Below, one piece after another: positions 1 to 64,000 of a stretch of DNA of 64,000 nucleotides. The position numbers and the translations under genes are program-made. Source of the DNA: Candidatus Bipolaricaulota bacterium (GTDB taxonomy: Bacteria; Bipolaricaulota; Bipolaricaulia; UBA7950; UBA9294); contig JAUWGE010000001.1 of assembly GCA_030606565.1 (NCBI GenBank), positions 87,740 through 151,739 of the forward strand, in the 5' to 3' direction. How positions within the stretch are numbered: position 1 is the first letter of the stretch; each line of letters opens with the position of its first letter. Below the pieces are notes generated by a model, which was not told where the DNA came from, searched no databases, and was given only the letters and a program-made list of their open reading frames with translations.

Positions 1-416
1 CCGATGAACCGGCCGATGGCGCGGATGTACCCACGCGCAACCCGCTCCACTTCTCCAACGGAGAGCTCCTTGGGATTGCATACGACACCGCCTTTTCCTC
101 CCCCGTAGGGGATGTCCACGACGGCGCACTTCCACGTCATCCACGCGGCGAGCGCCTTTACCGTGTCGATCGTCTCCTCGGGGTGAAAGCGGAGTCCGCC
201 CTTTGTAGGACCGCGTGCGTCGTTGTACTGCACGCGGAATCCGGTGAAAACCTTGCTCGTTCCATCGTCCATGCGCACGGGAAAGTGGACCTCGAGGGTT
301 CGCATCGGTTCGCGCAGGAGGGCGTGCACCTGCGGATCGAGGTTGAGCTTCTCCGCGGACTTGCCCAGCTGCCGCTGGGAGATCTCAAACGGGTTTAACG
401 TTGGAGCATCGGCCAT
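1..416 (-). CDS. gdhA: Glu/Leu/Phe/Val dehydrogenase (glutamate dehydrogenase), N-terminal part, runs off window
   Basis: Manual translation [17 protein letters not shown]...[23 protein letters not shown]...[18 protein letters not shown]; GGAGGT RBS upstream. Confidence 0.9.
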
Positions 417-620
417 ATCTACGACCTCCTAAAGTCTGTGAGCGATAAACCGACCCAGAGTGGAGAAAAGGAATCACCGCCTCCACTCTCGACACAGCGA
501 CGTGATTATACAAAGGGGCCTAATCGATGTAAAGGTGTACACGCTTAAGTGTTCGCTGCATTCTACCCAAAAATTACATCAACCCAAGAACTGCATAGAG
601 CTAAACCGATCCGAACGCTC

Positions 621-712
621 TTAGGAAGCCAGGAGTCCAGGAACCAGACAGCTCTCAACGGTAGATTAGTTTCTTGAACTCAAAGACTTTCAGATTCTCC
701 TGGATTCCTTAT
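621..712. repeat. Short 8-bp-period imperfect inverted repeat (AGGAAGCC-AGGAGTCC-AGGAACC ... TCCTGGATTCCT)
   Basis: Seen directly in the gdhA-punA intergenic region. Confidence 0.45.
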
Positions 713-766
713 AGACTTTAATTCAGTGATTCTGATGTGTTTGTGAAGAATTGGAAAATCTGGGTT

Positions 767-1594
767 CTATAAACGGTCGATGATCGCCAGGAGAAGCCTC
801 CGCATCTCCTCTCCCACCCGGCGGGTGGTCTCGATCACTTCCTGGTGAGAGAGGCGCGCTTCGGGGTCCACCCCGGCGGCGAGGTTGGTGGCACAGGAGA
901 TCCCCAGCACCTCGAGCCCAGCGTGAACGGCAACAATCACCTCAGGGACGGTTGACATCCCTACAAGATCCGCCCCCAGGGCACGAAAGGCGCTGATCTC
1001 AGCCGGGGTCTCATAAGAGGGACCGCGCGTCGCCAGGTAGACCCCCTCCTTGAGATCGATACTTTCCTCGGTGGCCGCCTCCTTGGCAAGCGTGCGCAGC
1101 CGCGCACTGTAGGCGGCGGACATGTCAGGGAAGCGGGGCCCGAACCGCTCCAGGTTAGGACCGCTAAGCGGATTTTCTCCCAGCATGTTGATATGATCAC
1201 GGATTAAAACAAGGTCACCGGCCTCAAGATCGGGGCTGACCGCACCGGAGGCATTGGTAACGATAAGCGTCTTTATTCCAAGAAGGGCAAACAAGCGAGT
1301 AGCGAAGGTCACCTCGTCAAGGGAGTAACCCTCGTAGGTATGGATGCGACCACGCTGGACGAGAACCGGCTTACCGTGAACCTCTCCGGCCCAGAACTCC
1401 CCAGCGTGCCCAGCCACTGTGGGAAGCGGAAACCCGGGGATCTCTTCCCAAGGAATGCGCACTCCCTCACCGAAGGAGCCAACCGCCCCGGAAAGGCCCG
1501 AGCCAAGGACGAGGGCGATCATTGGACACTCCGGGAGTCTCGCTTTAAGCGCAGAGGCCCCTCTCTCCAGCTTCTCCAGTCTGCTATCGCTCAT
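767..1594 (-). CDS. punA: Purine-nucleoside phosphorylase
   Basis: VLGSGL, GRIHTYEG, GPSYETPAE, VGMSTVPE motifs. Confidence 0.95.
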   Translation of the reverse strand: MSDSRLEKLERGASALKARLPECPMIALVLGSGLSGAVGSFGEGVRIPWEEIPGFPLPTVAGHAGEFWAGEVHGKPVLVQRGRIHTYEGYSLDEVTFATRLFALLGIKTLIVTNASGAVSPDLEAGDLVLIRDHINMLGENPLSGPNLERFGPRFPDMSAAYSARLRTLAKEAATEESIDLKEGVYLATRGPSYETPAEISAFRALGADLVGMSTVPEVIVAVHAGLEVLGISCATNLAAGVDPEARLSHQEVIETTRRVGEEMRRLLLAIIDRL

Positions 1595-1611
1595 TTCTCC
1601 TCCTTAAGATC

Positions 1612-1739
1612 GATTTAGCGATTGAGTGACTTAATGATTGAGTGATTTAATTGTTTTTACCTTAATCTCCCGATCATTCAATCTTCCATTCACCCGATGA
1701 TCCGATCGCTCAATCATTCAATTGTTCAATCACTCAATT
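1612..1739. repeat. Octamer (GATTGAGT-like) tandem array in two inverted arms
   Basis: gatttagc gattgagt gacttaat gattgagt ... atcgctca atcattca attgttca atcactca. Confidence 0.75.
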
Positions 1740-1749
1740 TCTCCGCGTC

Positions 1750-3093
1750 TTACCCAAGAGAGAGGGCGTCCATTGCCTCTTCGATTGTCTCGATGGGGAT
1801 GACCTCGATCTTTGCCCGTGAGGAGAGTTTGACCTTCGCAGGGACGATTATCCGTTCATACCCCAGCTTCCCAGTCTCAGTTATCCGTTCGCGTAGCTTT
1901 TTCACCCCGCGGACCTCGCCTGAAAGACCGACCTCACCCACGAGGACAGTTTGAGCAGGAAGCGGGCGATCGCGCAAACTGGATACGATCGCGGCGATTA
2001 CCCCAAGGTCGACTGCTCGCTCTCGCGTTTCCAGCCCACCGGCAATGCTTAAATAGACATCGGCTCCACCGGTGTGAATCCCCAGCCTCCGCTCGATCAC
2101 AGCGAGCAGCAAAAGAACGCGATTGTAATCTAGCCCGCTACAACGGCGTTGCGGAACTCCGTAGCCGCCAGTAGGGGAAACGAGGGCTTGCAACTCGACC
2201 AAAATCGGCCGTGTTCCCTCGACGATTGGTACAACGACCGTTCCGGCGCGAGGCTCCGCCTTATGCTCCTCAAGGAAGAAACGCGATGGGTTAGTGATCT
2301 CCTTCAACCCGCTTGCCAGCATCTGAAAGACGGCGACCTCATTCGTCGCACCGAAACGGTTCTTCACCGAGCGCATGATCCGTACGTCTTCTCCTCGGCT
2401 CCCTTCGAGGTAGATCGCCACGTCGACCAGGTGCTCGATCGTTTTGGGGCCCGCAAAGGAACCCCCTTTTGTGATGTGCCCCACAAGAAAGGTCGCCATC
2501 TTCCGTGCCTTAGTCAGCCGAATCAGCTCAACACTTGTCTCGCGCAATTGTCGCAGGCTCCCCGGCTCCCCAGGGGCATTATCAGAGAGGGTTGTCTGGA
2601 TCGAGTCGACGATCAGTACGCAGGGATCGATCCGCTCCACCGCTTCCACAATACGAACGAGGGATTGCTCAGAGAGCACATACAGGTGGTCGTTTTCTAC
2701 ACCGAGTCGGCTCGCCCGCAGCTTGATCTGCGCCGCTGACTCCTCCCCGGAGACGTAAAGGACGTTTCCATACCGCTCGGCCAGGGATTGGGACAACTGT
2801 AAAAGGAGGGTCGACTTCCCGATACCCGGCTCGCCGCCGAACAGGACCACGCCACCAGGGATCAGCCCACCCCCCAACAGGCGGTCGATCTCTCCGATCC
2901 CGCAGGGCAAGCGCTTTACCTCTGTGAGATCTATCGCACTGATCGGCTTAAGATCCTCGCCGATCCAGGAGGAGGCGGTAGCTTCCTTCGCTTCTTTTCC
3001 CTCCTCCACAAACGTGTCCCACTCGCCGCAATTCGGACAGCGACCGAGCCACTTTATCGACTGATAGCCACAGTGGCCACAGCGGAAGGGCAC
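1750..3093 (-). CDS. radA: DNA repair protein RadA/Sms
   Basis: CxxC...CxxC zinc finger, GEPGIGKST, KNRFG; GTG start chosen just after the clpC stop. Confidence 0.95.
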   Translation of the reverse strand: MPFRCGHCGYQSIKWLGRCPNCGEWDTFVEEGKEAKEATASSWIGEDLKPISAIDLTEVKRLPCGIGEIDRLLGGGLIPGGVVLFGGEPGIGKSTLLLQLSQSLAERYGNVLYVSGEESAAQIKLRASRLGVENDHLYVLSEQSLVRIVEAVERIDPCVLIVDSIQTTLSDNAPGEPGSLRQLRETSVELIRLTKARKMATFLVGHITKGGSFAGPKTIEHLVDVAIYLEGSRGEDVRIMRSVKNRFGATNEVAVFQMLASGLKEITNPSRFFLEEHKAEPRAGTVVVPIVEGTRPILVELQALVSPTGGYGVPQRRCSGLDYNRVLLLLAVIERRLGIHTGGADVYLSIAGGLETRERAVDLGVIAAIVSSLRDRPLPAQTVLVGEVGLSGEVRGVKKLRERITETGKLGYERIIVPAKVKLSSRAKIEVIPIETIEEAMDALSLG

Positions 3094-3094
3094 C

Positions 3095-5512
3095 TCAATC
3101 GCCTCTGTTAAACTGTATCTCCTCTCCGTCCGCCGAGGCGACGACGGCGGAGCCGTGCTCGAAGGTCCCTTGCAGAATAAGCTCCGATATCGGGTTCTCA
3201 ATTAGTCGCTCAATAGTGCGGCGCATAGGCCGAGCCCCATACTTGGGGTCATACCCCTTCTCGATCAGAAGCTCGCTTGCCGACTCGTCCAGGGTAAGAG
3301 TGATTGCATGCTCCTCGCGCAGACGCCCTTTGAGCTCACCGAGCATCAATTCCGCAACCTGCCGCACCTGCTCCCGGGAGAGCTGATGGAAAACAATGAC
3401 GTCGTCGAGACGATTCAGAAACTCTGGCCGGAAAACCTTGCGCACCTGCCCCATCACTCGACCCTTCATCTCCTGATAGGACTCCTCAGAATCAACCTCC
3501 TGGTCGCTGAATCCAAGGGTGCCGCGATCGGTGATCAACTCGCTCCCCACATTGGAGGTCATGATGAGGACGCTGTTGCAGAAGTCAACGCGTCTTCCTT
3601 GCGAATCGGTGAGGATGCCGTCCTCCATCACCTGCAACAGGATGTTGAACACATCGCGGTGTGCCTTCTCAATCTCATCGAACAGAATCACTGAATAGGG
3701 ACGGCGCCTGACCTTTTCGGTCAGTTCACCGGCCTCGTCGTAGCCGACATAACCTGGAGGAGCACCGATGAGGCGTGAGACAGAGAAGCGCTCCATGTAC
3801 TCGGACATGTCAACACGGATCAGCGCGTCCTCATCACCGAACAGGAACTCGGCCAGGGTCTTGGAAAGCTCAGTCTTCCCCACCCCAGTTGGGCCGAGGA
3901 ATATGAACACTCCCACTGGACGCCGCGGGTTTTTTACCCCCGCGTAGGCGCGGCGAATCGAGCGAGAAACCGCCTTCACTGCATCGGCCTGGCCGACCAA
4001 ACGCCCATGGATCTTCTCTTCCATGTTCACCAGTCGGGCCGTCTCTTCCTCCTGAACGTGTCCAATGGGGACACCGGTCCACATGGAGACCACCCGTGCG
4101 ATATCTTTCCCAGTCGCCTGCAGATCACTCGCCTTAGAGGAGCTATCGCTCAGCTGTTCGATCTCGCGGGCCAATTCCTCCTTACGATCGCGCAGTCGCG
4201 CCGCGGCCTCGTACTCCTGCGCAGCGACCGCTTGGCGTTCCTGCTCGTCAAGACCATCCATCTGCACCATCAGCTCACGGAGATCATCCGGGAGAAGGGA
4301 GCTCTGGAGTTTGATCCTGGCCGCAGTTTCGTCGATCAGGTCAATCGCCTTGTCCGGGAGGAACTGGTCGGTGACGTAACGATCGGAGAGGCGAGCGGCT
4401 TGGTAAAGGGCATCGTCGGTGATCTTAACTCCATGGTGCTTCTCATAGTGAGGGCGGAGGCCCTTTAAGATCTTGACTGTTTCTTCTACTGACGGCTCCT
4501 CAACCAGAATCGTCTTGAAACGGCGTTTGAGCGCGGGATCTTTCTCAACCGACTTGCGGTACGCATCCAGGGTGGCAGTCCCGATACACTGGATGGCGCC
4601 TGAAGCGAGCGGAGGTTTTAAGATTGAAGAGGCGTCGATCGCCCCTTCGGCCCCGCCAGCGCCGACAACCGTCTGTAGTTCGTCGATAAACAGAATAATG
4701 TTCTCTGACCCCGTCACCTGGTTGATCAGGTTCTTCAACCGCTGCTCAAACTCCCCCCGGTACTTTGTCCCGGCGACGATTGAGGCCATGTCCAGTTCGA
4801 CGATCTCCTTAGAACGCAATAGAGATGGCACATCCCCACTTGCAATTCGCTGTGCCAACCCTTCGATGATGGCAGTCTTCCCCACGCCGGACTCGCCGAT
4901 AAGCGCGGGGTTGTTCTTCCTCCGGCGAGTGAGAGTCTGAATGACCCGCTCCATCTCCTCTTCCCGACCGATCACCGGGTCGAGCCGGCCAGCCTCGGCT
5001 TCCTCAATCAGGTTGCGGCCAAACTCGGAGAGATCCACCTTTGACGGCTGACGGCGGGAGGAACGAATTGCCATACCAATCCCCGCTGAAGGGAGGAAGT
5101 AGGCTCGTGTCTTGGTGAGGTCAATCCCTAAGTGAAGGAGGATTGCCGCACCGGTCCCTTCCCCATCGCGCAGCATCCCCATCAGTAGGTGCTCAGGCCG
5201 GATCGTATTCAGCCCGGCACGGCGCGCCTCCTCAAAGCTGATCTTCATCACGTGCTTCAGTCGCGGAGTGGGCTCAAGGTCATCGGCGGAGAGCTTCACC
5301 TCCCCACGCCCCTTCTCCCCTTCCAATAGGGACGCGACCTTGGGGTAGGTCGCCCCATGCGTGGTAAGAAAGCGATGAACGTCACTCCCTTTCATCCTTA
5401 AGAAAGCGAGCAAGAGATGTTCGGTCCCTACATAGCTGTGCCGCCACTCCTCGGCCTCTTCCTGAGAGATTGCAATGACCTCCATCGACTCGCGTGAGAA
5501 CCGATCGTACAT
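3095..5512 (-). CDS. clpC: ATP-dependent Clp protease ATP-binding subunit ClpC
   Basis: Clp-N repeats, two Walker A motifs (GESGVGKT, GPTGVGKT), UVR-like middle domain, LGF loop. Confidence 0.93.
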   Translation of the reverse strand: MYDRFSRESMEVIAISQEEAEEWRHSYVGTEHLLLAFLRMKGSDVHRFLTTHGATYPKVASLLEGEKGRGEVKLSADDLEPTPRLKHVMKISFEEARRAGLNTIRPEHLLMGMLRDGEGTGAAILLHLGIDLTKTRAYFLPSAGIGMAIRSSRRQPSKVDLSEFGRNLIEEAEAGRLDPVIGREEEMERVIQTLTRRRKNNPALIGESGVGKTAIIEGLAQRIASGDVPSLLRSKEIVELDMASIVAGTKYRGEFEQRLKNLINQVTGSENIILFIDELQTVVGAGGAEGAIDASSILKPPLASGAIQCIGTATLDAYRKSVEKDPALKRRFKTILVEEPSVEETVKILKGLRPHYEKHHGVKITDDALYQAARLSDRYVTDQFLPDKAIDLIDETAARIKLQSSLLPDDLRELMVQMDGLDEQERQAVAAQEYEAAARLRDRKEELAREIEQLSDSSSKASDLQATGKDIARVVSMWTGVPIGHVQEEETARLVNMEEKIHGRLVGQADAVKAVSRSIRRAYAGVKNPRRPVGVFIFLGPTGVGKTELSKTLAEFLFGDEDALIRVDMSEYMERFSVSRLIGAPPGYVGYDEAGELTEKVRRRPYSVILFDEIEKAHRDVFNILLQVMEDGILTDSQGRRVDFCNSVLIMTSNVGSELITDRGTLGFSDQEVDSEESYQEMKGRVMGQVRKVFRPEFLNRLDDVIVFHQLSREQVRQVAELMLGELKGRLREEHAITLTLDESASELLIEKGYDPKYGARPMRRTIERLIENPISELILQGTFEHGSAVVASADGEEIQFNRGD

Positions 5513-5540
5513 CGTCGCCTCCTGGGGCAAAATCTACGCT

Positions 5541-6143
5541 CTATGAATTATTGAGTGTACCCGTATTCCTCTCTGTGGCAACCTGTCGGTCGCTGCGGTT
5601 GAAACAGGTCATGACCGCGTTGATGTCCGAAGACCGAAAGGCCTCGATCACATCTACCGCCCTCTTTAGGAGCGGGAACAGCTTTTCCCACTCCCGGGGT
5701 GCAAATCGGTCAAGGACGTAGCTCACTGCACCGCACTCTCGGTGCTCAGCATCAATACCGATCCGCAGCCGCGGAATCTCCTCACTCCCGACCGCGGAAA
5801 GGATGGAGCGCATCCCCTTATGCGTTCCTGCACCTCCACCAGGAAGGACCCTCATCCTTCCGAGCGGGAAGTCAAGGTCATCGTAGACGACCAACGCGTT
5901 GTCAACAGGGATCTTGTAACTCTCTAGGACCGCCTTGACCGCCTCCCCGCTTGCGTTCATGTAGGTCATCGGCTTAACAAGGAAGAGATCCTCCGTGCGG
6001 TAGATAAGAGAGGAACAGGTGATACGTCCCTTCTCTTTGAGTCGGTGTACCTTTCGATATAGATCGATCACCTGAAAGCCAACGTTGTGGCGCGTAAGCG
6101 CGTATTTCAGTCCGGGGTTCCCCAACCCAAAGACGGCCTTCAA
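5541..6143 (-). CDS. pth: Peptidyl-tRNA hydrolase
   Basis: GLGNPG, TRHNVGF, KPMTYMNASG. Confidence 0.95.
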   Translation of the reverse strand: MKAVFGLGNPGLKYALTRHNVGFQVIDLYRKVHRLKEKGRITCSSLIYRTEDLFLVKPMTYMNASGEAVKAVLESYKIPVDNALVVYDDLDFPLGRMRVLPGGGAGTHKGMRSILSAVGSEEIPRLRIGIDAEHRECGAVSYVLDRFAPREWEKLFPLLKRAVDVIEAFRSSDINAVMTCFNRSDRQVATERNTGTLNNS

Positions 6144-6821
6144 TCAATCCTCTCTAGACGATTCGGCTCCCGTCTCTTCGGCAGTGGTCTCCTCGCCGAC
6201 CGGTCCCTCCTCCGCTGCGGCTTCCTCCTCAACTGCCTCTAGCTCCTCCTCCGCAGCTACAGGAACCTCCTCGGCACGACGCGGCGCAACGATCGTCACC
6301 AGAGCCCTCTCTGGTGCAAGGAGCGGTTCAACCTCACCGAAGTCAAGATCGCGTACCCTGATCGCCTCCCCCTGTCCAAGGTCGCCTATATCAATGGTGA
6401 TAAGGGCAGGGATATCCTTGGGTAAGCCATGCACCCGGACAGTACGAAATAGAACGTTCGATACCCCACCCTCCTTCACCCCTGGGGACTCGCCCACAAT
6501 CTTAATTGGGACGTGCAATTTGAGTGGATGACCGCTATCGGGGTGGTAAAAGTCCACATGAATCGGCTCATCAGTGATCGGGTCGTATTGAATCGCCTTG
6601 ATAAATACATCCAGTTTCTTCGCCTTCTTGCCGTCTTTAATTGAAAGATCGATACGTGAGCTGCGCGTAATCTTGGCAAAGAGAGATCGAAGGTTCTTAC
6701 GATCTATAACGATCGGTGTGCTGTTGACAGTCGGCCCGTAGATCACCGCAGGGACTAACCCCTCCCTACGGAGAGCGTTCGCTTTTCCTGAAGTCCGCGA
6801 CCGTGCTTTTAACGTCGTCAT
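6144..6821 (-). CDS. rplY: 50S ribosomal protein L25/Ctc
   Basis: LRREGLVPAVIYG, HVDFY, acidic tail; located between prs and pth. Confidence 0.95.
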   Translation of the reverse strand: MTTLKARSRTSGKANALRREGLVPAVIYGPTVNSTPIVIDRKNLRSLFAKITRSSRIDLSIKDGKKAKKLDVFIKAIQYDPITDEPIHVDFYHPDSGHPLKLHVPIKIVGESPGVKEGGVSNVLFRTVRVHGLPKDIPALITIDIGDLGQGEAIRVRDLDFGEVEPLLAPERALVTIVAPRRAEEVPVAAEEELEAVEEEAAAEEGPVGEETTAEETGAESSRED

Positions 6822-6834
6822 CTTAACTCCTAAT

Positions 6835-7791
6835 TTAGTAGTGCGGGAAGAGGTGACTCACCGACTTGTTTTCGAAAATCCACCGCACCGTCTTCGCCAG
6901 GTGCTCTCCAATAGAGATATAGTCAACAATCTCGCTCTTCGCCGCTTGTTCGTGCGAAATAGTATTTGTTACGACGACCTTTTTCAAGAGGGAATTTCCT
7001 AGGGCGCTGAGAGCGTCGCCAGAGAAGACTCCATGGGTACAGTAGGCGTCGACCTCGGTCGCATTGTGGTCAAACAGGGTCTGTGCCGCCCGGATTAAGG
7101 TCGCTCCGGAAGCGATGATATCATCAGCAAGAATGGCACGTTTACCTTCCACATCACCGATGACGTTTATCACCTCGATATCCGTTCCCTCTGGTGCTCG
7201 GCGCTTCTCCAGCACCGCGAGAGGAAGATTAAGCTGCTCGGCGAGCATACGAGCGCGGACCGTGCCGCCAACGTCGGGGGAGACGATGACCGTCTCATCG
7301 GAACCCGTGATCGTCTCATGAAAGTAGCGAGCAAAAATCTGATGAGGGACGAGGTTGTCAACCGGGATATTAAAGAACCCTTGGATCTGTCCAGCGTGCA
7401 AGTCCATGGTGAGGACGCGGTCTGCCCCGGCGGTCTCGATCAGGTTAGCAACAAGGCGAGCCGAGATTGGGACGCGCCCCGTGTCTTTCCGATCCTGGCG
7501 CGCGTAACCATAGTAGGGAATGACCGCGATAACCCTACGTGCTGAGGCGCGTCGCAGGGCATCTATGATGATTAGAAGTTCCATCAAGTGGTCGTTGACC
7601 GGCGGACAGGTCGGTTGAATAACAAACACATCGGCCCCACGAACCGTCTCGCGGATCCGCACTCGGATCTCTCCATCGCTGAACCGCTCGACAGCGGTAT
7701 CGCACAGGTTGATCCCTAAGGACGAGGAGATCTCCTGCGCCAGTGCCTTGTTGGCGTTTCCACTGATCAGTTTGAGTTCCCTGCCGGTCAT
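6835..7791 (-). CDS. prs: Ribose-phosphate pyrophosphokinase
   Basis: FSDGE, YYGYARQDRK, DLHAGQIQGFF. Confidence 0.97.
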   Translation of the reverse strand: MTGRELKLISGNANKALAQEISSSLGINLCDTAVERFSDGEIRVRIRETVRGADVFVIQPTCPPVNDHLMELLIIIDALRRASARRVIAVIPYYGYARQDRKDTGRVPISARLVANLIETAGADRVLTMDLHAGQIQGFFNIPVDNLVPHQIFARYFHETITGSDETVIVSPDVGGTVRARMLAEQLNLPLAVLEKRRAPEGTDIEVINVIGDVEGKRAILADDIIASGATLIRAAQTLFDHNATEVDAYCTHGVFSGDALSALGNSLLKKVVVTNTISHEQAAKSEIVDYISIGEHLAKTVRWIFENKSVSHLFPHY

Positions 7792-9155
7792 TTCTCCTTC
7801 TCCTTCTTGCGCTCCTTGTTCACCTGACGAGCGCGCCCCAGGGCGAGGGCTCCTGGCGGAACGTCCTGCGTGATGACCGAACCAGCACCGATTATCGCCC
7901 CCTCGCCGATCGTGATCGGAGCCACAAGGGAAGTGTTACTCCCAATGAACGCCCGATCACCGATCGTCGTGTGGTATTTCCTCTCTCCGTCGTAGTTGCA
8001 GGTAATCGTCCCTGCACCGATGTTCACTTCCTCACCCACCTCAGCATCACCGATGTAGGCGTGATGCCCAACCTTTGCCCCGCGCTTCACCCGCGAGGCT
8101 TTCACCTCCACGAAGTTGCCAATCCGCGCATCCGGCCCCACGTCCGCCCCGAGACGCAGGTGAGCGTACGGACCGACTGTGGTACCCGCTCGAATCCGTG
8201 CCCTCTCAATGACGGAGTACCAAACGCGACATCCCTCTTCCACACTCGAGTTATCGATCCATGTATTCGGGCCGAGCGTGCAGTTCTCACCGACCGTCGA
8301 ATCCCCACGCAAATGGGTTCCGGGAAAGATGATTGTATCAGCACCGACCGTTACCCCACTCTCGATATAAGTCCGCGCCGGATCGACGATTGTCACCCCT
8401 CCGGCCATCAACTCCTCCATTTTCTGAAGGCGCATCAGCCTATCGGCCACGGCTAACTCGGCACGAGAGTTGATCCCCATAACCCTCTGCGAATCCTCCA
8501 CCTCAACAGCGAGGACATGTCTCCCTGCCACCCGGTAGCGGTCAACCAAGTCGGTCAGATAGTACTCCCCCTGCGCGTTTGTGGTATTTAGAGAGGCGAG
8601 CGATTCCCATAAGAAATCATCATTTTGCACGCAGTAAATCCCAGTATTAACCTCGTGGATCTCAAGCTCTTCCGGGGTCGCGTCGCACGCCTCCACGATC
8701 TTGATTGGACGTTTGTTTCCATCGCGAAGCAGGCGGCCATAGGTTCCCGGCTCTTCAAGGACCATGGTCAGAACGCTGAGTTCCGCACTGTGCGCAACAT
8801 GACGAGTGAGGAGGTCTTGAAGGACCGCGGTAGAGAGTAAAGGAAGGTCACCAGGAACGATTAAGATCGTCTCGCCGTAAGCCCGTCCCTTCGCTTGCAG
8901 AACGGCATGACCTGTGCCAAGCTGCTCTTTTTGCTCGACAAACTCAACGAGTTCGCCACCCAACTCAGCCCACGCCTCGTTAGCGCAGTTGCTAACCACA
9001 ATAAGGATCTGGCCAGGGTCAATCCCTTTAACGGCCCGAAGGGCATAGCTTAAGATTGGCCGGTCACAGACACGGTGAAGCACCTTAGCCCGCCTCGATC
9101 GCATGCGGCTCCCCTTGCCAGCTGCCAAGATAATTGTAGTCAAACCATATGCCAT
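7788..9155 (-). CDS. glmU: Bifunctional UDP-GlcNAc pyrophosphorylase/glucosamine-1-P N-acetyltransferase
   Basis: LAAGKGSRM, QLGTGHA, hexapeptide repeats, NIGAGTITCNYDG. Confidence 0.97.
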   Translation of the reverse strand: MAYGLTTIILAAGKGSRMRSRRAKVLHRVCDRPILSYALRAVKGIDPGQILIVVSNCANEAWAELGGELVEFVEQKEQLGTGHAVLQAKGRAYGETILIVPGDLPLLSTAVLQDLLTRHVAHSAELSVLTMVLEEPGTYGRLLRDGNKRPIKIVEACDATPEELEIHEVNTGIYCVQNDDFLWESLASLNTTNAQGEYYLTDLVDRYRVAGRHVLAVEVEDSQRVMGINSRAELAVADRLMRLQKMEELMAGGVTIVDPARTYIESGVTVGADTIIFPGTHLRGDSTVGENCTLGPNTWIDNSSVEEGCRVWYSVIERARIRAGTTVGPYAHLRLGADVGPDARIGNFVEVKASRVKRGAKVGHHAYIGDAEVGEEVNIGAGTITCNYDGERKYHTTIGDRAFIGSNTSLVAPITIGEGAIIGAGSVITQDVPPGALALGRARQVNKERKKEKEK

Positions 9156-9274
9156 CAAGCACCCGCAAGAATGATACGCTAGAAGTGGGAAATTGGTCAA
9201 CCCAATACTGGTTGCGAGGGCAAGACTCACATCGGTATACTTCGCAAGAAAACTTCTAAATGACGAGGTGGACG

Positions 9275-10261
9275 ATGGCGACTAGGATCTTTTCCGGGAT
9301 TCAACCGACCGGAACGTTACACATCGGAAACTACTTTGGGGCGATCCGAAACTGGGCCGCGCTACAGGCCGATCATGACTGTGTCTACTGCATCGTTGAC
9401 TACCACGCGATCACGATCGATATCGACCCGAAGGCATTGCGCGCCGCGTCGCGCGCGATGGCGCTTGACTTAATGGCCTGCGGCATCGACCCTGAAAGGT
9501 CGATACTGTTTATCCAATCGTCAGTTCCTGAGCACGCTGAGCTTGCCTGGATCCTCGGCTGCGTCACCTCCTACGGCGACCTAGCACGGATGACCCAGTT
9601 TAAGGAGAAATCCGCGGGGAGGAAGTTCATCTCGGCGGGGCTGTTCAACTATCCGATCCTACAGGCGGCGGACATCCTCCTCTACAGAACGCAGGGGGTT
9701 CCTGTGGGCGAGGATCAGGTCCAGCACCTCGAGCTTTCCCGGCGGATAGCACGACGGTTCAACGTTCGCTTCGGCGAGTTCTTCCCTGAACCTGAGCCGA
9801 TTGTGGGAAAGGGGGCGCGGGTCATGTCACTCGCCGATCCGACGCAGAAGATGAGCGCAAGCGCGGGTGAGGCAAACACCATCGGAGTGATGGAAGAGGA
9901 GTCCTCGATCCGCGAGAAGGTCCGCTCCGCTGTCACCGACACCGGCCTTGTCGCCGGAGAGAAAATGTCGCCTGGGGTCGCCAATCTGTTTGAGATCCTC
10001 GAGCTGTCTACCGCACTATCGGGCGATTCGGCGATCGTTGTGGAACTGCGCGCCGACTTCAAGGCGGGAAAGCTCATGTACTCTCGCTTGAAAGAGGTCG
10101 TCTTCGAGAACCTGATGGAGGTCCTGCGCCCGATAAAGCAGCACCGCGCCGAGCTCGAAGCCTCCGGGAAAGTGGAGGAAATCCTCGCTGAGGGAACGAA
10201 GAAGGCCGGCGCGATCGCGCGGGAGAACATCACCCGCGTGCGGGAGATGGTAGGACTTTAG
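9275..10261 (+). CDS. trpS: Tryptophan--tRNA ligase
   Basis: SGIQPTG, HIGNY, VPVGEDQ, KMSAS. Confidence 0.96.
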   Translation: MATRIFSGIQPTGTLHIGNYFGAIRNWAALQADHDCVYCIVDYHAITIDIDPKALRAASRAMALDLMACGIDPERSILFIQSSVPEHAELAWILGCVTSYGDLARMTQFKEKSAGRKFISAGLFNYPILQAADILLYRTQGVPVGEDQVQHLELSRRIARRFNVRFGEFFPEPEPIVGKGARVMSLADPTQKMSASAGEANTIGVMEEESSIREKVRSAVTDTGLVAGEKMSPGVANLFEILELSTALSGDSAIVVELRADFKAGKLMYSRLKEVVFENLMEVLRPIKQHRAELEASGKVEEILAEGTKKAGAIARENITRVREMVGL

Positions 10262-10350
10262 CTATCAGCTCTCAGCGTTCAGCTTTCGTAGCGTCGTACC
10301 TTGTGTGCGACGTAACCGAACGTCGAGGTAAACCTCTGAACGTCGGGAAT
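10261..10350. repeat. TCAGC-type heptamer tract plus GTAG-REP-like palindrome; related copy at 10950-11052
   Basis: gctatcagc...ctcagc...tttcGTAGCGTCG..acc.tgtgtgc and ctctgaacgtcggg occur on both sides of hicBA. Confidence 0.7.
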
Positions 10351-10381
10351 GAGCCTGGCGCTGCCACAGATAAACCGTAGC

Positions 10382-10597
10382 TTAAGCTGCGTCCCATTTC
10401 TCGTCGCTAATACCTGCCTGCCTAAGAATCTCCTTTAACAAGCTTACGCTGATTTCCCCACTTCCATGTGGATTTGGAATGCGAATTTTGTGCTCTTCTT
10501 TTATCATAAACTGATGTTTACCGCCGGAGAACGGACCTTCGTACCCTAAAGCTTTGAACTTGCGGATCAAGTCTTTGCGTGAAGTGCTGACAAGCAT
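10382..10597 (-). CDS. hicA: HicA-family toxin
   Basis: GGKHQFM, IPNPH, 71 aa, adjacent to hicB. Confidence 0.85.
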   Translation of the reverse strand: MLVSTSRKDLIRKFKALGYEGPFSGGKHQFMIKEEHKIRIPNPHGSGEISVSLLKEILRQAGISDEKWDAA

Positions 10598-10843
10598 TTA
10601 GGTGCCGGCTACTTCGGCGATCTTTATCTTGATTCCATTAATTACAGGGATGGGGTCGTTGTCCCTCAGCTTCAAAAGCACCCATTCTTCAAGGACCTCC
10701 GAGAGCTCCTTTCGACATCTTTCCACCGTAGGCCCATTAGCCCATACTCCCTGGAACCCCGGAATCTCGGCGAACCAGGTCTGATCGTCCAACCTCTTGT
10801 ATTCAGCTTTCTCGAGCGCTTTTTCTATGTACTGATTCAGCAT
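10598..10843 (-). CDS. hicB: HicB-family antitoxin (short form)
   Basis: AEIPGFQGVWANGPTVE...L.EVLEEW. Confidence 0.85.
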   Translation of the reverse strand: MLNQYIEKALEKAEYKRLDDQTWFAEIPGFQGVWANGPTVERCRKELSEVLEEWVLLKLRDNDPIPVINGIKIKIAEVAGT

Positions 10844-11143
10844 GATGTGCCTCCCTGCCCACAGCAAGCACGATCAGTATACGAGCCTCTTCGCAAGGGG
10901 GCAAACGCTAACTTCCGCTTCGAAAGTCTTCCATGCCATCGGTCAAGACAAATCTCTGAACGTCGGGGATAAGTCTGTAGCTATCAGCCGTCAGCAATCA
11001 GCTTCAATCCACACGTCGGCTCTCAGCTTTCGTAGCGTCGCAACCTGTGTGCTTGGGGGGTGTAGTAAACAGCTCGTCATGTACTACACTCCCCAGGTTC
11101 TTCGTCAGGGATAAACCCCCAAACAGAAGAAACTCGACGTGCC

Positions 11144-11848
11144 TCACCGTACCCCGCCCTCGGTGAAGTTCCCTTTTATCCGCTCCCAGAGTGCACGAAG
11201 CTCCCCCTCGGATAGGGCAGTTTTCTGGTTCCACGCCGGATCGACGAGGTCCTTGCCCGTCGGGACGACGAATTGCTGCAAGAAGTATCGCTTCGCGCCG
11301 GCTATGAGCGAAACAGCTTCTTCGATATCCTTCGCGGTCATTGTCGGAGCACTGGTAGTGCGAAACTCATAGTCCGGCGCCTGCTCGATGATGAGGCGGA
11401 TCGATCGGGTGATCGCGGCCATGTCAACATGTACTCCGGCCATCTCGTCGTATCGTGCCGCAGGAGCTTTGAGGTCCATCGCTATGTAGTCGAGGAGGCG
11501 TGCATTGAATAACTCCTCAAGGACCTCGGGCCGAGAGCCGTTGGTATCGAGCTTGACGAGAAGACCTACCCCCTTGACTTTCTCGATGAATCGAAAAAGA
11601 TCAGGTTGAACCGTTGGCTCCCCTCCTGTGATGACAAGGCCGTCGAGGAACCCACGCCTCTCTCGTAGGAAGTAGAGGACCTCGTTTTTAGGAATGAGCT
11701 TTAGTTTTTTAATCCTCTCCGGGAGAACGAGTTCACAGTTGTGACAGAACGGGCAGCGAAAGTTACACCCCGTAGTGAAACATACCGCTGCGACCTTTCC
11801 CGGGTAATCAATCAGTGTAGTTGGAAGTAAATAGGCAATGTCCATCAT
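11144..11848 (-). CDS. nrdG: Anaerobic ribonucleotide reductase activating radical SAM enzyme
   Basis: GCNFRCPFCHN, ITGGEP; follows nrdD. Confidence 0.93.
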   Translation of the reverse strand: MMDIAYLLPTTLIDYPGKVAAVCFTTGCNFRCPFCHNCELVLPERIKKLKLIPKNEVLYFLRERRGFLDGLVITGGEPTVQPDLFRFIEKVKGVGLLVKLDTNGSRPEVLEELFNARLLDYIAMDLKAPAARYDEMAGVHVDMAAITRSIRLIIEQAPDYEFRTTSAPTMTAKDIEEAVSLIAGAKRYFLQQFVVPTGKDLVDPAWNQKTALSEGELRALWERIKGNFTEGGVR

Positions 11849-11853
11849 CGGTA

Positions 11854-11957
11854 GTAGCGTTGGAGCTTGTCTCCGACGTTGACCGTGTTTTGTCCTCGAC
11901 GTTTCGGCGAAACCCGTGTCCGCCGCAGGGTCCGTCGGACATGAAGTCCGACGCTAC
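11854..11957. repeat. Inverted REP doublet (GTAGCGTYG...CGACG)
   Basis: gtagcgttggagcttgtctccgacg and the reverse copy gtagcgtcggacttcatgtccgacg. Confidence 0.75.
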
Positions 11958-14900
11958 AGATGCGCGACCGGTTCCTGGTCGTAGGCCTTGCGGTCGGCAA
12001 ACTCGGCCCGCTTTCCGTCATTCCACTGTTCGACCGGCCGAAGATATCCAACGATGCGTGAGTAGACCTCAGCAGGCGCCTTGCACGTCGGGCAGCTCTT
12101 TTGCTCCCCCACCAGATACCCGTGCTCGGGGCAGATCGAAAAGGTCGGGGTGAGCGTGTAATAAGGCAGATGGAAGGTCTCGGCGATCTTGCGCACCAGT
12201 CGCTTGGTCGCCTCCGCGCTCGGAGACCGCTCCCCGAGAAAGGCATGGAAGACCGTCCCGCCGGTGTAGCAAGTCTGCAGGGGGTCTTGAAGCTCGAGGG
12301 CCGCGAACAGGTCCTTGGCTAGGCCAACCGGGAGGTGAGTGGAATTCGTGTAGTACGGGGTCTCCCCGCCGTAGTGCTCCCGGTTGTAGATGCGGATGTC
12401 CGGGTAACGTTCCAGATCCTTTTTGGCCAAGCGGTAGCTCGCCCCCTCAGCCGGAGTGGCCTCCAAATTGAAGATCGATCCTGTCTCTTCCTGGAACGCG
12501 CCCAGCCGCGAACGCATGAAATCGAGCGTCTTCAGCGCGAATGCATGCCCCTCCTCCTCGGCGATCGAGATCCCGTACAGGTTCAAAAGGGCCTCGTTCA
12601 TCCCGATCAGCCCGATGGTGGAGAAATGGTTCTTCCAGTAACCTCCCTCGCTCTTCTTGATCCGCTTCAGGTAGAACTTCGAGTAGGGGTAGAGCCCCAT
12701 ATCGGTGAGGGACTCCAGCGTCTTTCGCTTGATGATCAATGACTCTTTGGCGAGCTCCATTAGATTTTCCAACCGGTCAAAAAACTCCGCCTCGTCCTTT
12801 GCCAGGTAGCCGAGCCGCGGCATGTTGATCGTCACCACACCGATCGATCCGGTGAGGGGATTTGCGCCGAAGAGCCCCCCGCCGCGCTTGCGAAGCTCAC
12901 GGTTGTCAATACGCAGCCGGCAACACATGCTGCGTGCGTCCTCCGGCTTCATGTCGCTCCCGATGAAGTTCGAAAAGTAGGGGATCCCGTACTTGGCCGT
13001 CATCTCCCATACCGGCTTTAAATTCTCGTTGTCCCAATCGAACTCCTCGGTGATGTTGTAGGTAGGGATGGGGAAGGTGAACGGCCGCTCGTGCATATCT
13101 CCATCGATCATCACCTCGGCGAAGGCGCGGTTGAAGAGATCCATCTCGCGTTGATAGTCTCCGTAGACCGTGTCTTGAAGTTTTCCGCCGATGATCACTG
13201 GCTCGCCACGCATATAGCGGGGGACTTCTAAGTCAAGGGTTACATTGGTGAACGGAGTCTGGAAGCCGACTCGTGTGGGAACATTCATGTTATAGACAAA
13301 TTCCTGCAGGTGCTGTTTCACATCCTTGTAGGAGAGGTGATCAGCACGAATGAACGGGGCAAGATAGGTGTCGAGGTTGGAGAAGGCCTGTGCCCCTGCC
13401 GACTCACCCTGTAGGGTGTACATGAAATTCACTATCTGTAGTAAAGCAACCCGGAAGTGTTTAGCAGGTCGTGCCTCGATCTTCCCCCGCACGCCGCGAA
13501 AACCGCACAACAGCAGATCATGTAGGTCCCAGCCGACGCAGTTGTGATTCCACATTCCATTTACGATGAGTGTTCCGCTTTCTGTGGTTATATCATAGAT
13601 AACGTCATCTGGAATTTCTACAGGAATATTATTAACCACCTTATGCCACTCATCATGATCTTCATCATGCCAGGCCTTAGTAGACAGTCCAGCAGATCGG
13701 TACTTTTCAGAGGGTAGATCTTCTTCTATTTTTCTGAACGATACCCCGTAGAGTGGGTATCTCTGAATTATCTTCTTCCCCCGATATACATGTTCTGTTT
13801 CCTGCCCCTCAATAGCTCGATCGCGAGGAGTGAATCCAAGAAGGTCCATGACTACTGCCAGCTGCTCTAAGAGTGTTCTGGCAGCAACGCGTACCGCGAG
13901 GGTTGTTCCCGAACTCTCAATGTTTCCGTCTCCATCGATCAGCCCGGCAATGACCCCCTTAACAAAAGGTTTAGTGTAATGCAAGAGTTCTATCGGAAGG
14001 CTCTTATGGCGAGCACCTGGATTGATCTTGAACACCTGTTCAAACAGGAACCGAAGGAATGGATTCTTGACCCGCAGCTCGTATCTCTCACCCTTACGAA
14101 TAAGGCACCCAGAGATTCCGTTGTCCAAGAGCCCCTTGTTGGCTTGGAGCAGAGGCTCTTTATCTTTCTGCGTTAAAGAGATTCTTTGTGAGCTATTTTT
14201 GTCGTAAGAGATGAAGCCTTCGGCTAAGGCGAAGCCGAGAAAATAGCCGAAATCCTCTGTAAGGCGAACGTGGCGAGGCGCAGTAAAAGATTGAGTGTGG
14301 ATTATCCCGTCAAGCCGAGCACCTTCATCGAGATCCTCCAAGGGAACGCCGTCGTAAAAGCGCGCGTCACCCCCCCAGTCGTGCTTCTGAAAAAGCTCCA
14401 AGAAGTCCAAAGTCTCAACGGAGAAGAGCTCCTCTTGCTCAAAGAGATGTTCTAAATCCACCGTAAAAAGAGAATCGTCTCCATTGACCTCTTGCGCTTC
14501 TTTTTCTTTATCTTGAGTGATCATCGGGTGGTTATCAGTTACAATTACGCTTCGGCCTCCACGATTCTTAATGAACCGCATCGGCCGGTGTTTCTTTTTC
14601 TGAGTAACTTGCACCACTCTGGTCCATCCGTCCTTGTCGAGGACATATACGTCGTCACTAGGATATTTCGCGCATGCACCATCTGCTTTGTTGAGAGGAA
14701 TCGCCTCTCCCGGTAGGTCGTTAAAGAGTCGTTCAAAGGACAGAAGCTTTATTCGCTCATTTACCCTTGTTACGATTACTTCTTTTCCATAATACGTATA
14801 TGCCCCAAGCGTTCCCAGATCATGGATATGAAAGTCGCCACGTTCATGCGTCTCACAGACTTCGCGCGGGTAGATTTTGTTCAGCCAGTAGCGCGAGATC

Positions 14901-15331
14901 ACTTTGTCGGTGATGTGCGTATTTAGCCCTTGAAGTGAATAGGTCATATTGCTGTTCTCGCGCACCCGCCAGTCGCAGTCGTTCAGGTAGTTCTCAACCA
15001 GAGGGATTTCGGTCAAGAGGCCGTGCATCTCGCGCAGGTCGGCGTGCTGCTTGCGGTAGAGGATGTAGGCCTTGGCCGTGCGCGTGTACCCCGCTGCGAT
15101 GAGCACGTCCTCCACCAGATCCTGGATCTCCTCTACTGTAGGAAGCTCCCCGACGAACCGCTCATCGAGGAGTTGGGTAACCCGTTCCGCCAGCCGCTTG
15201 GCAGCACTCTCGTCGGGATCACCCACTGCTCGCATCGCTTTCCATATAGCGGTCGTGATCTTGGCCGCGTCGAAAGAAACCACCCGGCCGTCGCGTTTGA
15301 CGATCTGCTCCACTAGAATTGCCCCCCTCAT
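11954..15331 (-). CDS. nrdD: Class III anaerobic ribonucleoside-triphosphate reductase with ATP cone and one intein
   Basis: ATP cone (IVKRDG), HIHDL..Y/CVGWDL, RSMCCRL, EATPAEG, YSRIVGY glycyl-radical loop. Confidence 0.96.
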   Translation of the reverse strand: MRGAILVEQIVKRDGRVVSFDAAKITTAIWKAMRAVGDPDESAAKRLAERVTQLLDERFVGELPTVEEIQDLVEDVLIAAGYTRTAKAYILYRKQHADLREMHGLLTEIPLVENYLNDCDWRVRENSNMTYSLQGLNTHITDKVISRYWLNKIYPREVCETHERGDFHIHDLGTLGAYTYYGKEVIVTRVNERIKLLSFERLFNDLPGEAIPLNKADGACAKYPSDDVYVLDKDGWTRVVQVTQKKKHRPMRFIKNRGGRSVIVTDNHPMITQDKEKEAQEVNGDDSLFTVDLEHLFEQEELFSVETLDFLELFQKHDWGGDARFYDGVPLEDLDEGARLDGIIHTQSFTAPRHVRLTEDFGYFLGFALAEGFISYDKNSSQRISLTQKDKEPLLQANKGLLDNGISGCLIRKGERYELRVKNPFLRFLFEQVFKINPGARHKSLPIELLHYTKPFVKGVIAGLIDGDGNIESSGTTLAVRVAARTLLEQLAVVMDLLGFTPRDRAIEGQETEHVYRGKKIIQRYPLYGVSFRKIEEDLPSEKYRSAGLSTKAWHDEDHDEWHKVVNNIPVEIPDDVIYDITTESGTLIVNGMWNHNCVGWDLHDLLLCGFRGVRGKIEARPAKHFRVALLQIVNFMYTLQGESAGAQAFSNLDTYLAPFIRADHLSYKDVKQHLQEFVYNMNVPTRVGFQTPFTNVTLDLEVPRYMRGEPVIIGGKLQDTVYGDYQREMDLFNRAFAEVMIDGDMHERPFTFPIPTYNITEEFDWDNENLKPVWEMTAKYGIPYFSNFIGSDMKPEDARSMCCRLRIDNRELRKRGGGLFGANPLTGSIGVVTINMPRLGYLAKDEAEFFDRLENLMELAKESLIIKRKTLESLTDMGLYPYSKFYLKRIKKSEGGYWKNHFSTIGLIGMNEALLNLYGISIAEEEGHAFALKTLDFMRSRLGAFQEETGSIFNLEATPAEGASYRLAKKDLERYPDIRIYNREHYGGETPYYTNSTHLPVGLAKDLFAALELQDPLQTCYTGGTVFHAFLGERSPSAEATKRLVRKIAETFHLPYYTLTPTFSICPEHGYLVGEQKSCPTCKAPAEVYSRIVGYLRPVEQWNDGKRAEFADRKAYDQEPVAHL
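13541..14797 (-). mobile_element. Intein (419 aa) with LAGLIDADG homing endonuclease
   Basis: Insertion between LGAY and CVGW; block B VTDNHP, LGFALAEG and IAGLIDGDG motifs, C-terminal HN|C; visibly lower GC. Confidence 0.93.
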
Positions 15332-15486
15332 GAAAAATGACGCCTTAAAACCTGTTCATCATAGCTGCGGGTCGATGCATGGTCAACAAAGGTTCCTTAA
15401 AAAGGAGGTGATGTAATCGCGATCGCTAGCGAATAAGGACAACTTGACTCTCGTAAAAGGTGACGGAGATTACATTCGTCTCGGCA

Positions 15487-15629
15487 AGGGGAGCATGCTC
15501 AGGAGATCTCCGGTTGGTTATGCTCCAAGTGCGAAGGAGTTAATCCGCAAGGTGAGTAGTAGGTCATCCTCCCATCATCAGGACGTGTGCAAGGGTTACC
15601 GACAGCTTGATTCCAACCCGGGCATCCGA
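15487..15629 (+). ncRNA. Candidate 6S RNA-like structured RNA
   Basis: End pairing atgctcagg/cccgggcat and cggttggtta/ttaccgacag; CAAGGGTTAC near the 3' end; strand uncertain. Confidence 0.35.
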
Positions 15630-15686
15630 TAAGATTCTGCGGTACACAACGATACAACTAATGATTACGGCCCAGAGGTGATAGAG

Positions 15687-15947
15687 ATACCTAATATTCG
15701 TTCAGCCAAGAAACGCTTGCGGCAAAGTGAGAAGCGACGGGGGCTCAATCGCGCGAGAAAAGCGGCCCTAAAGCGGGTTGTCAAGCAAATCAGGGAACAC
15801 ATCGCTTCCGGGAAGAAGGAAGAGGCTCGCTTACTCCTTCCCCAGCTCGCTAAGGCGGCCGATAAGGCGGCCAAGCGCCACGCGATCCACAAAAACAAGG
15901 CGAGCCGGGTCAAGTCGCGGTGGATGAAGAAAGTTAAGGCACTTTAA
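15687..15947 (+). CDS. rpsT: 30S ribosomal protein S20 (probable ATA start; GTG at 15678 is the alternative)
   Basis: PNIRSAKKRLRQ...IHKNKASRVKSR. Confidence 0.95.
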   Translation: MPNIRSAKKRLRQSEKRRGLNRARKAALKRVVKQIREHIASGKKEEARLLLPQLAKAADKAAKRHAIHKNKASRVKSRWMKKVKAL

Positions 15948-15960
15948 GAGGAGGCTTCGC

Positions 15961-16863
15961 ATGCGGCACTACGATTTTCTCGGTAAGGCGAAGTACTTCG
16001 TTCCTATTTCTCTAGTTCTTGTTACGGTCAGCATCCTTATTCTGATCCCGCAGGTGCGGGGGCTGAACCCGGGGATCGATTTCACCGGCGGAACCGAGTT
16101 CACAGTCAGGTTCAAAGAACCGGTGGAAACCGCCGACCTGCGCAGTGCCTTGGCCAAGATTTCCGCAGGAAGAACTGACCTCTCCAAGAGCGTGATACAG
16201 GACGTCGCCCAGAAGAACACCAAGGTGATCACCACCCAACTCGACGTGGAAGCCAATCGGGACCTCATCGACCGGATCGTGACAACCCTACAGGCACAGT
16301 TCCCGGTGGAGGAGATCAGCCGCCGCTCGATCGGCCAGCAGGTGAGTCGCGAGCTTGCCCAGAAGGGATGGCAGGCGGTCTTGTTGGCTATCGTTGTCAT
16401 CCTGGTCTACATCTCTTGGCGATTCCGCCTTCGCTACGCCGTGGGAGCAGTAGCCGCAATCCTGCACGATGTGGTCATCGCCCTGGGGGTGTTCGTCATA
16501 TTCCGGGTGGAGGTAAACTTGGCGACGATCGCAGCCTTCCTGACGATCGTCGGGTATTCCTTAAACGATACGATCGTCATCTTCGACCGCATCCGCGAGA
16601 ATCTCAAGCTCGACAGAAAAGGATCGATCTTCGATATCATCAACCGCAGCGTCAACCAGTCATTGAGCCGGACTCTAAACACCTCGTTCACCACCTTCAT
16701 CCCGGTGATCATATTGTTCCTGTTCGGTGGATCGGTCCTGCGCGGCTTCGCGCTGGCGCTGTTGATCGGCGTCATCGTGGGAACGTACTCCTCGATGTAC
16801 ATCGCCAATCCAATTCTCTACGCTTGGACTCTCAAGGCTGGCGGGGCAAAAAAAGGTAAATGA
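15961..16863 (+). CDS. secF: Protein translocase subunit SecF
   Basis: GIDFTGGT, GYSLNDTIVIFDRIRE, six TM segments. Confidence 0.96.
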   Translation: MRHYDFLGKAKYFVPISLVLVTVSILILIPQVRGLNPGIDFTGGTEFTVRFKEPVETADLRSALAKISAGRTDLSKSVIQDVAQKNTKVITTQLDVEANRDLIDRIVTTLQAQFPVEEISRRSIGQQVSRELAQKGWQAVLLAIVVILVYISWRFRLRYAVGAVAAILHDVVIALGVFVIFRVEVNLATIAAFLTIVGYSLNDTIVIFDRIRENLKLDRKGSIFDIINRSVNQSLSRTLNTSFTTFIPVIILFLFGGSVLRGFALALLIGVIVGTYSSMYIANPILYAWTLKAGGAKKGK

Positions 16864-18584
16864 AATCTCTCATCTGCAAGGAAAGGGAGTGGAAAATCGC
16901 TCCCCTTCCTGATGATGCCCTAACCCGGGAAATCGAGGCGTCTCTTGATTGTGCCTACCCATTCGCTGTTCTCCTTGCCCGACGTGGTGGGAAGGACTGG
17001 CAGGGACTGATCGACCCCGGATTCCACAATTTTCATTCGCCGTTCGCCCTCTCTGGAATGGAGGCGGGAATCTCCCGGTTGATCGAAGCGATCACGGATA
17101 GGGAGCGGCTTTTCATCCATGGTGATTTTGACGTCGACGGTCTCACCGGAGCAGCCGTTCTCTACCAGGGCCTACTCCCACTCCTTCCCAAGGGAACGAT
17201 CAAGGTGAACGTAGGAGACCGGGAGTGCGGGCACGGCCTGTCACGTGAGTTTGTCCACCGGGCGATAGAAGAGAGGTTTACCCTTGTCATCACGGTCGAC
17301 TGTGGGGTTTCCAATGCCCAGGAGATCGACCTTCTCCGTGAGGCTGGTATCGACACCATCGTCACCGATCATCACACCCCGCCCCGGGTTCTCCCACCGG
17401 CCCTAACTATCATCGATCCTCAATGTCGGGGCGAAACCTATCCCAACCTGGATCTCGCTGGAGTGGGGGTCGCCTACAAGTTGATCTGCGCCCTGTACGA
17501 GCGACTTGACCTTCCTACACCCTATCATCTCCTCGATCTCGTCGCACTGGGAACAGTCGCTGACCTGGTTCCACTAGCCAAGGGAGGAGAAGTAGAGAAC
17601 CGAGCGATGGTGCGAGAGGGGCTCACCCTCATCGCCCGCCAAGAGGGATCATCCCTCGGTCTGCGCGTGTTGATGGACAAACTATCGATCAACACGAAGA
17701 AGCTCACCACCTCCGACATCGGTTACATCATCGCTCCCAAGTTAAACGCAGCAAACCGAGCTGGTGATCCCAAGGTCGCGTTTCTACTACTCACCACCGG
17801 GGCTCCACAGCGAGCCGAGTACCTGACGGAAATCCTGCTGGACTATAACCGCGATCGGGAGATCGCCCAAGATGACCTGATATCCCAAGCAGAGGAGCGG
17901 ATGGCCGAGGATGGCGGCGATCCAAAGAAGGATGGAATTATCATTCTCTCAGGAAAGTACTGGAACGAGGGAATCCTCGGGCTTGCCGCTTCTAACCTGA
18001 CTGACCGCTACGGCGTACCTGCGATCATCATCTCCCAAGGTGACAGCGTAAGCCGTGCCTCCTGCCGGAGTGTGAACGGGTTCAATATGGTGGCCTGCCT
18101 TGAGGCGCACTCTGACCTCTTCCTCCATTATGGCGGACACCAAATGGCAGCTGGCTTTTCTGTTTCAAACGAGGCCCTTCCCGAACTGCGCGGGCGGCTC
18201 CTTAATTATGCTGCCCAACAGGGGCTAGATCACTTAGCCAGTGTGATGAGGCTCATCGACGCGAGAGTCGCCGCAGAAGATATCAACGTGCGGTTCCACA
18301 CTAATATCCGCTCGCTCGCCCCTTATGGCCCAGGAAACCCAGCGCCGCTCTTCCTCTTTGAAGACTGCTCATTCGCGGGGCTCTCCCTAGTCGGGGCACG
18401 ACGGCAGCACCTCAAGGGGAAAGTGACGCAAAACGGGCTCTTACTCCCGTTCATTGCCTTCCGGATGGGAAAGCACATAGACACCTTCAAGGAGGTACAT
18501 GGGGCCTCCCTCGTCGCCCGCGCGGGGTTTGACGACTGGCAGGGGTCTGTACAGATAGAAGTGGTCGACTTGGTGCAAGATTAA
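16860..18584 (+). CDS. recJ: ssDNA-specific exonuclease RecJ
   Basis: GDFDVDG, TVDCG, TDHH, GGHQMAAG. Confidence 0.93.
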   Translation: MKSLICKEREWKIAPLPDDALTREIEASLDCAYPFAVLLARRGGKDWQGLIDPGFHNFHSPFALSGMEAGISRLIEAITDRERLFIHGDFDVDGLTGAAVLYQGLLPLLPKGTIKVNVGDRECGHGLSREFVHRAIEERFTLVITVDCGVSNAQEIDLLREAGIDTIVTDHHTPPRVLPPALTIIDPQCRGETYPNLDLAGVGVAYKLICALYERLDLPTPYHLLDLVALGTVADLVPLAKGGEVENRAMVREGLTLIARQEGSSLGLRVLMDKLSINTKKLTTSDIGYIIAPKLNAANRAGDPKVAFLLLTTGAPQRAEYLTEILLDYNRDREIAQDDLISQAEERMAEDGGDPKKDGIIILSGKYWNEGILGLAASNLTDRYGVPAIIISQGDSVSRASCRSVNGFNMVACLEAHSDLFLHYGGHQMAAGFSVSNEALPELRGRLLNYAAQQGLDHLASVMRLIDARVAAEDINVRFHTNIRSLAPYGPGNPAPLFLFEDCSFAGLSLVGARRQHLKGKVTQNGLLLPFIAFRMGKHIDTFKEVHGASLVARAGFDDWQGSVQIEVVDLVQD

Positions 18585-20266
18585 ATCTCCACTCCTGGAA
18601 GATCGATAAAGGTTGATAGATTGACCGCGGTCCGCGCCGCAAGAACCCTACCAATGAAGTGTGGAATCGCCAATGCCTCTTTGATCCGACGTGGCTCGTG
18701 GAGGAGCCGGTACAGCCACTCAAACCCCAACTGCTGCCAGCGCAGCGGAGCGCGGCGACAGTCACCGGCAAAGAGATCGAACGCCCCACCGACTCCGATC
18801 ATCAACGGAACCGATAGCTCCTTGACATGTTTTAGCATCCACTGCTCCTGCTTTGGCACCCCCATCCCCACAAGGAGGATCTGCGGGTGCGTCTCCTTTA
18901 CCGCCGCGAGCAACCCTGCAGCCTCGTCGAAGTAACCGTGGTGGGTTCCGACAATGTCCAAGCCAGAGAAACGTTTCTCCAGCCGACGCGCGGCCCTCTC
19001 AGCTACTCCCTTTCTGCCGCCAAGGAGAAAGACGCGGTAGCCGTTCACACTCGCCCGCTTAAGAAGGGATTGTGCAAGGTCGATTCCGGTTACCCGTCCT
19101 TTGAGTGGTAAACCGAGAAAGCGCGATGCCCATACGATCCCCACCCCATCGGCAGTCACCAGATCGGCACGCCTGTAGATCTCAAGAAGGGTTGGATCCT
19201 TCCTGCTTTTAAGGAGTGAAACGCTGTTCACGGTAACGATCATGTGTGAGCGTTCGCGTGCAAAGAGCATTCGCTCAGCCCGGGCTACCGCCTCATGAAG
19301 CGTTAGATTGTGAAACCCCACGTCAAACAGGAAACTCCGATCGCCAATTCCCTCGGCCCAGCGTCTGGTAAGCCAAGTAGAGACTTTGCGCCGAGATAGG
19401 TGCACCACAATTAATACGGGAACGATTCCCGCCACAAGCATGCCATGAGTTGGGGAGCAGTGGACTGCCAAAACCACACCAAGGGCGAGGGCGTTTGACA
19501 GAAGAAGTAAAAGGAAGGAAAAGGACCCTTGCGTGTAACCACGTTCGCTGAACCAGCGGGGGAGCAGTTTGGGACGAACTCTCGCCAGGCTTTGCACTAG
19601 GAGGGCCTGGGAGGTCGTCATAATAGGAAAACTGATCAAGGCAAGTGGCGCCAACAAGGAGAGGGAAATCGGCCCCTTCATCACCCCGCTGATCCCGTAG
19701 AGTGCCAGACCGAAGGCAACCGTACGATGAAGTGGAGAAAGGCTCTCTCCCCTGTAAGCAGCGATCGCGGTTGCCAGCACTATCCCCAATAGGGTGAAAG
19801 GAAGGTAGAACGCGATCGGTGAAGCCTGCGTCTGCGGAGAGATCAGCGCAAGCAAGACAGCGTTTAACACTAGAAGAAGATCGATCATGATCTGCAGAGC
19901 AGGACGGGGGAGCGTCCGACGCAGCTCCTCTCGCGAGCGAAGAATGATAAGGACCCAGAGGACGGTGAGCGGTATGGAAACTGAGTTAAGCTGCACGTAT
20001 CCACCGGCTGGGTTTGTGACAAATTGGATGCGAAAACCCAATAGCGCCGCAGCGAGTGCTGCGGCGATCCACTGCAACCATGGAGCTACCCCTTTCTTCG
20101 AAACCTCAAACAAGAGGATCAACAGCCCCACGGCCAAGCCGAGAAGCTCGATTCTCCCACCCACAGCGACAAAGAGAACAAAAGCGGGAAGAAGGAAGCG
20201 TATACGGCGAAACTGCCCTCGAAGGAGAAACCCTCCTGCTGCTGATGAAAGCAACACGGATAACAT
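18581..20266 (-). CDS. WecB/TagA/CpsF glycosyltransferase with N-terminal multi-pass membrane domain
   Basis: C-terminal ADGVG, RVTGIDL, GMGVPKQE, EWLYRL; about 300 aa hydrophobic N-terminus. Confidence 0.85.
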   Translation of the reverse strand: MLSVLLSSAAGGFLLRGQFRRIRFLLPAFVLFVAVGGRIELLGLAVGLLILLFEVSKKGVAPWLQWIAAALAAALLGFRIQFVTNPAGGYVQLNSVSIPLTVLWVLIILRSREELRRTLPRPALQIMIDLLLVLNAVLLALISPQTQASPIAFYLPFTLLGIVLATAIAAYRGESLSPLHRTVAFGLALYGISGVMKGPISLSLLAPLALISFPIMTTSQALLVQSLARVRPKLLPRWFSERGYTQGSFSFLLLLLSNALALGVVLAVHCSPTHGMLVAGIVPVLIVVHLSRRKVSTWLTRRWAEGIGDRSFLFDVGFHNLTLHEAVARAERMLFARERSHMIVTVNSVSLLKSRKDPTLLEIYRRADLVTADGVGIVWASRFLGLPLKGRVTGIDLAQSLLKRASVNGYRVFLLGGRKGVAERAARRLEKRFSGLDIVGTHHGYFDEAAGLLAAVKETHPQILLVGMGVPKQEQWMLKHVKELSVPLMIGVGGAFDLFAGDCRRAPLRWQQLGFEWLYRLLHEPRRIKEALAIPHFIGRVLAARTAVNLSTFIDLPGVEI

Positions 20267-20357
20267 GACCCTTCTATCCTAGCAATTTTGTCTGAAAACA
20301 GAAGGACCTGCGTCTTTAGAGAACCTTACGCGCTGTCCTTCACTATCAAGACAGGTG

Positions 20358-21725
20358 TCACTTCCCCACGCAGAAGCGGGAGAAGATCCGGTCGAGAATA
20401 TCCTCGCTTACATCGATCCCCTGGAGCTCTCCAGCCACGGTATAGGCGGCGCGCAACTCCTCGGCGATCATATCCTGAGAACAACCGGTCCGGACAGCTT
20501 CGATCGCACGATCGAGAAGGGTCTTCGTGCGGCAGAGGAGATCCCGTTCCCAAGTATCAAGCAGGAGGATAGCGCCCCGGCTGGGAAGCTGCCCGCCGAG
20601 GAGGAGATCGAGAATCCCTTGTGTTAACCGATCTACCCCTTTGCCGCTCTTGGCCGATATCTCGTAGGTGCCAGCGCAGAAATCCGGCTCGATTGATCCT
20701 ATCTCCCGCGGAAGGTCGCACTTATTGAGAACCAAGATAGCCGGTATCTCCCAGTCGCTCTCTAAGAGACGCTGGTCCTCTTTTGTAAGCGGAACACTGC
20801 GATCGAGTATGAGAAGCAGGAGATCAGCACGCTCGATCGCTGCTCTCGCCCGCCGCACCCCTTCCTCCTCCAACAGGTCTGTCGGTTCGCGCAGCCCAGC
20901 GGTATCGATGAAACGGACTGGAACTCCTCCAATAGCCGCTTCCTCCTCTACCGTATCGCGGGTCGTGCCTGGGATTGGGGTAACGATCGCCCGCTCTTCG
21001 ACGAGGAGGGTGTTAAGCAGGGTTGATTTCCCCACATTCGGCCGGCCAATGATAGCGACCGTGAGTCCCTCGCGCACGATTCTACCCTGTTCTCCCTGAT
21101 TAAGAAGCATCACGATCCGATCGCAAAGCTCAGTTAATGCGGGAAGAGCATCCTCTGTTTCGGCCTCCACGTCTGGGAAGTCTATCTCCACCTCAACTTC
21201 AGCAAGAAGCCCTCCGATCCTCTCCCGGATAGCGGCTATCGCCTCAAAGAAGCGACCGCTCAACTGATCGATTGCCGCCTCCAGCCCGAGTTTCGTCCTT
21301 GCCCTCACAATCTCAAGGACGGCTTTAGCCTGGTCAAGCGAGATGCGACCGTTCAGAAACGCCCGCTTGGTGAACTCTCCCGCTTCTGCGAGTCGTGCTC
21401 CCTTCTCTAATACGAGGTCGAGTACAGCGCGTAAGGCGACGATCCCGCCATGACAGTTGATCTCCACCACGTCCTCGCGGGTGTAGGTGCGCGGAGCGCG
21501 CATCACCGAAATCAAGACTTCATCGATCTTCTCCCCTTGCGCGACGATGAACCCATAGTGAAGTGTATAGCTTGAAGCGTGAGAGAGGGGCACCCCCAAG
21601 CTGCCACTAGGATGGAAGATCGCCTCCGCGATCATGAGTGCCTGTGGACCGCTCATGCGGACGATCCCGATCCCGCCTTCTCCCAAGGGGGTAGAGATGG
21701 CAGCGATTGTATCTTCCTGCATCAC
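20358..21725 (-). CDS. mnmE: tRNA modification GTPase MnmE
   Basis: [27 protein letters not shown]-terminus. Confidence 0.97.
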
Positions 21726-22189
21726 GCCCCGTCCGGTTCGATGACCACCCGCCGCTTTTCGCCTTGGCCAACGCTGTAGGTCTTCACACCCGGGAAGTTT
21801 GCGAGAGTGATGTGGATCGTCCGTCGCTCGTGGGCAGGCATCGGATTCAATCGGATCCTTTTGCGTTCTCGGCGGACAGATTCAGCAGTTGTGAGAGCAA
21901 AGCGGATCAGGTCGGCCCGCCTTCGCTTCATCGCCCCGTTAATATCCATGATGATCCCGCAGTCTTTTCCGGTCTTGTGACGCAGGTAGACACGCAGCAG
22001 GTGTTGAAGAGCAGTCAGAGTCGATCTTTCCTCCGGGAGGGAGAAGAGGCTCCCGGTGAGGTTTATGTAAAGTTCCTCGCAGGAATCTCCCTCGATCTCG
22101 AAGGTCGCCTCCTCCTCCAGAATGGCAAGGAGTTCCCGTAGGTAGGCCTCAATCTCCCTCTTGACCGTCTCCATCGCCCTCTTGGTCAT
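21722..22189 (-). CDS. jag: Jag/KhpB-like KH-R3H RNA-binding protein (short, no Jag_N domain)
   Basis: [12 protein letters not shown]3H motif; lies between yidC and mnmE. Confidence 0.8.
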
Positions 22190-23708
22190 CCTCGGCGGTC
22201 GCCGGGCTCTCCGCAGGAACAGTGACCGCTCCCCCCTCCGCTCGCGCCATCTCCCAGTTGACGAAGTACTGTTGCCCCACCTGAAGGAGCGTTGTTAGCA
22301 GGTAGTAGAGCCATAGTCCGGCTGGGAAGTTATACAGGAAGACAGCCATAAAGATTGGGAAGATATACCCCATGTATTTTTGGCTCCCGCCACGATCCCC
22401 GGTCGTCATCGGGGTCAGCTTCTGTTGAAGGATCATCACCAGGGTGGTGAGGATCACAAGGATGAAGTAAGGATCGCGCAGGCTAAGGTCGGAGAGCCAT
22501 AAAAACCCGGGGGAGAGGTGGATCTGCTCACCGGAGTAGAGGATGGCCTTCCACAGGAGGATGAGGATTGGAAGCTGGATGAACATGGGAAGACACCCTC
22601 CCATTGGGTTCACTCCTGCCCGCTTATACAGCTCCATTAGCTTCTGCTGCAGCAACTGTTTATCATCCTTAAACCGCTCCTGGATCCGCTTCATTTTCGG
22701 CTGCAGCTTCTGCATCTTGGCCATCGAGTGATACTGCTTGCGCATGAGCGGGAACAGGATCACACGCGTCAGGAGCGTAAACAGGATGATCGACCAGCCG
22801 TAGTTCCCGGTGTAGCGGTAGAGGAGGTCGAGGAACTGAATCACCGGGATCATCATCCGGGCTGCGCTTCCCGGAGCGTCGAGCTCTCCCAACCCAACAG
22901 CCTTCATCAGTAGGAATCGTCGACGCCCTCCATACAGGGAGAAGGAGTAGGAGGTAGAGCCCGGGCCAACGGATAGAGTAACGCCAAAGTGGCGATTTCC
23001 CGCGGAGGTCCGCTCCACAAACGGAGTGACACCAGAAACAGCGCTCGTCTTGAGGAAGAAAACCGTGGCCTTATCCATTAAACCAAGCCCGTCGAACGAG
23101 GCGTACGAGCCTTCTGCGAGGAGGCTCTCACCCGGATTGCCGTCGAACTGGTAGACAAGCGATGGCCCCTTCTTCTTTAATATGTAGTCACCTAGCGACA
23201 TCCGTAAGGTAAACTCCTGCTCCGTTTGGTTCTCTAAAGCCACCTCGACGTCGATTGTGTAATAAGGATCATTATGGACTGTGAAACGCTTGATAAGAGC
23301 AAATCCCCCCACTTCGCCTTGAAACTCGATGATCAACTTGTCAGGGGACGGTTGCTGGGGCTCAGAGAGGGTGTAAGTGCCCAGGGCGGCTTTTCCTTCC
23401 GTCTGGACAGAGAAGGGGAAGAGGGTGTCGGCAACGTACTGCCGTTCGAGGCTCTTGGGATCGGTCTTCGTTCCTTGGACGAGCTCGACCACTTTGGAGC
23501 CATAGGGGGCAAAGTTGAGATAGACACTTCGAAGTGTTCCGCCGTCTTCGGAGAAGACGTAGCTCGCCAGCGCGGTAGTGACCTCAATCTCCTTATAATC
23601 TCCACGCCCGTAGATCTGATAGGTCAACCCCTTCTGGGTTCCCCAAGCAACTCCTCCCATAGCAAGAAAGAGCAACAGTAGCGCCAAACATACAAGACCT
23701 TTACGCAC
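22149..23708 (-). CDS. yidC: Membrane protein insertase YidC
   Basis: NYGWSIILFT, NPMGGCLP, PAGLWLY; periplasmic domain. Confidence 0.95.
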   Translation of the reverse strand: MRKGLVCLALLLLFLAMGGVAWGTQKGLTYQIYGRGDYKEIEVTTALASYVFSEDGGTLRSVYLNFAPYGSKVVELVQGTKTDPKSLERQYVADTLFPFSVQTEGKAALGTYTLSEPQQPSPDKLIIEFQGEVGGFALIKRFTVHNDPYYTIDVEVALENQTEQEFTLRMSLGDYILKKKGPSLVYQFDGNPGESLLAEGSYASFDGLGLMDKATVFFLKTSAVSGVTPFVERTSAGNRHFGVTLSVGPGSTSYSFSLYGGRRRFLLMKAVGLGELDAPGSAARMMIPVIQFLDLLYRYTGNYGWSIILFTLLTRVILFPLMRKQYHSMAKMQKLQPKMKRIQERFKDDKQLLQQKLMELYKRAGVNPMGGCLPMFIQLPILILLWKAILYSGEQIHLSPGFLWLSDLSLRDPYFILVILTTLVMILQQKLTPMTTGDRGGSQKYMGYIFPIFMAVFLYNFPAGLWLYYLLTTLLQVGQQYFVNWEMARAEGGAVTVPAESPATAEDDQEGDGDGQEGD

Positions 23709-23799
23709 GATGACCTCCTTGCGATAGGGTATCTCAGGGTTTGGCCCTTTGCAACTTCGTTGATAACCATTTAAAAGTGCGGTACACTCCTTGGTGTCG

Positions 23800-24384
23800 A
23801 TGTTTACGGGGATTGTTCAGGGATTGGGCCTGCTTAAACAGCAATGGAGGAGCACCCTTAAGGTGGAGGTCCCTTCCGACTTTCGCGATCGGCTGGTCCT
23901 GGGAGGAAGCGTCGCCATCAATGGGGTATGCCTGACCGTTCACGAACTGACGAGCGAGGCCTTCCTCGCTGACCTCTCTCAGGAGACTGCCTCACGTACC
24001 ACTTTGGGCAGGTTGCAGGCGCACACACGAGTGAATTTGGAGCTCCCGGTGACCCCGGAAGGGAGCCTCGACGGCCATATTGTGCTCGGGCACGTCGATA
24101 CGGTCGGCCGGGTAAAGGCAATCGTCCGCGAGCGGGAGGGTCGGAACTTCACCTTCTCCTACCCCCCTGAATTTAGCCGGTATATGGTAGAGAAGGGCAC
24201 GGTGGCAGTGGACGGGATCAGTCTCACCCCGTTTCAAACGACCGGCGGGACCTTCCGCTGCGCGATAATCCCAAAGACGTTCAAAGCGACGAACCTGCAG
24301 GACCTTTCAGTGGGAGACCCAGTGAATATCGAGTTTGACATCCTGGCAAAGTATGCAGAGAGGATGATGAGACGTGTTCATTAG
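23800..24384 (+). CDS. ribE: Riboflavin synthase
   Basis: [22 protein letters not shown]. Confidence 0.95.
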
Positions 24385-25573
24385 CATCGAGGAAGCGATA
24401 GAGCGGATTCGTGCCGGCGAGACGGTAATCTTGGTCGATGATGAGAACCGGGAGAACGAGGGGGACTTGGTGACAGCTGCGGAACATGTCACTGCACAGA
24501 CGGTCAACTTCATGGCCAAGTACGGCCGCGGATTGATATGCATGCCAATCGACCCCCTCCGTGCGCGGAAGCTCTCCCTTACTCCAATGAGTCCAGAGAA
24601 CACCGCTTTGCACGGCACGCGTTTTTCCGTGTCGGTAGACGCGAAAAATGGGATCACAACCGGGATATCCGCTCACGACCGCGCGCATACCATCCGTGTA
24701 GTTCTCGCCGATGAGACGCAGCAGGAGGATCTTGCTCGGCCCGGTCATATCTTCCCATTGATCGCCCGCGAGGGGGGGGTCCTGAAACGCGCTGGACATA
24801 CTGAGGCAGCGGTCGACCTAGCACGGATCGCCGGCCTCAAGCCAGCGGCGGTGATCTGCGAGATCTTAAACGACGACGGGACCATGGCCCGCCTCCCTCA
24901 ACTGGAAGCCTTCGCCGAGGAGCACAACCTCTCCATCGCCAGTATCGCCGACCTCATCGCCTATCGAAAGCGCCACGAGCGCTTAATCGAACGGGTAGCC
25001 ATCGCCGACCTTCCCACCAAATATGGAGACTTCAAGATCATCAGCTACACAAGTCGCATCGACGACTCGGAGCACGTCGCCCTGGTTAAGGGAGAGGTCG
25101 CAGGAAAGAAAGACGTGCTGGTCAGGGTCCATTCCGAGTGCCTTACCGGCGATGTACTGGGCTCGCTGCGCTGCGACTGCGGGGATCAGCTCCATCGGTC
25201 CCTTCAAATGATCGAGGAGGAGGGATGTGGGGTGCTCGTGTACATGCGCCAGGAGGGGCGAGGAATCGGCCTGAAGAACAAGGTCTGCGCCTACCACCTG
25301 CAAGATGAGGGGTTGGATACCGTGGAAGCAAATGAGCGGCTCGGTTTCGAGGCCGACCTGCGCGACTATGGAATCGGGGCGCAGATCCTGTCTGATCTGG
25401 GACTCTCCACGATCCGTCTTCTCACCAACAACCCCAAGAAGGTCGTTGGCCTATCCGGCTACGGCCTTAAGATTACACAGCAGGTCCCAATCGAGATCAC
25501 CCCGAACGAGCACAACCGCTACTACCTAAGAACGAAAAAAGAAAAACTCGGTCACCGCTTAACAAACGTTTAG
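24374..25573 (+). CDS. ribBA: DHBP synthase / GTP cyclohydrolase II
   Basis: [24 protein letters not shown]. Confidence 0.97.
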
Positions 25574-25626
25574 AATAACAAGGTATCGACCGCAAGAGGC
25601 GGTAAGTTGCAAAGGAGGGAGCAAAG

Positions 25627-26091
25627 ATGGGAAAGACGTTTGAAGGGAAACTCGATGGAAGTGGCCTGCGAGTGGGGATCATAGTCAGCCGGTTCAACGA
25701 CATGATCACCGAGCGGCTCCTTAAAGGAGCGCTTGACAGGCTACGGCGGTCGAACGTGCCGCAGGAGTCAACCGATGTCTGTTGGGTTCCAGGGGCGTTC
25801 GAGGTACCAAAGGCAGCCAAACACATGGCCACAACCGGTCGTTACGATGGAGTTATCGCGCTCGCTGCGGTGATCCGCGGGGCAACCCCGCACTTCGAGT
25901 ACATCTCAAGCGAAGTGATCAAGGGGCTAGCCCGGGTGAATCTGGACGTGGATATTCCCATCGCCTTCGGGGTGATCACCTCTGATACCATTGACCAGGC
26001 CATCGAACGGGCAGGGACGAAGCTCGGGAACAAGGGAGCGCAGGCCGCAGAGACGTTGATCGAAATGGTCAACGTCCTCAAGGAAGTCTAG
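25627..26091 (+). CDS. ribH: 6,7-dimethyl-8-ribityllumazine synthase
   Basis: VPGAFE, IRGATPHFEY, GNKG. Confidence 0.97.
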   Translation: MGKTFEGKLDGSGLRVGIIVSRFNDMITERLLKGALDRLRRSNVPQESTDVCWVPGAFEVPKAAKHMATTGRYDGVIALAAVIRGATPHFEYISSEVIKGLARVNLDVDIPIAFGVITSDTIDQAIERAGTKLGNKGAQAAETLIEMVNVLKEV

Positions 26092-27348
26092 ATGGCTTAC
26101 GAGTCGGTCCGGGGGATGCGCGATATCCTTCCGCAGGACATCGGTTACTGGACCCTTCTTGAGGATAAGGTGCGCGAGATCGCGCGACGTTTCAACTATC
26201 GCGAGATCCGGGTTCCACTTGTTGAACACACCGAGCTCTTCTCCCGCGGGATCGGCGAGGCTACCGATGTCGTCAACAAGGAGATGTACACCTTTCCCGA
26301 CAAGAAGGGGCACAGCTTGACCTTGAGGCCAGAGGCGACCGCCTCGGTCGTCCGCGCCTACGTTGAACACGGCCTCCACACGGTGGAGCCGTTCCAGAAG
26401 CTCTTCTACATCGGGCCGATGTTCCGCTACGAGAAGCCGCAGAAAGGGCGCAGCCGCCAGTTCCACCAATACGGGGTGGAGGCGATCGGCTCGCTCGACC
26501 CAGCCCTCGACGTTGAGGTCATCAACCTCGCCTGGGAGCTGATGGACTCACTCGGCCTCAAAGGCCTCTCGCTGCGATTAAACAGCATCGGCTGTGCGGC
26601 CGACCGAAAGCAATACAGACAGATCCTGCGTGACTACTTCGCCAAGCTGATTGGTACCATGTGCGAGGACTGCCAGCGCCGGTATGAGGAGAATCCGCTT
26701 CGCATCCTCGACTGTAAGAACGATCTATGTCAGCCACATATTAAAGACGCCCCAGGAAGCGCCGATCACCTGTGTAAGAGTTGCGCCGATCACTTTGCTC
26801 AGGTAGAAAACTACCTAAAAGAACTGGGCCTCTCTTACGAGATCGACTCGCGGCTCGTGCGCGGGCTCGACTACTACACGCGTACCGTTTTTGAACTTGT
26901 CTCGGTGGACCTAGGAGCGCAGGACGAGCTCCTCGGTGGTGGCCGCTACGACGGCCTGGTGGAGATGCTCGGCGGACCGCCCACCCCCGGTGTCGGTTTC
27001 GCTGGCGGGATGGAGCGGCTGATCCTCGTCCTTAAGGAGCGGATGGGTTCGCTCGATGATCGCCAGCGACTCGACCTGTTCCTCGCCACCCTGGGCGAAG
27101 AGGGGCGCTCCCTCGCCCTCGATCTCGCAAGAGATCTACGCCGGCAGGGGCTCTCAGTCGACCTTGACTACCGCGGACGGGCCCTACGTAAACAGATGGC
27201 GCAGGCGAACCAACTTGGGGCCCGATACCTCCTCGTCCTCGGAGATGATGAGACCGCCTCCAAGAAAGGGAAGTTAAAGGAGATGGATAGTGGAGGGGAG
27301 ACCGAGGTGATGCTTACCGTAGAAGAGATTGAGCGAGTAATTGAGTGA
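26092..27348 (+). CDS. hisS: Histidine--tRNA ligase
   Basis: LRPEAT, RQFHQ, VRGLDYY, GGGRYD. Confidence 0.97.
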   Translation: MAYESVRGMRDILPQDIGYWTLLEDKVREIARRFNYREIRVPLVEHTELFSRGIGEATDVVNKEMYTFPDKKGHSLTLRPEATASVVRAYVEHGLHTVEPFQKLFYIGPMFRYEKPQKGRSRQFHQYGVEAIGSLDPALDVEVINLAWELMDSLGLKGLSLRLNSIGCAADRKQYRQILRDYFAKLIGTMCEDCQRRYEENPLRILDCKNDLCQPHIKDAPGSADHLCKSCADHFAQVENYLKELGLSYEIDSRLVRGLDYYTRTVFELVSVDLGAQDELLGGGRYDGLVEMLGGPPTPGVGFAGGMERLILVLKERMGSLDDRQRLDLFLATLGEEGRSLALDLARDLRRQGLSVDLDYRGRALRKQMAQANQLGARYLLVLGDDETASKKGKLKEMDSGGETEVMLTVEEIERVIE

Positions 27349-27463
27349 CTTAGAGATTGAGTGAATTGCGAATTGAGTCATTGAGTGATTGAATCATCGG
27401 GGGATTGAATGGTTTAGCAGCTGCAAATCGCTAAGTCATTAAATCACTAAATCGTTCAATTAC
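27325..27463. repeat. Octamer (GATTGAGT-like) inverted array, same family as 1612-1739
   Basis: gattgagt...cattgagt gattgaat ... aatcgcta agtcatta aatcacta aatcgttc. Confidence 0.75.
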
Positions 27464-27477
27464 TTCGGGAGGATCTG

Positions 27478-27960
27478 ATGGAATTGCGAGTCGTTGAAAT
27501 CGAGAACCCGAATGAACTGAACTTCATCCTCGGGCAGACCCACTTCATAAAGACGGTGGAGGACTTACACGAGGTGCTGGTCACATCCCTACCCGGGATC
27601 AAGTTTGGGCTTGCCTTCTGCGAGTCCTCCGGCCCGGCCCTCATCCGCCGCTCCGGGACCGACGAGACACTCGTCAACCTCGCGGTAAAAAACGCTCAAA
27701 GCATCGGCGCTGGGCATACGTTCATCATCTTTTTGGACGGATCGTTCCCGATCAACGTCCTGAACGCGGTGAAGATGATCCCCGAGGTCTGCCACATCTA
27801 CTGTGCTACCGCCAATCCGGTGCAGGTGATCATCGCCGAGACCGAGCAAGGCCGTGGAATCCTCGGCGTCATCGATGGTGTCTCTCCCAAAGGCGTGGAG
27901 ACCGAGGTTGATATCGAAGATCGCAAGAACTTCCTACGCACGATCGGCTACAAGTTGTAG
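27478..27960 (+). CDS. Adenosine-specific kinase family protein (DUF355-like)
   Basis: [42 protein letters not shown] end. Confidence 0.88.
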   Translation: MELRVVEIENPNELNFILGQTHFIKTVEDLHEVLVTSLPGIKFGLAFCESSGPALIRRSGTDETLVNLAVKNAQSIGAGHTFIIFLDGSFPINVLNAVKMIPEVCHIYCATANPVQVIIAETEQGRGILGVIDGVSPKGVETEVDIEDRKNFLRTIGYKL

Positions 27961-27990
27961 AATAGGGTGTCCAGGGAGGTGAATGAGAGC

Positions 27991-28311
27991 ATGCAGGAAG
28001 GCGACTCTGACAGATTGAGTTTCACACTCGAAGATGCTCTGGAGACTCTGCGGGCACAGCTACCTGAGATCAATCAACGTTATGGTGTCAAGTTCTTGGG
28101 TATCTTCGGCTCTTTTGTGCGGGGGGAACAAGAGGGAAGAAGTGACCTGGACATCCTGGTGGAATTCCAATCTTCTCCCACGTTTTTCCGGTTCATCGAG
28201 ATGGAGGATTATCTCAGTCAGCTCCTGGGAGTTAGAGTTGATCTGGTCATGAAGAGTGCGCTGAAGCCGCGCATTGGCAAGCGCGTCCTCTCTGAGGTTG
28301 TGTCAGTATGA
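27991..28311 (+). CDS. MNT-family nucleotidyltransferase antitoxin
   Basis: GIFGSFVRGEQ...SDLDILVEF. Confidence 0.9.
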   Translation: MQEGDSDRLSFTLEDALETLRAQLPEINQRYGVKFLGIFGSFVRGEQEGRSDLDILVEFQSSPTFFRFIEMEDYLSQLLGVRVDLVMKSALKPRIGKRVLSEVVSV

Positions 28312-28676
28312 ACGTTGAGCGCATCTTCGAGGACTACTTGGAAGATATACTTGAATATGCTGAGAAGGCTCACCGCTTCTTGGAGGAAACTCCGACGGTT
28401 GATGACTTACAAAAGGATGAGCGAACTCTACTGGCAGTGGTGCGAGCGTTGGAAGTAATTGGTGAAGCTGCAAAACGCATCCCCAAGGATTTTCGGGATA
28501 GATACCCGCGCATTCCTTGGCGAGGGATGACCGGGATGCGAGACAAGGTGATCCATGAATACTTTGGGGTAGATGCAGCCGTGGTATGGCGAACCGTCAG
28601 GGAGGACCTGCCGCCTCTCCGTGAATCTATCGCCCAAGCCCTGTCCAACCTCAAGATGGAGCAAAGCGATAGCTAA
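28308..28676 (+). CDS. HepT/DUF86 HEPN ribonuclease toxin
   Basis: LEVIGEA, IPWR, MRDKVIHEY (RxxxxH). Confidence 0.9.
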   Translation: MNVERIFEDYLEDILEYAEKAHRFLEETPTVDDLQKDERTLLAVVRALEVIGEAAKRIPKDFRDRYPRIPWRGMTGMRDKVIHEYFGVDAAVVWRTVREDLPPLRESIAQALSNLKMEQSDS

Positions 28677-28689
28677 GCAGAAGCGGGCC

Positions 28690-28943
28690 GCGCTGGGTAC
28701 TTGTTCATCATCTTTTTGGACGGATCGTTCCCGATCAACGTCCTGCCCGCCATCAAGGCCGTCCCTGAGGTCTGCCACATATACTGTGCTACCGCCAATC
28801 CGGTGCAGGTGGTCGTCGCCGAGACCGAGCAGGGCCGCGGGATCCTCGGCATGATCGACGGCATCTCCCCCAAAGGGGTGGAAGAAGACGAAGACATCAA
28901 AAAGCGCAAACAGTTCTTGCGCACGATAGGATATAAGCTGTAG
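28690..28943 (+). pseudogene. Diverged in-frame 3' half of the adenosine-specific kinase gene (copy 2)
   Basis: FIIFLDGSFPINVL...FLRTIGYKL*; 28703-28745 is identical to 27720-27762. Confidence 0.9.
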
Positions 28944-29084
28944 CAACAAGAGTGGTTCGCCGATGGAGAACGTGTCAACCTGTGGAGAATGTGAGAAGGA
29001 AACAAGGCACCGCCGGTGGGTCTTGATCAAGCACAAAAGGCAGGCTTCGGCCCCGAAGCATGCGTTACCAAAAGGAGGTACGCA

Positions 29085-30215
29085 TTGGCTACAGGTGTTT
29101 TTCTCATACGTGATAATGATGAACTGGTTGAGATGACAGAGGAACCGTATGACTCTGAAGATCGTTTACAGGAGTTCCTTGCAAAATACCCTAATCTGCT
29201 TGCTGGTGACCAGGTAGGAAGCGAGCAACCCCGCCGCTGGTTACTGATCACTCGCGAGATGTCACTACCAGATGGTGACAGTTTTGGTGGGCGATGGTCG
29301 GTCGATCACCTCTTTCTAGACCAGGACGGGATTCCAACTCTTATTGAGGTGAAACGTGGTTCAGACACGCGTATTCGCCGGGAGGTTATCGGCCAACTCC
29401 TGGAGTACGCGGCCAACGCGGTAGTCTATTGGCCGGTAGAGAAGATCAGGGATCAGTTCGAAGCTACTTGCGAGCAGGACAAAAGCGAGTCTCAATTGGT
29501 TCTTACCGAGTTCCTTGGGCCAGAGAGAGACACAGACTCGTTTTGGCAACAGGTCAAGACGAACCTTCAAGCGGGTCGATTGCGGCTGATCATCGTTGCC
29601 GATGAGATACCACGTGAGCTCCGGCGCATCATCGAGTTCCTCAACGAGCAGATGGATCCAGCCGATTTTCTAGCTATCGAGATCAAGCAGTACGTGGGAG
29701 CGAAGCTTCGGACCCTTGTGCCTAGAGTTATCGGCATTGCAGAGAAAAAGCGCCCGCCTGTTCGTGAGCATCGATCATGGGACAAGGTGTCGTTCTTTGA
29801 CGAACTACGCAAGAATCACGGGGACAAGATATGTCAGGTGGCAAGGGCCGTTCTCGACTGGTCGGAAGAACACAACCTATCACTATGGTGGGGGAAGGGC
29901 AAGCAAACCGGGTACGTGATTCCCGTCCTCAAGCATGAGGGTAAGGAGTTCAGGTTTTTGTCACTGACCACGGGTGGTCATGTTCAGATTCCGTTTGGCC
30001 AGATCAGTAGTCGCCCACCATTTGACGAAGAAGGGAACCGTACGGAGCTGCTTGTTCAATTGAACACGATATCAGGCGTACAACTGATGAGCGATGCTAT
30101 CCATAAATACCCTACATTTGGCATGGATTTATTGGCAACTGAAGAGGCTCTCGACCGATTCCTAAGGACCATTGATTGGGCAATTGAAACAGCAAAAGCA
30201 GGAAGAACAAGCTGA
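29085..30215 (+). CDS. PD-(D/E)xK nuclease-domain protein (NucS-like N-terminus)
   Basis: SEDRLQ, VDHLFLD..G.PTLIEVKR, QLLEY; TTG start after AGGAGG. Confidence 0.7.
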   Translation: MATGVFLIRDNDELVEMTEEPYDSEDRLQEFLAKYPNLLAGDQVGSEQPRRWLLITREMSLPDGDSFGGRWSVDHLFLDQDGIPTLIEVKRGSDTRIRREVIGQLLEYAANAVVYWPVEKIRDQFEATCEQDKSESQLVLTEFLGPERDTDSFWQQVKTNLQAGRLRLIIVADEIPRELRRIIEFLNEQMDPADFLAIEIKQYVGAKLRTLVPRVIGIAEKKRPPVREHRSWDKVSFFDELRKNHGDKICQVARAVLDWSEEHNLSLWWGKGKQTGYVIPVLKHEGKEFRFLSLTTGGHVQIPFGQISSRPPFDEEGNRTELLVQLNTISGVQLMSDAIHKYPTFGMDLLATEEALDRFLRTIDWAIETAKAGRTS

Positions 30216-30366
30216 GCGTGACCGACAGGTAGCAATGTTAGTAGCGAGGATGCTTGCCGTGACGATGGGGGCAAACCTTGCCTTTTGACATTCTTCCACG
30301 GCCGATTCGCAATATGCGAGCCGCGCTTCGCTGGTCCCACGTTCTGTCCCAGATCGCAGGGTAGGG

Positions 30367-30520
30367 TACCGCCAATCCCGTGCAGGTGATCGTCGCTGAG
30401 ACCGAGCAAGGCCGCGGCATCCTCGGCGTCATTGATGGTGTCTCTCCCAAAGGGATAGAGACCGAAGCCGATGTCACAAAGCGCAAACAGTTCCTGAGAA
30501 CGATTGGGTATAAACTGTAG
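30367..30520 (+). pseudogene. Diverged in-frame 3' third of the adenosine-specific kinase gene (copy 3)
   Basis: Manual translation [50 protein letters not shown]. Confidence 0.9.
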
Positions 30521-30548
30521 ACGCATAGGTTTGTTGGCTGGGCTTCAT

Positions 30549-30779
30549 CTACCCAACCTGCAAGAACTCTTCCAGATTAAGGCCTACATCCTTTGCAACC
30601 TGGCGCAGCAAGACAGGTGAGATGTCTCTGCCTTTGTGGAAAGGTATGGTTGTGCATCTTCCATCCGGATGTCGGAACTGTTTGTGTGACCCCCGTTGAC
30701 GAACCTCGACGAAGCCCAGCTTGAGCAATATTGAGACAACATCCTGCGGTTTCAGAATTGGTGCCTTGCTCATGTTCAA
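30549..30779 (-). CDS. hicA: HicA-family toxin
   Basis: LGFVEVRQRGSHKQFRHPDGR.TTIPFH. Confidence 0.9.
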   Translation of the reverse strand: MNMSKAPILKPQDVVSILLKLGFVEVRQRGSHKQFRHPDGRCTTIPFHKGRDISPVLLRQVAKDVGLNLEEFLQVG

Positions 30780-30985
30780 GCAACCACTACATTTTGTATC
30801 CCAATGAATTCAGTCTCGAGTTTCGGTTCGCCATCCTCGAGGAGCATTGCGATGACTTCTCTAAGATTTGCATTCAATTCGTCGAGAGTCTCTCCTTGCG
30901 AATGGGCCCCAGGAAAACCTGGTACGTATCCAACGTACAAACCCGTTTCAGGGCACCTTTCCACAACTGCTTGATACCTTTTCAT
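30776..30985 (-). CDS. hicB: HicB-family antitoxin (short form)
   Basis: YVGYVPGFPGAHSQGETLDE. Confidence 0.9.
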   Translation of the reverse strand: MKRYQAVVERCPETGLYVGYVPGFPGAHSQGETLDELNANLREVIAMLLEDGEPKLETEFIGIQNVVVA

Positions 30986-31204
30986 CGCGATCAGCCTCCG
31001 GTTTCAGTAAACGGTGCGCCTATTAATAAGTATACAGGAACAGGCGTTCATTGCAGAAAGCGAGAGAATCACGAGAGCTGATTGGGGGTTGAGATCTTTC
31101 GGGGGATTACGAGGATAGTACTTCGCCCTTCGGGTTCTGGCAAACGTGATATTGCTGCCAGCCTTCTGTAGAGCCCTAGGATGCAGCAGACAAAGAAGCC
31201 AAAA

Positions 31205-31418
31205 GACATCTCTGAAAGCGCGCCGTGTCAAGGCGATGTTCCTTGGTTCGCCTCCATGGTGGCCTTTCTGTCATCCTGCATTCGAACCCGGCCTGTAGGA
31301 ATCATCTCTTCGCTGTCCAAGCGGCATAAGGTTGTCCTGGAGACGTGTTGAGCTCCAGCGAAGCGCCGCCCCGGCAGGAAGCGGAGAATTCGGAAATGGA
31401 AATGGGTGATATGTCTCC
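31205..31418. repeat. MITE-like ~210-bp element, copy 1
   Basis: gacatctctgaaagcgcgc...gcataaggttgtcc.ggagacgtg...ggaagcggaga.ttcggaaatgg...gatatgtc shared with 34990. Confidence 0.75.
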
Positions 31419-31885
31419 TGATTTCCCTCGGGCGATTATTTCCCAATTCACTAGTTCGAGAAGCATCCGTTGAATGAGACTGGATAAACGATCTTTGCCG
31501 CATTGTCGCGATGTTTCAAGCCTCATCTGCTCCGAAGGGCGAGTGCAACCGTATTAGGTGTCAAGTGTAGGCCTGAAACTCTGTTCCTTGACCCTCTGTT
31601 CGCTTTGGGCGGGCCGTGGTCGCTGATGGGTGAAGGTGGGCTAGAACTCGGTGCCGATCGCCAGAAGGTCAAAATCTAAGCTTCGACCACAATCAACTCA
31701 AGCGATCCCTTTGATGCGACGAACGCGCAGAGGTTAAGAACACTCCCGGTCTCCGAAGAAGTACACCAGTCTATGTGTGCGTCGCAGCAGGAGATCCGTT
31801 CCCAATGGCAGTTACCCAACAGGGTGGGGTAAGAAACAAAGAAGGGCCGAGCCCATTGAGAGCTCGGCCGCTTCAGGCTGCTTGT

Positions 31886-34534
31886 CTACCTCGTTTCCCA
31901 GTACCCGGTCATGAAGATCATCGCAACGGCTTGCACCTCAGCCGAAGGGGAAGAGCCCAAATACGCCAGGAGAGCGCTGGCCGCACCCTTCATGTCCGGC
32001 GTCACTGACGGATCGGTGCTGGTTGCATAGATTTCCAATTCCCCGAGCATGAAGCCGACATACTGTGCTGGAGGAATTATGTCATACAGGCCCTCGTCTT
32101 TGTACTCAACCCCGCTTCGTCTGCCAAACTCGCGAGCGTACTGCTCAACCCAGGCAGGTCTTGTGCTTGCACCACTTACTACATCGATTGTGGTGCTTAC
32201 TGAGAAATCTTCACCGGAGGCCCACGTTCCTTTCAGCTCCAGCCTTTCCATCCCTAGGGGTTCAGTAATTACGCCTGGAAATTGATACGTTCCAGCTTTG
32301 AAGAATTGTGATATGGCCATGGTGGATCTGCCGTCCGGGGTGTGGTCGATGAGTTCCACTTGGGCGTCCCCGCTGAGAGTGATGGTGATCGTGATTGTCT
32401 CGTCGACCATATAGGTTTGCTTATCCGTCGAGATCGTGGCCTCGAAACGATTGGGAAAATATACGTCCTCGGAAACCACGAGAAAGCTTGTGCTCGTGGA
32501 GGCGATCTCTCCAGTTTCCGATACTGCTTGCAGTTCAAGCCTTTCTGTCCCTGTGGGTTTCACTATGGTCGCGGCGATGGAATGGACGCCAGCGGCTAGG
32601 TGACCTAGTGGCAAGAGCTGGTAGCTGCCATCGGGGAGGAAGTCAACGATCGTGATCTGCGCGGGTTGACTGACAGAAAACGTGATAGTAATACTATCTC
32701 CCACCGTGTACTGACTCTTGTCCGTACCGATCGAAACCCGGAACTCAGATGTAGGTTCTTTAGTCACCGTGGCCGGCGTCTGGAGAGACTCGGTCCAGAG
32801 GGTGCCGATCGTCACACGCACTTTCTTGCTTTTTCCTGCTGGGAAGTTGCGAATCACGAGCCCACCGCCACCTTCCGCCTCGTCCTTCTTTTTGACAGGG
32901 TTATGGCTATTGCTCACTTCGTAGGTTGTCGGTTTCGGAGGCGTGCGCGTGCTTCCCGGCTGATCCTTGCGGATGACCTTGCCGTTCTCGTCCACCACAG
33001 TCACCGGTGCGGGGTCGATGATCTTGAGGGTCTGCTTACCATACTTGTCGATCGAGGCTCCGACAACGACTACGTTGTGTCTATTGACCACGGGATTCCC
33101 GTCCTTGTCACCACGGATCGGTTTGCCCTTCTCGTCGAGTTCCGCAATCTCGAGCGTGATCTCAACGTTGTTTCCGTCCTTTAGAGCTTGGAAGATATCG
33201 TTGAAGCTCGGGTTCTCCTTCGGGGGCGCTGTAGAGATGGAGTATCCACGGGCCTTCTCACTCAGCCACTTGCTCACCCATCCCTTGCCAGCACGAAAAC
33301 CATTATCGTACGTTCCTTTTCCCGAGTCTGTGTTCATCTCTTTTGCGAGTTTCTCTTTTAACCACCTGTTGAACTCATCCGGAGTCTTCCCTTCACCATC
33401 CGGGAGCCTTTTTGTCGTCTCAGATTGGTCCATCAGGTAGCGCAAGGAGTCTGCAGCCGCGGTCGGCACGCACTCGTTCTCACCTTGCACGATATCTGGC
33501 ATCGGCGCATTGATACTTGCAGAGCGCGCTAAGATGTCAGTGATCACTGGCTTTGCTCCAGGGATGGGCGGTGCTGCCTGCGCTGCTGCAGCGTTTCCGG
33601 CCGCTGCTGCAGCTGGTGGTTGTGCTCCGGCCCCTGCTGCAGCTGCTACCGCTGCTGCAGCAGGGGGTCCCGCACGCTTCGTGGTTAGGACGAATGGACT
33701 CCTCGTCGTGGACGGTTGAGGTGGAGGCGGTCCCCCATCCGGCGGTAGGCCATTGTCTGGCGGGCGGCCTCCACGCGGCGGTAAGGCTCCCGACCACCAC
33801 GCAGGTTCTCGCAAGAATGCGGTTCCAGCTGTGTGAGCACAGTGGTCTTCCGTCTCTCCTCGCTCGAATCCGCCGACAGGTCCAGCTCCGTCCCAACCGG
33901 CCTCGCCGTAGAACTCCCAGTTGATCGCCTCGGTGGTCAACGTGGCGCGGGCGCACGGAGAGCTGAGCAGGGCCTGCGTATCGACGAGCGAGAAGGTTGT
34001 GCTCACGATCTGTGTCTGGTCTACAAATAGGATCGGGACGTTTTGCATGATCCACTCGATCTGGGGTTGATCTCCAATGTAGTACGTCCGAAAGACACCA
34101 TCATGGTTGAGATCGGCGGCGACATTCAAATAGCGAATCGTGCTGTCCGTGTCGGTGGTGATCGGAACACAGACCCGGCCAAGGCCGGTGACCACCCCGC
34201 CGACCACGACGCTCTGGATGCTAATCCATCCATCGTCTTCGTCTCGGTCGACAACCTTCGCGTCCCCCTCAAGGGTGGTCGTTGATCTCGGAGAAACCCC
34301 GATCCATTCGTGAGTCACATCCAAGTGGTACGGTCCGGTCATCCCGGTTCTGGCACTGGGGGAGTATCTCAACGTGGGGAATCCGGGATCAGGGAGATCA
34401 CCGAAATCAGCCATCCCGTCCGCACCTGATTGAGCAACGATACCTACGAGAGAAACCCCGACAATGAACAGGGTTAGGATCAATACGCATGGCAGGATTG
34501 CTCCACGCCATCTCACATGCACGAGAACATTCAT
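31886..34534 (-). CDS. Exported multidomain protein: GEVED-like region, Pro/Ala linker, putative papain/C39-like peptidase, two Ig-like repeats
   Basis: N-terminal hydrophobic helix; DFGDLPD...GETEDH; QGENECVPTA...HNVVVVG...IIDP; repeated TDKxxYxVxxxITIT. Confidence 0.65.
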   Translation of the reverse strand: MNVLVHVRWRGAILPCVLILTLFIVGVSLVGIVAQSGADGMADFGDLPDPGFPTLRYSPSARTGMTGPYHLDVTHEWIGVSPRSTTTLEGDAKVVDRDEDDGWISIQSVVVGGVVTGLGRVCVPITTDTDSTIRYLNVAADLNHDGVFRTYYIGDQPQIEWIMQNVPILFVDQTQIVSTTFSLVDTQALLSSPCARATLTTEAINWEFYGEAGWDGAGPVGGFERGETEDHCAHTAGTAFLREPAWWSGALPPRGGRPPDNGLPPDGGPPPPQPSTTRSPFVLTTKRAGPPAAAAVAAAAGAGAQPPAAAAAGNAAAAQAAPPIPGAKPVITDILARSASINAPMPDIVQGENECVPTAAADSLRYLMDQSETTKRLPDGEGKTPDEFNRWLKEKLAKEMNTDSGKGTYDNGFRAGKGWVSKWLSEKARGYSISTAPPKENPSFNDIFQALKDGNNVEITLEIAELDEKGKPIRGDKDGNPVVNRHNVVVVGASIDKYGKQTLKIIDPAPVTVVDENGKVIRKDQPGSTRTPPKPTTYEVSNSHNPVKKKDEAEGGGGLVIRNFPAGKSKKVRVTIGTLWTESLQTPATVTKEPTSEFRVSIGTDKSQYTVGDSITITFSVSQPAQITIVDFLPDGSYQLLPLGHLAAGVHSIAATIVKPTGTERLELQAVSETGEIASTSTSFLVVSEDVYFPNRFEATISTDKQTYMVDETITITITLSGDAQVELIDHTPDGRSTMAISQFFKAGTYQFPGVITEPLGMERLELKGTWASGEDFSVSTTIDVVSGASTRPAWVEQYAREFGRRSGVEYKDEGLYDIIPPAQYVGFMLGELEIYATSTDPSVTPDMKGAASALLAYLGSSPSAEVQAVAMIFMTGYWETR

Positions 34535-34695
34535 AGCTCACCTCCTTGTTAACCTACGGTAGGTGATCCTACAAGACGTGTCAAGCGGGTGAACCAAGAC
34601 ACAGGTTATAACGTAATACGTCTCGAGGAGTAGTTGCGGCCTCACCAGCTAGCGCGCCAGGGCTTCATTCTGTGCTTCTAGAAAGCTTGGCTTAA

Positions 34696-34769
34696 GACGC
34701 CCGAGAGGACTCGAACCTCCGACCTTCGCATCCGGAGTGCGACGCTCTGATCCACTGAGCTACGGGCGC
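34696..34769 (-). tRNA. tRNA-Arg(CCG) with irregular 3' end
   Basis: GCGCCCGTAGCTCAGTGG...TCGCA-CTCCGGA-TGCGA...GGTTCGAGTCC; terminal G-U pair, C discriminator, no CCA. Confidence 0.8.
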
Positions 34770-34774
34770 GTGTC

Positions 34775-34862
34775 TGGCGGAGGGGGCGGGATTTGAACCC
34801 GCAGAGCTTTAGGGCTCGCCGGTTTTCAAGACCGGTGGTTTCGTCCGCTCGCCCACCCCATT
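34775..34862 (-). tRNA. tRNA-Ser(TGA) with first three bases unpaired (possible pseudo-tRNA)
   Basis: CCGGT-CTTGAAA-ACCGG, long variable arm, GGTTCAAATCC, CCCCTCCGCCA; 5' end reads AATGGGG rather than GGAGGGG. Confidence 0.8.
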
Positions 34863-34989
34863 ATCGCAGAAGACAGTAAGATGAGGTTCCTAGAAAAGAG
34901 GAGCAGAAGGCGGTGTAGGGGTAAAACCTTGCCTTTTGACCTCATCGCCTGAGTTGTCATCCAGCGAATTGAGCGCCACAGGACAACTT

Positions 34990-35203
34990 CGGGGACATCT
35001 CTGAAAGCGCGCGCTTTTTCAAGTGAGGCTCTCGGTTCACGTTCACGGTGGCGTTCCTATCATCCTTCCCTTACACCCGGTTTGTCGGAGTCATCTCTTC
35101 GCGATCCACGCAGCATAAGGTTGTCCCGGAGACGTGACGAGATCCAGCGGAGTACCGACCCGGAAGGAAGCGGAGAGTTCGGAAATGGGTGATATGTCCC
35201 CCG
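34990..35203. repeat. MITE-like ~210-bp element, copy 2, with terminal inverted repeats GGGGACAT...ATGTCCCC
   Basis: Seen directly; colinear with copy 1. Confidence 0.75.
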
Positions 35204-35544
35204 ATTCTCCAGTTGTTCTCGTCCACTATTCAGAGCAACCATCCTTTTCAAGATGTGCACCATCCCGACAGACACACTGGATGAAACAGACAACGGGGGC
35301 GGCAGTTCAGAGCCGAGCAGTACCCTGTTACAGGCCTGCGGACCCCACGAGCCACACCCCCGTCAAGTAGACATTCTACTCGACAAAGGCATGCCCGTCA
35401 CCTGTGTAAAATCCAATGGTAGACCCTTTGTGTCTATTCCTCGAGGCTTGTTCTGGTCATCAGGGCCTCCTTGTTTTCGGTAACACACTTTATGAGGCAC
35501 CGATGACCCGCTCGGTAACAAATTCAATGAGGCAATTCGCGGTA

Positions 35545-35573
35545 TTGACAAGAAGCAGTCTATGGAGTATAAA
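35545..35573 (+). promoter_or_regulatory. Sigma70-type promoter
   Basis: TTGACA-N17-TATAAA. Confidence 0.6.
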
Positions 35574-35585
35574 GGAATAGTCGCG

Positions 35586-36050
35586 ATGGATTCTGACTGG
35601 AAGCGGACACTACTGAAGCTGCTGGGCGGGGCTGTATTTGGGGCTGTAGCAACTTTTCTTGCATTGCTAGCTTTTGAATACATCGATGTCAGGGGTCCTG
35701 ACTTGGTGTACGGCGTGTCGCCGTCCGTCACTCTTCAGTGTGAGAAGGAATTCTTCGAGTTCCAGCAGATAATGGTGGCGAATCTAGGCAACGAACTAGA
35801 GTCCGATGTGTATGTGAACCTCAAGATCTCCTCAAGTGACCTGCTGCGCTACGGGTTTACCGGCTTCGGCTCTCCTACCGTGGCGGAAGCCGAGAGCGGT
35901 GAGGCCTCTGCGTCATTTTGCTACAAGACGCTCATCCCCGGAGCTACAGCTTATCTCGTGCTCCAGCTGCGGCATGGAGCCACCATTAGTCCAGCGGACG
36001 TGGAGGTGTATGGTAACTCAGGTTTTGCGCGGGAGAAGACCATTGAATAG
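35586..36050 (+). CDS. Hypothetical membrane-anchored protein
   Basis: N-terminal TM helix then beta-rich domain; downstream of the promoter above. Confidence 0.65.
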   Translation: MDSDWKRTLLKLLGGAVFGAVATFLALLAFEYIDVRGPDLVYGVSPSVTLQCEKEFFEFQQIMVANLGNELESDVYVNLKISSSDLLRYGFTGFGSPTVAEAESGEASASFCYKTLIPGATAYLVLQLRHGATISPADVEVYGNSGFAREKTIE

Positions 36051-36539
36051 ATCGAACTTTGGAACAAGCGTCCAGACCACCCAGTACAAGTGGCACCAAT
36101 TGGCAAAACACTGCAGAGGGTATCTACGGACAACTGAACTGCTGAATTCGCGCACTTCATTACCTACTACGCTCATCAGGCACCGTATCCTTTGCACGCC
36201 ACGTCCGCTTCTGCTATACTCGTAGGCGGAGAACGGAGTTGACAAATCGTGATGAAGCTGATAGAAGTCGAGGTCGCATGCAGCATGCGCAAGAACCAGC
36301 AACAGATGAACTCAGCAAGAAGAGAAAAGGGAGGTGGTCGTGCGCTAAGACTTTCGCCGTAGCGGAATTGACCTGGTTATGATGGAGAGTATGAAGGAGG
36401 AATTCAGATGGAAATGAAAGTCAAGAGGTTTCAAGAATCCCATTGCTTCGAAGCAATGGACTAGATTCATTGTAGACGAGAGGAGTCGACTATTTTCGCG
36501 CAGGTTTTAGCCCCATCTGGGTGCAACGCAAAGGCCGAA

Positions 36540-37523
36540 GTGGTAAAATTCGTAGATCGTGTTTTTCTCTCCTGTATCGCGCAGGTAGGGGAGTTCTTGC
36601 GATCGATTGTCGTACACGTTGACAGCGAGTCGCCTGAACCCTTGTGGGGCTTGGACCTGTTATTGCCTTGTCCATACGAGTGTGTCCGGTCTGTTAAAGA
36701 TGTTTCAGAAACCTGCTTGCTGGACCCTGCCGAGTATCACTTCAATAGTGTGCACACGTTAGGCTATAGAGTGCAGTCAAGACCAGACCCAGGGAACCAA
36801 GCGGGGATAGGAAAGATAGATACTGATGGTTTTGAGAATGTGGAAGTCTACACGGGAAGCGCCATCAGTGTCAATCGTGTGGCGGACTCCACACTTATAC
36901 AGATAAGATTTAAGGATGCACCGATAGAAGCTGGTGCCTTCCGCGAAATCCGGCTTCTTCTCTTGCAGGAAATCCGATCTGAGGAGGTAGCTAGTAGTAG
37001 TCCTGACAAACTTCCGTGGCAGCGAATTGCCCTGCCGTATCTCGAAAAAACACAAACGGCGGACGCACGCGAACTCTTGAGCTCGGATGAAAGAGAACTG
37101 CCAGTTCGTCCGATATGCGACGCTAACTCTCTGCAAGGGGGGTTTGATGTGTTCATCTACCTCCCTCAAGCCTGTGAATACGAGTCGTGGACGACACGGG
37201 GAGTGCGTTTCGACAAATACGGGATAGATGGCAAGGAACATGGCGAGATCTCGCGCAAGCTTCTATGGAGAATGCGTTGGGCCTTGGAAGAAAGTCGCGC
37301 TTGGACGCTTGAGCAGATTGCCGAACGTTCGGTGGACTCACAGGAGGTTGAGTTCACGATTGAGGGGCTACTAAGACCCGGTCCCACTTCTCTGGAAGCA
37401 CAAAAGACTGGGTATGAGCAGGTCAAACGTGGTACACTAGTGATCGGTTGGGTATCCTTTGCCGCGTTGGTTGTTGCGATCCTGGGCTTTGTCCTCATAA
37501 TGATTCTGCTTTTACGGGGTTAG
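36540..37523 (+). CDS. Hypothetical protein with C-terminal TM helix (possible ATT start at 36492)
   Basis: 327-aa ORF with hydrophobic C-terminus; GAGGAG lies 6 nt before the in-frame ATT. Confidence 0.65.
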   Translation: MVKFVDRVFLSCIAQVGEFLRSIVVHVDSESPEPLWGLDLLLPCPYECVRSVKDVSETCLLDPAEYHFNSVHTLGYRVQSRPDPGNQAGIGKIDTDGFENVEVYTGSAISVNRVADSTLIQIRFKDAPIEAGAFREIRLLLLQEIRSEEVASSSPDKLPWQRIALPYLEKTQTADARELLSSDERELPVRPICDANSLQGGFDVFIYLPQACEYESWTTRGVRFDKYGIDGKEHGEISRKLLWRMRWALEESRAWTLEQIAERSVDSQEVEFTIEGLLRPGPTSLEAQKTGYEQVKRGTLVIGWVSFAALVVAILGFVLIMILLLRG

Positions 37524-37580
37524 CCACCCTAGGGTAAACTCGAGAGAAGAACGGAGTTTTAGGCGCTGCGTGCGAATTCC

Positions 37581-37700
37581 GGGGGCATCTCTGAAAGCGC
37601 GCGCCGTGTCAAGACTTTATGTTCCATACTTGCTTTGCTAACATCCTGCCGTCGAACCCGGTCTGTCAGAAGCATCTCTTTGCCGTCTAGGCAGCATAAG
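37581..37700. repeat. MITE-like element, truncated copy 3
   Basis: ggggcatctctgaaagcgcgcgccgtgtcaag...catcctg...tcgaacccgg...catctctt...gcagcataag. Confidence 0.7.
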
Positions 37701-37791
37701 CCGGAATACCACCGGATGCGTGACACGGTCCCATGCGCCTCGCGACACCATTTGCGCCTGCAGCGTTCATGAGCTAAATTAGATTCGACGT

Positions 37792-38796
37792 ATGTCAAGC
37801 CATACACGTGTTCTTAGGAACATCGCGTTCACACTTGTGGGAGCACTGTCCAGTGCCATAGTCGGCCTCTGGATCAAGGCTCCACTGCCACGTGGACTTC
37901 TTCCTCTGTTATTAGTTCTGGTCGTACTCCTGTTGCTTTTTGCGGTTGGCGTGTTCGAGCGAGTACGGACTGTGTGGCAAGTGCGAACTCGCCATGGGTC
38001 CTTCCCCTTCAAAGCTCCCCAGGTTTGCATTCTCAATGATTTGGAGTGGAAACCTGAGGGAGATAGAGTTTCAACAGGCACTGCGGTCAGGCCCAGCCAA
38101 TGGAAGCACATGCTTGAGGAAAAGGCCGCAGAATCCGGTATCAAGGTCAGGGTCAGGCTGGTGAAAGGCAGGAAGAGCCTCCCACGATACTGCCTTGTTG
38201 TCAACCCTTACGGCGGCGTCTATCCCGAAAGCGATCTTGAGAATAGGACGACCCTTCGCACTATCTTCTCTTATGTTGCGGGTGGCGGCTTCTTCCTAAA
38301 TGTTGCTGACATACCAGGATTCTGGGCATACAGCGCGATGCTCCATAGAAGACAGCATGCCACCCCTGCCATCTGGGGTGTGCGTGAAGGTGGCTACACT
38401 GGAATTAGGCCGTTCAAACTCACCCCGTTCATGGCACAGTTGGGTCTCGAAGTTCTCAACAGCGAGGGAACGTCCATGTTCGAGTGGCCAGCAAAGCCCC
38501 ATCAAGAGTGCGCTTCACTAGGTATTCCGGATGACCCGCTCGCTGTGCATCGCGTTGTCAGAGTGGAGCCAAATGTTGTGCCTTTGATCCTTGCTCGTGA
38601 GATTCAAGAGGCGCAAGGCGGATCCGTTGGGGTCACACCTTTCTTCGCGATACCCTACGGCGATGGTGCCTTCATTGTGTCACTTGTGTTCCAGAATCAC
38701 GACCGTGAAACCAATCGCCAAATGAAAGCCGTACTGGCAAATCTGTCAGTCGCCATAGCCTCAAGAGAGCTCCTTGGGTTCTTAACTAGCAACTGA
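37792..38796 (+). CDS. Hypothetical protein with two N-terminal TM helices
   Basis: 334-aa ORF, hydrophobic N-terminus. Confidence 0.7.
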   Translation: MSSHTRVLRNIAFTLVGALSSAIVGLWIKAPLPRGLLPLLLVLVVLLLLFAVGVFERVRTVWQVRTRHGSFPFKAPQVCILNDLEWKPEGDRVSTGTAVRPSQWKHMLEEKAAESGIKVRVRLVKGRKSLPRYCLVVNPYGGVYPESDLENRTTLRTIFSYVAGGGFFLNVADIPGFWAYSAMLHRRQHATPAIWGVREGGYTGIRPFKLTPFMAQLGLEVLNSEGTSMFEWPAKPHQECASLGIPDDPLAVHRVVRVEPNVVPLILAREIQEAQGGSVGVTPFFAIPYGDGAFIVSLVFQNHDRETNRQMKAVLANLSVAIASRELLGFLTSN

Positions 38797-39154
38797 GTGG
38801 CTAGTCGGGTGACACAATAGCGATCTCCTCCTTCAGCGAAGAACAAGCCCCATGCACACCCCACGGAACACCAGCAATCCAGTGCGCCAACACGGGAACG
38901 ACTTAACAGCGCCCTCCTCAATACAGCACGCTGCTGTGGAATAGATAGTTGTTGCGCTCCCGCGGGAGCTGGACGCGGGTGGTTCGCGGATGGCTCGGAA
39001 TCACATCTTGAAATGCAACATCTAAAGACGCTGGTTTCGCGTGTATAGAACGCAAAAGGCCGCGCTGATCTGCCTGTTGTCAACTGGCGCAGATCGTAGG
39101 AAGCAATCAATGCTCGCGAGAAAAGTGCTTGTTGGGGAACGGCCTCAGCCGTTC

Positions 39155-40039
39155 CTAGTCGAAGAGACCGGGTTGCGCGGCACTCGGCACCAGGTACGGC
39201 TTGACAGAGGTTGAGATCCCGTACTTGGCACATAGCTCGTGAAATCGCTTGTAGAGCCCGTCGGCGTTCGGTGACGGGCAGTTGTAGGCCTCGCCGTAGG
39301 TTTCGACGTAGCGCGCCTTCAGCCCGGGAAATAGTTCGTCAAGTTTTTCGTAGAAGTGCGAGCGCTGGCGATCGCGTATGCTCATTCCAAACCACGGGAC
39401 GATCGCTTTCACCCCGCAGCGATGCGCTTCCTCGATGATCCCCATCACGTTCTCCTGTGTGTCTTCGATGAACGGGAGCGTCGGCATGAGGGCGATCCGC
39501 GTCTCAAGACTCGCATCGCAAAGCTCCTTCAACGCCCGGAAGCGCGCCGAGGAAGGGGGAGCTCCCGGCTCGATCTTCTTTGACAACGCGTCGTCGATCG
39601 TCGTGATGGTGAGGGAGACCGCGGCGGTGTGAAACCGGGCGATCTTCTTTAGGATCGGGATGTCACGCAGGACGAGATCGCTCTTGGTGACTACGTGAAC
39701 GCCGAAGCCGCAATCGGCGATCGCCTCAAGCGCCCGGCGAGTCAGTCTTACTTCCTCTTCGAGCGGCATGTAGGCATCGTGCATCGAACCTGTGCCGATG
39801 ATCCCCTTTTTGCGTTTTCGCGAAAGCTCATCACGGAGCAGATCGATCGCGTTTGTCTTTATCAGGACTTCTCCGTCGAAGTCCTCGATCCCGTAGCACA
39901 GACTGCGCGAATCACAGTAGATGCAGTGGTGTTGGCATCCGCGATAGAGGTTCATCCCGTAGTCGAGACCGAAGTAGGTATCGATCCCCGAAACGCGGTT
40001 GATGATCGTCTTGGCACGAATCTCTCGGATCATGTCCAC
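39155..40039 (-). CDS. Radical SAM protein (SPL-like/Rv2578c-like)
   Basis: NLYRGCQHHCIYCD, VTKSDLVLRD, IEPGAP. Confidence 0.88.
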   Translation of the reverse strand: MDMIREIRAKTIINRVSGIDTYFGLDYGMNLYRGCQHHCIYCDSRSLCYGIEDFDGEVLIKTNAIDLLRDELSRKRKKGIIGTGSMHDAYMPLEEEVRLTRRALEAIADCGFGVHVVTKSDLVLRDIPILKKIARFHTAAVSLTITTIDDALSKKIEPGAPPSSARFRALKELCDASLETRIALMPTLPFIEDTQENVMGIIEEAHRCGVKAIVPWFGMSIRDRQRSHFYEKLDELFPGLKARYVETYGEAYNCPSPNADGLYKRFHELCAKYGISTSVKPYLVPSAAQPGLFD

Positions 40040-40192
40040 TTAGTGTACTGTAAGGAGCTCGCGGGATGTTCTTCTTCACGTTCCCCTCGACGCTGATCAT
40101 CGTTCATGTACAAATAGGTGCAAGGATGAACACGACCTTCTTTTTCACTGGATAGCTCTTGTGTTTGGTCTTTGCTCTTAGCAGCTTTTCCC

Positions 40193-40221
40193 TTGACAAC
40201 CCCTTTCTCTGCTCGTATACT
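40193..40221 (+). promoter_or_regulatory. Sigma70-type promoter
   Basis: TTGACA-N17-TATACT. Confidence 0.7.
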
Positions 40222-40374
40222 GCTTACACTTTCTAAACCACCGGTCCCTAAGGACCACCTTTGGGGGTACGATAATGAGGAGTAACGCGCTCTAACTGAA
40301 GTCTGTCGGTCGCGGACGGCTCGTCTTTGATTTGCCGGTTGGTTTTCTCTTTCCCCTACTTTCAAGGAGTTATA

Positions 40375-41199
40375 ATGAGTACCCCTGCACTTGAGCTTAA
40401 TCAGGTATGTAAGGTTTTCACCAAGAAGGAACGCGACAAGACCAAAGCTCGCTTTGCGCCTAAGAAAAGAGAGAAGGTCATCGCTCTTGACGATGTGAGC
40501 CTGTCGGTTAACCGACGGGAGATCTTCGGAGTCCTTGGCCCGAACGGGTCGGGAAAGTCGACCCTGATCCGGCTCCTTTCTACCCTGCTGATCCCCGACA
40601 AGGGGACCATCCGCGTCTTTGGCCATGATGTCGAGAAGGAAGAATTCGCGGTGAAGCGGTTGATCAACCGTGTCTCGGTCGATGCCGCCTTCTTCAAGAA
40701 GTTTTCTCCTTTGGAGAACCTGACCTACGCCGCCCGGCTCTATGGGATGCCAATGCGCGAGGCACGCGAAAAGATGCGACAGATCATGCTTCGTCTAGGT
40801 TTAAAGGAGGAGACGTTCAACCAACCGATGGAGCACATGTCGCGCGGAATGCAGCAGAAGGTCGCTGTGGCGAGGGGGTTTCTTACCTCGCCCACGCTCT
40901 TGTTGTTGGATGAGCCAACAACCGGACTCGATCCACACTCCAAGCGCGACGTTCAAGGCTTTGTACGCCAGATCCGCGCCGAACACGACGCGACGATCCT
41001 CCTCACAACCCACGACATGGAGGAGGCAGATCGGCTGTGCGACCGGATCGCGATAATCGATGAGGGAAAGATCATCGCCCTCGATACGCCAAAGGGGCTA
41101 AAAGAGCTGGTTAGCAAGCGAAACGGGCATGAACCGACCCTCGAGGACGTGTTCATCGAGCTGACGGGAAAGAAGATGGAGGAGAAGGAGGCGGAATGA
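40375..41199 (+). CDS. ABC-2 exporter ATP-binding protein
   Basis: GPNGSGKST, SRGMQQ, LLDEPT. Confidence 0.92.
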   Translation: MSTPALELNQVCKVFTKKERDKTKARFAPKKREKVIALDDVSLSVNRREIFGVLGPNGSGKSTLIRLLSTLLIPDKGTIRVFGHDVEKEEFAVKRLINRVSVDAAFFKKFSPLENLTYAARLYGMPMREAREKMRQIMLRLGLKEETFNQPMEHMSRGMQQKVAVARGFLTSPTLLLLDEPTTGLDPHSKRDVQGFVRQIRAEHDATILLTTHDMEEADRLCDRIAIIDEGKIIALDTPKGLKELVSKRNGHEPTLEDVFIELTGKKMEEKEAE

Positions 41200-42020
41200 A
41201 CACCCTAGTTCGTGAGATGCGTGGCGCGTTCGCCTTCATCGAGCGTAATATCAATCTGATCAAGCGCTACTGGGGCTGGGAGCTTGTGTGGCTGATCTAC
41301 TCACTGGTCAACTCGCTTGCCGTTACCTATATCGGTGCGGGGATGGAGCGGATCAGCGGACAGGCACTCGATACGCAGTACTTGATCACCTATCTCCTCG
41401 TGGGGACGCTGATCTGGTCGTACCTATCGGTGATCTTCTACTCGATCTCCGAGATGATAGCCTGGGAGCGCTGGGAGGGGACGATCGAGTACACGTTCAT
41501 GGCCCCGGTATCGCGCCTTACTCACCTGGTGGGAACGACCCTGTTCGCCATCGTCTACGGGGTATTGCGGACGCTCGTCATCCTGGTGATCGTCGCATCG
41601 TTCTTCCGGCTCGATCTATCGGGGGCGAACATCCCAGGAGCGGTATTGCTGCTCCTAGCGGGAAGCGTCTCGTTCGTCGGCTTGGGGATCCTCGCCGCGG
41701 TCCTGCCGCTTCTCTACCCGGAACGGGGCGTACAGATGACAAACGCCGCCGCCGCGATCCTCCTCCTCATCTCCGGGGTTTACTACCCGGTGGAGATCCT
41801 CCCTGGATGGCTGCAGGTGATCGCCTCCGCCTCACCAGCGACTTACGTGATCAAGGGTATGCGGGCCTGCCTGCTGCACGGGGAATCGACCCGCGCGCTC
41901 ATTTCGACCGTCCTTTTCTTGATCGGCGCTGGAATCGCGGTGATCGCCATGGGGCTTCTGACCTTTCATCGGGTGGAGCGATACGCCAAGCGAGCTGGAC
42001 GCCTGAAGCGGAGTGGTTAA
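41196..42020 (+). CDS. ABC-2 type permease
   Basis: Six TM segments, ERWEGTIE, SGVYYPVEILPGWLQ. Confidence 0.9.
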   Translation: MNTLVREMRGAFAFIERNINLIKRYWGWELVWLIYSLVNSLAVTYIGAGMERISGQALDTQYLITYLLVGTLIWSYLSVIFYSISEMIAWERWEGTIEYTFMAPVSRLTHLVGTTLFAIVYGVLRTLVILVIVASFFRLDLSGANIPGAVLLLLAGSVSFVGLGILAAVLPLLYPERGVQMTNAAAAILLLISGVYYPVEILPGWLQVIASASPATYVIKGMRACLLHGESTRALISTVLFLIGAGIAVIAMGLLTFHRVERYAKRAGRLKRSG

Positions 42021-42047
42021 AAAGGCCGCGGAGACTCCGCGGCCTTT
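42021..42047. terminator. Bidirectional intrinsic terminator
   Basis: aaaggccgcgg-agact-ccgcggccttt between convergent genes. Confidence 0.75.
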
Positions 42048-42069
42048 GTCATATCTTACTTTCTCCCTT

Positions 42070-43026
42070 CTACAGGTGTTTATTCACTTCCTCGAGGAAC
42101 TCCTGCGCCTTCTCCTGAGAGATGGCATTGTAGAGCGGGTATTTATCGCCAATTGGCTCATCAAGGACGCTTGTAAGAATGCGCGCTGCATCCTCCCAGA
42201 GTTCCTTCTCCATCAGGTAGAACTCCACAAAGAAAGTGCGGCTCTCGAAGTACTCGTTACAGACCGGATCGAACGGGCCAAAATCAGGACAATCTACACA
42301 CTCAGAGCACAGCACCGGCTCGTCGACGACTTTACAGAAATAGCTTAAGGCCTCGTTGAAGTTCTTGCGGTACGTGCCTCCAGGAAGGCGAGGCATCCCA
42401 CCCCAAAAAGCGCCGAGCGAACGATATGACCCGTAGCAGATGTAGGTCTCATCAAGCTCCAGGAGGCGCAGTGACATCGCTTCGGTCTTTTGGGGAACTT
42501 TTGCGAAGATCGCTTCGAGCTTATTAAACTCCGAGGCACGAAGCCAATTGGCATTCGTCCAGTAGAGTGCAGACATATCCGTCTCCGCCTGCACTGCAGC
42601 GATGAAGCTATCGTCTTGTTGAAGTGTAAAGAAGTCCGGGTTCATCCGCAGGCTTTTGAGTCCCCAATGCTTTCCCTTGAGATAGGTGTCTCTCTCGTTT
42701 GGTTCCCCGCCCAGGAAGGCATCGGCTAAGGTGTAATAACATTGAGATAGCTTGTTGACCAAATCCTTCAGTTCCAGGTCAATGGCTAGTTCACCGACTC
42801 GGTCCTCTTTCGTCTCATCAAGGTCCTCAGGGATACCAAGGGCGGTCTTGAACGCGGTGATGGCTGTCTCTAACTGCGCCCGCCCTTCATCAGAGTACTC
42901 AATCATCACGTCGGTACCAGGGAAGAGCGCCAGTGCCGCCTCCAGATCCGCCACCTCATCTTGGCCGGTCACAGTAAGCGGCACTAACAGCAGTAAACAA
43001 CCAACAAATAAGAAAAATCTCCTCAT
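42070..43026 (-). CDS. Exported TatT-like (TRAP-T associated, TPR-like) protein
   Basis: Signal peptide; ALYWT..W...LLELDETY..G.YR.LGAF pattern. Confidence 0.55.
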   Translation of the reverse strand: MRRFFLFVGCLLLLVPLTVTGQDEVADLEAALALFPGTDVMIEYSDEGRAQLETAITAFKTALGIPEDLDETKEDRVGELAIDLELKDLVNKLSQCYYTLADAFLGGEPNERDTYLKGKHWGLKSLRMNPDFFTLQQDDSFIAAVQAETDMSALYWTNANWLRASEFNKLEAIFAKVPQKTEAMSLRLLELDETYICYGSYRSLGAFWGGMPRLPGGTYRKNFNEALSYFCKVVDEPVLCSECVDCPDFGPFDPVCNEYFESRTFFVEFYLMEKELWEDAARILTSVLDEPIGDKYPLYNAISQEKAQEFLEEVNKHL

Positions 43027-43157
43027 CTTTTCCCCCTCCTAGAACGATTTGTTCACCTACTATATCGCAAGCCTCTCCCTTCGCCAAGGAGGTTGGCCTC
43101 GTTTGCGTGGTATGTTATATTTCCGAGAAAGACTTTTATCCGAAGGAGGAGGAAATA

Positions 43158-43340
43158 ATGTTAAACCCAACGGTGGATAAGGACCTCTGCGTCAGCTGTG
43201 GTCTGTGCTCCCAGGTCTGTCCCGAGGTGTTCGAGGAAGGGCCGGAGGGAATAGGGCAGGTCAAGGCCGATGCTGACTTAAACGCCGCCTGCATTCAAGA
43301 CGCGGTTGATCAGTGTCCAGTCGGCGCGATCAGCGCCTAA
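43158..43340 (+). CDS. Single-cluster ferredoxin
   Basis: CVSCGLCSQVCP...CPVGAI; GGAGGAGG RBS. Confidence 0.92.
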   Translation: MLNPTVDKDLCVSCGLCSQVCPEVFEEGPEGIGQVKADADLNAACIQDAVDQCPVGAISA

Positions 43341-43344
43341 GCTC

Positions 43345-43409
43345 AACGTCGGGATAAATCCCAACGCCATAAAGATAAGGACGTAGCGTCGCAGCTAGTC
43401 TGCGACGTT
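43345..43409. repeat. GTAG-REP-like palindromes
   Basis: cgtcgggataaatcccaacgc and gtagcgtcgcagctagtctgcgacg. Confidence 0.7.
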
Positions 43410-43504
43410 ACTCTTTTGCCCTACGGGACTTACCCTGTCAGCCCACAGTGGAATCTGTGGTATTGTCTGAGTGGCCGCTACGTGCTAGCATAGGACGGTG
43501 ATCG

Positions 43505-44392
43505 ATGGTGCAAAAAAAGAAGGTCGGTCTTGCTCTCGGTAGCGGTGGCGCGCGTGGTTCGGCACACGTAGGAGTCCTGAAAGTCCTAGAGGAAAACAAA
43601 ATCCGGCCTGATGTCATTGTGGGAACAAGCATGGGAGCCGAGGTGGGCGGGGCGTACGCTGCTGGGATAGAGGTCGATGAGCTAGCGGCAATATGGCAGT
43701 CGATGACCTTTGGTAGGGTGGTCAAAACCCTCCTACCAACTATTCCCTGGTCCGGATGGAGCTCCGGAGGAGAGGTGTTGCGCACAATCCGCAGGCTTGT
43801 GGGAGATCTTACGATCGAGGAGCTCCCTCTCACCTACGCTGCGGTTGCGACCGACCTACAAACCGGCCTCCCTTATATCATCACAGAAGGTTCCCTCGCG
43901 CAGGCGATCCGAGCGAGTCTCTCTGTGCCTGGTCTATTCACGCCCGTCTGGATTGATGGGCACCTTTTGATTGACGGTGGGGTCTCAAATCCGGTTCCAG
44001 TCGATGTCACCCGTCAACTCGGTGCTGAAATGGTGATCGCCGTTGATGTCCTTGTGCACCCTAAAGAGGTACGCCTCTCTGGAATCCCGGTCCCCGACTA
44101 CCGCGAGCGAATCCTGGGGATCATCAAGAGGATGGAGAGTTCACAACCTGTTGAGAACGAAACGCGCCGATTCTACCCGAGTGTCTTTACCGTCCTGTTT
44201 CAGATGTCGACCGTCTTCCAAAGACGCATCAGCGAGCTATCCTTGCAGGTTCATCCCCCAGATGTCCTAATTCAACCGGACTTCTCCCCTACCCCTCCTT
44301 GCTACAGCGATGTGAAAAATGGGATCAAAGCAGGGGAGGAAGCAGCCCGACGCGCTCTCCCCACGATCTACAAACTCCTTTACTCCCAATGA
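43505..44392 (+). CDS. Patatin-like phospholipase
   Basis: GSGGARG, GTSMG, DGG. Confidence 0.92.
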   Translation: MVQKKKVGLALGSGGARGSAHVGVLKVLEENKIRPDVIVGTSMGAEVGGAYAAGIEVDELAAIWQSMTFGRVVKTLLPTIPWSGWSSGGEVLRTIRRLVGDLTIEELPLTYAAVATDLQTGLPYIITEGSLAQAIRASLSVPGLFTPVWIDGHLLIDGGVSNPVPVDVTRQLGAEMVIAVDVLVHPKEVRLSGIPVPDYRERILGIIKRMESSQPVENETRRFYPSVFTVLFQMSTVFQRRISELSLQVHPPDVLIQPDFSPTPPCYSDVKNGIKAGEEAARRALPTIYKLLYSQ

Positions 44393-44417
44393 GCAAGCTT
44401 CACTCGGGCGAAGTGCG

Positions 44418-45302
44418 ATGACCCGACGCCCGGGCTTCTACAGCCTCATCTTTATCGCCATCGTCGCTGTCTCCTTCGGCGCGATCCTGATCCGGCTTGC
44501 TGATGACGCCCCGATTCTGACAATCGCCACCTGGCGGTTGGTAGTCTCTTTTATCCTTTTGGCTCCTCTTGCCCTGCAACGCCGCGCTACCGCAGCGCTG
44601 AGCCACCGCGAGCGTCTCCTCTCCATCTTAAGCGGCGTTTTCCTAGCACTCCACTTCATCCTGTGGATCTCGTCCTTGCGCTACACTTCGGTGGCAAGTT
44701 CGGTGGTGCTCGTTTCTACTAATCCAATTTTTGTCGGGTTGGGGTCACGTTTTTTGTTAAAAGAGCGCTTTTCCCGCTCGCTAGCCTTGGCAATCCTCCT
44801 CTCCGTCTCGGGTGGATTCCTTATCGGCTGGGGAGACATACGGATTGGAGGAGAAGCTCTGTACGGCGATCTGTTGGCCCTTGGTGGGGCGGTTATGGCC
44901 TCAGCCTATTACCTACTCGGGCGACGTGTTAGACAGCACGCACCCCTTGCCGGCTACATCTTCCTGAGCTACGGGACCGCGGCAGTCCTCCTACTTACTG
45001 TCTGTCTCGCTTTACGCCAGCCGCTCACTGGCTTTTCCAGCACTACCTACCTCTATCTTGTTCTACTTGCAGTAGGGCCACAACTTATCGGGCACAGCAC
45101 TTTCAACTGGGCGCTCAAGTACGTCTCCGCTTCCACAGTGGCGATACTCATCCTTGGGGAGCCCATCTGCGCGAGCTTATTCGCTTACCTCATTTTGGGA
45201 GAGGGCCTTACCTTGTTGAAAGGAATTGGGGCGATGATCATACTTATCGGCATCTACTTGAGCTTACATGAGGAGGAGGTTGCCAATGAACGAGGCCTGT
45301 AA
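44418..45302 (+). CDS. DMT/EamA family transporter
   Basis: About ten TM segments in two repeats, TSVASS, GEP. Confidence 0.88.
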   Translation: MTRRPGFYSLIFIAIVAVSFGAILIRLADDAPILTIATWRLVVSFILLAPLALQRRATAALSHRERLLSILSGVFLALHFILWISSLRYTSVASSVVLVSTNPIFVGLGSRFLLKERFSRSLALAILLSVSGGFLIGWGDIRIGGEALYGDLLALGGAVMASAYYLLGRRVRQHAPLAGYIFLSYGTAAVLLLTVCLALRQPLTGFSSTTYLYLVLLAVGPQLIGHSTFNWALKYVSASTVAILILGEPICASLFAYLILGEGLTLLKGIGAMIILIGIYLSLHEEEVANERGL

Positions 45303-46515
45303 GAGGGTGGTACAGGGGAGAAAGAAAATAGATTGGGCCGCCTCGCATATGGACCTGCTTAACCACCTGCGCACACAGTTCCAGCGAGAAGAGCCGTTTG
45401 CTTCACACCGAATTGGGATGAGCATCCACCTGGAGGCGAAGACGGCCTGTCTGGCAATCCTTCTACGCGACGGAGGAGCACAGGTCTTCGTCACAGGAAG
45501 TAATCCGCTCTCCACCCAGGACGATGTAGCTGCCGCACTGGCCGAGGAGGCGGGAATATCAGTTCACGCCCGTCATGGAGTAAACGAAGCGGAGTACTTT
45601 AATCACCTGCGCGAGGTGCTCGCTGGGAAGCCAGACCTCATCCTCGACGACGGAGGCGACCTCGTAGGGCTCCTACACAAGGAGATAGAGGGGGAGGTGA
45701 TCGGCGGGTGCGAGGAGACAACAACCGGTGTCAACCGACTACGCGTTCTCGCCCGTGCAGGGAGGCTACGCTTTCCCATGTTCGCAGTGAATGATGCTAA
45801 GATGAAGTATCTATTTGACAACCGCTACGGAACCGGTCAGTCGGTATGGAACGGGATTCTGCGTTCCACCAACCTCCTGGTGGCGGGGAAAACTGTCCTT
45901 ATCGCTGGATACGGCTGGTGCGGCCGTGGGATCGCTATGCGAGCGTGTGGCCTGGGAGCCAGGGTAACCGTCTCCGAGGTCGACCCGGTGCGAGCTGTGG
46001 AAGCAGTAATGGATGGGTTCGCCGTCGCGCCGCTCGCCGAGGTGATCGGCCAGGCCGACCTACTCATCACCTCAACCGGGTGCAGTGATGTCGTCACCGT
46101 AGAGGCTCTCAAGAACGCAAAGGACGGTCTCTTGCTCGCCAACGCTGGCCACTTTGACGTGGAGATCGACAAACATGCCCTAGCCAAACTTGCCGCCTCC
46201 CAGCGGGACGTGCGCGAGGGAATCCGTGAATTTACCCTTAAAAACGGACATCGACTTTACCTCCTCGGGGAGGGGCGGCTGGTCAACCTTGTTCTTGGCG
46301 ATGGGCATCCTGTGGAGATCATGGACATCTCTTTCGCTCTGCAAGCATTGACCCTCCGACACATCGTGGAGAACGCCCCACTTTCGCCAACTCTGTACGC
46401 AGTCCCACCGCAGATCGATCGGCAGGTCGCACGGATGAAGCTTAAGGCACTGGGCGTACGGATCGACACCTTAACTGAAACCCAGCAAAGCTACCTCGGC
46501 CTGTCATCTTCTTAA
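45286..46515 (+). CDS. ahcY: Adenosylhomocysteinase
   Basis: HLEAKT, EETTTG, FDNRYGTGQS, GYGWCG. Confidence 0.95.
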   Translation: MNEACKRVVQGRKKIDWAASHMDLLNHLRTQFQREEPFASHRIGMSIHLEAKTACLAILLRDGGAQVFVTGSNPLSTQDDVAAALAEEAGISVHARHGVNEAEYFNHLREVLAGKPDLILDDGGDLVGLLHKEIEGEVIGGCEETTTGVNRLRVLARAGRLRFPMFAVNDAKMKYLFDNRYGTGQSVWNGILRSTNLLVAGKTVLIAGYGWCGRGIAMRACGLGARVTVSEVDPVRAVEAVMDGFAVAPLAEVIGQADLLITSTGCSDVVTVEALKNAKDGLLLANAGHFDVEIDKHALAKLAASQRDVREGIREFTLKNGHRLYLLGEGRLVNLVLGDGHPVEIMDISFALQALTLRHIVENAPLSPTLYAVPPQIDRQVARMKLKALGVRIDTLTETQQSYLGLSSS

Positions 46516-46564
46516 CCGCTCCTTTCTCCGCGTTGCTTAACGGGGTACAATCGAAATAAGAGGG

Positions 46565-47746
46565 GTGAGACGTTTGAAAAACCGATCGGTCGTGAGGAAG
46601 GCCTTGACGGTATTGTTTCCAACGATCATTCTGGTGCTCGTCTTAGGGGTCGGAGGGGCACAGCAGACGAATACCGAGCTCTTCTTGCCCCTATCTCAGA
46701 TCTATCAATACATCAAAAGCTGCTTTTACTGGCCAGAACGGATCGACGACCAGGAGGCCCTGTACGGCGCGATGAAGGGGATGGTGAAGCAACTCAACGA
46801 CCCGCACAGCGAGTTCCTTGATCCTAACGACTACGAACGCTTTGAAAACAGCCTGCAGTCCGAGTTTAGCGGAGTTGGAATTGAGATCACAATTAAAGAT
46901 GGTATCCTAACGGTCATTGCCCCACTTGCGGAGACTCCAGCTGAGCAGGCAGGGGTGCTAGCCGGTGATCAAGTCCTTAAGATCGACGGCGAGCCGACTG
47001 TGGAGATAACCCTTACTGAGGCATCGGTCAAAATCAGAGGGGAAGTGGGAACGACTGTCGTCCTACTTGTGCGACACAAGGACGGTCGTGAAGAGGAAAT
47101 CTCAATAGTTCGTGGTACGATTCCGCTTGTGTCGGTCACCAGCAAACTAGTCGCAGCCGATAGGATCGGTTACATTCGCATCTCGCGCTTTAGCGAGGAT
47201 GTCACTCTGGAACTCGACACTGCCTTACTGGGGTTTGACCTCGATGGCCTCGACGGACTGATCCTTGACTTGCGGAACAATGGAGGGGGGTTCACGGAGG
47301 GAGCAGTCCGCGTTGCAAGTCGATTCATCGACAGCGGGCTCATCTTCACTAGCAAAGGACGGATCAGTGGCCCTCAGAAGTACTGGTCGACGGGAAACGT
47401 TGTGCCCAACTTGCCACTTGTGGTCCTGATCAACGGGGGAACTGCAAGCGCGGCTGAAATTGTCGCCGGCGCCATTCGCGATAACAACATGGGCATTTTG
47501 ATCGGGGAGCAGTCGTTCGGGAAAGGGGTCATGCAGATTCTGCGAGAGTTTCCCGATGGCTCTGCACTCAAGTTGACTACCGCAGAGTATTTCACCCCAC
47601 TAGAACACGCCGTGCATGGTGTCGGCCTCCCCCCGGATATCGAGGTGGCTGAAGACGAGGACCCAATTGAGGTAGCGATCGCCTGGATCGACGCTCACCT
47701 CGGGGTGCTGATGCCTATCCCCCTCAACGACAGGAACGACATGTGA
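46565..47746 (+). CDS. ctpA: S41 C-terminal processing peptidase
   Basis: PDZ (GVGIEI), DLRNNGGG, TASAAEI, FGKG. Confidence 0.92.
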   Translation: MRRLKNRSVVRKALTVLFPTIILVLVLGVGGAQQTNTELFLPLSQIYQYIKSCFYWPERIDDQEALYGAMKGMVKQLNDPHSEFLDPNDYERFENSLQSEFSGVGIEITIKDGILTVIAPLAETPAEQAGVLAGDQVLKIDGEPTVEITLTEASVKIRGEVGTTVVLLVRHKDGREEEISIVRGTIPLVSVTSKLVAADRIGYIRISRFSEDVTLELDTALLGFDLDGLDGLILDLRNNGGGFTEGAVRVASRFIDSGLIFTSKGRISGPQKYWSTGNVVPNLPLVVLINGGTASAAEIVAGAIRDNNMGILIGEQSFGKGVMQILREFPDGSALKLTTAEYFTPLEHAVHGVGLPPDIEVAEDEDPIEVAIAWIDAHLGVLMPIPLNDRNDM

Positions 47747-47848
47747 GGTTTTCCTTTACCGGTACAGGCGGCTGGAAAACGGCCCCACTTGCTGGTCGAT
47801 GATATTGTGACTCGTAACCCGAAACGAGAAGGGATTTAAACTGTTGCC

Positions 47849-49066
47849 ATGAGGAACTACGATGTGGTGGTGGTAGGTGGTGGTCCGGCCGGTGCAGTGG
47901 CAGCGCGTCACGCCACCGTGGTTGGGGCACGTGTGCTCCTGATCGAACAAGGGGACGGCTCCGGAGAACCGGCCCGATGCACCGGTCTAGTCAGTCCCCG
48001 CACCCTTGACTTACTAGGTGCCTCGACCACAAGCGTCCTGCGGGAGATCCGCGGTGGAACCCTTCACGCCCCAGGGGGGAGGACCCTCAATATCCGTGCG
48101 GACACGGTCAAGGCGGTCGTGCTTGACCGTGGGAGGCTCAACCGCGAGCTGATCGAGTTGGCAGCCTCCGCCGGCGTTGAGGTGAGAACCCATACACGAG
48201 CCGTCGCTGCAACGACCGGCCGCGTTTGGATAAAACATCAAAGAAATAAGGAGGAGTTAAAAACCGCTGTAATCATTGGGGCCGATGGTCCACAAAGCGC
48301 CATTGCTTCGTGGTTTTCCCTACCACATCCAACTCAACTCCTCGTGGCAAGTCAAGTGGTGGTTACAGAAGACCACCTCACTCCGGACGGCATAGAGGTC
48401 TTCTTTGGAAGCGATGTTGCTCCCGGATTCTTCGCCTGGGCAGTCCCTGCTGAGGAGAGATGCCTGCGCGTCGGCCTCGCTGCCCCCTTGGGAACCGACA
48501 CAACTGCCCTTCTTACCCGGTTTCTGGGGCGACGCTTCCCCGGAGAGGTGGTCGAGCAAATCAGGGGGATAATCCCGATTGGCACGGTCGAAACGACGGT
48601 GGGAGATGGAGTGCTCCTCGTTGGAGACGCTGCGGGACAGGTGAAGCCAACCTCTGGAGGAGGGATCTACACCGGTGGGATGTGTGCCCGAATCGCCGGT
48701 GAGATCGCAGGTTATGCCGCCCTGGCTGGAAAACCAAATCGCACTACACTCGCCGAGTATGAGCGTCGCTGGCAACGGGAAATCGGCCGCGAGTTGCGTT
48801 TTGGCCTCGCCGCTCGTCGCGCTCTCTTCGCTCTCTCAAATAGCGAAATCGATGTGATCTTCGCCGCCATCGACGAGCCATTGATTCTCAGTCTGATCGC
48901 CAAGAAGGGGGACATCGATTACCCGAGCCGGCTCGTCCACTCCTTCCTCCCCCATCAGAAGTTGTGGCCAAGGCTCCTTGCCCTCATCACCGCCCTTGGC
49001 GGCTGGGGAAAAATCGAGGAACTGGCACGGCTCGCCTTTGCCCCGCGCGACCATGTCACCCTATAA
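47849..49066 (+). CDS. Geranylgeranyl reductase family FAD oxidoreductase
   Basis: GGGPAG, GADG, PGFFAW, VGDAAGQVKPTSGGGI. Confidence 0.88.
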   Translation: MRNYDVVVVGGGPAGAVAARHATVVGARVLLIEQGDGSGEPARCTGLVSPRTLDLLGASTTSVLREIRGGTLHAPGGRTLNIRADTVKAVVLDRGRLNRELIELAASAGVEVRTHTRAVAATTGRVWIKHQRNKEELKTAVIIGADGPQSAIASWFSLPHPTQLLVASQVVVTEDHLTPDGIEVFFGSDVAPGFFAWAVPAEERCLRVGLAAPLGTDTTALLTRFLGRRFPGEVVEQIRGIIPIGTVETTVGDGVLLVGDAAGQVKPTSGGGIYTGGMCARIAGEIAGYAALAGKPNRTTLAEYERRWQREIGRELRFGLAARRALFALSNSEIDVIFAAIDEPLILSLIAKKGDIDYPSRLVHSFLPHQKLWPRLLALITALGGWGKIEELARLAFAPRDHVTL

Positions 49067-49078
49067 TGCCTAAAGATC

Positions 49079-51151
49079 ATGGCGAAAAAGTCCGCAAAGA
49101 GGAAGAAGACACCGCAGAACTGGCGTTCTAAGATCCTGTTTGAACGCGTGATGGTCTACTTGATCGCCCTGTTCGTCTTCGTCTTGCCGCTTTTTATCTG
49201 GCCAGGGAGCACGGAGTACGGCTACGATAAGTCGATTTTCGCTCTCATCGGGATCTCGATCCTTCTTATTCTCTGGGGAGGCTCCACCTGGCTAAAAGGG
49301 GAGTGGCGAATCCGCCTTCCCTGGATAACCTTCCCCGCCCTCGGATTGATCCTTGTCTCCCTCCTCTCGCTCACCCATGCTATAAACGGCCGCGTGGTGA
49401 TCCAAAGCCTCACGCTCCTCGCGTTCTTCTTCCTGTTTTACCTGGTAGTAACAAACCTCGTAAAGGAGAAGCGTGACGTTGCCCTGATCCTCTATTGCCT
49501 TCTTCTATCGTCATTTTTGGCCTCGCTCTACGGCCTTTTGCAGTACCTAGGAGTGATGCTCGGGGCAAGCGGTGGGCATGGTCTTGGAGAGATGATATCC
49601 ACGATGGGGAACCGCAACTATTTGGGTGGATTCACCGCCTACCTCCTTTTCCCCTCTGTCATCCTGATCGTTCGGCTCCGTTCTCGGCTCCTACGTGCCC
49701 TTGCTATCGGGCTTATTTCCTTCAACTTTGGGACGGCAATGCTCGTCAACCAAATGGGAGTGGTTGTCGCACTGATCGTCGCCGCGGTTGCGTTTCTCAT
49801 TGGGTGGGCCATCTTCCGGCCGATTGATCCGATCCGCCAAAACCGCGGATGGCTTATCGCTTTTCTTTTCCTTCTTCTTTTCACCTTTCTCGTCGAGGCC
49901 CCGTCCGGGCCTCTCAATTCGGTCGTCGGACTTTCAGCGGATGGGAGTTCTTGGATCGCCCAGTTCTGGGCGCGAAACTCAGGTAAGGTTCGTTCGTGGG
50001 ACTGGTGGGTCGGCTGGGAGATGTTCAAGGATCACCCCGTCGTTGGGGTGGGGCTCGGTAACTACAAGCTTAACTTCATTCCGTACAAGGCGAAGTTCCT
50101 CGCGTCCCCTCAGGGGGCAGGCTACAACTTCCACATCGCCCGCGCGGCACAGGCGCATAACGAGTATGTGCAGGTGACGGCGGAGCTCGGCTCACTCGGG
50201 ATCCTCGCTCTCCTCGCCCTGCTGATCACAGCTCCCATCTGTTTTTGGATTAGGCTCCACCGTAACTTAAATGAAGGAGACCGCTTCGATCTGCTCCTTT
50301 TTTCCTGTGGAGTCGTTGCGTTCCTGGTGCACGCCCTGGTCAGCTTCCCCGCTCACCTTCCTGCCTCCTGCCTCGTTCTTGTCCTTGTGCTTGGCCTCGC
50401 CTCCTCGCGCACCTACGGCGAGGCAGCCGAGGTGCGCGTCAGCCTCAAGAAATGGCCGCTCAAAGTCTTCGTCACAGTGCTCATCGCTTTTTGCCTGCTT
50501 GTCTCCGTAATCGCTGCCCGCGACTTCTCCGCTGACCTTCTCCTTGGCCAGGGAATCAGGCAGCTTCAGATGGGACAGTTCCGGCTCGCCGAAGCGACCC
50601 TCGAACGAAGCGCCCGTCTCGACTTCTGTCCCCGCCAAGTCTACTATCACCTTGCCACGGCGAAGATTAAACAGGGCCGCTACGAAGAGGCAAGGGTTGA
50701 TCTGGAGCTGTGCCGCACCCGCTTCGTCGTGGAAAACCTCTATCTCAATCTGGCAAGCCTAGCCGCGAACCTGGGGGACTTGAAGACGGCACGGCAGGAC
50801 TTAGAGCTGCTACTGGCTACCCATCCCCATCCCACCCTTCAAATCCAGGCTGAGTACCTGGATAAGTACCTGGAAGCGATAATCACCATCCAAGAAGGGG
50901 ACTACAACCGCGCCACGGACATACTGGAAACGCTTATCCAGAAACACCCAACCTTCGAGCGGTCCTACATCGCCCTTGGCGATCTGTACCGGATGAGGGG
51001 AATGCCAGTCAACGCGCGCAAGAACTATGAAAAGGCCCTTGAATTGATCGATGAGAAGCTCACTAAGGCGAAACTGCGCAGTGAGATCGAGGTTCTCATA
51101 AAGGAGAAGGAGGCCGTGGAGGCCAGTCTCACCAAATTGCCTTCCTCTTGA
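49079..51151 (+). CDS. O-antigen ligase/Wzy_C family membrane protein with C-terminal TPRs
   Basis: STMGNRN, GVGLGNY, AHNEYVQ..AELG; TPR-like tail. Confidence 0.82.
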   Translation: MAKKSAKRKKTPQNWRSKILFERVMVYLIALFVFVLPLFIWPGSTEYGYDKSIFALIGISILLILWGGSTWLKGEWRIRLPWITFPALGLILVSLLSLTHAINGRVVIQSLTLLAFFFLFYLVVTNLVKEKRDVALILYCLLLSSFLASLYGLLQYLGVMLGASGGHGLGEMISTMGNRNYLGGFTAYLLFPSVILIVRLRSRLLRALAIGLISFNFGTAMLVNQMGVVVALIVAAVAFLIGWAIFRPIDPIRQNRGWLIAFLFLLLFTFLVEAPSGPLNSVVGLSADGSSWIAQFWARNSGKVRSWDWWVGWEMFKDHPVVGVGLGNYKLNFIPYKAKFLASPQGAGYNFHIARAAQAHNEYVQVTAELGSLGILALLALLITAPICFWIRLHRNLNEGDRFDLLLFSCGVVAFLVHALVSFPAHLPASCLVLVLVLGLASSRTYGEAAEVRVSLKKWPLKVFVTVLIAFCLLVSVIAARDFSADLLLGQGIRQLQMGQFRLAEATLERSARLDFCPRQVYYHLATAKIKQGRYEEARVDLELCRTRFVVENLYLNLASLAANLGDLKTARQDLELLLATHPHPTLQIQAEYLDKYLEAIITIQEGDYNRATDILETLIQKHPTFERSYIALGDLYRMRGMPVNARKNYEKALELIDEKLTKAKLRSEIEVLIKEKEAVEASLTKLPSS

Positions 51152-51203
51152 ACCTTCCTTGAAAGCGCTTCCCGCCCCTCCTATACTGAAAGTGTGATTT
51201 CTT

Positions 51204-53771
51204 ATGGCAATTGAAGTCATCAAACGAAGCCTCGACTACCTCTTGGGGCAGACAAACACCCAGCAGCTTAAGCGCTTCCGTTCTCACCTGCGGGCGATAA
51301 ACACATTATCAAAAGAGATGGAACGCCTTTCCGACGTGGCGCTCCAAGCCAAAACAGAGGAATTTCGAAGACGTCTTGAGGCAGGAGAGACAAAGGACAA
51401 AATTCGAAATGAGGCGTTTGCTGTGGTGCGCGAGGTCGCTGTGCGCACTGTACAGATGCGACCATTCGACGTACAGATCATAGGGGCAATTGCCCTCGAT
51501 GAACAGAAGATCGCGGAGATGCAAACCGGGGAGGGGAAAACCCTTGTTGCCACCCTCCCCGCCTACCTGAACGCACTGGTGGGGAAGGTGCACGTGGTAA
51601 CCGTGAATGATTACCTCGCCCGCCGCGACCGGGAGTGGATGGGCCCGATCTACGAGTTCCTCGGCCTGTCTGTCGGCCTCCTTCAGGAGGGGATGGAGAC
51701 CGAGGAGAGAAAATCCGCCTACGCTGCCAATATCACCTATGGAACGAACAACCAGTTCGGGTTCGACTACCTGCGTGATAACATGGTTCTCTCCACCGAC
51801 CAAAAAGTCCAGGGACCTCTCGACTACGCGATAGTTGACGAGATCGATAACATCTTGATCGACGAGGCACGCACCCCGCTCATCATCTCCGGTTCCACCG
51901 CCCAGTCAATCGACCGCTACCGCAAGTTCGCGTCGCTTGTCCGCCGATTCAAGAAGGATGCAGATTTCGAGATCGACGAGGAGACACGCCGGCTCACCCT
52001 CACCGACACAGGGATCCACAAGGGCGAGGAGGCTCTGTCTCTTGAGAACCTATTCGCCCCGGAGAACACCGACACCCTCCACCACCTTGAGACGGCACTA
52101 CGCGCGCTGCACTTATTTAAGAAAGAGCATGACTACATCGTTAAGGACGGCCGGGTGATGATCGTTGACGAGTTCACCGGGCGGCTGATGCCCGATCGCC
52201 GCTACTCCGACGGCCTCCATCAGGCGCTTGAGGCGAAAGAGGGAATGATGGTACAGCGCGAGTCGCAGACCCTCGCCCAGATCACACTACAGCACTACTT
52301 CCAGCTCTATAAGAGAATCTGCGGGATGACCGGCACCGCAAAGACCGAGGAGGAGGAGTTCAAGCAAATCTACGCCTTGCCAGTACTCGCCATCCTCACC
52401 AACCGACCGCTCATCCGCGAGGCGAAACCCGACGTGATCTTCCGCACCCGCAAGGCGAAGTTCGAGGCGATGGCCGAGGAAGTGGAAAGACTTCACAAGA
52501 TAGGAAGACCGGTCCTGATCGGGACCAACTCGATCGAGAAATCAGAGCGGCTCGCAGCCTTGTTCAAGGAGCGCGACCTTCCGCACCATGTGTTAAACGC
52601 CAAGTACCACGAGCAGGAGGCGGAGATCATCAAGGAAGCCGGCAAGCCTGGGGCGATTACCGTCGCCACCAACATGGCCGGCCGTGGGACTGACATCAAG
52701 CTCGGCGATGGAGTCGCCGAACTCGGCGGCCTGCATGTCATGGGCGGTCAGCGCCACGAATCCCGCCGGATCGACAACCAGCTCCTCGGCCGCTCGGGGC
52801 GTCAAGGGGATCCCGGCTCCTCCCAGTTTTACCTCTCACTCGAAGACGACCTCTTGCGTATCTTCGGTGGAGACCGGATCGCCTCCGTAATGGATCGATT
52901 GGGAATGGAGGAGGGGCAGGCGATCGAACACGACCTCCTCACCGGTGCTATTCGTCGCGCACAGAAGCGTGTAGAAGGGCGCAACTTCGAGATCCGAAAG
53001 CGTCTCCTTGAATATGACCTCGTCCTTGCTAAGCAGCGCGAGGCGATCTACTCCCTGCGCGATCGGTTCCTCTTACCGCCACGCGATGAAGCGGATTCCC
53101 TTCCCATGGATGGCCTCGATGACTATCTAGGCGAGCTGCTCGAAGAGTACGCTGAGGGGCTTATCGCCGACTACGCCAATGCCTCCCGACCCAAGGAAGA
53201 ATGGAACTTAAAGGGGTTGACCCACGAACTCTCAGCTGCCATTCCCGTCTCGCCACAGACCCTGGAGGGGAAGGGACCTGATGAGCTCCACAGCGAAGTG
53301 GTCGATTGCCTCCATCGCGCCCTCTCCCGGCAGAAGGAGCAGCTCGGCGCGCGCTTCCCCCTAATCGCACGGTATCTCATTCTCACTACCGTCGATGAGG
53401 CCTGGCTTTCCCACCTCTACACCCTCGATGACCTGAAGGAGGGGATCGGATGGACCGCCTACGGGGGAACTGACCCGCTCGTCGCCTTCAAGCGTGAGTC
53501 GTTCGCGCTCTTTCAGGAAATGCTCGCCCGCGCGGCGCAAAAGATCGTCCGCTCTCTCATCAATCCACGTCTCGCTGCTCCGGGAGGGGCACGGCAGCCA
53601 ACCCCTACTCAAGAGGTGAGCTACGTCCACGCACCTGCGGGATCGGTGAGTACAACAGCGACAAAACCGAAGCGAAACCCTGTCGTGGCTGTTAAAAAGC
53701 CCGGCCGTAACGATCCCTGTCCCTGTGGATCGGGGAAGAAGTACAAAAAGTGCTGCGGCCGGAATGCTTAG
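51204..53771 (+). CDS. secA: Preprotein translocase ATPase SecA
   Basis: MQTGEGKT, DEID, TNMAGRGTDI, SEC-C motif CPCGSGKKYKKCC. Confidence 0.98.
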   Translation: MAIEVIKRSLDYLLGQTNTQQLKRFRSHLRAINTLSKEMERLSDVALQAKTEEFRRRLEAGETKDKIRNEAFAVVREVAVRTVQMRPFDVQIIGAIALDEQKIAEMQTGEGKTLVATLPAYLNALVGKVHVVTVNDYLARRDREWMGPIYEFLGLSVGLLQEGMETEERKSAYAANITYGTNNQFGFDYLRDNMVLSTDQKVQGPLDYAIVDEIDNILIDEARTPLIISGSTAQSIDRYRKFASLVRRFKKDADFEIDEETRRLTLTDTGIHKGEEALSLENLFAPENTDTLHHLETALRALHLFKKEHDYIVKDGRVMIVDEFTGRLMPDRRYSDGLHQALEAKEGMMVQRESQTLAQITLQHYFQLYKRICGMTGTAKTEEEEFKQIYALPVLAILTNRPLIREAKPDVIFRTRKAKFEAMAEEVERLHKIGRPVLIGTNSIEKSERLAALFKERDLPHHVLNAKYHEQEAEIIKEAGKPGAITVATNMAGRGTDIKLGDGVAELGGLHVMGGQRHESRRIDNQLLGRSGRQGDPGSSQFYLSLEDDLLRIFGGDRIASVMDRLGMEEGQAIEHDLLTGAIRRAQKRVEGRNFEIRKRLLEYDLVLAKQREAIYSLRDRFLLPPRDEADSLPMDGLDDYLGELLEEYAEGLIADYANASRPKEEWNLKGLTHELSAAIPVSPQTLEGKGPDELHSEVVDCLHRALSRQKEQLGARFPLIARYLILTTVDEAWLSHLYTLDDLKEGIGWTAYGGTDPLVAFKRESFALFQEMLARAAQKIVRSLINPRLAAPGGARQPTPTQEVSYVHAPAGSVSTTATKPKRNPVVAVKKPGRNDPCPCGSGKKYKKCCGRNA

Positions 53772-53983
53772 GAGATCCGTTCCAACAGGAGCTCGTCGTC
53801 TGTGACGAAGAGCCTGATCAACTCGAAAACTTCCGTATCTTGCTTCTCCTGCCCTGACAGCTCGTAGGTGATCTCCCTCTTACGCATCATCACTAACCGG
53901 TTTCCCAGAGCGATCGCCTGCTCCATGTTGTAGGTAACCATGATCGTGGTGAGATTCCTTGGTTCCACAAACTCAAGCGTCAA
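53768..53983 (-). pseudogene. C-terminal remnant of an ABC ATPase (COG1101-like)
   Basis: LTTIMVTYNMEQAIALGNRLVMM (H-loop His replaced by Tyr); no Walker A or B. Confidence 0.6.
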
Positions 53984-54121
53984 GCGCCAGAGACGATTAA
54001 GGTTCCACTTTCCTTAAAGACCTTCGCCAGGGCGGGCGATCTGATCGAGGAGACAAACCCGCGTCTCTTGAGGGCCCACTTCAACACTCCCTCCTTTGTG
54101 CTGCTTCAGGTGACTTAGTCC

Positions 54122-54150
54122 TTGACAGCTTCAGACGATTCTGTTAGGAT
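54122..54150 (+). promoter_or_regulatory. Sigma70-type promoter of the leader-livGFHM operon
   Basis: TTGACA-N17-TAGGAT with TG extension. Confidence 0.75.
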
Positions 54151-54168
54151 GCGTCTATAGGAGGAAAG

Positions 54169-54249
54169 ATGCGACAGGCTTCTATCCTGGAGGTGCGAAC
54201 GGCTAGCGATACTTTTAATTGCTACTTTATGATTCATTGGGCTAACTAG
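54169..54249 (+). CDS. Putative attenuator leader peptide MRQASILEVRTASDTFNCYFMIHWAN
   Basis: AGGAGG RBS, ATG; stop codon inside an 11-bp hairpin; terminator follows. Confidence 0.7.
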   Translation: MRQASILEVRTASDTFNCYFMIHWAN

Positions 54250-54278
54250 TAGCGCCTGAGAGGCGCTACTAGACCCGC

Positions 54279-54313
54279 AAACCGAAAGCCGAAAGGCTTG
54301 CGGTTTTTTCTTT
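54279..54313 (+). terminator. Attenuator terminator upstream of livG
   Basis: aaaccg-a-aagcc GAAA ggctt-g-cggttt followed by a T tract. Confidence 0.75.
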
Positions 54314-54336
54314 GCCTGCAACGTGAGGAGGAAAGA

Positions 54337-55110
54337 GTGCTTGTTGTCGAAGACCTTGCCAAGCAGTTTGGTGGGCTACACGCTGTGGACAGTTGTTCGT
54401 TCACGGTAAAGCGAGGTACGATCACCGGGCTGATCGGGCCGAATGGAGCAGGCAAGACTACAGTGTTCAATCTCCTCACCGGTTTTCTCAAACCCGATAG
54501 CGGCGAGGTTCACCGTGCGGAGGAGAACATCACAGGCCTACCACCCCATCGCGTCTTCCGCCAGGGAATTTGTAGAACCTTCCAGATTCCGCGTGAATTG
54601 AAGGAGATGACGGTTGTGGAAAACCTGATGCTCGTACCCTCCGGACAGCTCGGCGAAAGGATGTGGAACCCATTCTTTCGGCCACGGAGGGTGCGTCAGC
54701 AGGAGCGTACGATCTGTGATAAGGCGTTTGAAGTCCTGGACTTCTTGCAGCTTTCCCATCTAAAAGACGAGTATGCGGGGAGCCTCTCCGGCGGCCAGAA
54801 GAAGCTCCTGGAACTGGCTCGAACCATGATGGTCGACCCCAGAGTGGTCCTGCTCGATGAACCCGGTGCGGGAGTAAACCGCACCCTTTTAAAACGCCTA
54901 GCCAGTTCCATTGAACGGTTGTGCAGAGAGACGGGGACAACCTTCCTCATTGTCGAACACGATATGGACTTTATCATGAGACTCTGCACCCCGGTGATCG
55001 TGATGAGCGAAGGGCGCAAATTGATGGAGGGAACTCCCGCAGAGGTCCAGCAAGACCAACAGGTACTCGACGCCTACCTCGGGGGACAGTATGTCGCTAT
55101 TGACGGGTGA
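54337..55110 (+). CDS. livG: HAAT/branched-chain amino acid ABC ATP-binding protein
   Basis: GPNGAGKTT, RTFQ, LSGGQ, EHDM. Confidence 0.9.
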   Translation: MLVVEDLAKQFGGLHAVDSCSFTVKRGTITGLIGPNGAGKTTVFNLLTGFLKPDSGEVHRAEENITGLPPHRVFRQGICRTFQIPRELKEMTVVENLMLVPSGQLGERMWNPFFRPRRVRQQERTICDKAFEVLDFLQLSHLKDEYAGSLSGGQKKLLELARTMMVDPRVVLLDEPGAGVNRTLLKRLASSIERLCRETGTTFLIVEHDMDFIMRLCTPVIVMSEGRKLMEGTPAEVQQDQQVLDAYLGGQYVAIDG

Positions 55111-55795
55111 GGGGATCCATAGTGGTTACGGAGATATGGAGGTCCTTCACGACGTCTCCTTCCGCATAGAGGAGAAAGAGATCATCTCGATCATTGGTCC
55201 AAACGGGGCCGGAAAGTCGACCCTGTTGAAAACAATCTTCGGGTTGCTCAAACCCACAAAGGGAAGTGTCACCTTTAAGGAAAACAGTATCACTGGGCTG
55301 GCGCCTGATCGAATCGTCCGCTTGGGTATGGCCTATGTTCCCCAAGTGGAGAACGTCTTCCCCTCACTCACCGCCCAGGAGAATCTGGAGATGGGCGCCT
55401 TTATCCGCAAAGATGATTTCAGCGACCGATTGGAAGAGGTCTATGAACTCTTCCCCCTCCTCAAGGAGCGGCGGCGGCAGCGGGTAGGGAAGATGAGTGG
55501 GGGCGAACGGCAGATGGTAGCGATGGGCCGAGCACTGATGCTCGACCCGGAGTTGCTCATGTTAGACGAACCCTCCGCTGCTTTGGCGCCGAAGTTGGCG
55601 GAGATGATCTTTGAAAGAATCACCGCGATCAACGAGACCGGCGTTTCGATCCTCATTGTGGAACAGAACGCCAAGGAATCCTTGAAGCTGGCTGACCGGG
55701 GGTACGTTCTGGCCAGTGGACAGAACCGCTTCGAAGATACAGGTGAGAACCTGTTGGCCAACGAGGAGATCGGGCAGCTCTACCTGGGCGGGTAG
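55091..55795 (+). CDS. livF: HAAT ABC ATP-binding protein
   Basis: GPNGAGKST, MSGGERQM, VEQNA, YLGG. Confidence 0.9.
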   Translation: MSLLTGEGIHSGYGDMEVLHDVSFRIEEKEIISIIGPNGAGKSTLLKTIFGLLKPTKGSVTFKENSITGLAPDRIVRLGMAYVPQVENVFPSLTAQENLEMGAFIRKDDFSDRLEEVYELFPLLKERRRQRVGKMSGGERQMVAMGRALMLDPELLMLDEPSAALAPKLAEMIFERITAINETGVSILIVEQNAKESLKLADRGYVLASGQNRFEDTGENLLANEEIGQLYLGG

Positions 55796-55804
55796 AGGAA
55801 ACAA

Positions 55805-56728
55805 ATGCAGATACTATCAAGAATTCCACAGTTGCTTATATACGGTGTCATCTCAGGGAGTATCCTTTCCCTGGGAGGGATTGGCGTCTCCCTCACCTAC
55901 AGCATCCTGGGTTTCGCCAACTTCGCTCATGGTGATTTCATGGCCCTTGGCGCATACATCGCCCTTGGACTATTTACTCTAACCGCTGGACTGGGAATTC
56001 CCAGTACTCCTCTTGGTCCACTCTCCTTCGGATTCGGTTTCATCCTCTCCTTTATTCTAGCTATGGGGCTGACTGCCTTGACGGTAGTCCTGATCGACCG
56101 GTTCCTCTTTAAACGGTTGCGGCACACTAGCTCGATCATTCTGATGATGTCTTCAATTGGAGTCGCATTGGGCCTACGGAACGTCCTTCAATTCTTCTGG
56201 GGGCCGCAGCCGCACTACTACATAGAGAAGATACAACTGGCTATCGTGATCCCTGGGGTAGGCGTTAGGATCAAGCCCGACCAGGTGTTTATCATTATCG
56301 CCGCTATAGTATCGGTCGGATTGGTCCACTACTTTTTGCAACATACCAAGATGGGTAAGGCGATGCGTGCTACTGCGGATAATATGGCGCTTGCCCGAGT
56401 AACGGGTATCAATACGGAACGGGTGATCCTTTGGACATGGGTGATTGGCGCTGCCTTAGCAGCAACGGCAGGGATCCTCGCCGGGATTGAGAACAAGTTC
56501 ATCACCCCGGAGTTAGGGTGGCAGATGCTCCTGTCTATCTTTGCCTCCGTCGTCCTGGGTGGACTTGGCAACCCTTACGGGGCGATCCTTGGAGGGATGA
56601 TCATCGGCCTTTCCGAAGAGGTCTCAACCGCGTTCATATCCACCGGGTATAAACCGGCTGTGGCCTTCATCATCATGATCATCATGTTGCTGATCAAGCC
56701 AACCGGACTGCTAGGGAAGAGGCGATAA
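55805..56728 (+). CDS. livH: HAAT ABC permease
   Basis: NFAHG, GKAMRA, KPTGLLG. Confidence 0.9.
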   Translation: MQILSRIPQLLIYGVISGSILSLGGIGVSLTYSILGFANFAHGDFMALGAYIALGLFTLTAGLGIPSTPLGPLSFGFGFILSFILAMGLTALTVVLIDRFLFKRLRHTSSIILMMSSIGVALGLRNVLQFFWGPQPHYYIEKIQLAIVIPGVGVRIKPDQVFIIIAAIVSVGLVHYFLQHTKMGKAMRATADNMALARVTGINTERVILWTWVIGAALAATAGILAGIENKFITPELGWQMLLSIFASVVLGGLGNPYGAILGGMIIGLSEEVSTAFISTGYKPAVAFIIMIIMLLIKPTGLLGKRR

Positions 56729-57759
56729 TGGACACGATTGTCGGAATAATAAACTACATCGTCTTCTTCGCTATCACTGCTGGCACCTACGGAATCCTTT
56801 CCCTGGGCTTAAACATCCAGTGGGGGTATACCGGCCTATTCAACATCGGGATCGCTGGATTCTACGCGGTGGGCGCATATACAGCGGCCCTGGTCTCTGG
56901 CCCGCCGCCTGGCGCATGGGATGGTCGCATCTTCGGGGGGTTTGAGCTCCCCTTCCTCGTTGGGCTGCTGGCGGCGGCCGTCGTCTGTGGGATCGTCGCC
57001 CTATTAGTCGGCATTCCCACTCTGCGCCTCAGAGCGGATTACCTCGCGATCGCCACCATCGGGATAGCTGAGACGATCCGACTGGTGCTAAAGAACGAGT
57101 CCTGGCTCACCAATGGTGTGTGGGGCCTGCAGCAGATCCCTTCCCCATTGTATGATCCAATCCGCGCAGGGGTCACGAGATTCCTGGGTGGGCACCCTGA
57201 CCTGCCGCCATGGTTACACGATCTGATCTTTAAGTCGTATAACTGGTTTTATCTCCTTTTAGTTCTGGGCATCCTCTTTATCCTCTATCTCATCATGCAG
57301 CGTCTCGTGCGCTCCCCCTGGGGACGCGCGGTAAAGGCCATCCGCGAAGATGAGGATGCCGCTGCGATGTCAGGTAAGAACACCTTCTCCTTCAAGATAC
57401 AGGCCCTCGTGCTAGGCGCGATGATCATGGGGATCGGCGGGAGCCTCTACGCCCACTACGCCAGGTTTATCTCTCCCGCCTCGTTCAAACCCCTCTACGG
57501 GACCTTTCTTGTCTGGGTGATGTTGGTCCTGGGAGGAAGCGGGAACAACAAAGGCGCCATCCTCGGTAGCTTTGTCGTATGGGGGATCTGGGCGGGGACC
57601 GACTTTTTGACCGGCTACTTCCCCTTTACCGCCACACAGGCAGCTTCTCTTCGAATTATCATTATTGCAGTATTGCTGGAAGTCATTCTACTATGGCGCC
57701 CGCAGGGGCTGTTACAGCGAGAAAAGCGCCCCCCAACGATCCTCAAGAAAAAGGCGTGA
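56728..57759 (+). CDS. livM: HAAT ABC permease
   Basis: GYTGLFN, LRADYLAIAT, AIREDE. Confidence 0.9.
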   Translation: MDTIVGIINYIVFFAITAGTYGILSLGLNIQWGYTGLFNIGIAGFYAVGAYTAALVSGPPPGAWDGRIFGGFELPFLVGLLAAAVVCGIVALLVGIPTLRLRADYLAIATIGIAETIRLVLKNESWLTNGVWGLQQIPSPLYDPIRAGVTRFLGGHPDLPPWLHDLIFKSYNWFYLLLVLGILFILYLIMQRLVRSPWGRAVKAIREDEDAAAMSGKNTFSFKIQALVLGAMIMGIGGSLYAHYARFISPASFKPLYGTFLVWVMLVLGGSGNNKGAILGSFVVWGIWAGTDFLTGYFPFTATQAASLRIIIIAVLLEVILLWRPQGLLQREKRPPTILKKKA

Positions 57760-57762
57760 AAA

Positions 57763-57793
57763 ACGGGGGGCGGCCCGATAAGGTCACCCCCCG
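57763..57793. terminator. Probable terminator hairpin between convergent livM and the binding-protein gene
   Basis: cggggggcggcc...ggtcacccccg. Confidence 0.55.
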
Positions 57794-57854
57794 GGAACAG
57801 GAGAGACGAAGGTATCTCCCTCCTGCAATCTGTCTTACCCTTGGTCTTCTCTAG

Positions 57855-59066
57855 TTATCCAGAAGTCTCCATGAGATCAATGACCTTACACCCTTCGATT
57901 TTCCAGATCAGGATTTTTCCCAGAACATCCCCGGTGTCTGTAAAATCTACTACTCCAGAGACGCCCTGGTAGTTGATCTCTTTTCCTTGTTTTAGGAGTG
58001 AAACCGCCTTGTCCCACTCACCGTAGAAGACCTCCACTCCGGGAGAATTGGCAACAGCACGCAGGTTGTCGCGAATCGCTGGACCTGTAGCCTCCCCTGC
58101 TCTGACCATGGCGAGAGCGATCAGCATGACCGCATCGTACGCCTGGAAGTTGTAAGGGACAGCGCTAGGACCAAACGCGGCGTTGAAATCAGCGGAGAAC
58201 TCATCCGCTCTAAACCCAGCGGCCGCTACTGTGCCGTATGCCCCCTCAATGGGGCCGGTGCCTTCCGCCTCGTTGCATCCCGGGCCGGATGCAACTGCTT
58301 CTCCCTTCATCCCGTCGGAGAAGAAGAAATCACCCTGGTAGCCGGCCTCAACCGCTTCCACAATCTGTTTGTTCCCATCCACCGGGTAACTGATCATGAC
58401 GATCGCATCGGGATCCCCGGCTATGAGCTTGTCCACCTCACCCCGGTAAGAGGGCTTGTTTTCCTCGTAGGGGACCATCGCCAATACCTGGCCACCGTAC
58501 TCCTCAAACGTGTCTTTAAGGGTGTCTGCTAGGCCTTTGCCATAATCGTTGTTCACGTATATGACGGAAATCGTCTTGTAGTTAAGAAGCAGGACCATCC
58601 GGGCCATAACCACGCCTTGTATGTCATCGGGGACAACCGTCCTGAATACGTAGTCGTTGTCGTCCAAGGCAGAGACCGAAGCGGCTGATGAGGCGGGTGA
58701 AATCAAGACCACCTCAGCGGGGATGGTCACGCTGGAACACGCTACGGTAACGCCACTGGAGAGGGCTCCCATGATTGCCGGGACCTTATCGAGTTCCACC
58801 AGTTTACTGGCGGCATCGCGCCCGACATCGGGGGAGGTCGCTGTATCCCGTACTACTAACCCCAGTTGCGTGCCTAATACTCCGCCCGCGGCGTTGATCT
58901 GATCAACGGCCAACTGAGCGCCGTCCACAATCGGAGGACCAAACGGGCCTAGACCTCCGGTCAGCGCCATCAGGGCACCGATCTTAATCGTCTCCGCCGC
59001 AGTGGCGGTGATCGCCAATCCCAAAACTAGCCCAACTACCAACAGACAAACTGAAACTCGTCGCAT
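57855..59066 (-). CDS. HAAT-family (LivK-like) substrate-binding protein
   Basis: Signal peptide, INAAGGVLG, GALSSG, NNDYG, AYDA. Confidence 0.9.
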   Translation of the reverse strand: MRRVSVCLLVVGLVLGLAITATAAETIKIGALMALTGGLGPFGPPIVDGAQLAVDQINAAGGVLGTQLGLVVRDTATSPDVGRDAASKLVELDKVPAIMGALSSGVTVACSSVTIPAEVVLISPASSAASVSALDDNDYVFRTVVPDDIQGVVMARMVLLLNYKTISVIYVNNDYGKGLADTLKDTFEEYGGQVLAMVPYEENKPSYRGEVDKLIAGDPDAIVMISYPVDGNKQIVEAVEAGYQGDFFFSDGMKGEAVASGPGCNEAEGTGPIEGAYGTVAAAGFRADEFSADFNAAFGPSAVPYNFQAYDAVMLIALAMVRAGEATGPAIRDNLRAVANSPGVEVFYGEWDKAVSLLKQGKEINYQGVSGVVDFTDTGDVLGKILIWKIEGCKVIDLMETSG

Positions 59067-59164
59067 GTTAACCTCCCTGAATATTTATGTGCCTACCTAT
59101 ACAGTCTCTAGCAGTCTCTTCGGAACGCTCACCTCCTTTCTCGACCTAGCGGATAAGGCCACCC

Positions 59165-59196
59165 AAAAATAAAGACCACAGGCATTGCCTGTAGTC
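59165..59196 (-). terminator. Attenuator terminator upstream of the LivK-like gene
   Basis: gactacaggc-aat-gcctgtggtc-tttattttt on the minus strand. Confidence 0.75.
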
Positions 59197-59230
59197 GTCT
59201 TCCTGCCTTATCTTGAGCTTTACCTATTGT

Positions 59231-59341
59231 TTAGGTTAGCTCAAACAAGGCAGGCATCCACAGAATAAAATAATGAACGACGTAAAGGGAACCGGTAACT
59301 ACGCCTTCAGTCTCTCTTCGATACCCTTTTGCCGTGTTCAT
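59231..59341 (-). CDS. Putative attenuator leader peptide MNTAKGYRRETEGVVTGSLYVVHYFILWMPALFELT
   Basis: ATG 10 nt after the -10 box; stop codon inside long hairpin 59202-59254; terminator follows. Confidence 0.65.
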   Translation of the reverse strand: MNTAKGYRRETEGVVTGSLYVVHYFILWMPALFELT

Positions 59342-59351
59342 AGTTATCCCC

Positions 59352-59380
59352 ACTATAGCATGTATCCGCCACGCTGTCAA
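59352..59380 (-). promoter_or_regulatory. Sigma70-type promoter
   Basis: TTGACA-N17-TATAGT with TG extension. Confidence 0.75.
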
Positions 59381-59413
59381 GAGCAACACCTGCGTCCGTC
59401 AAGAGATCGTTTA

Positions 59414-60061
59414 TTACAAGCCAGGAACGTGAGCTCTATTCTCCAAAGACCGCAGGAGGCGATTGGCGATCGTGACCAGACCCAAGTAGAGCAACCCAAC
59501 GACCAGGAACACCTCAAAGAAGCGGAACGTCTCGTAGGCGATCAACCGCCCCTGGCCTGTCAGGTCAACGAGGGTGACAAGGTAGGCGAGCGAGGAATAC
59601 TTAATGAGGTACACGATCTCGTTGGAGCAGGCGGGAAGAGCCTTTCGTAACATTTGGGGGAGGATGATCGACAGAACAGCCTGAAGCCTTCCCATGCCCA
59701 AGGCGCGTGCGGCTTCCAACTGCCCACTTTTTATGGAGAGGATCGCACCGCGAAAGTACTCGGAGTGGTAGGCCCCGCTGCATAGGCTGAACGCGACGAT
59801 GGCGGAGACAAACGGACTGAGCACAAGACCGAAGCGCGGAAGGCCGTAATAGATGATAAAAAGCTGCACCAACAGCGGTGTCCCCCGGAAGAGCGCCTGG
59901 TACACCCAAGCCAGAGACGACAGTAGAAGCCCGCCATAACTTCGCCCCAGCGCAACCGTGATCCCGATCGCAAGGCCAATGGGTACTGAACAGACGATGA
60001 GTTGGAGCGTGATGGACATCCCTTGAAATAGGCGAGGAAGCGCCCCTGCGAGGAAGCTCAT
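59414..60061 (-). CDS. Polar amino acid ABC permease
   Basis: FRGTPLLVQLF, GQLEAARALG. Confidence 0.92.
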   Translation of the reverse strand: MSFLAGALPRLFQGMSITLQLIVCSVPIGLAIGITVALGRSYGGLLLSSLAWVYQALFRGTPLLVQLFIIYYGLPRFGLVLSPFVSAIVAFSLCSGAYHSEYFRGAILSIKSGQLEAARALGMGRLQAVLSIILPQMLRKALPACSNEIVYLIKYSSLAYLVTLVDLTGQGRLIAYETFRFFEVFLVVGLLYLGLVTIANRLLRSLENRAHVPGL

Positions 60062-60753
60062 CGACTGCTCTCCTTCGCACGATCTCCAAGGCCGGGGATG
60101 CGAGTGCGTCGCTCCATTACCCAGAAGACTAAGACGCCAAGATAGGTAAGGACGAGGTAGATAGCGGCCACAGTCAGGTAGATCGTCATCGTGGCGTAAG
60201 TTCGCGCAACGATGAACTTGCCCCTGCTCAGTAGCTCAACAACGCCGACAGCAAATGCCAACGCAGTATCTTTGAGGACGATGGAATACTCATTGGCAAG
60301 CCCTGGAAGTGAGAAGTGAAGAGCCTGAGGGAGGAGCACCAACCAGATTGCTTGAGGTTTGCTCATTCCCAGGGACCGGGCTGCCGCCATTTGACCCTCT
60401 CCCACTGCTAACAGGCTGCCACGGTAGATCTGGGATTGATAAGCGGCGCTGCGCAGCCCCAGCGCCAAGACCACGGCGAGGAAGGGAGAGAGGGAGACCC
60501 CTTCGATGCTTCCCAACCCGAAATAGAACAAGAACAGAAGAACGAGGGCGGGAAACCCCCGGAATATCCTGTCATATATGGCAGCGACCCATTTGCACCA
60601 GCGTGTGCCATACACGTGGACGAGTGCTAAGGGAACCCCGAGAAGAAAGCCGACTCCCAGACAGGTGGCGATCAACGCCATCGTGATGTACGCACCCTGA
60701 AGGAGCGTGGGCAAGGAGCGCACGATCAAGTTCAAGCTGTCTGTGAAACTCAT
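60058..60753 (-). CDS. Polar amino acid ABC permease
   Basis: FRGFP, GQMAAARSLG, LKDTAL. Confidence 0.92.
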   Translation of the reverse strand: MSFTDSLNLIVRSLPTLLQGAYITMALIATCLGVGFLLGVPLALVHVYGTRWCKWVAAIYDRIFRGFPALVLLFLFYFGLGSIEGVSLSPFLAVVLALGLRSAAYQSQIYRGSLLAVGEGQMAAARSLGMSKPQAIWLVLLPQALHFSLPGLANEYSIVLKDTALAFAVGVVELLSRGKFIVARTYATMTIYLTVAAIYLVLTYLGVLVFWVMERRTRIPGLGDRAKESSR

Positions 60754-60805
60754 GCCTTGATGGAGGAAGAGAGGGGAGCTCTGCTCCCCTCTCTCCTTAT
60801 AGGGC

Positions 60806-61591
60806 TTAGTCTCCGATGAGCCACTTCTCTACAAGACGGTCCCATTCGTCGCTTGCCTTGATGCGTTTGAGACCCTCGTTTAACAGGGAAAGCAGCTCGT
60901 CATCGCCTTTACGGACCGCGTAACCGTAGATTTCACCGGTGTTGATCGTCCCCACGATCGTTGCATCCCGGCCAGCTATGGCGGAGCGTGCGGTCGGCTC
61001 GTCCATGACCGCGGCGTCGACACGGCCTATCAGGAGATCCTCTACCGCGAGCAGGAAGCTGTCGTAAAGCTTGAGCTTGACAGCAACGCCTTCGTCTACG
61101 AGGTTCTCCTCGATCCAGGTCTGTGAGGTCGTCCCCCGCTGCACGCCGATGGTCCTGCCAGCGGCGATGGCCGAGAAGATGTTGAACTGAGGAAAGGGCT
61201 CTCCCTCTTCATCTACCTCTTCCCGCACGATTACAGCAAGGTCGATCGACCAGTAGGGATCGGTGAAATCGACCTGTTCTAGACGCTTTTGGGTGATGGT
61301 CATCCCCGAGGCGATCATGTCGATATTCCCAATCTTCAAGGTGGGAATGATCGCGTCCCAATCGATAGGAACGATCTTTACCTCAAAGTCCATCTCACCC
61401 GCGATCCACTGGACCACCTCCACGTCGAAGCCAGCCGGGTCTCCATTCTCGTCGATGTAGGAGAAGGGCGGGAACGCAGCATCGATACCGTCGACATAGA
61501 GAGGTTTCTCGCCTGCCACAGAAAGAAGAGCGAAGCTCGTCAACAACAGACAAAGTGCAACAGCAAACCGCACAGAAACTCGTACAAACAT
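60806..61591 (-). CDS. Polar amino acid ABC substrate-binding protein (SBP family 3)
   Basis: FPPF, GFDVE, SGMTIT..R, GVQRGTT. Confidence 0.92.
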   Translation of the reverse strand: MFVRVSVRFAVALCLLLTSFALLSVAGEKPLYVDGIDAAFPPFSYIDENGDPAGFDVEVVQWIAGEMDFEVKIVPIDWDAIIPTLKIGNIDMIASGMTITQKRLEQVDFTDPYWSIDLAVIVREEVDEEGEPFPQFNIFSAIAAGRTIGVQRGTTSQTWIEENLVDEGVAVKLKLYDSFLLAVEDLLIGRVDAAVMDEPTARSAIAGRDATIVGTINTGEIYGYAVRKGDDELLSLLNEGLKRIKASDEWDRLVEKWLIGD

Positions 61592-61702
61592 GTTATCCTC
61601 CTAATTGAAAAGGCTTTTAACTAGGTTATTTTCTGCTAATTTGACACGGCAATGAATGCCCATCGGTTGGTAAAACACAACGAGCAAACAATAAGAGTGG
61701 TT

Positions 61703-61804
61703 TTAGAGTGAACGGTCCCAGGAGGGACCGTGATGCGCGTGGAGGTGAGCATGCAGCCGAATCGTGTTGACGCTAATTGGTCCAAGCCGATTAACGGTTT
61801 GCAC
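61703..61804 (-). CDS. Putative His-rich leader peptide MQTVNRLGPISVNTIRLHAHLHAHHGPSWDRSL
   Basis: GGAGGT RBS, GTG start, 5 His in 8 codons followed by a cggtccc-tcct-gggaccg hairpin. Confidence 0.7.
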   Translation of the reverse strand: MQTVNRLGPISVNTIRLHAHLHAHHGPSWDRSL

Positions 61805-61833
61805 GAAAACCACCTCCACTGTTGGATGAAACC

Positions 61834-61862
61834 ACCTTACCCGTTAGCTGCTTCATTGTCAA
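61834..61862 (-). promoter_or_regulatory. Sigma70-type promoter
   Basis: TTGACA-N17-TAAGGT. Confidence 0.6.
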
Positions 61863-61894
61863 GTCTTAGATGAGGCAACAGAGGACCCCCTACA

Positions 61895-61950
61895 TTGACA
61901 ACAAAGGTCGGAGGGGCTATCATTTAGCAAACACCATTGGAGAGTGCTAA
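61895..61950 (+). promoter_or_regulatory. hrcA promoter and CIRCE operator
   Basis: TTGACA-N17-TATCAT, then TTAGCAAAC-N9-GAGTGCTAA (61924-61950). Confidence 0.9.
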
Positions 61951-61958
61951 GAGCCAGA

Positions 61959-63017
61959 ATGACCCTTCCAGAAAGACAAAGGCTTATCTTGAAAGAGATC
62001 GTCGACCGCTACATCCGGCGGCGCGAGCCCGTCTCCTCGAGGATGATCCTCGATGATTACGGGTTACTTGTCAGTTCCGCCACCGTACGCAACGACATGA
62101 ACGATTTGGAAGCAGCCGGATACATCGAGAAACCGTACGCCTCCTCCGGACGGATCCCGACCAAGAAGGGATATCGCTTCTTCGTCGACTGGCTCCTCGA
62201 CCTCTCCGAACTGACAAAGAAAGAACGCCTAGAAGTGGTAGAGGCTTACGGGGTGCGCTGCCTGGAAGTGGGAGAGGCGATGCGCCAGACAGCTTTCCTG
62301 TTGGGGAACATCACCGGCTACGCAGGGTTCGTCATTCCACCTCGCTTGGAGGAGACCCGCCTCGACCAAATAGTCCTGATAAGAATGGACCCACGGATGG
62401 TCCTTCTGGTAATCGTCTCTGATATCGGCGTCGTCGAACACAAACTGATCCCGCTCGAAAAGGATCTCTCCGCGGAAGAGATCAATCGGATGACACAGTT
62501 AATCAACGACACCCTGTGTGGGGTAAGCCTCGACGCGGTGCGAGAACTGACGCTTGAAGATGGACCGGAAGGATGGTATGAGCCACCTGTGCGCCAGGCG
62601 CTATCAGTCTTGCGCCACATCCTAGAGCGACGGACCCGTCAGTGCCTTTACTTCGAGGGAATTTTGAACCTCGCTGATAGCTTGCAGGAGGTGGCCCCTG
62701 CTCGTGCGATGGAGCGTTTCGCCAGCTTGATCCACGCTGTGCAAGACGAGCGCGCATTTACCGAGGCAATCCGAACAATCCGTGGGGACAGAGAAGGAGT
62801 AATGGCCGCAGTTAGCAGCTGTCCGCTCCCTGGCCTAGAGGAGTACAGCGTGGTAACCTCCGACTATCGTCCGCATTCCGGGGTACTCGGTGTGATCGCT
62901 CCCCTATGGATGGACTATGGCAAGGCGCTCTCGACGACAAGCTACATTGCAAACCGCTTGGAGGCACTCCTTGTTGGCTCCTGCAAGGCAGGCTTGAGGG
63001 GACAAGATGGTGGATAA
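61959..63017 (+). CDS. hrcA: Heat-inducible transcription repressor HrcA
   Basis: SSATVRNDM, SSGRIPT.KGYR; CIRCE upstream. Confidence 0.95.
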   Translation: MTLPERQRLILKEIVDRYIRRREPVSSRMILDDYGLLVSSATVRNDMNDLEAAGYIEKPYASSGRIPTKKGYRFFVDWLLDLSELTKKERLEVVEAYGVRCLEVGEAMRQTAFLLGNITGYAGFVIPPRLEETRLDQIVLIRMDPRMVLLVIVSDIGVVEHKLIPLEKDLSAEEINRMTQLINDTLCGVSLDAVRELTLEDGPEGWYEPPVRQALSVLRHILERRTRQCLYFEGILNLADSLQEVAPARAMERFASLIHAVQDERAFTEAIRTIRGDREGVMAAVSSCPLPGLEEYSVVTSDYRPHSGVLGVIAPLWMDYGKALSTTSYIANRLEALLVGSCKAGLRGQDGG

Positions 63018-63035
63018 AAAAAGGAAACAAGGGAT

Positions 63036-63578
63036 ATGACAGAAGAAATGAAAGAGAAAATACAAGGGGTTGAAGCCGAGGAACAAGAGCTCCCCACTAA
63101 AGACGGCCTTTTGGTCGAGAAGGAAGCGGAGATCCGTTCCTACGTCGATCGACTCAAGCGACTGCAGGCAGAGTTCGAGAACTACAAGAAGCGGGGGCTG
63201 CGCGAGATGGCCAATCTGGAAGAGCGGATTTCTGATCGAGAGATCCTCGATTTCCTCCCCCTGTACGACAACTTGCAGCGCGCATTCACGAGCTTCTCAG
63301 GGAACAACGACGCTCAGTCGTTCATCGAAGGGATAGAGCAGATCTTCGCCCAGTTCGATGAGATCCTTAAGCAAAAGGGGGTCTCTCCCATCGAGGCGGT
63401 TGGAAATCTCTTCGATCCAGCCAAGCATGAGGCCTTGCTAAGTGTTGAAAGCGACAAAGAGCGAAACGAAATCCTCGAGGAGTTCGAGCGAGGATACATA
63501 TGCAATGGACGCGTCCTGCGGCCAAGCAAGGTCAAAGTGAGTAAAGGGAAGACTGAAACGGAGGAGGAAAAGACATGA
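63036..63578 (+). CDS. grpE: Nucleotide exchange factor GrpE
   Basis: [28 protein letters not shown]. Confidence 0.95.
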
Positions 63579-64000
63579 GAGAGAAGCTCATCGGAATCGA
63601 TTTAGGAACGACGAATTCCTGTATCGCCGTCCTGGAGGGCGGAGCACCGGAGGTGATCACAAACACGGAAGGAGAGAGGGTAACCGCCTCGGTGGTTGCC
63701 TTCACCGACACAGGGGAAAGGTTGGTCGGCCGACTAGCAAAGCGCCAAGCGATCACAAACCCGAAACACACGGTCGCCTCGATCAAGCGAGAAATGGGAA
63801 CCGACCACCGGGTGAAGATCGAACTTGACGGGAAAGTCGAAGAATACACCCCGGAGCAGATCTCGGCGATGATCATACAGAAGCTGAAGAAGGATGCCGA
63901 GGAGCACCTGGGAGGCAAGGTTAAAAAGGCAGTGATCACTGTTCCCGCTTACTTCAATGACTCGCAGCGCCAAGCGACCAAGGACGCAGGGAAGATCGCC
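63575..64000 (+). CDS. dnaK: Chaperone DnaK, 5' part, runs off window
   Basis: Manual translation [16 protein letters not shown]...[24 protein letters not shown]. Confidence 0.96.

Follow-up and report, generated by a model that had tools for sequence, protein, structure and literature searches.

Prophage e14 and phage 21 insert into icd of E. coli, and the insert carries its own, mostly synonymously diverged 3' end of the gene. icd stays intact, and its original end, moved to the opposite side of the insert, persists as an in-frame pseudogene. These prophages are tens of kb long, encode their own integrase, and use one fixed crossover core. Another case of tandem accretion is that of the CIME/ICE elements in streptococci. 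Mobile and chromosomal integrons hold ordered small cassettes, often toxin-antitoxin genes, which lie beside a fixed platform and are separated by a repeated recombination sequence. In the orphan modules of Rhs/CDI loci, displaced 3' fragments lie behind a full gene, and each is accompanied by a small gene. Recombination within the conserved region gives rise to this layout; the displaced tips are variable and toxic, and each partner is the matching immunity gene. Homology-facilitated illegitimate recombination and Campbell-type insertion-duplication are related known routes. To our knowledge, neither these two models nor flexible-island models include a portable arm formed by a repeated gene end. 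Many bacterial transfer hotspots have no recognizable mobile element, and the route by which new genes enter them is an open question. Prochlorococcus tycheposon islands grow by tandem accretion at tRNA genes, with new arrivals pushing older ones inward, and partial target copies, degenerate elements, and fragmented integrases remain in the arrays (10.1101/2020.12.28.424599). In the part of that report used here, most targets are tRNA genes, which have short, fixed attachment sites, and tyrosine recombinases are encoded by the intact elements. Flexible genomic islands are described, in the part of the source used here, as being renewed through homologous recombination within their conserved flanking sequences (PMC4033161).

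The locus examined here lies in a 64,000-nt stretch of DNA (the window) and consists of a PF04008 gene followed by cargo genes and truncated copies of its own 3' end. Like e14 and phage 21, the array restores its target gene and displaces the old 3' end; unlike them, it consists of 0.7–1.5-kb units that all lack an integrase, and the boundaries fall at nine positions within a single gene. As in integrons, small and often toxin-antitoxin cassettes are separated by a repeat next to a fixed platform, but here the repeat is the 3' end of a coding gene, cassette orientation is mixed, and there are many platforms per genome. IntI with an adjacent attI and a common promoter was not found in the window genome, which has just four C-terminal fragments of tyrosine recombinases (PF00589). 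The layout, a full gene with displaced 3' fragments behind it that are each paired with a small gene, is that of Rhs/CDI loci, except that these fragments are conserved enzyme ends and the toxin-antitoxin or defense cargo is unrelated to the enzyme. The PF04008 arrays share serial partial target copies with tycheposon islands as portrayed in that part of the report, and differ from them in that the targets are protein-coding gene ends, the boundaries vary, and no intact element was found. Like flexible islands, the locus has a conserved flank, a hypervariable neighbor (>100 protein clusters in 58 genomes), and breakpoints in the flanking gene; the flexible-island models, as far as the cited portion of PMC4033161 presents them, replace content and leave no series of truncated flank-gene copies behind.

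Structure of the PF04008 array

All coordinates are positions within the window; the window genome is designated G000, and G001 is a sister species. The features are listed below.

26092..27348, + strand, hisS, conserved left neighbor (Pfam PF13393/PF03129)
27478..27960, + strand, intact PF04008 gene ("adenosine-specific kinase"), 160 aa, array anchor (Pfam E 1.3e-76, profile 1-154)
27967..28311, + strand, MNT-type nucleotidyltransferase, antitoxin half (PF01909 E 6.4e-14)
28308..28676, + strand, HepT-type HEPN RNase, toxin half (PF01934 E 1.5e-29)
28690..28943, + strand, copy 2, 254 nt, 5'-truncated, gene nt 230-483 (blastn 81.5% to full gene, junction alignment)
28944..29007, + strand, 64-nt tail after copy 2 (blastn, window versus G001)
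29016..30215, + strand, 399-aa cargo gene, candidate defense protein (PADLOC candidate system PDC-S11, E 3.3e-13)
30367..30520, + strand, copy 3, 154 nt, 5'-truncated, stop-free, gene nt 330-483 (blastn 81.8% to full gene, junction alignment)
30549..30779, - strand, HicA toxin (PF07927 E 2.7e-20)
30776..30985, - strand, HicB antitoxin (PF15919 E 3.6e-6, PF21748 E 2.1e-6)
27886..28671, + strand, recently exchanged patch: last ~75 nt of the gene, MNT, and HepT (difference profile versus G001)

Pfam and blastn recovered all parts of the array that a first-pass annotation had described from the letters: the full gene, MNT/HepT, 3' copies of ~250 and ~150 bp, and hicBA. That annotation had also called the 399-aa ORF a PD-(D/E)xK nuclease, which was not borne out: a Pfam search of 29016-30215 gave no match, and the PADLOC candidate match listed above was found instead. 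Its feature-based neighbors in the ESM Atlas, a protein-cluster library, included one cluster with NucS_C in 15% of members. MNT/HepT and HicAB are predicted type VII and type II modules, respectively, because both partner families are adjacent as small genes. The true MNT start is likely the ATG at 27991. MNT matched PADLOC PDC-S09 (E 3.5e-28) and scored 44.9 bits against NCBIfam MntA, under the cut-off of 60; HepT was likewise under its curated NCBIfam cut-off.

The window genome contains three copies of the PF04008 gene and no more. ORFs over copy 2 (28701-28943) and copy 3 (30380-30520) matched PF04008 with E 9.8e-38 (profile 76-154) and E 5.2e-18 (profile 110-154), respectively. Copy 2 is stop-free and comes without any upstream part of the gene. 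All three copies are open up to a common ...FLRTIGYKL* end, as had been noticed earlier, and they differ in a variable stretch (VETEVDIEDRKN / VEEDEDIKKRKQ / [12 protein letters not shown]), the remainder being conserved. In junction alignments the boundaries of copies 2 and 3 were both sharp, and the sequences upstream of them had no similarity above that of shuffles, 95/300 and 191/300 of which matched the observed score. The HepT stop lies only 13 nt ahead of copy 2, and 0.7–1.5 kb of cargo separates the copies. Direct repeats of the 3' end flank the inserts and the target gene is restored, as is seen with site-specific elements. The 64-nt tail is also present behind both truncated copies of G001, and the two species diverge beyond it.

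Contiguity and population variants

The junctions were bridged in four public runs from four studies by Logan contigs, which are public per-run assemblies. In run X1, single contigs with 0-1 differences spanned copy 2 to the 399-aa gene (28821-30204) and the 399-aa gene through copy 3 to hicAB (30175-31479). One contig of run X7 bridged the gene end, MNT, HepT, and the start of copy 2 (27889-28714), and one of run X6 bridged HepT and copy 2 (28373-28910). The genome assembly comprises 63 contigs and is 91% complete, and short-read graphs are broken by 150- to 250-nt repeats that are 81% identical; Logan contigs do end at them. A strain-chimeric misassembly of the metagenome bin, which the first-pass annotation had named as a possible source of the repeats, is nevertheless exceedingly improbable, because contigs of X1, X6, and X7 bridge the junctions, the first unit is also present in the independently assembled sister species, and the pattern is seen in seven other genomes.

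In three runs from other studies (X3, X6, and X7), the 399-aa cassette was covered at a depth of 8-22 and its flanks at 45-250, and the gene is carried by a minority of the population in those samples. Some contigs contained hybrid joints lacking a cassette (full gene to copy 3, copy 2 to copy 3, and full gene to copy 2). Their short sides are only 23-30 nt at 90% likeness and, as the tool warns, may stem from other organisms; contigs are also poor at showing circles.

Recurrence in relatives and at other genes

The PF04008 gene was matched in 63/74 genomes of the family and 127/184 genomes of the class. Truncated copies were present in 8 of the 63 gene-bearing family genomes, leaving 55/63 without a spare copy; none was found among 64 gene-bearing genomes of sister families. 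Boundaries and downstream content varied. There were nine truncation points in the 483-nt gene (nt 164, 226, 230, 296, 303, 330, 345, 364, and 408), in agreement with its claim that no fixed attachment site exists. hisS was upstream of the PF04008 gene in 7/7 scanned array contigs of relatives (including G001, G022, G033, G031, and G010). As in a flexible island, hisS and the PF04008 gene were conserved, and the 175 downstream ORFs fell into >100 clusters (58 genomes). Cargo between copies was toxin-antitoxin or candidate defense wherever it had a family match; some had no match, and its orientation was mixed. Truncated copies were stop-free in 7/12 cases; copy 3 of G001 and the copies of G031, G010, and G075 were frameshifted, stop-containing, or very short.

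The same architecture was found behind no fewer than five other housekeeping genes of the window genome, namely a GlnS-type aaRS, a LeuD-like gene, UvrC, flavodoxin, and an ATP-citrate-lyase-like gene. At the LeuD-like gene it was present in at least 9/66 family genomes, so the earlier idea of a single special integron-like platform does not hold. Two truncation points of the LeuD-like gene recur across three genera, each time with the same cargo, which fits an inherited unit and a fixed attachment site equally well. A DUF2283 stop lies ~9 nt before one LeuD-like copy. The LeuD-like DUF4258 cassette is diverged to the same degree as the core gene, and this unit therefore appears old rather than recently mobile.

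Divergence and exchange of segments

Copies differed mainly by synonymous changes (dN/dS 0.07-0.48). The values for the two window copies versus the full gene were 0.25 and 0.16, and the orthologous copies 2 of two species gave 0.17 at dS 0.60, far from the value near 1 that would mark decaying duplicates. The orthologous pair indicates that copies are refreshed from functional alleles. dS among the window copies (0.55-0.73) exceeded the 0.44 between the full genes of two species. The copies thus look like functional alleles, as had been proposed; distant lineages fared less well as donors, which seem to have been closely related, and gene conversion between resident copies is, judging from the alignments, a second source of allele-like differences. 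The nearest sequence to a truncated copy was in most cases the resident gene or that of a congener; in G075 and G083 the copy was nearer another species' gene than the resident one.

The 43-nt identity reported earlier (27720-27762 = 28703-28745) is exact. Simple conservation does not explain it, because orthologues are 73% identical to the window there versus 71% gene-wide. Exact tracts of 43 and 30 nt lie inside copies that are 81% identical overall. At nt 283-301, G000 and G001 showed a reciprocal segment swap between copy 2 and the full gene, and the G022 copy equaled its own full gene over ~nt 290-455 with both sides diverged. These swaps, and the contig joint of full gene to copy 2, agree with the suggestion that the C-terminal segment of the protein is exchanged.

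The patch at 27886..28671 had 7 differences from G001 in 786 nt (99.1% identical), whereas its flanks were 80-92% identical. MNT with the last ~50 nt of the gene was 95-96% identical to two genomes of another genus in which hisS was at 70-74%. Identity steps were sharp at 27886 and 28672 (versus G001) and at about 27911 (versus G082 and G083), so that breakpoints lie inside the flank gene: at gene nt ~409 and ~434 on the left, and at the HepT stop and the MNT/HepT junction on the right. In G000 and G082 this [3' end + MNT] unit was joined to the full gene, in G083 to a truncated copy. Because it is far more alike across taxa than core genes are, import does happen. The right edge of the patch shared by G000 and G001 coincides with the HepT stop and does not fall within copy 2; this event thus indicates plain allelic replacement and alone is no demonstration of a homology-arm route.

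Search for recombinases

As the first-pass annotation had stated for the vicinity of the array, no integrase, resolvase, or transposase family was found among the 48 window ORFs of >=110 aa; the smaller window ORFs between 31004 and 40626 and the arrays of seven relatives likewise had none. The 76 ORFs of the LeuD-like arrays contained no integrase, and none of the PF00589 matches of the family was on the eight PF04008 array contigs. In the window genome the four PF00589 fragments, all C-terminal, were on other contigs, and searches with PF00239 and PF02899 gave no match; because the assembly is 91% complete, an integrase may be present elsewhere in this genome. Most family genomes had 1-2 full tyrosine recombinases and some had more. 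RecA, ComEC, and DprA were present. Inspection by eye of PF04008, LeuD-like, and other-gene alignments revealed no common motif at the boundaries. The recurrence at other genes and in relatives without an integrase suggests that ordinary homologous recombination drives the process.

Alternative explanations

In classical site-specific accretion, the strongest of the alternatives, small elements targeting 3' ends and bringing their own version of that end would insert serially, as at icd and at tRNA genes; their integrases would act in trans or would since have been deleted, so that cargo and remnants of attachment sites are all that is left. The direct repeats flanking each restored-gene unit, the tight cassette ends, the LeuD-like truncation points shared across genera, and the 1-2 full recombinases of most family genomes would suit this account, as would the four scattered integrase fragments, which resemble the 'fragmented integrases and partial tRNAs' mentioned in the cited part of the tycheposon report (10.1101/2020.12.28.424599). 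We nonetheless consider it doubtful, although a serious possibility: nine truncation points in one gene are not one fixed crossover core, no recombinase is in or beside the eight PF04008 arrays or the LeuD arrays, only 0.7-1.5 kb of cargo lies between window copies, no boundary motif was seen, and the moved patches are 0.4-0.8 kb with breakpoints at nt 409/434 rather than at a core expected at truncation nt 230.

If 3' ends had been partially duplicated in place, without import, and evolved in concert with the full gene, the cargo coming separately, then the closeness of most copies to resident genes or congeners, the conversion tracts, and the apparent age of the LeuD-like DUF4258 unit would be expected. 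This is improbable, given a [3' end + MNT] unit that retains 95-99% identity between species and genera in which core genes stand at 70-92%, a dS among window copies above that between two species' full genes, and the G075 and G083 copies that are nearer a foreign gene; nor does the model put different cargo between each pair of copies. Even less probable is that truncated copies are silent cassettes that vary the C-terminal segment of the enzyme by gene conversion, with the cargo incidental. A variable stretch in an otherwise conserved end, segments moved between full and truncated copies, the contig joining the full gene to a copy-2-type end, and stop-free reading in 7/12 copies are in its favor; the same architecture at aaRS, UvrC, and LeuD-like genes, where programmed variation would be senseless, the 55/63 family genomes without a spare copy, and the damaged or very short copies of G001, G031, G010, and G075 argue against it.

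A proposed mechanism: homologous recombination with gene ends as arms

The explanation that we favor, and to which we give about an even chance, is that [3' end + cargo] units are gained, exchanged, and lost through RecA-type recombination, with repeated gene ends as portable homology arms. The PF04008 locus would be the left border of a flexible island, at which small addictive or defensive cassettes arrive with a replacement copy of the 3' part of the anchor gene. The anchor would stay intact, and each older 3' end would remain downstream as a promoterless, 5'-truncated remnant, which retains the serial accretion, with older ends pushed downstream, that had been inferred at the outset. Joining would be by the cell's general RecA-type homologous recombination within the conserved 3' part and would need no dedicated integrase. 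Every new truncation point would be founded by one rare illegitimate join, by homology-facilitated illegitimate recombination or by Campbell-type insertion of a circularized fragment. From then on, a regular double crossover could insert a cassette flanked by two gene-end copies into a naive relative; a crossover between repeats would remove it, cassettes could also be swapped, and copies would convert one another. Toxin-antitoxin cargo, we propose, persists because its loss kills the cell. Some features count against this explanation: the tight cassette ends (13 nt and ~9 nt) are predicted by defined element ends and not by random fragment ends, and PF04008 boundaries 226/230 and 330/345 are close together despite differing cargo.

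More tentatively, and at somewhat less than an even chance, the repeated 3' ends of housekeeping genes may be a mobility device in themselves, an integrase-free equivalent of the integron that is spread over many genes and reshuffles the C-termini of core enzymes. A cassette bracketed by gene ends would be a natural knock-in construct that relatives insert via RecA alone, and addiction would guard it against repeat-mediated loss. This offers a concrete, testable route, with gene-end repeats as homology arms, toxin-antitoxin cargo as a ratchet, and host recombination as sufficient machinery. The arrays preserve a readable record of successive insertions; in annotation, in-frame gene-end fragments behind housekeeping genes flag earlier insertions, and the history of a core gene's C-terminal part can differ from that of its remainder. 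A mirror-image pattern, with pairs involving the 5' end of a gene, also occurs.

Organization of the array

In the window, the PF04008 ("adenosine-specific kinase", AdoK) gene is followed by two 5'-truncated copies of its own 3' end, with accessory genes between and beyond them:

27478-27960, intact PF04008 gene (160 aa), immediately behind hisS
27967-28676, MNT/HepT pair, downstream of the PF04008 gene
28690-28943, copy 2, truncated 3' part of the gene (gene nt 230-483)
29016-30215, 399-aa ORF, between copy 2 and copy 3
30367-30520, copy 3, second truncated copy (gene nt 330-483)
30549-30985, hicAB, opposite strand

Copies 2 and 3 were 81-82% identical to the full gene and stop-free down to the common end ...FLRTIGYKL*. 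Both started abruptly, with no likeness to the gene above chance upstream of either; no further homology to it was found behind hicB, and the genome of the window (G000) contained no PF04008 copies beyond these three. The 43-nt identity between the intact gene and copy 2 was exact, as the first-pass annotation had reported, and conservation of that stretch does not account for it. The description of the 399-aa ORF as a PD-(D/E)xK nuclease remains a guess, because no Pfam family was found for it; it matched the PADLOC candidate defence family PDC-S11, and NucS_C occurs in some of its feature-based Atlas neighbours.

Three further features of the window were recorded. The TAA stop of HepT lies in the reading frame of copy 2, 13 nt ahead of the homology start (28674-28703), an arrangement with a chance probability of 1/3. 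An Rfam search of 27000-40000 returned two tRNAs, an isrG match below threshold, and nothing else. The anaerobic ribonucleotide reductase gene nrdD (11954-15331, minus strand) encodes an intein that contains a LAGLIDADG domain (Pfam Intein_splicing and LAGLIDADG_3).

The assembly was checked against public sequencing runs searched as Logan contigs. Single contigs of one run (X1), with 0-1 differences, spanned the junction of copy 2 with the 399-aa gene (28821-30204) and the whole of copy 3 on the way from the 399-aa gene to hicAB (30175-31479). Contigs from three further studies bridged the path from the gene end through MNT/HepT to copy 2. The sister species, G001, was collinear with positions 25684-29007 of the window at 90.6% identity; past 29007 the two differ. 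With its junctions bridged by independent runs and collinearity in G001, the array is not an artefact of misassembly.

In runs X3, X6, and X7, all from other studies, the 399-aa cassette had a depth of 8-22 versus 45-250 for MNT/HepT and hicAB, the contigs behind these depths being 98-99% identical to the window. Hybrid contig joints led from the full gene to copy 3 (27907 to 30479), from copy 2 to copy 3 (28780 to 30371), and from the full gene to copy 2 (27903 to 28887). They look as cassette-less or pre-insertion variants would, and are treated as hints because the matching sides of the joints were only 23-30 nt long at 90% likeness. Two contig joints of the 'goes back' type landed at the MNT/HepT junction (28309-28310, depth 2-4). 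Window positions 31616-33000, encoding an 882-aa DUF4384 protein, had no cover at ≥90% likeness in runs X3, X6, and X7, all of which contain the flanking hicAB region.

Recurrence in relatives and at other genes

The PF04008 gene was present in 63 of the 74 genomes of the family, and 5'-truncated copies lay downstream of it in eight of the 63 (G000, G001, G010, G022, G031, G033, G075, and G083). In the class's other families 64 genomes carry the gene, and none of them had such a copy downstream of a full gene; the extra partial matches there were contig-edge pieces (G160, G175, G168, and G107) and, in G157, a single gene divided between two contigs. In wider taxa, extra matches occurred at 1 of 80 named public loci (L106), which were the best matches to the gene at 66-76% amino-acid identity, and at 1 of 80 metagenome loci (L184); neither set included close relatives.

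There were nine truncation points, at gene nt 164, 226, 230, 296, 303, 330, 345, 364, and 408. The cargo between copies comprised MNT/HepT (G000, G001, and G010), HicB with an adjoining small ORF (G022), MazF with an RHH protein (G033), ParE/Phd (G083), a PDC-S11-like gene (G000), and ORFs without a family match (G075 and G001). Between the gene and the pair of remnants in G031 lay stretches of 2.6 and 4.0 kb, which contained genes for transport and metabolism (CorA, mechanosensitive channel, ZIP, phosphofructokinase, catalase, and DUF454). Family-wide, the downstream neighbour of the PF04008 gene is hypervariable: the 175 ORFs taken from 58 genomes formed more than 100 clusters.

Self-comparison of the G000 genome showed that five other genes are followed by this architecture:

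GlnS/GltX-type aminoacyl-tRNA synthetase, 144 nt repeated 4.1 kb downstream, two NTPase genes between
LeuD-like aconitase small subunit, 123-nt repeat, DUF4258 cassette
UvrC, 78-nt repeat
Flavodoxin, 90-nt repeat, AbiEi/AbiEii
ATP-citrate-lyase-like gene, 198-nt repeat, 11-kb sugar island

These genes (loci L092-L097) lie at C11:12837-18835, C15:8728-9895, C17:12101-14980, C25:15336-28878, and C44:9269-12109. The diverged 3'-end copies stood 0.5-11 kb downstream, mostly in frame and with conservative changes, and accessory genes lay between. Mirror-image repeat pairs involving a gene 5' end made up 9 rows versus 11 of the 3'-end kind, as counted from naive ORF calls. At C49:13404-19052 (L086), a PD-(D/E)xK-family gene has two repeats of its 5' end upstream, with AbiE, GmrSD-like, and MNT genes in the intervals, a mirror of the 3'-end arrays.

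At least 9 of the 66 family genomes (G000, G001, G009, G018, G022, G023, G068, G081, and G083) had truncated 3' copies of the LeuD-like gene, counting pieces that share a contig with the full-length or longest copy; pieces in G032 and G088 were on other contigs. These arrays (L258-L265) held up to four copies, and their cargo, where it matched a family, was toxin-antitoxin or defence-like; the G009 stretch also had glycosyltransferase and ABC-transporter genes. No integrase was found among their 76 ORFs. Two truncation points recurred over three genera, each with the same adjoining cargo end and each tied to one cassette (DUF4258/DUF2283 or MNT/HEPN); therefore, cargo and boundary appear to have been inherited as one unit. 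The DUF4258 unit had diverged to the same degree as the core gene and thus looks old. The final copy retained a common promoter-like downstream flank, matching a model in which the old gene end is pushed downstream. The phenomenon is therefore wider than the array first noted, involving several genes and extending family-wide, and the idea of one special integron-like platform does not hold.

Relationships of the copies and their cargo

For truncated copies versus the resident full gene, dN/dS was 0.07-0.48; the values in the window were 0.25 (copy 2) and 0.16 (copy 3). Across the same codons, pairs of orthologues gave 0.05-0.35. The dS among the copies of the window (0.55-0.73) exceeded that between the G000 and G001 full genes (0.44). 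The most informative comparison is that of the orthologous copies 2 of G000 and G001, which had a dN/dS of 0.17 at a dS of 0.60; free decay since the species split is expected to give about 1. This agrees with the earlier view of the copies as alleles and not decaying duplicates, and it argues that they either came in as functional alleles or have been rewritten time and again from functional genes. Traces of both are seen. The closest relatives of truncated copies were the resident gene or congeners, and in G075 and G083 the truncated copy was nearer another species' gene than the resident one. Conversion tracts are plain: compared with G001, G000 has segments reciprocally swapped between its full gene and copy 2; exact runs of 43 and 30 nt were shared within the window's copies, and the G022 copy carried a tract of ~165 nt identical to its own full gene.

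Positions 27886-28671, which take in the final ~75 nt of the gene, MNT, and HepT, were 99.1% identical (7 differences) between G000 and G001, whereas the flanks were 80-92% identical. The window and two genomes of a different genus, G082 and G083 (hisS 70-74% identical), were 95-96% identical over MNT and the final ~50 nt of the gene, with the likeness stopping at the MNT/HepT junction (~28310). This [gene end + MNT] unit was fused to the full gene in G082 and, in G083, to a truncated copy behind the ParE/Phd cassette. Such patches among diverged flanks and hisS indicate that the gene end and the cargo behind it travel together, as originally proposed. The moved patches were only 0.4-0.8 kb long, and their breakpoints varied by pair and did not fall at the truncation point. 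MNT was exchanged separately from HepT; a PIN gene follows MNT in G083 instead.

Proposed mechanism of accretion

Searches for integrase, resolvase, or transposase families found none in the window or in the relatives' arrays, which bears out the earlier report of no integrase nearby, and none of the family's PF00589 matches was on an array contig. In G000, PF00589 was represented by four short C-terminal fragments on other contigs (profile positions 118-171; C27:112744-112899, C11:10668-10769, C9:154-231, and C15:53053-53139). Neither a full-length tyrosine recombinase nor a PF00239 or PF02899 match was found in this 91%-complete assembly, so the cell may still have such a recombinase. RecA, ComEC, and DprA were present; MutS was found and a MutL domain was not, from which, at 91% completeness, nothing firm follows on relaxed mismatch repair.

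General homologous recombination is a better fit to the data than a dedicated recombinase, because boundaries and target genes are many, no integrase accompanies them, breakpoints vary, copies are mosaic, mirror-image 5' cases exist, and RecA, ComEC, and DprA are present. Each boundary would have been founded by a single rare illegitimate join, after which a cassette could be gained, lost, or exchanged among relatives by way of homology arms, a role filled by the two gene-end copies around it. Toxin-antitoxin cargo would persist because its loss via the repeats would be lethal. Neither a donor nor a circular form was seen, nor microhomology at the joins. Site-specific elements, with integrases acting in trans or since lost, seem to us a less likely source of the arrays, kept alive as the main rival by the tight cassette ends and the recurrent LeuD-like boundaries. 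They have parallels in e14 and phage 21, which lie in icd, and in tycheposon islands (bioRxiv 10.1101/2020.12.28.424599). Reverse transcription, with 5'-truncated cDNA as the source of the copies, was set aside, since several cassettes run in the opposite direction to the anchor gene. The first-pass observation is confirmed, and its accretion reading was largely right; its integron analogy is loose. A literature search by word matching, a weak check, turned up no account of arrays of gene 3' ends lacking an integrase; the tycheposon supplements may list protein-coding targets.

Other repeats

A repeat of ~150-220 nt at 31218-31424 was rejected as part of the array, being dispersed genome-wide and not array-specific. 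It also occurs at 34990-35209 and 37574-37698 and on at least seven other contigs; one window copy is beside tRNA-Ser/tRNA-Arg (34696-34862), and one G001 copy abuts a truncated PF04008 copy. A six-copy repeat on C31, considered as a second case, proved to be a MITE (miniature transposable element) with terminal inverted repeats. Its ~240-nt copies lie at 1984-15103 of L085 (G000:C31:12500-29500), among toxin-antitoxin cassettes (MazE/PIN, RHH/PIN, and HTH-M78).

Follow-up and report, generated by a model that had tools for sequence, protein, structure and literature searches.

Leader-peptide attenuation of transcription is textbook biology, and ilvL and ivbL of Escherichia coli are multivalent attenuators of this type. 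The E. coli transport genes livJ and livK are controlled by Lrp, a DNA-binding protein, and do not use a leader peptide. According to one account, most descriptions of leader-peptide attenuation concern biosynthetic operons in Proteobacteria and Actinobacteria, and cases from Firmicutes came later (PMC2965389). The leader peptides of actinobacterial ilvB genes are followed by a terminator, and an antiterminator was not obvious in a 2005 survey, as far as its available text goes (PMC1262725). Further relevant elements are described in the available sections of PMC11109978: a Corynebacterium ilvB uORF motif with a P1 antiterminator complementary to the terminator; a Streptococcus fthC uORF motif with three hairpins, of which the middle one often contains the uORF stop and the last is an intrinsic terminator, for which sensing via initiation is proposed and an amino-acid-specific codon cluster is not described in those sections; and the Streptomyces livJ motif, a riboswitch candidate that belongs to the same type of transporter gene as the locus studied here and is a structured RNA without a uORF. 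Our literature search returned no publication joining Bipolaricaulota with a leader peptide and none, judged by title, on attenuation in Acetothermia. If the leader described below is read as a leader-peptide attenuator, it would place the mechanism in an uncultured candidate phylum, a new lineage for it, and attenuators would gate both convergent halves of a hydrophobic-amino-acid importer, i.e., uptake.

Architecture of the livG leader and the genes behind it

Within the window (the whole stretch of 64,000 nucleotides analysed), the leader and the importer genes are arranged as follows:

54122..54150, + strand, promoter of the sigma-70 type (TTGACA, 17 nt, TG-n-TAGGAT)
54160..54165, + strand, Shine-Dalgarno (SD) sequence of the uORF, AGGAGG
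54169..54249, + strand, leader uORF of 26 sense codons plus TAG, MRQASILEVRTASDTFNCYFMIHWAN
54189..54195, + strand, SD-like GGAGGTG within the uORF at codons L-E-V, able to pair without a mismatch with the 3' end of the 16S rRNA
54223..54240, + strand, candidate regulatory codons TAC TTT ATG ATT CAT TGG (Y F M I H W)
54238..54277, + strand, hairpin P1 with the stop codon in its 5' arm, -23.5 kcal/mol
54279..54309, + strand, intrinsic-terminator-like hairpin T with GAAA loop and U6 tail, -11.4 kcal/mol
54337..55110 livG, 55091..55795 livF, 55805..56728 livH and 56728..57759 livM, + strand, ATPases and permeases of a HAAT-family ABC importer
57855..59066, - strand, livK-like substrate-binding protein, convergent with livGFHM (Pfam Peripla_BP_6, 3e-50)

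The promoter, the SD sequence, the 26-codon uORF, the stop-holding 11-bp hairpin and the GAAA-loop terminator before livG agree to the base with the preliminary description of this DNA. The -35 box (TTGACA, 54122-54127) and the -10 box (TAGGAT, 54145-54150, preceded by TG) are separated by a 17-nt spacer; with 10 of 12 matches the site ranks second among the promoter-like sites in 53500-60000, and TTGACA/TAGGAT boxes also precede the leader in the relatives whose upstream sequences were inspected. The SD sequence is complementary to the 3' end of the genome's own 16S rRNA (...GAUCACCUCCUUUCU). The uORF starts with ATG at 54169 and ends with TAG at 54247-54249, which is directly followed by a second in-frame TAG (54250-54252), and both other frames contain stops before T. 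Its best-conserved stretch is TACTTTATG.

The inner stem of P1 is a perfect 11 bp (54246-54256 with 54262-54272, loop TGAGA) and holds the uORF stop inside its 5' arm, and in the predicted fold an outer helix pairs UGGG (54238-54241) with CCCG (54274-54277). T has the sequence AAACCG-A-AAGCC GAAA GGCTT-G-CGG (54279-54303), followed by T6 (54304-54309) and then CTTT; its AAA (54279-54281) could pair with the first three U of the tail, and a second register (CCGCAA, 54275-54280, with TTGCGG, 54298-54303) is nearly isoenergetic (-10.7 vs. -11.4 kcal/mol). The fold of the window leader beats 200 of 200 shuffles (z = -2.9). Downstream, the U-tailed hairpin ends 27 nt before livG, which has an SD sequence at 54325-54331 and a GTG start at 54337. 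An Rfam 15 scan of 53500-60000 at E up to 10 placed no family (T-box, amino-acid leaders, riboswitches) on the leader, and its two listed matches lie away from it at chance level. A metatranscriptome contig from a close relative covers 53900-55064; since it includes DNA from upstream of the leader promoter, it possibly represents DNA or read-through. The RNA libraries are assembled contigs, which show neither RNA ends nor levels, and their sources are labelled as cold-seep, sediment and subsurface metagenomes (shares below 0.2 left out).

The products of livGFHM contain the Pfam domains ABC_tran plus BCA_ABC_TP_C (the ATPases) and BPD_transp_2 (the two permeases), and the closest solved chains of the livK product are 4gnr and 3td9, branched-chain/hydrophobic amino-acid binding proteins. 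LivG/LivF ATPases, two BPD_transp_2 permeases and a Peripla_BP_6 protein together make up what is predicted to be a HAAT-family (LIV-type) importer. The best NCBIfam models are those of LivG, LivF, LivH and LivM and of the LIV binding protein; every score lies below the equivalog cut-off and we therefore assign no substrate range to the importer. Judging by the aromatic plus Met/Ile tail of the uORF, aromatic amino acids may also be among the substrates of this LIV-type system.

Among the E. coli leaders, thrL resembles the livG leader in its promoter-proximal SD-bearing ORF, its 3' cluster of codons for several amino acids and its intrinsic terminator. The E. coli multivalent leaders are proteobacterial and control biosynthesis with Thr/Ile or Ile/Leu/Val codons, whereas the livG leader concerns uptake and carries aromatic plus Met/Ile codons; furthermore, their stop is not buried in a 15-bp hairpin, unlike that of the livG-type leaders. 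Phe or Trp codons, the sensors of pheL and trpL, stand just before the first strand of a hairpin in the livG leader too, and in each case a GC-rich terminator that ends in a U-run follows, but pheL and trpL are specific for a single amino acid and have no internal SD-like motif. The actinobacterial ilvB leaders, in the accessible text on them (PMC1262725), likewise consist of a hydrophobic-codon uORF and then a terminator, although in a biosynthetic operon and in another phylum. As compared with what the available sections of PMC11109978 give, the fthC motif is alike in the order of its hairpins and unrelated in sequence, and we saw no counterpart of the Corynebacterium ilvB antiterminator in the livG leader.

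Conservation and codon content in the Bipolaricaulota family

With a covariance model of the leader (R1), single copies turned up in 28 of the 74 family genomes, from 11 of the 18 genera; blastn found it in 8 of 41 relatives. Outside the family R1 gave only two weak matches in 96 genomes, both of which are uORF-hairpin-terminator leaders of binding-protein genes. In all 28 cases a LivG ortholog (69-100% identity) begins 15-27 nt past the leader, which leaves no room for another promoter, and T stands between uORF and livG, so that, judged from this arrangement, transcription of livGFHM must pass T. A LivG ortholog (≥67% identity) is encoded in 35 genomes, 28 of which have the modelled leader; four of those lacking an R1 match were examined and showed a divergent uORF-P1-T in two cases, P1-T in one and none of these parts in one (L117).

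The uORF is open in all 28 R1 matches (21-29 codons), an SD-like tetramer lies 4-15 nt upstream of its start in 26, and its stop is paired within the 5' arm of P1 in 24. A premature stop occurs in the uORF of leader L024. P1 has a median length of 15 bp and a median energy of -19 kcal/mol across the 28 leaders, it begins right behind the conserved codons, 3-14 nt upstream of the stop, and is joined to T by a linker of 0-7 nt (median 5). Compensatory changes occur in all eight modelled pairs of P1. Pairing in P1 plus T amounts to 90.8% of cells, compared with 81.8% in shuffles (0 of 500 reach the observed value) and at most 52% when slid. The helices of T are 96-99% paired, and its sequence is far better conserved than that of P1, AAACCG...CGGTTT being invariant. 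A column-pair scan of the 28-sequence alignment revealed no convincing further helix; its only candidates are G-U-rich or 4 bp long (GAGGUG with UACUUU, CUUU with AAAG, and purines with the U-run).

Two uORF motifs, (L)EV and YF[MI]..W, are kept from genus to genus, and 3 to 7 residues separate YF from the stop. LEV is conserved at the nucleotide level as GGAGGUG(A) with its wobble positions included, in most leaders and also in L089, an out-of-family leader of another operon, and is therefore to be seen as an RNA motif. The N-terminal residues and those encoded by the P1 arm vary freely, the latter following the pairing, and this free variation of the peptide ends would argue against a functional peptide.

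That the codon composition might not differ from that of random small ORFs, and that the uORF might be absent in relatives, had been named in the preliminary description as observations that would speak against the leader. Both were checked. The uORF is present in every modelled relative, and the window uORF has 7 F/Y/W/H/M/I codons out of 12; the 8009 small ORFs in its genome (ATG-started, 20-35 codons) average 1.88, and 0.19% of them reach 7. Across 18 non-redundant leaders, the fraction of these codons is 0.58 in the last 10 codons vs. 0.13 earlier in the uORF, and 0.19 in each of the other two frames. Counted by eye, 17 of these 18 leaders have F among their last 10 codons, 16 have M, 15 have I, 14 have Y, 13 have W and 2 have H. 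Some genera have a tail of aliphatic residues with Met/Thr and no Trp (e.g., CVMLIMVV, LHIVMT, IPFIVT).

Sister leaders and their terminator modules

The substrate-binding protein gene on the opposite strand is preceded by a leader of its own:

59163..59380, - strand, livK sister leader with promoter 59380-59352 and uORF 59341-59231 (ending in LYVVHYFILWMPALFELT and the stop), z = -6.9
59259..59197, - strand, long hairpin with the uORF stop in its upper part
59196..59174, - strand, terminator, followed by a U-run

The livG and livK leaders had initially been regarded as unrelated in sequence and as sharing the set Y/F/M/I/H/W. The first view is contradicted by their common architecture (uORF, stop-holding hairpin, short purine-rich linker and terminator), by a Y-F-[IM]-x-W-like tail in both, and by their membership in one modular family. 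As for the second, they do carry the same kind of codons, but His occurs in only 2 of the 18 non-redundant leaders. The two leaders lie about 5 kb apart on the same contig in 10 of the 28 genomes, and the terminator module of the livK leader is found in 37 of the 74 family genomes, with several copies in each.

The same leader build was found with two unrelated terminator modules, and these modules are common to unrelated operons. Sister leaders of CM_1 (aroH-type) chorismate mutase genes have Phe/Tyr tails (FFFYFTY and SYYFER, each directly before the stop, and FFWYYF), those of ABC_sub_bind binding-protein genes a Trp/Tyr/Phe tail (RWYWF) and those of homoserine dehydrogenase (hom) genes Thr codons (TVTTS and YTTF), and the Peripla_BP_6 sister leaders have mixed Y/F/I/L/W/M tails. 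Since the tails match the amino acids of each gene, the codon content follows the controlled gene. The codon set of each leader is a free prediction of the purpose of a transporter or enzyme. With two modules for the terminator, and in at least five gene contexts, the family forms a natural comparative set for the way in which a stall is transduced. A generic scan of the genome for uORFs with terminators was noisy, missed the known livK and hom leaders, and was set aside.

Mechanism and alternatives

We propose that the livG leader is probably a multivalent transcription attenuator of the leader-peptide type, and that it would switch on a hydrophobic-amino-acid ABC importer when the amino acids concerned are scarce. 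Transcription would start about 7 nt past TAGGAT, and a ribosome would load at AGGAGG/ATG and read the 26 codons, the last ten of which are mostly Tyr, Phe, Met, Ile and Trp. With plentiful aminoacyl-tRNAs it would enter P1, meet the double stop inside and depart, whereupon P1 and T would fold and most transcripts would end at the U-run, 27 nt before livG. With poorly charged tRNA(s) it would stall on TAC-TTT-ATG(-ATT-CAT-TGG) with its front edge on the foot of P1, T would fail, and livGFHM would be transcribed. Since livK lies behind a separate leader of this type, one set of amino acids would govern the two halves of the importer. From the arrangement of the parts we infer termination at T, its relief by a stalled ribosome and the route of that relief. 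One described member of the Bipolaricaulota is reported to synthesise amino acids only to a limited extent and to rely on their import (bioRxiv 10.1101/207811), and this dependence counts for the attenuator reading.

A mixed-codon leader controlling livGFHM was already the preliminary interpretation. What has held of it, and is expected of a leader-peptide attenuator, is a conserved short ORF with its SD sequence, a 3' part enriched in F/Y/M/I/W codons and T before the first structural gene; a stall-dependent antiterminator that would exclude the terminator and so allow sensing was not found, and the link from stall to read-through is the weak step of the attenuator model. We searched for such a structure by cutting the RNA before the 3' arm of T, masking the ribosome footprint codon by codon and scoring the pairing of the T 5' arm. 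This footprint-masking test recovered 5 of 5 E. coli leaders (0.73-1.0 at regulatory codons vs. 0.01-0.39 free), with thrL behaving as expected and the classical four-segment exchange detected in pheL and trpL (0.88 and 0.75-0.91 vs. 0.31 and 0.01 free). The livG leader of the window gives a flat profile, at 0.55 when free and, with the footprint placed codon by codon, at Y 0.5, F 0.5, M 0.7, I 0.6, H 0.6, W 0.4 and the stop 0.5; none of the 28 leaders behaved classically at Y-F-M in this test, which is thermodynamic and blind to kinetic or steric mechanisms. Among 16 sister leaders that carry the other type of terminator, 9 set the terminator arm free when the regulatory codons are masked, an effect of opposite sign to the classical design. 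Pairing of the T 5' arm with the 45 nt upstream gains -1.2 kcal/mol in the window leader (median -1.9, n = 28), vs. -5.5 to -13.2 kcal/mol in 4 of 5 E. coli controls (leuL -0.1), with the strong 2:3 antiterminator of thrL at -13.2 kcal/mol. When the complete leaders were folded to equilibrium with a ribosome masked, T stayed formed in most of them, but this procedure detects only 2 of 5 E. coli attenuators and was not used as evidence.

A foot swap is possible in 16 of the 28 leaders, in which the 3' foot of P1 (CGG/UGG) would leave the 5' foot (UGGG or CCA) and pair with CCG, the first three stem bases of T. Such a swap would amount to the classical 1:2 / 2:3 / 3:4 exchange on a scale of 3-4 bp, and a 3-bp match among related sequences is weak evidence. 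The swap is impossible in the window leader and its congener, where the freed CCGCAA gives only the second terminator-like register. Three other routes were rejected. Upstream GGCU-like stretches that pair with the T 5' arm in truncated folds lie in different places in each leader and are not conserved; a frameshift or stop read-through past T is countered by the stops before T in the other frames and by the doubled stop. In pyrBI and pyrE a ribosome at the stop codon covers the terminator; here T starts 32 nt past the stop, which is too far.

Alternatively, the leader might represent an attenuator class without any RNA antiterminator, in which the P1 bridge holds the ribosome within a few nt of T, the internal SD acts as a timing pause, and one chassis is combined with exchangeable terminators in at least five Bipolaricaulota operons; we consider this doubtful. 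Its core, that P1 is a bridge across which a stalled ribosome sterically blocks the folding of T, we hold to be unlikely. With P1 looped out, a ribosome at its foot would be only the 0-7-nt linker away from T and near RNA polymerase, comparable to a collided or NusG-coupled expressome, and an unstalled ribosome would melt P1, stop inside it and leave, so that T folds. To our knowledge, such a hairpin-bridged steric block has no precedent. It would explain why a test that recovers all E. coli controls finds no ribosome-dependent alternative pairing, why the length and position of P1 and the short linker are kept and its sequence is free to vary, and why one build occurs with two unrelated terminator modules. 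Moreover, a ribosome near a terminator represses it in vivo, and less so with distance, according to the accessible part of PMC4824070. However, short spacing is needed by classical designs too, so that the geometry does not discriminate, and the weak foot swap offers a conventional alternative in more than half of the leaders.

Control of the hairpin-terminator pair by a factor acting in trans (RNA-binding protein, small RNA or tRNA) is quite improbable in our estimate, and so is a constitutive T that simply holds expression at a fixed low level; in either case the uORF would be accessory (e.g., for RNA stability) or an independent small gene. The far stronger conservation of T than of P1, as if it were recognised, the sharing of terminator modules by unrelated operons and the missing antiterminator in the fold tests are all in line with such a factor. 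Against it stand the lack of any Rfam match on the leader, T-box included, and the maintenance of the uORF frame, its SD and the stop within the hairpin in 28, 26 and 24 of the 28 leaders, respectively; codon content that follows the operon would be left unexplained by a factor or a fixed terminator, and neither end of the peptide is conserved as protein.

TnaC and SpeFL are arrest peptides. For the livG uORF to encode one, its nascent chain would have to arrest the ribosome at or near the stop codon on meeting a free amino acid or another small molecule inside the tunnel, and regulation would then rest on the peptide sequence instead of tRNA charging. The cross-genus conservation of (L)EV and YF[MI]..W and of the stop position inside P1 would be compatible with this; LEV, however, is kept as an RNA motif down to its wobble positions, the spacing between YF and the stop is variable, the tail is aliphatic/Met/Thr in several genera, and the tails of the sister leaders shift with the pathway as codon sensing expects, which together make an arrest peptide very improbable.

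Finally, small ORFs of this size are common in the genome, but an AT-rich spacer with a short ORF beside the ordinary terminator of the upstream gene is refuted as an explanation and has practically no likelihood left: the element is conserved over 11 genera with an open uORF throughout and covariation in its hairpin, its codon count is equalled by so few small ORFs, and the upstream gene, secA, ends at 53771, 350 nt before a leader that has its own promoter. The element thereby exceeds chance. In annotation, a uORF of this kind should not be entered as a small hypothetical gene, nor its terminator as the end of an operon.

Anatomy of the leader upstream of livG

The transporter genes livGFHM are preceded by a leader on the plus strand (54122..54313) in which a promoter, a ribosome-binding site, a 26-codon upstream open reading frame (uORF), an 11-bp hairpin holding its stop codon (P1) and a terminator-like hairpin with a GAAA loop just before livG (T) are all present, exactly as claimed in the preliminary description. 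None of the Rfam families matches it. A sister leader (the livK leader) lies before the convergent binding protein gene.

Features of the livG leader, the livK leader and the adjoining genes (window coordinates). Elements of the livG leader were read from the window sequence, P1 and T also from the fold, and the outer extension of P1 from the fold.
ends 53771: secA, upstream of the leader
54122-54127, plus: promoter -35 element TTGACA, 17 nt from the -10 element
54145-54150, plus: promoter -10 element TAGGAT, preceded by TG-n
54160-54165, plus: Shine-Dalgarno (SD) sequence AGGAGG of the uORF
54169-54249, plus: uORF, ATG at 54169 to TAG at 54247-54249, 26 sense codons, peptide MRQASILEVRTASDTFNCYFMIHWAN
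54246-54256/54262-54272, plus: P1, perfect 11-bp stem, stop codon in the 5' arm
54238-54241 : 54274-54277, plus: outer extension of P1, UGGG:CCCG
54279-54303, plus: terminator hairpin T, GAAA loop
54304-54309, plus: T6 tail behind T
54325-54331, plus: SD of livG
54337, plus: livG start codon GTG
54337-57759, plus: livG, livF, livH, livM, downstream of the leader
57855-59066, minus: Peripla_BP_6 binding protein (Pfam domain), convergent with livGFHM
59380-59352, minus: promoter of the livK leader
59341-59231, minus: uORF of the livK leader, ending in LYVVHYFILWMPALFELT and a stop
59259-59197, minus: hairpin of the livK leader
59196-59174, minus: terminator of the livK leader

The top NCBIfam models for the importer genes are all LIV proteins, yet the scores fall under the equivalog cut-offs. 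The uORF stop is doubled, with another TAG immediately after the first; in the window the uORF (54169) and livG (54337) share a reading frame, open from 54253 to livG, and the double TAG is their sole separation, probably by coincidence. Between secA and the leader promoter (53768-54105, minus strand) lie stop-interrupted frames resembling the C-terminal portion of an ABC-transporter ATPase (including TIMVTYNMEQAIALGNRLVMMRKREITYELSGQEK), by their sequence probably a gene remnant, and a congener (L002) has the same DNA. Adjoining the livK leader, the regions 59414-61591 (minus) and 61944-63017 (plus) hold a polar-amino-acid ABC importer, made up of an SBP_bac_3 binding protein with two BPD_transp_1 permeases, and after it hrcA.

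Conservation and codon content

The leader was found by blastn in 8 of 41 relatives, and a covariance model built from these leaders matched one copy per genome, and no more, in 28 of the 74 genomes of the family (11 of 18 genera). A sample of the phylum gave matches in 23 of 151 genomes, and among 96 non-family genomes there were only two weak matches, both uORF-hairpin-terminator leaders, located before a Peripla_BP_6 and an ABC_sub_bind gene respectively. Scanning species-representative genomes for the pattern yielded 16 loci, most of them titled as Candidatus Bipolaricaulota MAGs and several labelled uncultured Thermotogae; a few, in other phyla, are probably chance matches. DNA of the stretch occurs in metagenomes labelled cold-seep, sediment and subsurface.

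All 28 matches lie 15-27 nt before the start of a LivG ortholog (69-100% identical), and livG is thus transcribable solely through T. Of the 74 genomes, 35 encode a LivG ortholog (at least 67% identity), and 28 of these have the modelled leader. Four of the other seven were inspected: in two the uORF-P1-T leader is divergent (tails ALHIVMT and ALFIAMT, each before the stop), one has P1 and T, its uORF start not being found by the filter used, and one is without any leader.

The preliminary description had staked its proposal partly on the presence of the uORF in relatives; it comprises 21-29 codons and is open in all 28 matches, with an SD before it in 26 and the stop codon within the 5' arm of P1 in 24. 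Medians are 15 bp and -19 kcal/mol for P1 and 5 nt for the linker between P1 and T, and T has about -11 kcal/mol. In an alignment fitted to the covariance model, and hence biased toward structure, 90.8% of cells pair vs 81.8% in shuffles (0 of 500 as high) and at most 52% with the partner slid, with compensatory changes at 8 of 8 modelled P1 pairs; P1 is also seen in every leader by single-sequence folding, independently of the model alignment. The residues encoded by the P1 arm (AN, AE, VI, ML, VV, IV, VGS) vary freely, as do uORF residues 2-6, which makes the peptide itself unlikely as the selected product. In one relative (L024, genome G049) the uORF is shortened by a TAG replacing a Trp codon (MALHTNETLSRRHVARYFHFIMW before the stop), the remaining leader being intact.

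In 18 non-redundant leaders, F/Y/W/H/M/I account for 0.58 of the final ten codons vs 0.13 in the remaining uORF, and for 0.19 in each of the other two frames of the same nucleotides. The preliminary description had proposed a comparison with random intergenic uORFs; the window's leader has 7 of its 12 final codons in this set vs a mean of 1.88 among 8009 ORFs that begin with ATG and span 20-35 codons in the same genome, 0.19% of which reach 7, a figure that is generous since the residue set was picked after sight of the sequence. For F/Y/W only, the leader has 4 of 12 vs a mean of 0.85 (1% of controls reach 4). Counted by eye over the 18 peptides, Phe occurs among the final ten codons of 17 leaders, Met of 16, Ile of 15, Tyr of 14, Trp of 13 and His of 2, which marks His as incidental in the proposed Y/F/M/I/H/W set. 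Tails in some genera are without Trp (YFM[LMF]IT[IT]V before the stop), and those in other genera are aliphatic with Met and Thr.

A modular family of leaders

The livG and livK leaders had been described as unrelated, but both belong to one modular family of leaders of the same build. The livK leader folds much better than shuffles (z = -6.9), and its terminator module (GACUACAGGC-loop-GCCUGUGGUC-U-run; window 59201-59163, minus strand; loci L053-L082) is found in 37 of the 74 family genomes, often in several copies (maximum 4), every time as the final hairpin in a leader of this build before other genes; many copies have an ATG in the terminator loop. A third leader, outside the window on contig C27 of the same genome (~104050-104300, minus strand), precedes a homoserine dehydrogenase gene and has its own promoter, a uORF (MTKGHEHKAFRAFSAGLSFDFTVTTSASVSF, tail FDFTVTTSASVSF), a stop inside a 13-bp perfect hairpin, and the terminator module of the livK leader. 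In relatives, uORF tails before CM_1 chorismate mutase read ALALFFFYFTY, VFFWYYFGAGLSASA and SFSYYFER, and those before homoserine dehydrogenase YTTFVSAFS; RSSRWYWFS occurs in uORFs before ABC_sub_bind binding proteins, and tails before Peripla_BP_6 proteins are mixed. That the codon set tracks the controlled gene is our strongest argument for sensing via tRNA charging.

In 10 of the 28 genomes the livG and livK leaders share a contig, ~5 kb apart; the contigs of the remainder are too short to judge. In another family, the livG-type terminator is found ahead of an ABC_sub_bind gene (L089), and, together with the spread of the livK-type module, this suggests that terminator modules have been exchanged between leaders. 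The interval from the terminator of the livK leader to the start of livK (window ~59160-59105, minus strand) contains another conserved stretch (GGCCTTATCC…GGTCGAGAAAGGAGGTGAG), present also in L054, L059 and L060, with a strong SD ~60 nt before the actual livK SD; this stretch may represent either another small ORF or a structure.

Proposed mechanism of control

Leader-peptide (ribosome-mediated) attenuation is the best explanation, and we consider it probable, as the parts and the codon logic match. A classical attenuator needs an antiterminator that forms while the ribosome covers its first strand. We cut the RNA 5' of the 3' arm of T, masked the ribosome footprint codon by codon and read out the pairing probability of the 5' arm of T. 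Five known leaders from E. coli K-12, used as controls, all gave high values at the regulatory codons with low values elsewhere (thrL 1.0 vs 0.39; leuL 0.73-0.83 vs 0.34; trpL 0.75-0.91 vs 0.01; hisL 0.8 vs 0.31; pheL 0.88 vs 0.31), whereas the window's leader was flat (0.4-0.7), with no signal of a ribosome-dependent antiterminator. None of the 28 leaders showed the classical pattern at Y-F-M, and a few, all of one genus, rose just at the final two or three codons. Likewise, when the 5' arm of T is free to pair within the preceding 45 nt, the gain is -1.2 kcal/mol in the window's leader (median -1.9, n=28), compared to -5.5 to -13.2 kcal/mol in four of the five controls (leuL, -0.1).

A small exchange of the conventional kind, at the outer helix of P1 (its foot), is possible in 16 of the 28 leaders: the 3' foot (CGG, UGG or CUGG) would give up its 5' partner, which is UGGG or, in the genus lacking Trp, CCA, and pair instead with the CCG that opens the stem of T. 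The spacing from TACTTTATG to UGGG is fixed at 6 nt, and a ribosome stalled on Y/F/M would thus have its front edge on the foot, which would fit such a swap. As a 3-bp match among related sequences this is weak evidence; the window's leader and its congener have C, not G, at the base concerned, and the freed CCGCAA would form just a second terminator-like register of nearly equal energy (-10.7 vs -11.4 kcal/mol). In 9 of 16 leaders that carry the other terminator type, the regulatory codons are base-paired with the linker and the arm of the terminator when the RNA is naked, and masking these codons frees that arm, an effect opposite in sign to the classical design. A reading that dispenses with an RNA antiterminator, in which P1 would be a bridge holding the stalled ribosome close to T and the polymerase, seems improbable to us.

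For attenuation by the leader peptide, we infer a switch from stalling to read-through, whose RNA logic was not found in the window's copy. The proposal that both importer halves follow the same sensing logic holds to the extent that a conserved, codon-biased leader from the modular family is real on each.

The literature offers some parallels. A 2010 survey stated that leader peptides were until then known from Proteobacteria and Actinobacteria only, and added cases from Firmicutes (PMC2965389). Terminators are on record for actinobacterial ilvB leaders, obvious antiterminators being absent (PMC1262725). Also described are a Streptococcus uORF motif whose middle hairpin contains the stop codon and is followed by a terminator, an ilvB uORF of Corynebacterium, and a candidate livJ riboswitch of Streptomyces (PMC11109978). 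A member of the Bipolaricaulota was described as limited in amino-acid synthesis and reliant on imported amino acids (10.1101/207811). Titles and abstract openings retrieved in our search described no leader peptide of a liv transporter; in the library searched, no paper linked 'Bipolaricaulota' with 'leader peptide', and none linking 'Acetothermia' with 'attenuat' was, by its title, on leader attenuation.

Within the uORF, a GGAGGTG motif (window 54189-54195) encodes L-E-V and is conserved, even at the wobble positions, as GGAGGUG(A). It perfectly complements the 16S 3' end of the same genome (GAUCACCUCCUUUCU), is longer than the initiating SD, is followed in the window by no start codon at usable distance, and recurs in L089, a leader from outside the family. 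As a guess, it may pause the ribosome about seven codons ahead of the sensor codons.

Follow-up and report, generated by a model that had tools for sequence, protein, structure and literature searches.

A predicted leader-peptide attenuator with a mixed hydrophobic and aromatic codon stretch upstream of a LIV-type binding-protein gene in Candidatus Bipolaricaulota

The stretch of Candidatus Bipolaricaulota DNA analysed here (64,000 nt, GCA_030606565.1 JAUWGE010000001.1:87740-151739; termed the window throughout) contains, upstream of a LIV-type periplasmic binding-protein gene, what is probably a ribosome-mediated transcription attenuator that would de-repress the importer gene when a hydrophobic or aromatic amino acid is short; from sequence comparison, we put the chance that this reading is right at roughly three in four. 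The window leader is, by its predicted features, a member of a leader-peptide attenuator family absent from Rfam and from the searched literature. Since the binding-protein gene lies on the minus strand, the elements of the leader must be read in reverse complement, and they are as follows:

59352..59380, minus strand: sigma-70-type promoter, -35 TTGACA, 17-nt spacer, extended -10 TGcTATAGT (11/12 matches)
59231..59341, minus strand: near-leaderless leader ORF (uORF) of 36 codons plus TAA, MNTAKGYRRETEGVVTGSLYVVHYFILWMPALFELT (ATG at 59341, TAA at 59233-59231)
59255..59287, minus strand: hydrophobic/aromatic codons 19-29 of the reading frame, L19 Y V V H Y F I L W M29
59272..59341, minus strand: 5' hairpin H1, which includes the ATG, weakly supported (ATG-to-H2 segment z = -1.1)
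59202..59254, minus strand: long hairpin H2 of 53 nt, from folding, with the stop codon TAA in its apical part
59197..59201, minus strand: 5-nt spacer AAGAC between H2 and the terminator, from the sequence
59165..59196, minus strand: intrinsic terminator T, GACTACAGGCAATGCCTGTGGTC (stem-loop 59196-59174), with U-tract TTTATTTTT, from the sequence
59129..59140, minus strand: Shine-Dalgarno-like box GAAAGGAGGTGA, 63 nt 5' of the real start and not followed by a start codon of its own
57855..59066, minus strand: LIV-type (HAAT family) periplasmic binding-protein gene (Peripla_BP_6, PF13458, E = 3.2e-50)

An earlier note on this DNA had described the promoter, the 36-codon uORF, the stretch from L19 to M29, the hairpin at 59202-59254 with the stop codon inside it, and the terminator; all were recovered on the minus strand where that note had placed them, and the downstream gene that it had called LivK-like is the Peripla_BP_6 gene beginning at 59066. 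The promoter is the sole match in 58900-59600 (0.5 in shuffled sequences), and strong promoters of the same type precede the leaders of relatives. The uORF, which is nested in a listed ORF (59231..59389), has its ATG 10 nt past the -10 hexamer, without a Shine-Dalgarno sequence. The 70 nt 5' of T fold at -30.9 kcal/mol (z = -6.5), and the stem of T consists of 10 pairs (GACTACAGGC/GCCTGTGGTC) around the loop AAT, with termination predicted. Across 47 leaders of the family described below, H1 has a mean z of -1.44, with z < -2 in 14/47.

The binding protein scores 172.2 bits against PF13458 (cut-off 31.7), and among solved structures it is closest to branched-chain amino-acid binding proteins (4gnr, 3e-29; 3td9, 1.1e-22), with further PDB matches to 4n0q, 1usg, and 1z15. 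Its gene has a ribosome-binding site (RBS), GGGAGG, at 59077-59072, and T is separated from the start codon by 107 nt. The Shine-Dalgarno-like box in this interval recurs as GGAGGTGR downstream of the U-tract in 29/29 binding-protein leaders, at a distance of 4-35 nt and 50-70 nt ahead of the gene's RBS, and we take it to resemble the STAB-SD stabiliser of Bacillus mRNAs. Upstream of the leader, a polar amino-acid ABC operon on the same strand (minus) ends at 59414; downstream of the binding-protein gene, livG-livF-livH-livM lie in convergent orientation on the plus strand. Contigs from an RNA-labelled public run cover 58311-58662, within the binding-protein gene, with no differences, DNA carry-over being possible. 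In the three RNA-labelled runs examined as contigs, one of them probably DNA, no contig reached the leader.

A strict scan of both strands of the 1.81-Mb assembly for a promoter, an ATG-initiated uORF of 12-50 codons, and a terminator returned exactly three places. Two lie in the window, namely the leader described above and a second one, and the third, on a different contig, is a leader with a Thr run that precedes a homoserine dehydrogenase gene. Because just these three were returned from the whole assembly, the arrangement exceeds chance.

Relatives of the leader were recruited by DNA search in 41 related genomes, of which 16 matched the terminator region at 83-100% identity, often at several places per genome and, for most of the 16, within a limited segment of 35-45 nt around the terminator. 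The matched places had a common layout, namely a strong promoter, a short ORF, a long hairpin, a nearly identical terminator, and then a gene. One genome per species was then scanned with the pattern GACTACAGG-N2-8-CCTGTGGTC, yielding 78 stretches; when a T-rich tail was required, 64 matches were left, and tail-less matches in unrelated organisms were dropped. Three matches with no leader-like ORF (L044, Bacteroidales; L052, Companilactobacillus; L097, Roseivirgaceae) and two with the sequence cut too near the terminator (L024, L063) were set aside, and after merging of identical sequences there were 52 distinct leaders with promoter, uORF, H2, and T. The leaders come from Candidatus Bipolaricaulota or Acetothermia, some under the label 'uncultured Thermotogae'; at least one leader so labelled matches that of a genome assigned to the same family as the window. 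A relaxed motif (GACTRCAGG..CCTGYGGTC) was present in 50/184 genomes of the phylum, including 47/73 in the window's family, 1/4 in a sister family, and 1/19 in another, and the backwards control pattern in 0; the leaders share descent, and such counts across genomes overstate independence. Rfam returned chance matches only (12-16 bits) for 58900-59600 at E <= 10, and no match, including to known leader families and the T-box, for 50000-64000 at the gathering score. Neither uORF peptide of the window had a family in Pfam or NCBIfam, and our literature search found no publication linking Bipolaricaulota or Acetothermia with attenuation.

The proteins encoded downstream of the leaders were scanned for families (n=48), and the codon runs of the uORFs were distributed over them as follows:

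TTTT or TTTTT run, before Homoserine_dh: 6 leaders
MMM run, before Cys_Met_Meta_PP: 2 leaders
MMM run, before a Peripla_BP_6 paralogue: 5 leaders
F/Y/W clusters (FFWYYF, FYWYYYF), before CM_1 chorismate mutase: 9 leaders
RWYWF (8) or CWYWF (1), before an ABC_sub_bind protein: 9 leaders
Mixed hydrophobic stretch, before Peripla_BP_6 of the window's type: 11 leaders and the window

Codon runs match the downstream genes in these sister leaders. With the layout shared, this fit between run and gene argues for the earlier note's interpretation of the window leader as an attenuator. Six of the 48 downstream ORFs had no family; L015, L062, and L075 read as wrong-frame or cut picks, and the function of the ORFs behind L012+, L032, and L037 was left unassigned by the family scan. 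The leaders also yield ligand predictions for binding-protein paralogues that otherwise resist annotation: Met for the paralogues behind MMM leaders, aromatic residues for the proteins behind RWYWF leaders, and a broad hydrophobic specificity for the binding proteins behind mixed leaders. One metagenome-assembled genome (MAG) encodes both a mixed-leader binding protein and a 62%-identical paralogue behind an MMM leader, and clean runs are therefore available to the lineage when one amino acid is meant.

Conservation was assessed at 30 loci chosen by binding-protein similarity alone (61-100% identity), one of which was cut, so that 29 were used. A T-like terminator lies 80-107 nt before the start codon in 29/29 orthologous loci, and an ATG-initiated uORF of at least 20 codons ends 25-65 nt before that terminator, likewise in 29/29 (controls: 0.157 in dinucleotide shuffles, 4/29 in the reverse complement). 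H2 is kept as well, the 70 nt before T folding at -21.5 to -37.2 kcal/mol in all 29 leaders (z < -2, mean -3.9) despite differing H2 sequences. The earlier note had asked whether uORF composition is conserved in orthologous upstream regions, and the stretch before the hairpin is always a mix of L/I/V/F/Y/W/H/M: beside LYVVHYFILWM in the window, it reads, among others, FFRFYWTI, LCLVWHVIYF, HLVYWITLF, LWFAYYIWL, FLVHFIIMLL, FLIHIIVIMLL, LHMLVMD, VVLVLSLVVIG, or LHWLFID. In 14 distinct mixed leaders, the eight codons before H2 add up to I18 F17 L17 V12 Y11 W10 H7 M6 (98/112), with 6.3 different residues per 8-codon window; for comparison, the same positions hold 32 T/72 in the Thr class and 18 M/48 in the Met binding-protein class. 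Mixed stretches appear again in three further families of the class (f6, f11, f4), in which binding-protein orthologues have other terminators in the same layout (LHLTVYLFLMV, LHWTGYWFLMM, SIFYVLFLTW, LNYYLITWW, SLSILYLILIRFI); in two further families, no leader was seen with the binding-protein orthologues. The short distance between the -10 box and the ATG, raised in the earlier note as a caveat, proves to be no problem: the start codon lies 6-11 nt past the -10 in most leaders with a called promoter, and a near-leaderless start therefore appears to be a systematic property of these leaders.

These comparisons also bear on whether the promoter, uORF, and terminator form a separate small gene, for a hydrophobic protein or a small RNA, with the binding-protein gene transcribed from a promoter of its own. 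By its length, the C-terminal half of the peptide (VVTGSLYVVHYFILWMPALFEL) could form a membrane helix, T looks efficient, and 107 nt separate T from the start codon; however, no promoter-like site was found between T and the binding-protein gene, and in sister leaders the RBS of the gene lies 7-40 nt past T, leaving no space for a promoter. Orthologous peptides, moreover, vary in sequence and length, several ending after a hydrophobic stretch of 9-14 residues, the Thr and Met classes are not hydrophobic, and the database searches placed neither uORF peptide in a family. We regard a separate gene as very improbable.

The second leader of the window, on the plus strand, precedes the permease/ATPase half of the transporter:

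54122-54312, plus strand: second attenuator (promoter, Shine-Dalgarno sequence, uORF, hairpin, terminator) before livG-livF-livH-livM
54169-54249, plus strand: second-leader uORF, from the reading frame, MRQASILEVRTASDTFNCYFMIHWAN
54246-54272, plus strand: hairpin, from folding, starting at the stop codon
54275-54303, plus strand: terminator and T-tract, from the sequence, different from T and 2 nt past the hairpin
54337-57759, plus strand: transporter operon livG-livF-livH-livM

Unlike the first leader, the second has a Shine-Dalgarno sequence. Its uORF is present in 24/25 orthologous loci, most of which share L-[FY]-x-[YF]-F-M-x-I-W; from an RNA library of a ~92% relative, a contig carries this uORF with two synonymous changes. 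The predicted uORF ahead of each half of the transporter combines aromatic, Met, and Ile/Leu codons, and the multi-amino-acid character that the earlier note had assigned to the first leader is thus echoed in an independent second leader, before the permease/ATPase operon, in 24/25 loci.

How many of the mixed codons would act as sensors was judged from their distance to H2. In 28 Thr, Met, and Trp leaders, run codons begin at a median of 11 nt before the H2 base (5-95%: 1-17), and a ribosome extends ~12-13 nt ahead of its A-site codon; a hungry codon would therefore park the ribosome with its front edge at the H2 base. In the window, codons Y24-M29 (59272-59255) are 18 to 3 nt upstream of the H2 base, and L19-H23 are 21-33 nt away. 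The earlier proposal of a sampler that acts as an OR gate over about eight amino acids is accordingly borne out in part: the mixed composition is supported by comparison, and of the codons listed only Y24-M29 would fall in the usual sensing zone. By position, Tyr, Phe, Ile, Leu, Trp, and Met are the surest candidates, and His and Val are possibly sensed also. Some orthologous leaders contain almost only L/V/I, so that sensing may not extend to every aromatic, His, and Met codon.

The same leaders raise the alternative that the attenuator senses one class only, either branched-chain residues, as in ilv/leu leaders, or aromatic ones, with the other hydrophobic codons as drifting filler. Some orthologous leaders are indeed almost purely L/V/I (VVLVLSLVVIG, FLLVICELC, LMLVICGLC) and others mostly aromatic (FVFWYF, FFRFYWTI), and the zone used by single-amino-acid leaders takes in only six codons of the window. 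Drifting filler is nevertheless hard to reconcile with the two independent transporter leaders, both of which keep aromatic, Met, and Ile/Leu codons together, or with the clean runs that sister leaders in the same genomes use for one amino acid, as in the MAG with a mixed leader and an MMM leader before two related binding proteins. Sensing of one class is, on balance, rather unlikely.

Searches of the whole assembly (91.4% complete) recovered no CM_1, Chorismate_synt, Trp_syntA, KARI_C, or Meth_synt_2; His_biosynth was found at 19.6 bits, below the cut-off, and Homoserine_dh twice. The missing markers are five, for four pathways, in an incomplete assembly that leaves absence unproven; they suggest that the cell takes up aromatic, branched-chain, and (probably) histidine residues from outside. 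Given these missing markers, the residues spelled in the transporter leaders are probably those that the cell has to import. The threonine pathway, which is present, carries a Thr-run leader.

A search was made for an RNA segment that could capture the terminator, as a classical attenuator would require and as the earlier note had envisaged in terminator and antiterminator alternatives; no such partner was found, under tests that detected the E. coli thrL control (duplex -23.4 kcal/mol, z -7.0; stabilisation -9 to -12 kcal/mol) and barely detected trpL (z -0.48; stabilisation -1.2 to -1.4 kcal/mol). Duplexes between the 5' arm of T and the upstream sequence had a mean z of +0.3, those with the 3' arm of H2 a z of ~0, and those with the 18 nt 5' of H2 a mean z of +0.69, with 0/47 leaders at p <= 0.05; class alignments likewise contained no conserved partner for the 5' arm. 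In folds of truncated transcripts, the 5' arm paired non-specifically in 52/52 leaders, and pairing of the 5' arm with the ribosome at the regulatory codons stabilised the fold by 0 to -5.7 kcal/mol (35 leaders computed). In the window, AUUCUGUGG can pair with CUACAGG of T at -5.7 kcal/mol when the ribosome is at codons 19-22. On these tests there seems to be no thr-like antiterminator, and a weak trp-like one is compatible with the tests because they barely detect that of trpL itself. In all 47/47 leaders, H2 and T are separated by 0-7 nt and do not overlap.

Three further lines were discarded. Full-length folds with a ribosome footprint left the terminator intact at every codon and were rejected as evidence, because the trpL terminator was likewise kept in every state and that of thrL was disrupted at only 1/22 codons. 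Pairing of the 3' arm and U-tract of T with the purine-rich 5' arm of H1 (z < -2 in 23% of leaders) was rejected as a mechanism, because the adjacent 5' arm of T would win kinetically. GCCUKGU, ~24 nt before H2 in the mixed leaders L031, L093, L004, and L006, could pair with the 5' arm of T and was rejected as a partner, because stalling at the regulatory codons would place it beneath the ribosome.

The stem sequence of T is conserved across the leader classes of the family while H1 and H2 differ, and this, together with the outcome of the antiterminator search, is what might be expected if a protein or RNA factor recognised the terminator hairpin and decided read-through, the uORF being no sensor. 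A common factor would leave the match between codon runs and downstream genes unexplained, however, and the families of the class that have other terminators keep the same layout; T itself varies by compensatory changes, like a plain helix (position 5: A-T 15, G-C 8, G-T 3, A-C 1). We consider control by such a factor highly doubtful. The conserved terminator is also where leaders diverge: over the segment running from terminator to gene, the window and a congener share 96% identity, and their leaders are unrelated upstream of 59202, and in a DNA run, contigs of both leader forms meet at 59173-59202. From this junction and these contigs, sensors seem to be exchanged at the terminator boundary.

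In the ribosome-mediated attenuation that we favour, transcription would start at or a few bases before the AUG, and a ribosome would load at the emerging 5' end. While charged tRNAs abound, this ribosome would translate into H2 as far as the apical stop codon, and T would halt RNA polymerase before the gene; with a poorly charged tRNA just 5' of H2, the ribosome would park with its front edge at the H2 base, termination at T would fail, and the LIV-type binding protein would be made. The permease/ATPase operon would be controlled likewise by the second leader. Translation of the uORF, the response to starvation, and the way in which parking blocks termination are what we infer from the arrangement. 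H2 would be closed when the ribosome is parked and unzipped when the ribosome reaches the stop codon, so that closed H2 would go with read-through; the stop codon lies at the H2 base, not the apex, in 8/52 leaders. Our best guess is that a closed H2, 0-7 nt from T and flanked at its base by a ribosome, interferes with formation of the lower T stem within the polymerase, a classical antiterminator helix being seemingly uninvolved. More tentatively, and with less than even odds in our estimation, the family may represent a geometric attenuator that works free of an RNA antiterminator, with a shared terminator as output, exchangeable sensors, and, in the window, a mixed sensor of amino acids that the cell is unable to make. 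The translating ribosome would unzip the hairpin, lengthen the tether, and let the terminator act; Thr, Met, aromatic, and mixed sensors would be attached to the shared terminator and still be exchanged by recombination at its boundary.

The leaders thus present an uncultured candidate phylum with a whole regulon of predicted attenuator leaders, importers included, whose leader ORFs are systematically near-leaderless. If the mixed stretch does sample several amino acids, one 36-codon ORF would integrate the charging of about six tRNA species into one transcriptional decision, and it may do so in a cell seemingly unable to make those amino acids. Should the adjacent-hairpin geometry replace an antiterminator, it would be a new physical principle for attenuation and a compact design for synthetic sensors.

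Leader-peptide attenuation is a textbook mechanism, described chiefly in Proteobacteria and Actinobacteria and in few other groups; most known cases control biosynthetic operons and use runs of one to three amino acids. The closest parallel for a mixed sensor is the leader of the E. coli ilvGMEDA operon (ilvL), in which attenuation is multivalent, by Leu, Val, and Ile. The window leader resembles ilvL in having a mixed-codon leader peptide with which a shortage of any one residue would relieve termination, but it draws on branched-chain, aromatic, Met, and His codons, most residues being represented once or twice, its target is an importer rather than a biosynthetic operon, its uORF is near-leaderless, and no antiterminator helix was found in it. 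As in thrL and trpL of E. coli, the first gene is preceded by an intrinsic terminator and, ahead of that, by a short uORF with regulatory codons; sister leaders carry Thr runs before homoserine dehydrogenase. A strong helix takes up the 5' arm of the terminator in thrL, whereas none of that kind was found here, and, in contrast to both thrL and trpL, the regulatory codons lie just outside the preceding hairpin, which abuts the terminator at 0-7 nt.

Precedents for single features come from other bacteria. For Deinococcus deserti, leaderless leader peptides have been predicted, with 14 candidates before tRNA synthetase and biosynthesis genes; the transcription start there coincides with the start codon or precedes it by 1 nt, much as would be the case here, and the leader ORF is short, rich in the relevant residue, and placed before amino-acid genes (PMC4007540). 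In mycobacteria, leaderless polycysteine short ORFs report tRNA charging through ribosome occupancy; the output is reported to be translational, the Shine-Dalgarno sequence of the next gene being masked and read-through constant (bioRxiv 10.1101/834739), whereas here an intrinsic terminator separates the uORF from the gene. Three successive hairpins and a uORF for branched-chain amino acids are described for ilvBNC of Corynebacterium glutamicum, in whose published model the terminator and antiterminator hairpins overlap (PMC11857589); H2 and T are apart in 47/47 of the leaders studied here. Against these systems, the kind of element is already known, and what is new is the lineage, the transporter targets, and the breadth of the codon sample; the way in which termination is relieved is possibly new as well.

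The following features were noted in addition to the attenuator leader predicted on the minus strand before the Peripla_BP_6 binding-protein gene:

59173-59202, minus strand: divergence point of leader forms, from comparison with L002/L100 in the same-genus genome G001
61592-61943, minus strand: leader of the polar amino-acid binding-protein gene (60806-61591), divergent from hrcA
54122-54312, plus strand: second attenuator-like leader, upstream of livG-livF-livH-livM
59129-59140, minus strand: Shine-Dalgarno-like box without a start codon, perfect GGAGGTGR
Contig C27 of the window's own assembly, roughly 104207-104450: leader L017 with a Thr run, MTKGHEHKAFRAFSAGLSFDFTVTTSASVSF, upstream of a homoserine dehydrogenase gene

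G001 and the window share 96% identity from the terminator through the gene, and the G001 leader (L002/L100) differs from that of the window, reading MIEAKRHVHSGLMNGFFRFYWTIAGFPALT. Both leader forms were present as contigs in one metagenome DNA run, splitting at 59202. G001 also does not carry the polar amino-acid operon that lies between hrcA and the leader in the window. In the window, the stretch 61592-61943 upstream of the polar amino-acid binding-protein gene carries a leader of ~230 nt behind a promoter-like site (TTGACA..TAAGGT); it matches no Rfam family, and neither a uORF nor a terminator resembling those of the main leader is obvious in it.

The livG-livF-livH-livM leader comprises a promoter, a Shine-Dalgarno sequence, the uORF MRQASILEVRTASDTFNCYFMIHWAN, and a hairpin beginning at the stop codon; its terminator is unlike that of the main leader, and the uORF was found in 24 of 25 orthologous loci. 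The conserved terminator recurs only once more in the window's assembly, at L017. Elsewhere, one leader with a WWW run (..LLWWWRDSG..) and two with Thr runs (..FQTTTTS and ..FFTTTS) were recovered at L012 (plus-strand match), L032, and L037, where the ORFs behind the leaders matched no Pfam family. The whole assembly, 91.4% complete, contains two copies of Homoserine_dh; CM_1, Chorismate_synt, Trp_syntA, KARI_C, and Meth_synt_2 were unmatched in it and His_biosynth scored only below the cut-off, and these missing or sub-cut-off markers suggest, at that completeness, an organism auxotrophic for aromatic and branched-chain residues and for histidine.

The binding-protein orthologues L157-L163, which belong to another family of the class, have a different terminator (GCGGAGCU..AGCUCCGUUUUUU), and several show a long preceding hairpin whose 3′ arm duplicates the first seven bases (GCGGAGC) of the terminator 5′ arm. 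The GGAGGTGR box, lacking a start codon, lies 3′ of the U-tract at the same position in all 29 binding-protein leaders (L099-L127), 50-70 nt upstream of the real ribosome-binding site, and also follows the conserved terminator ahead of ABC_sub_bind genes; it may act as a stabiliser or standby site.
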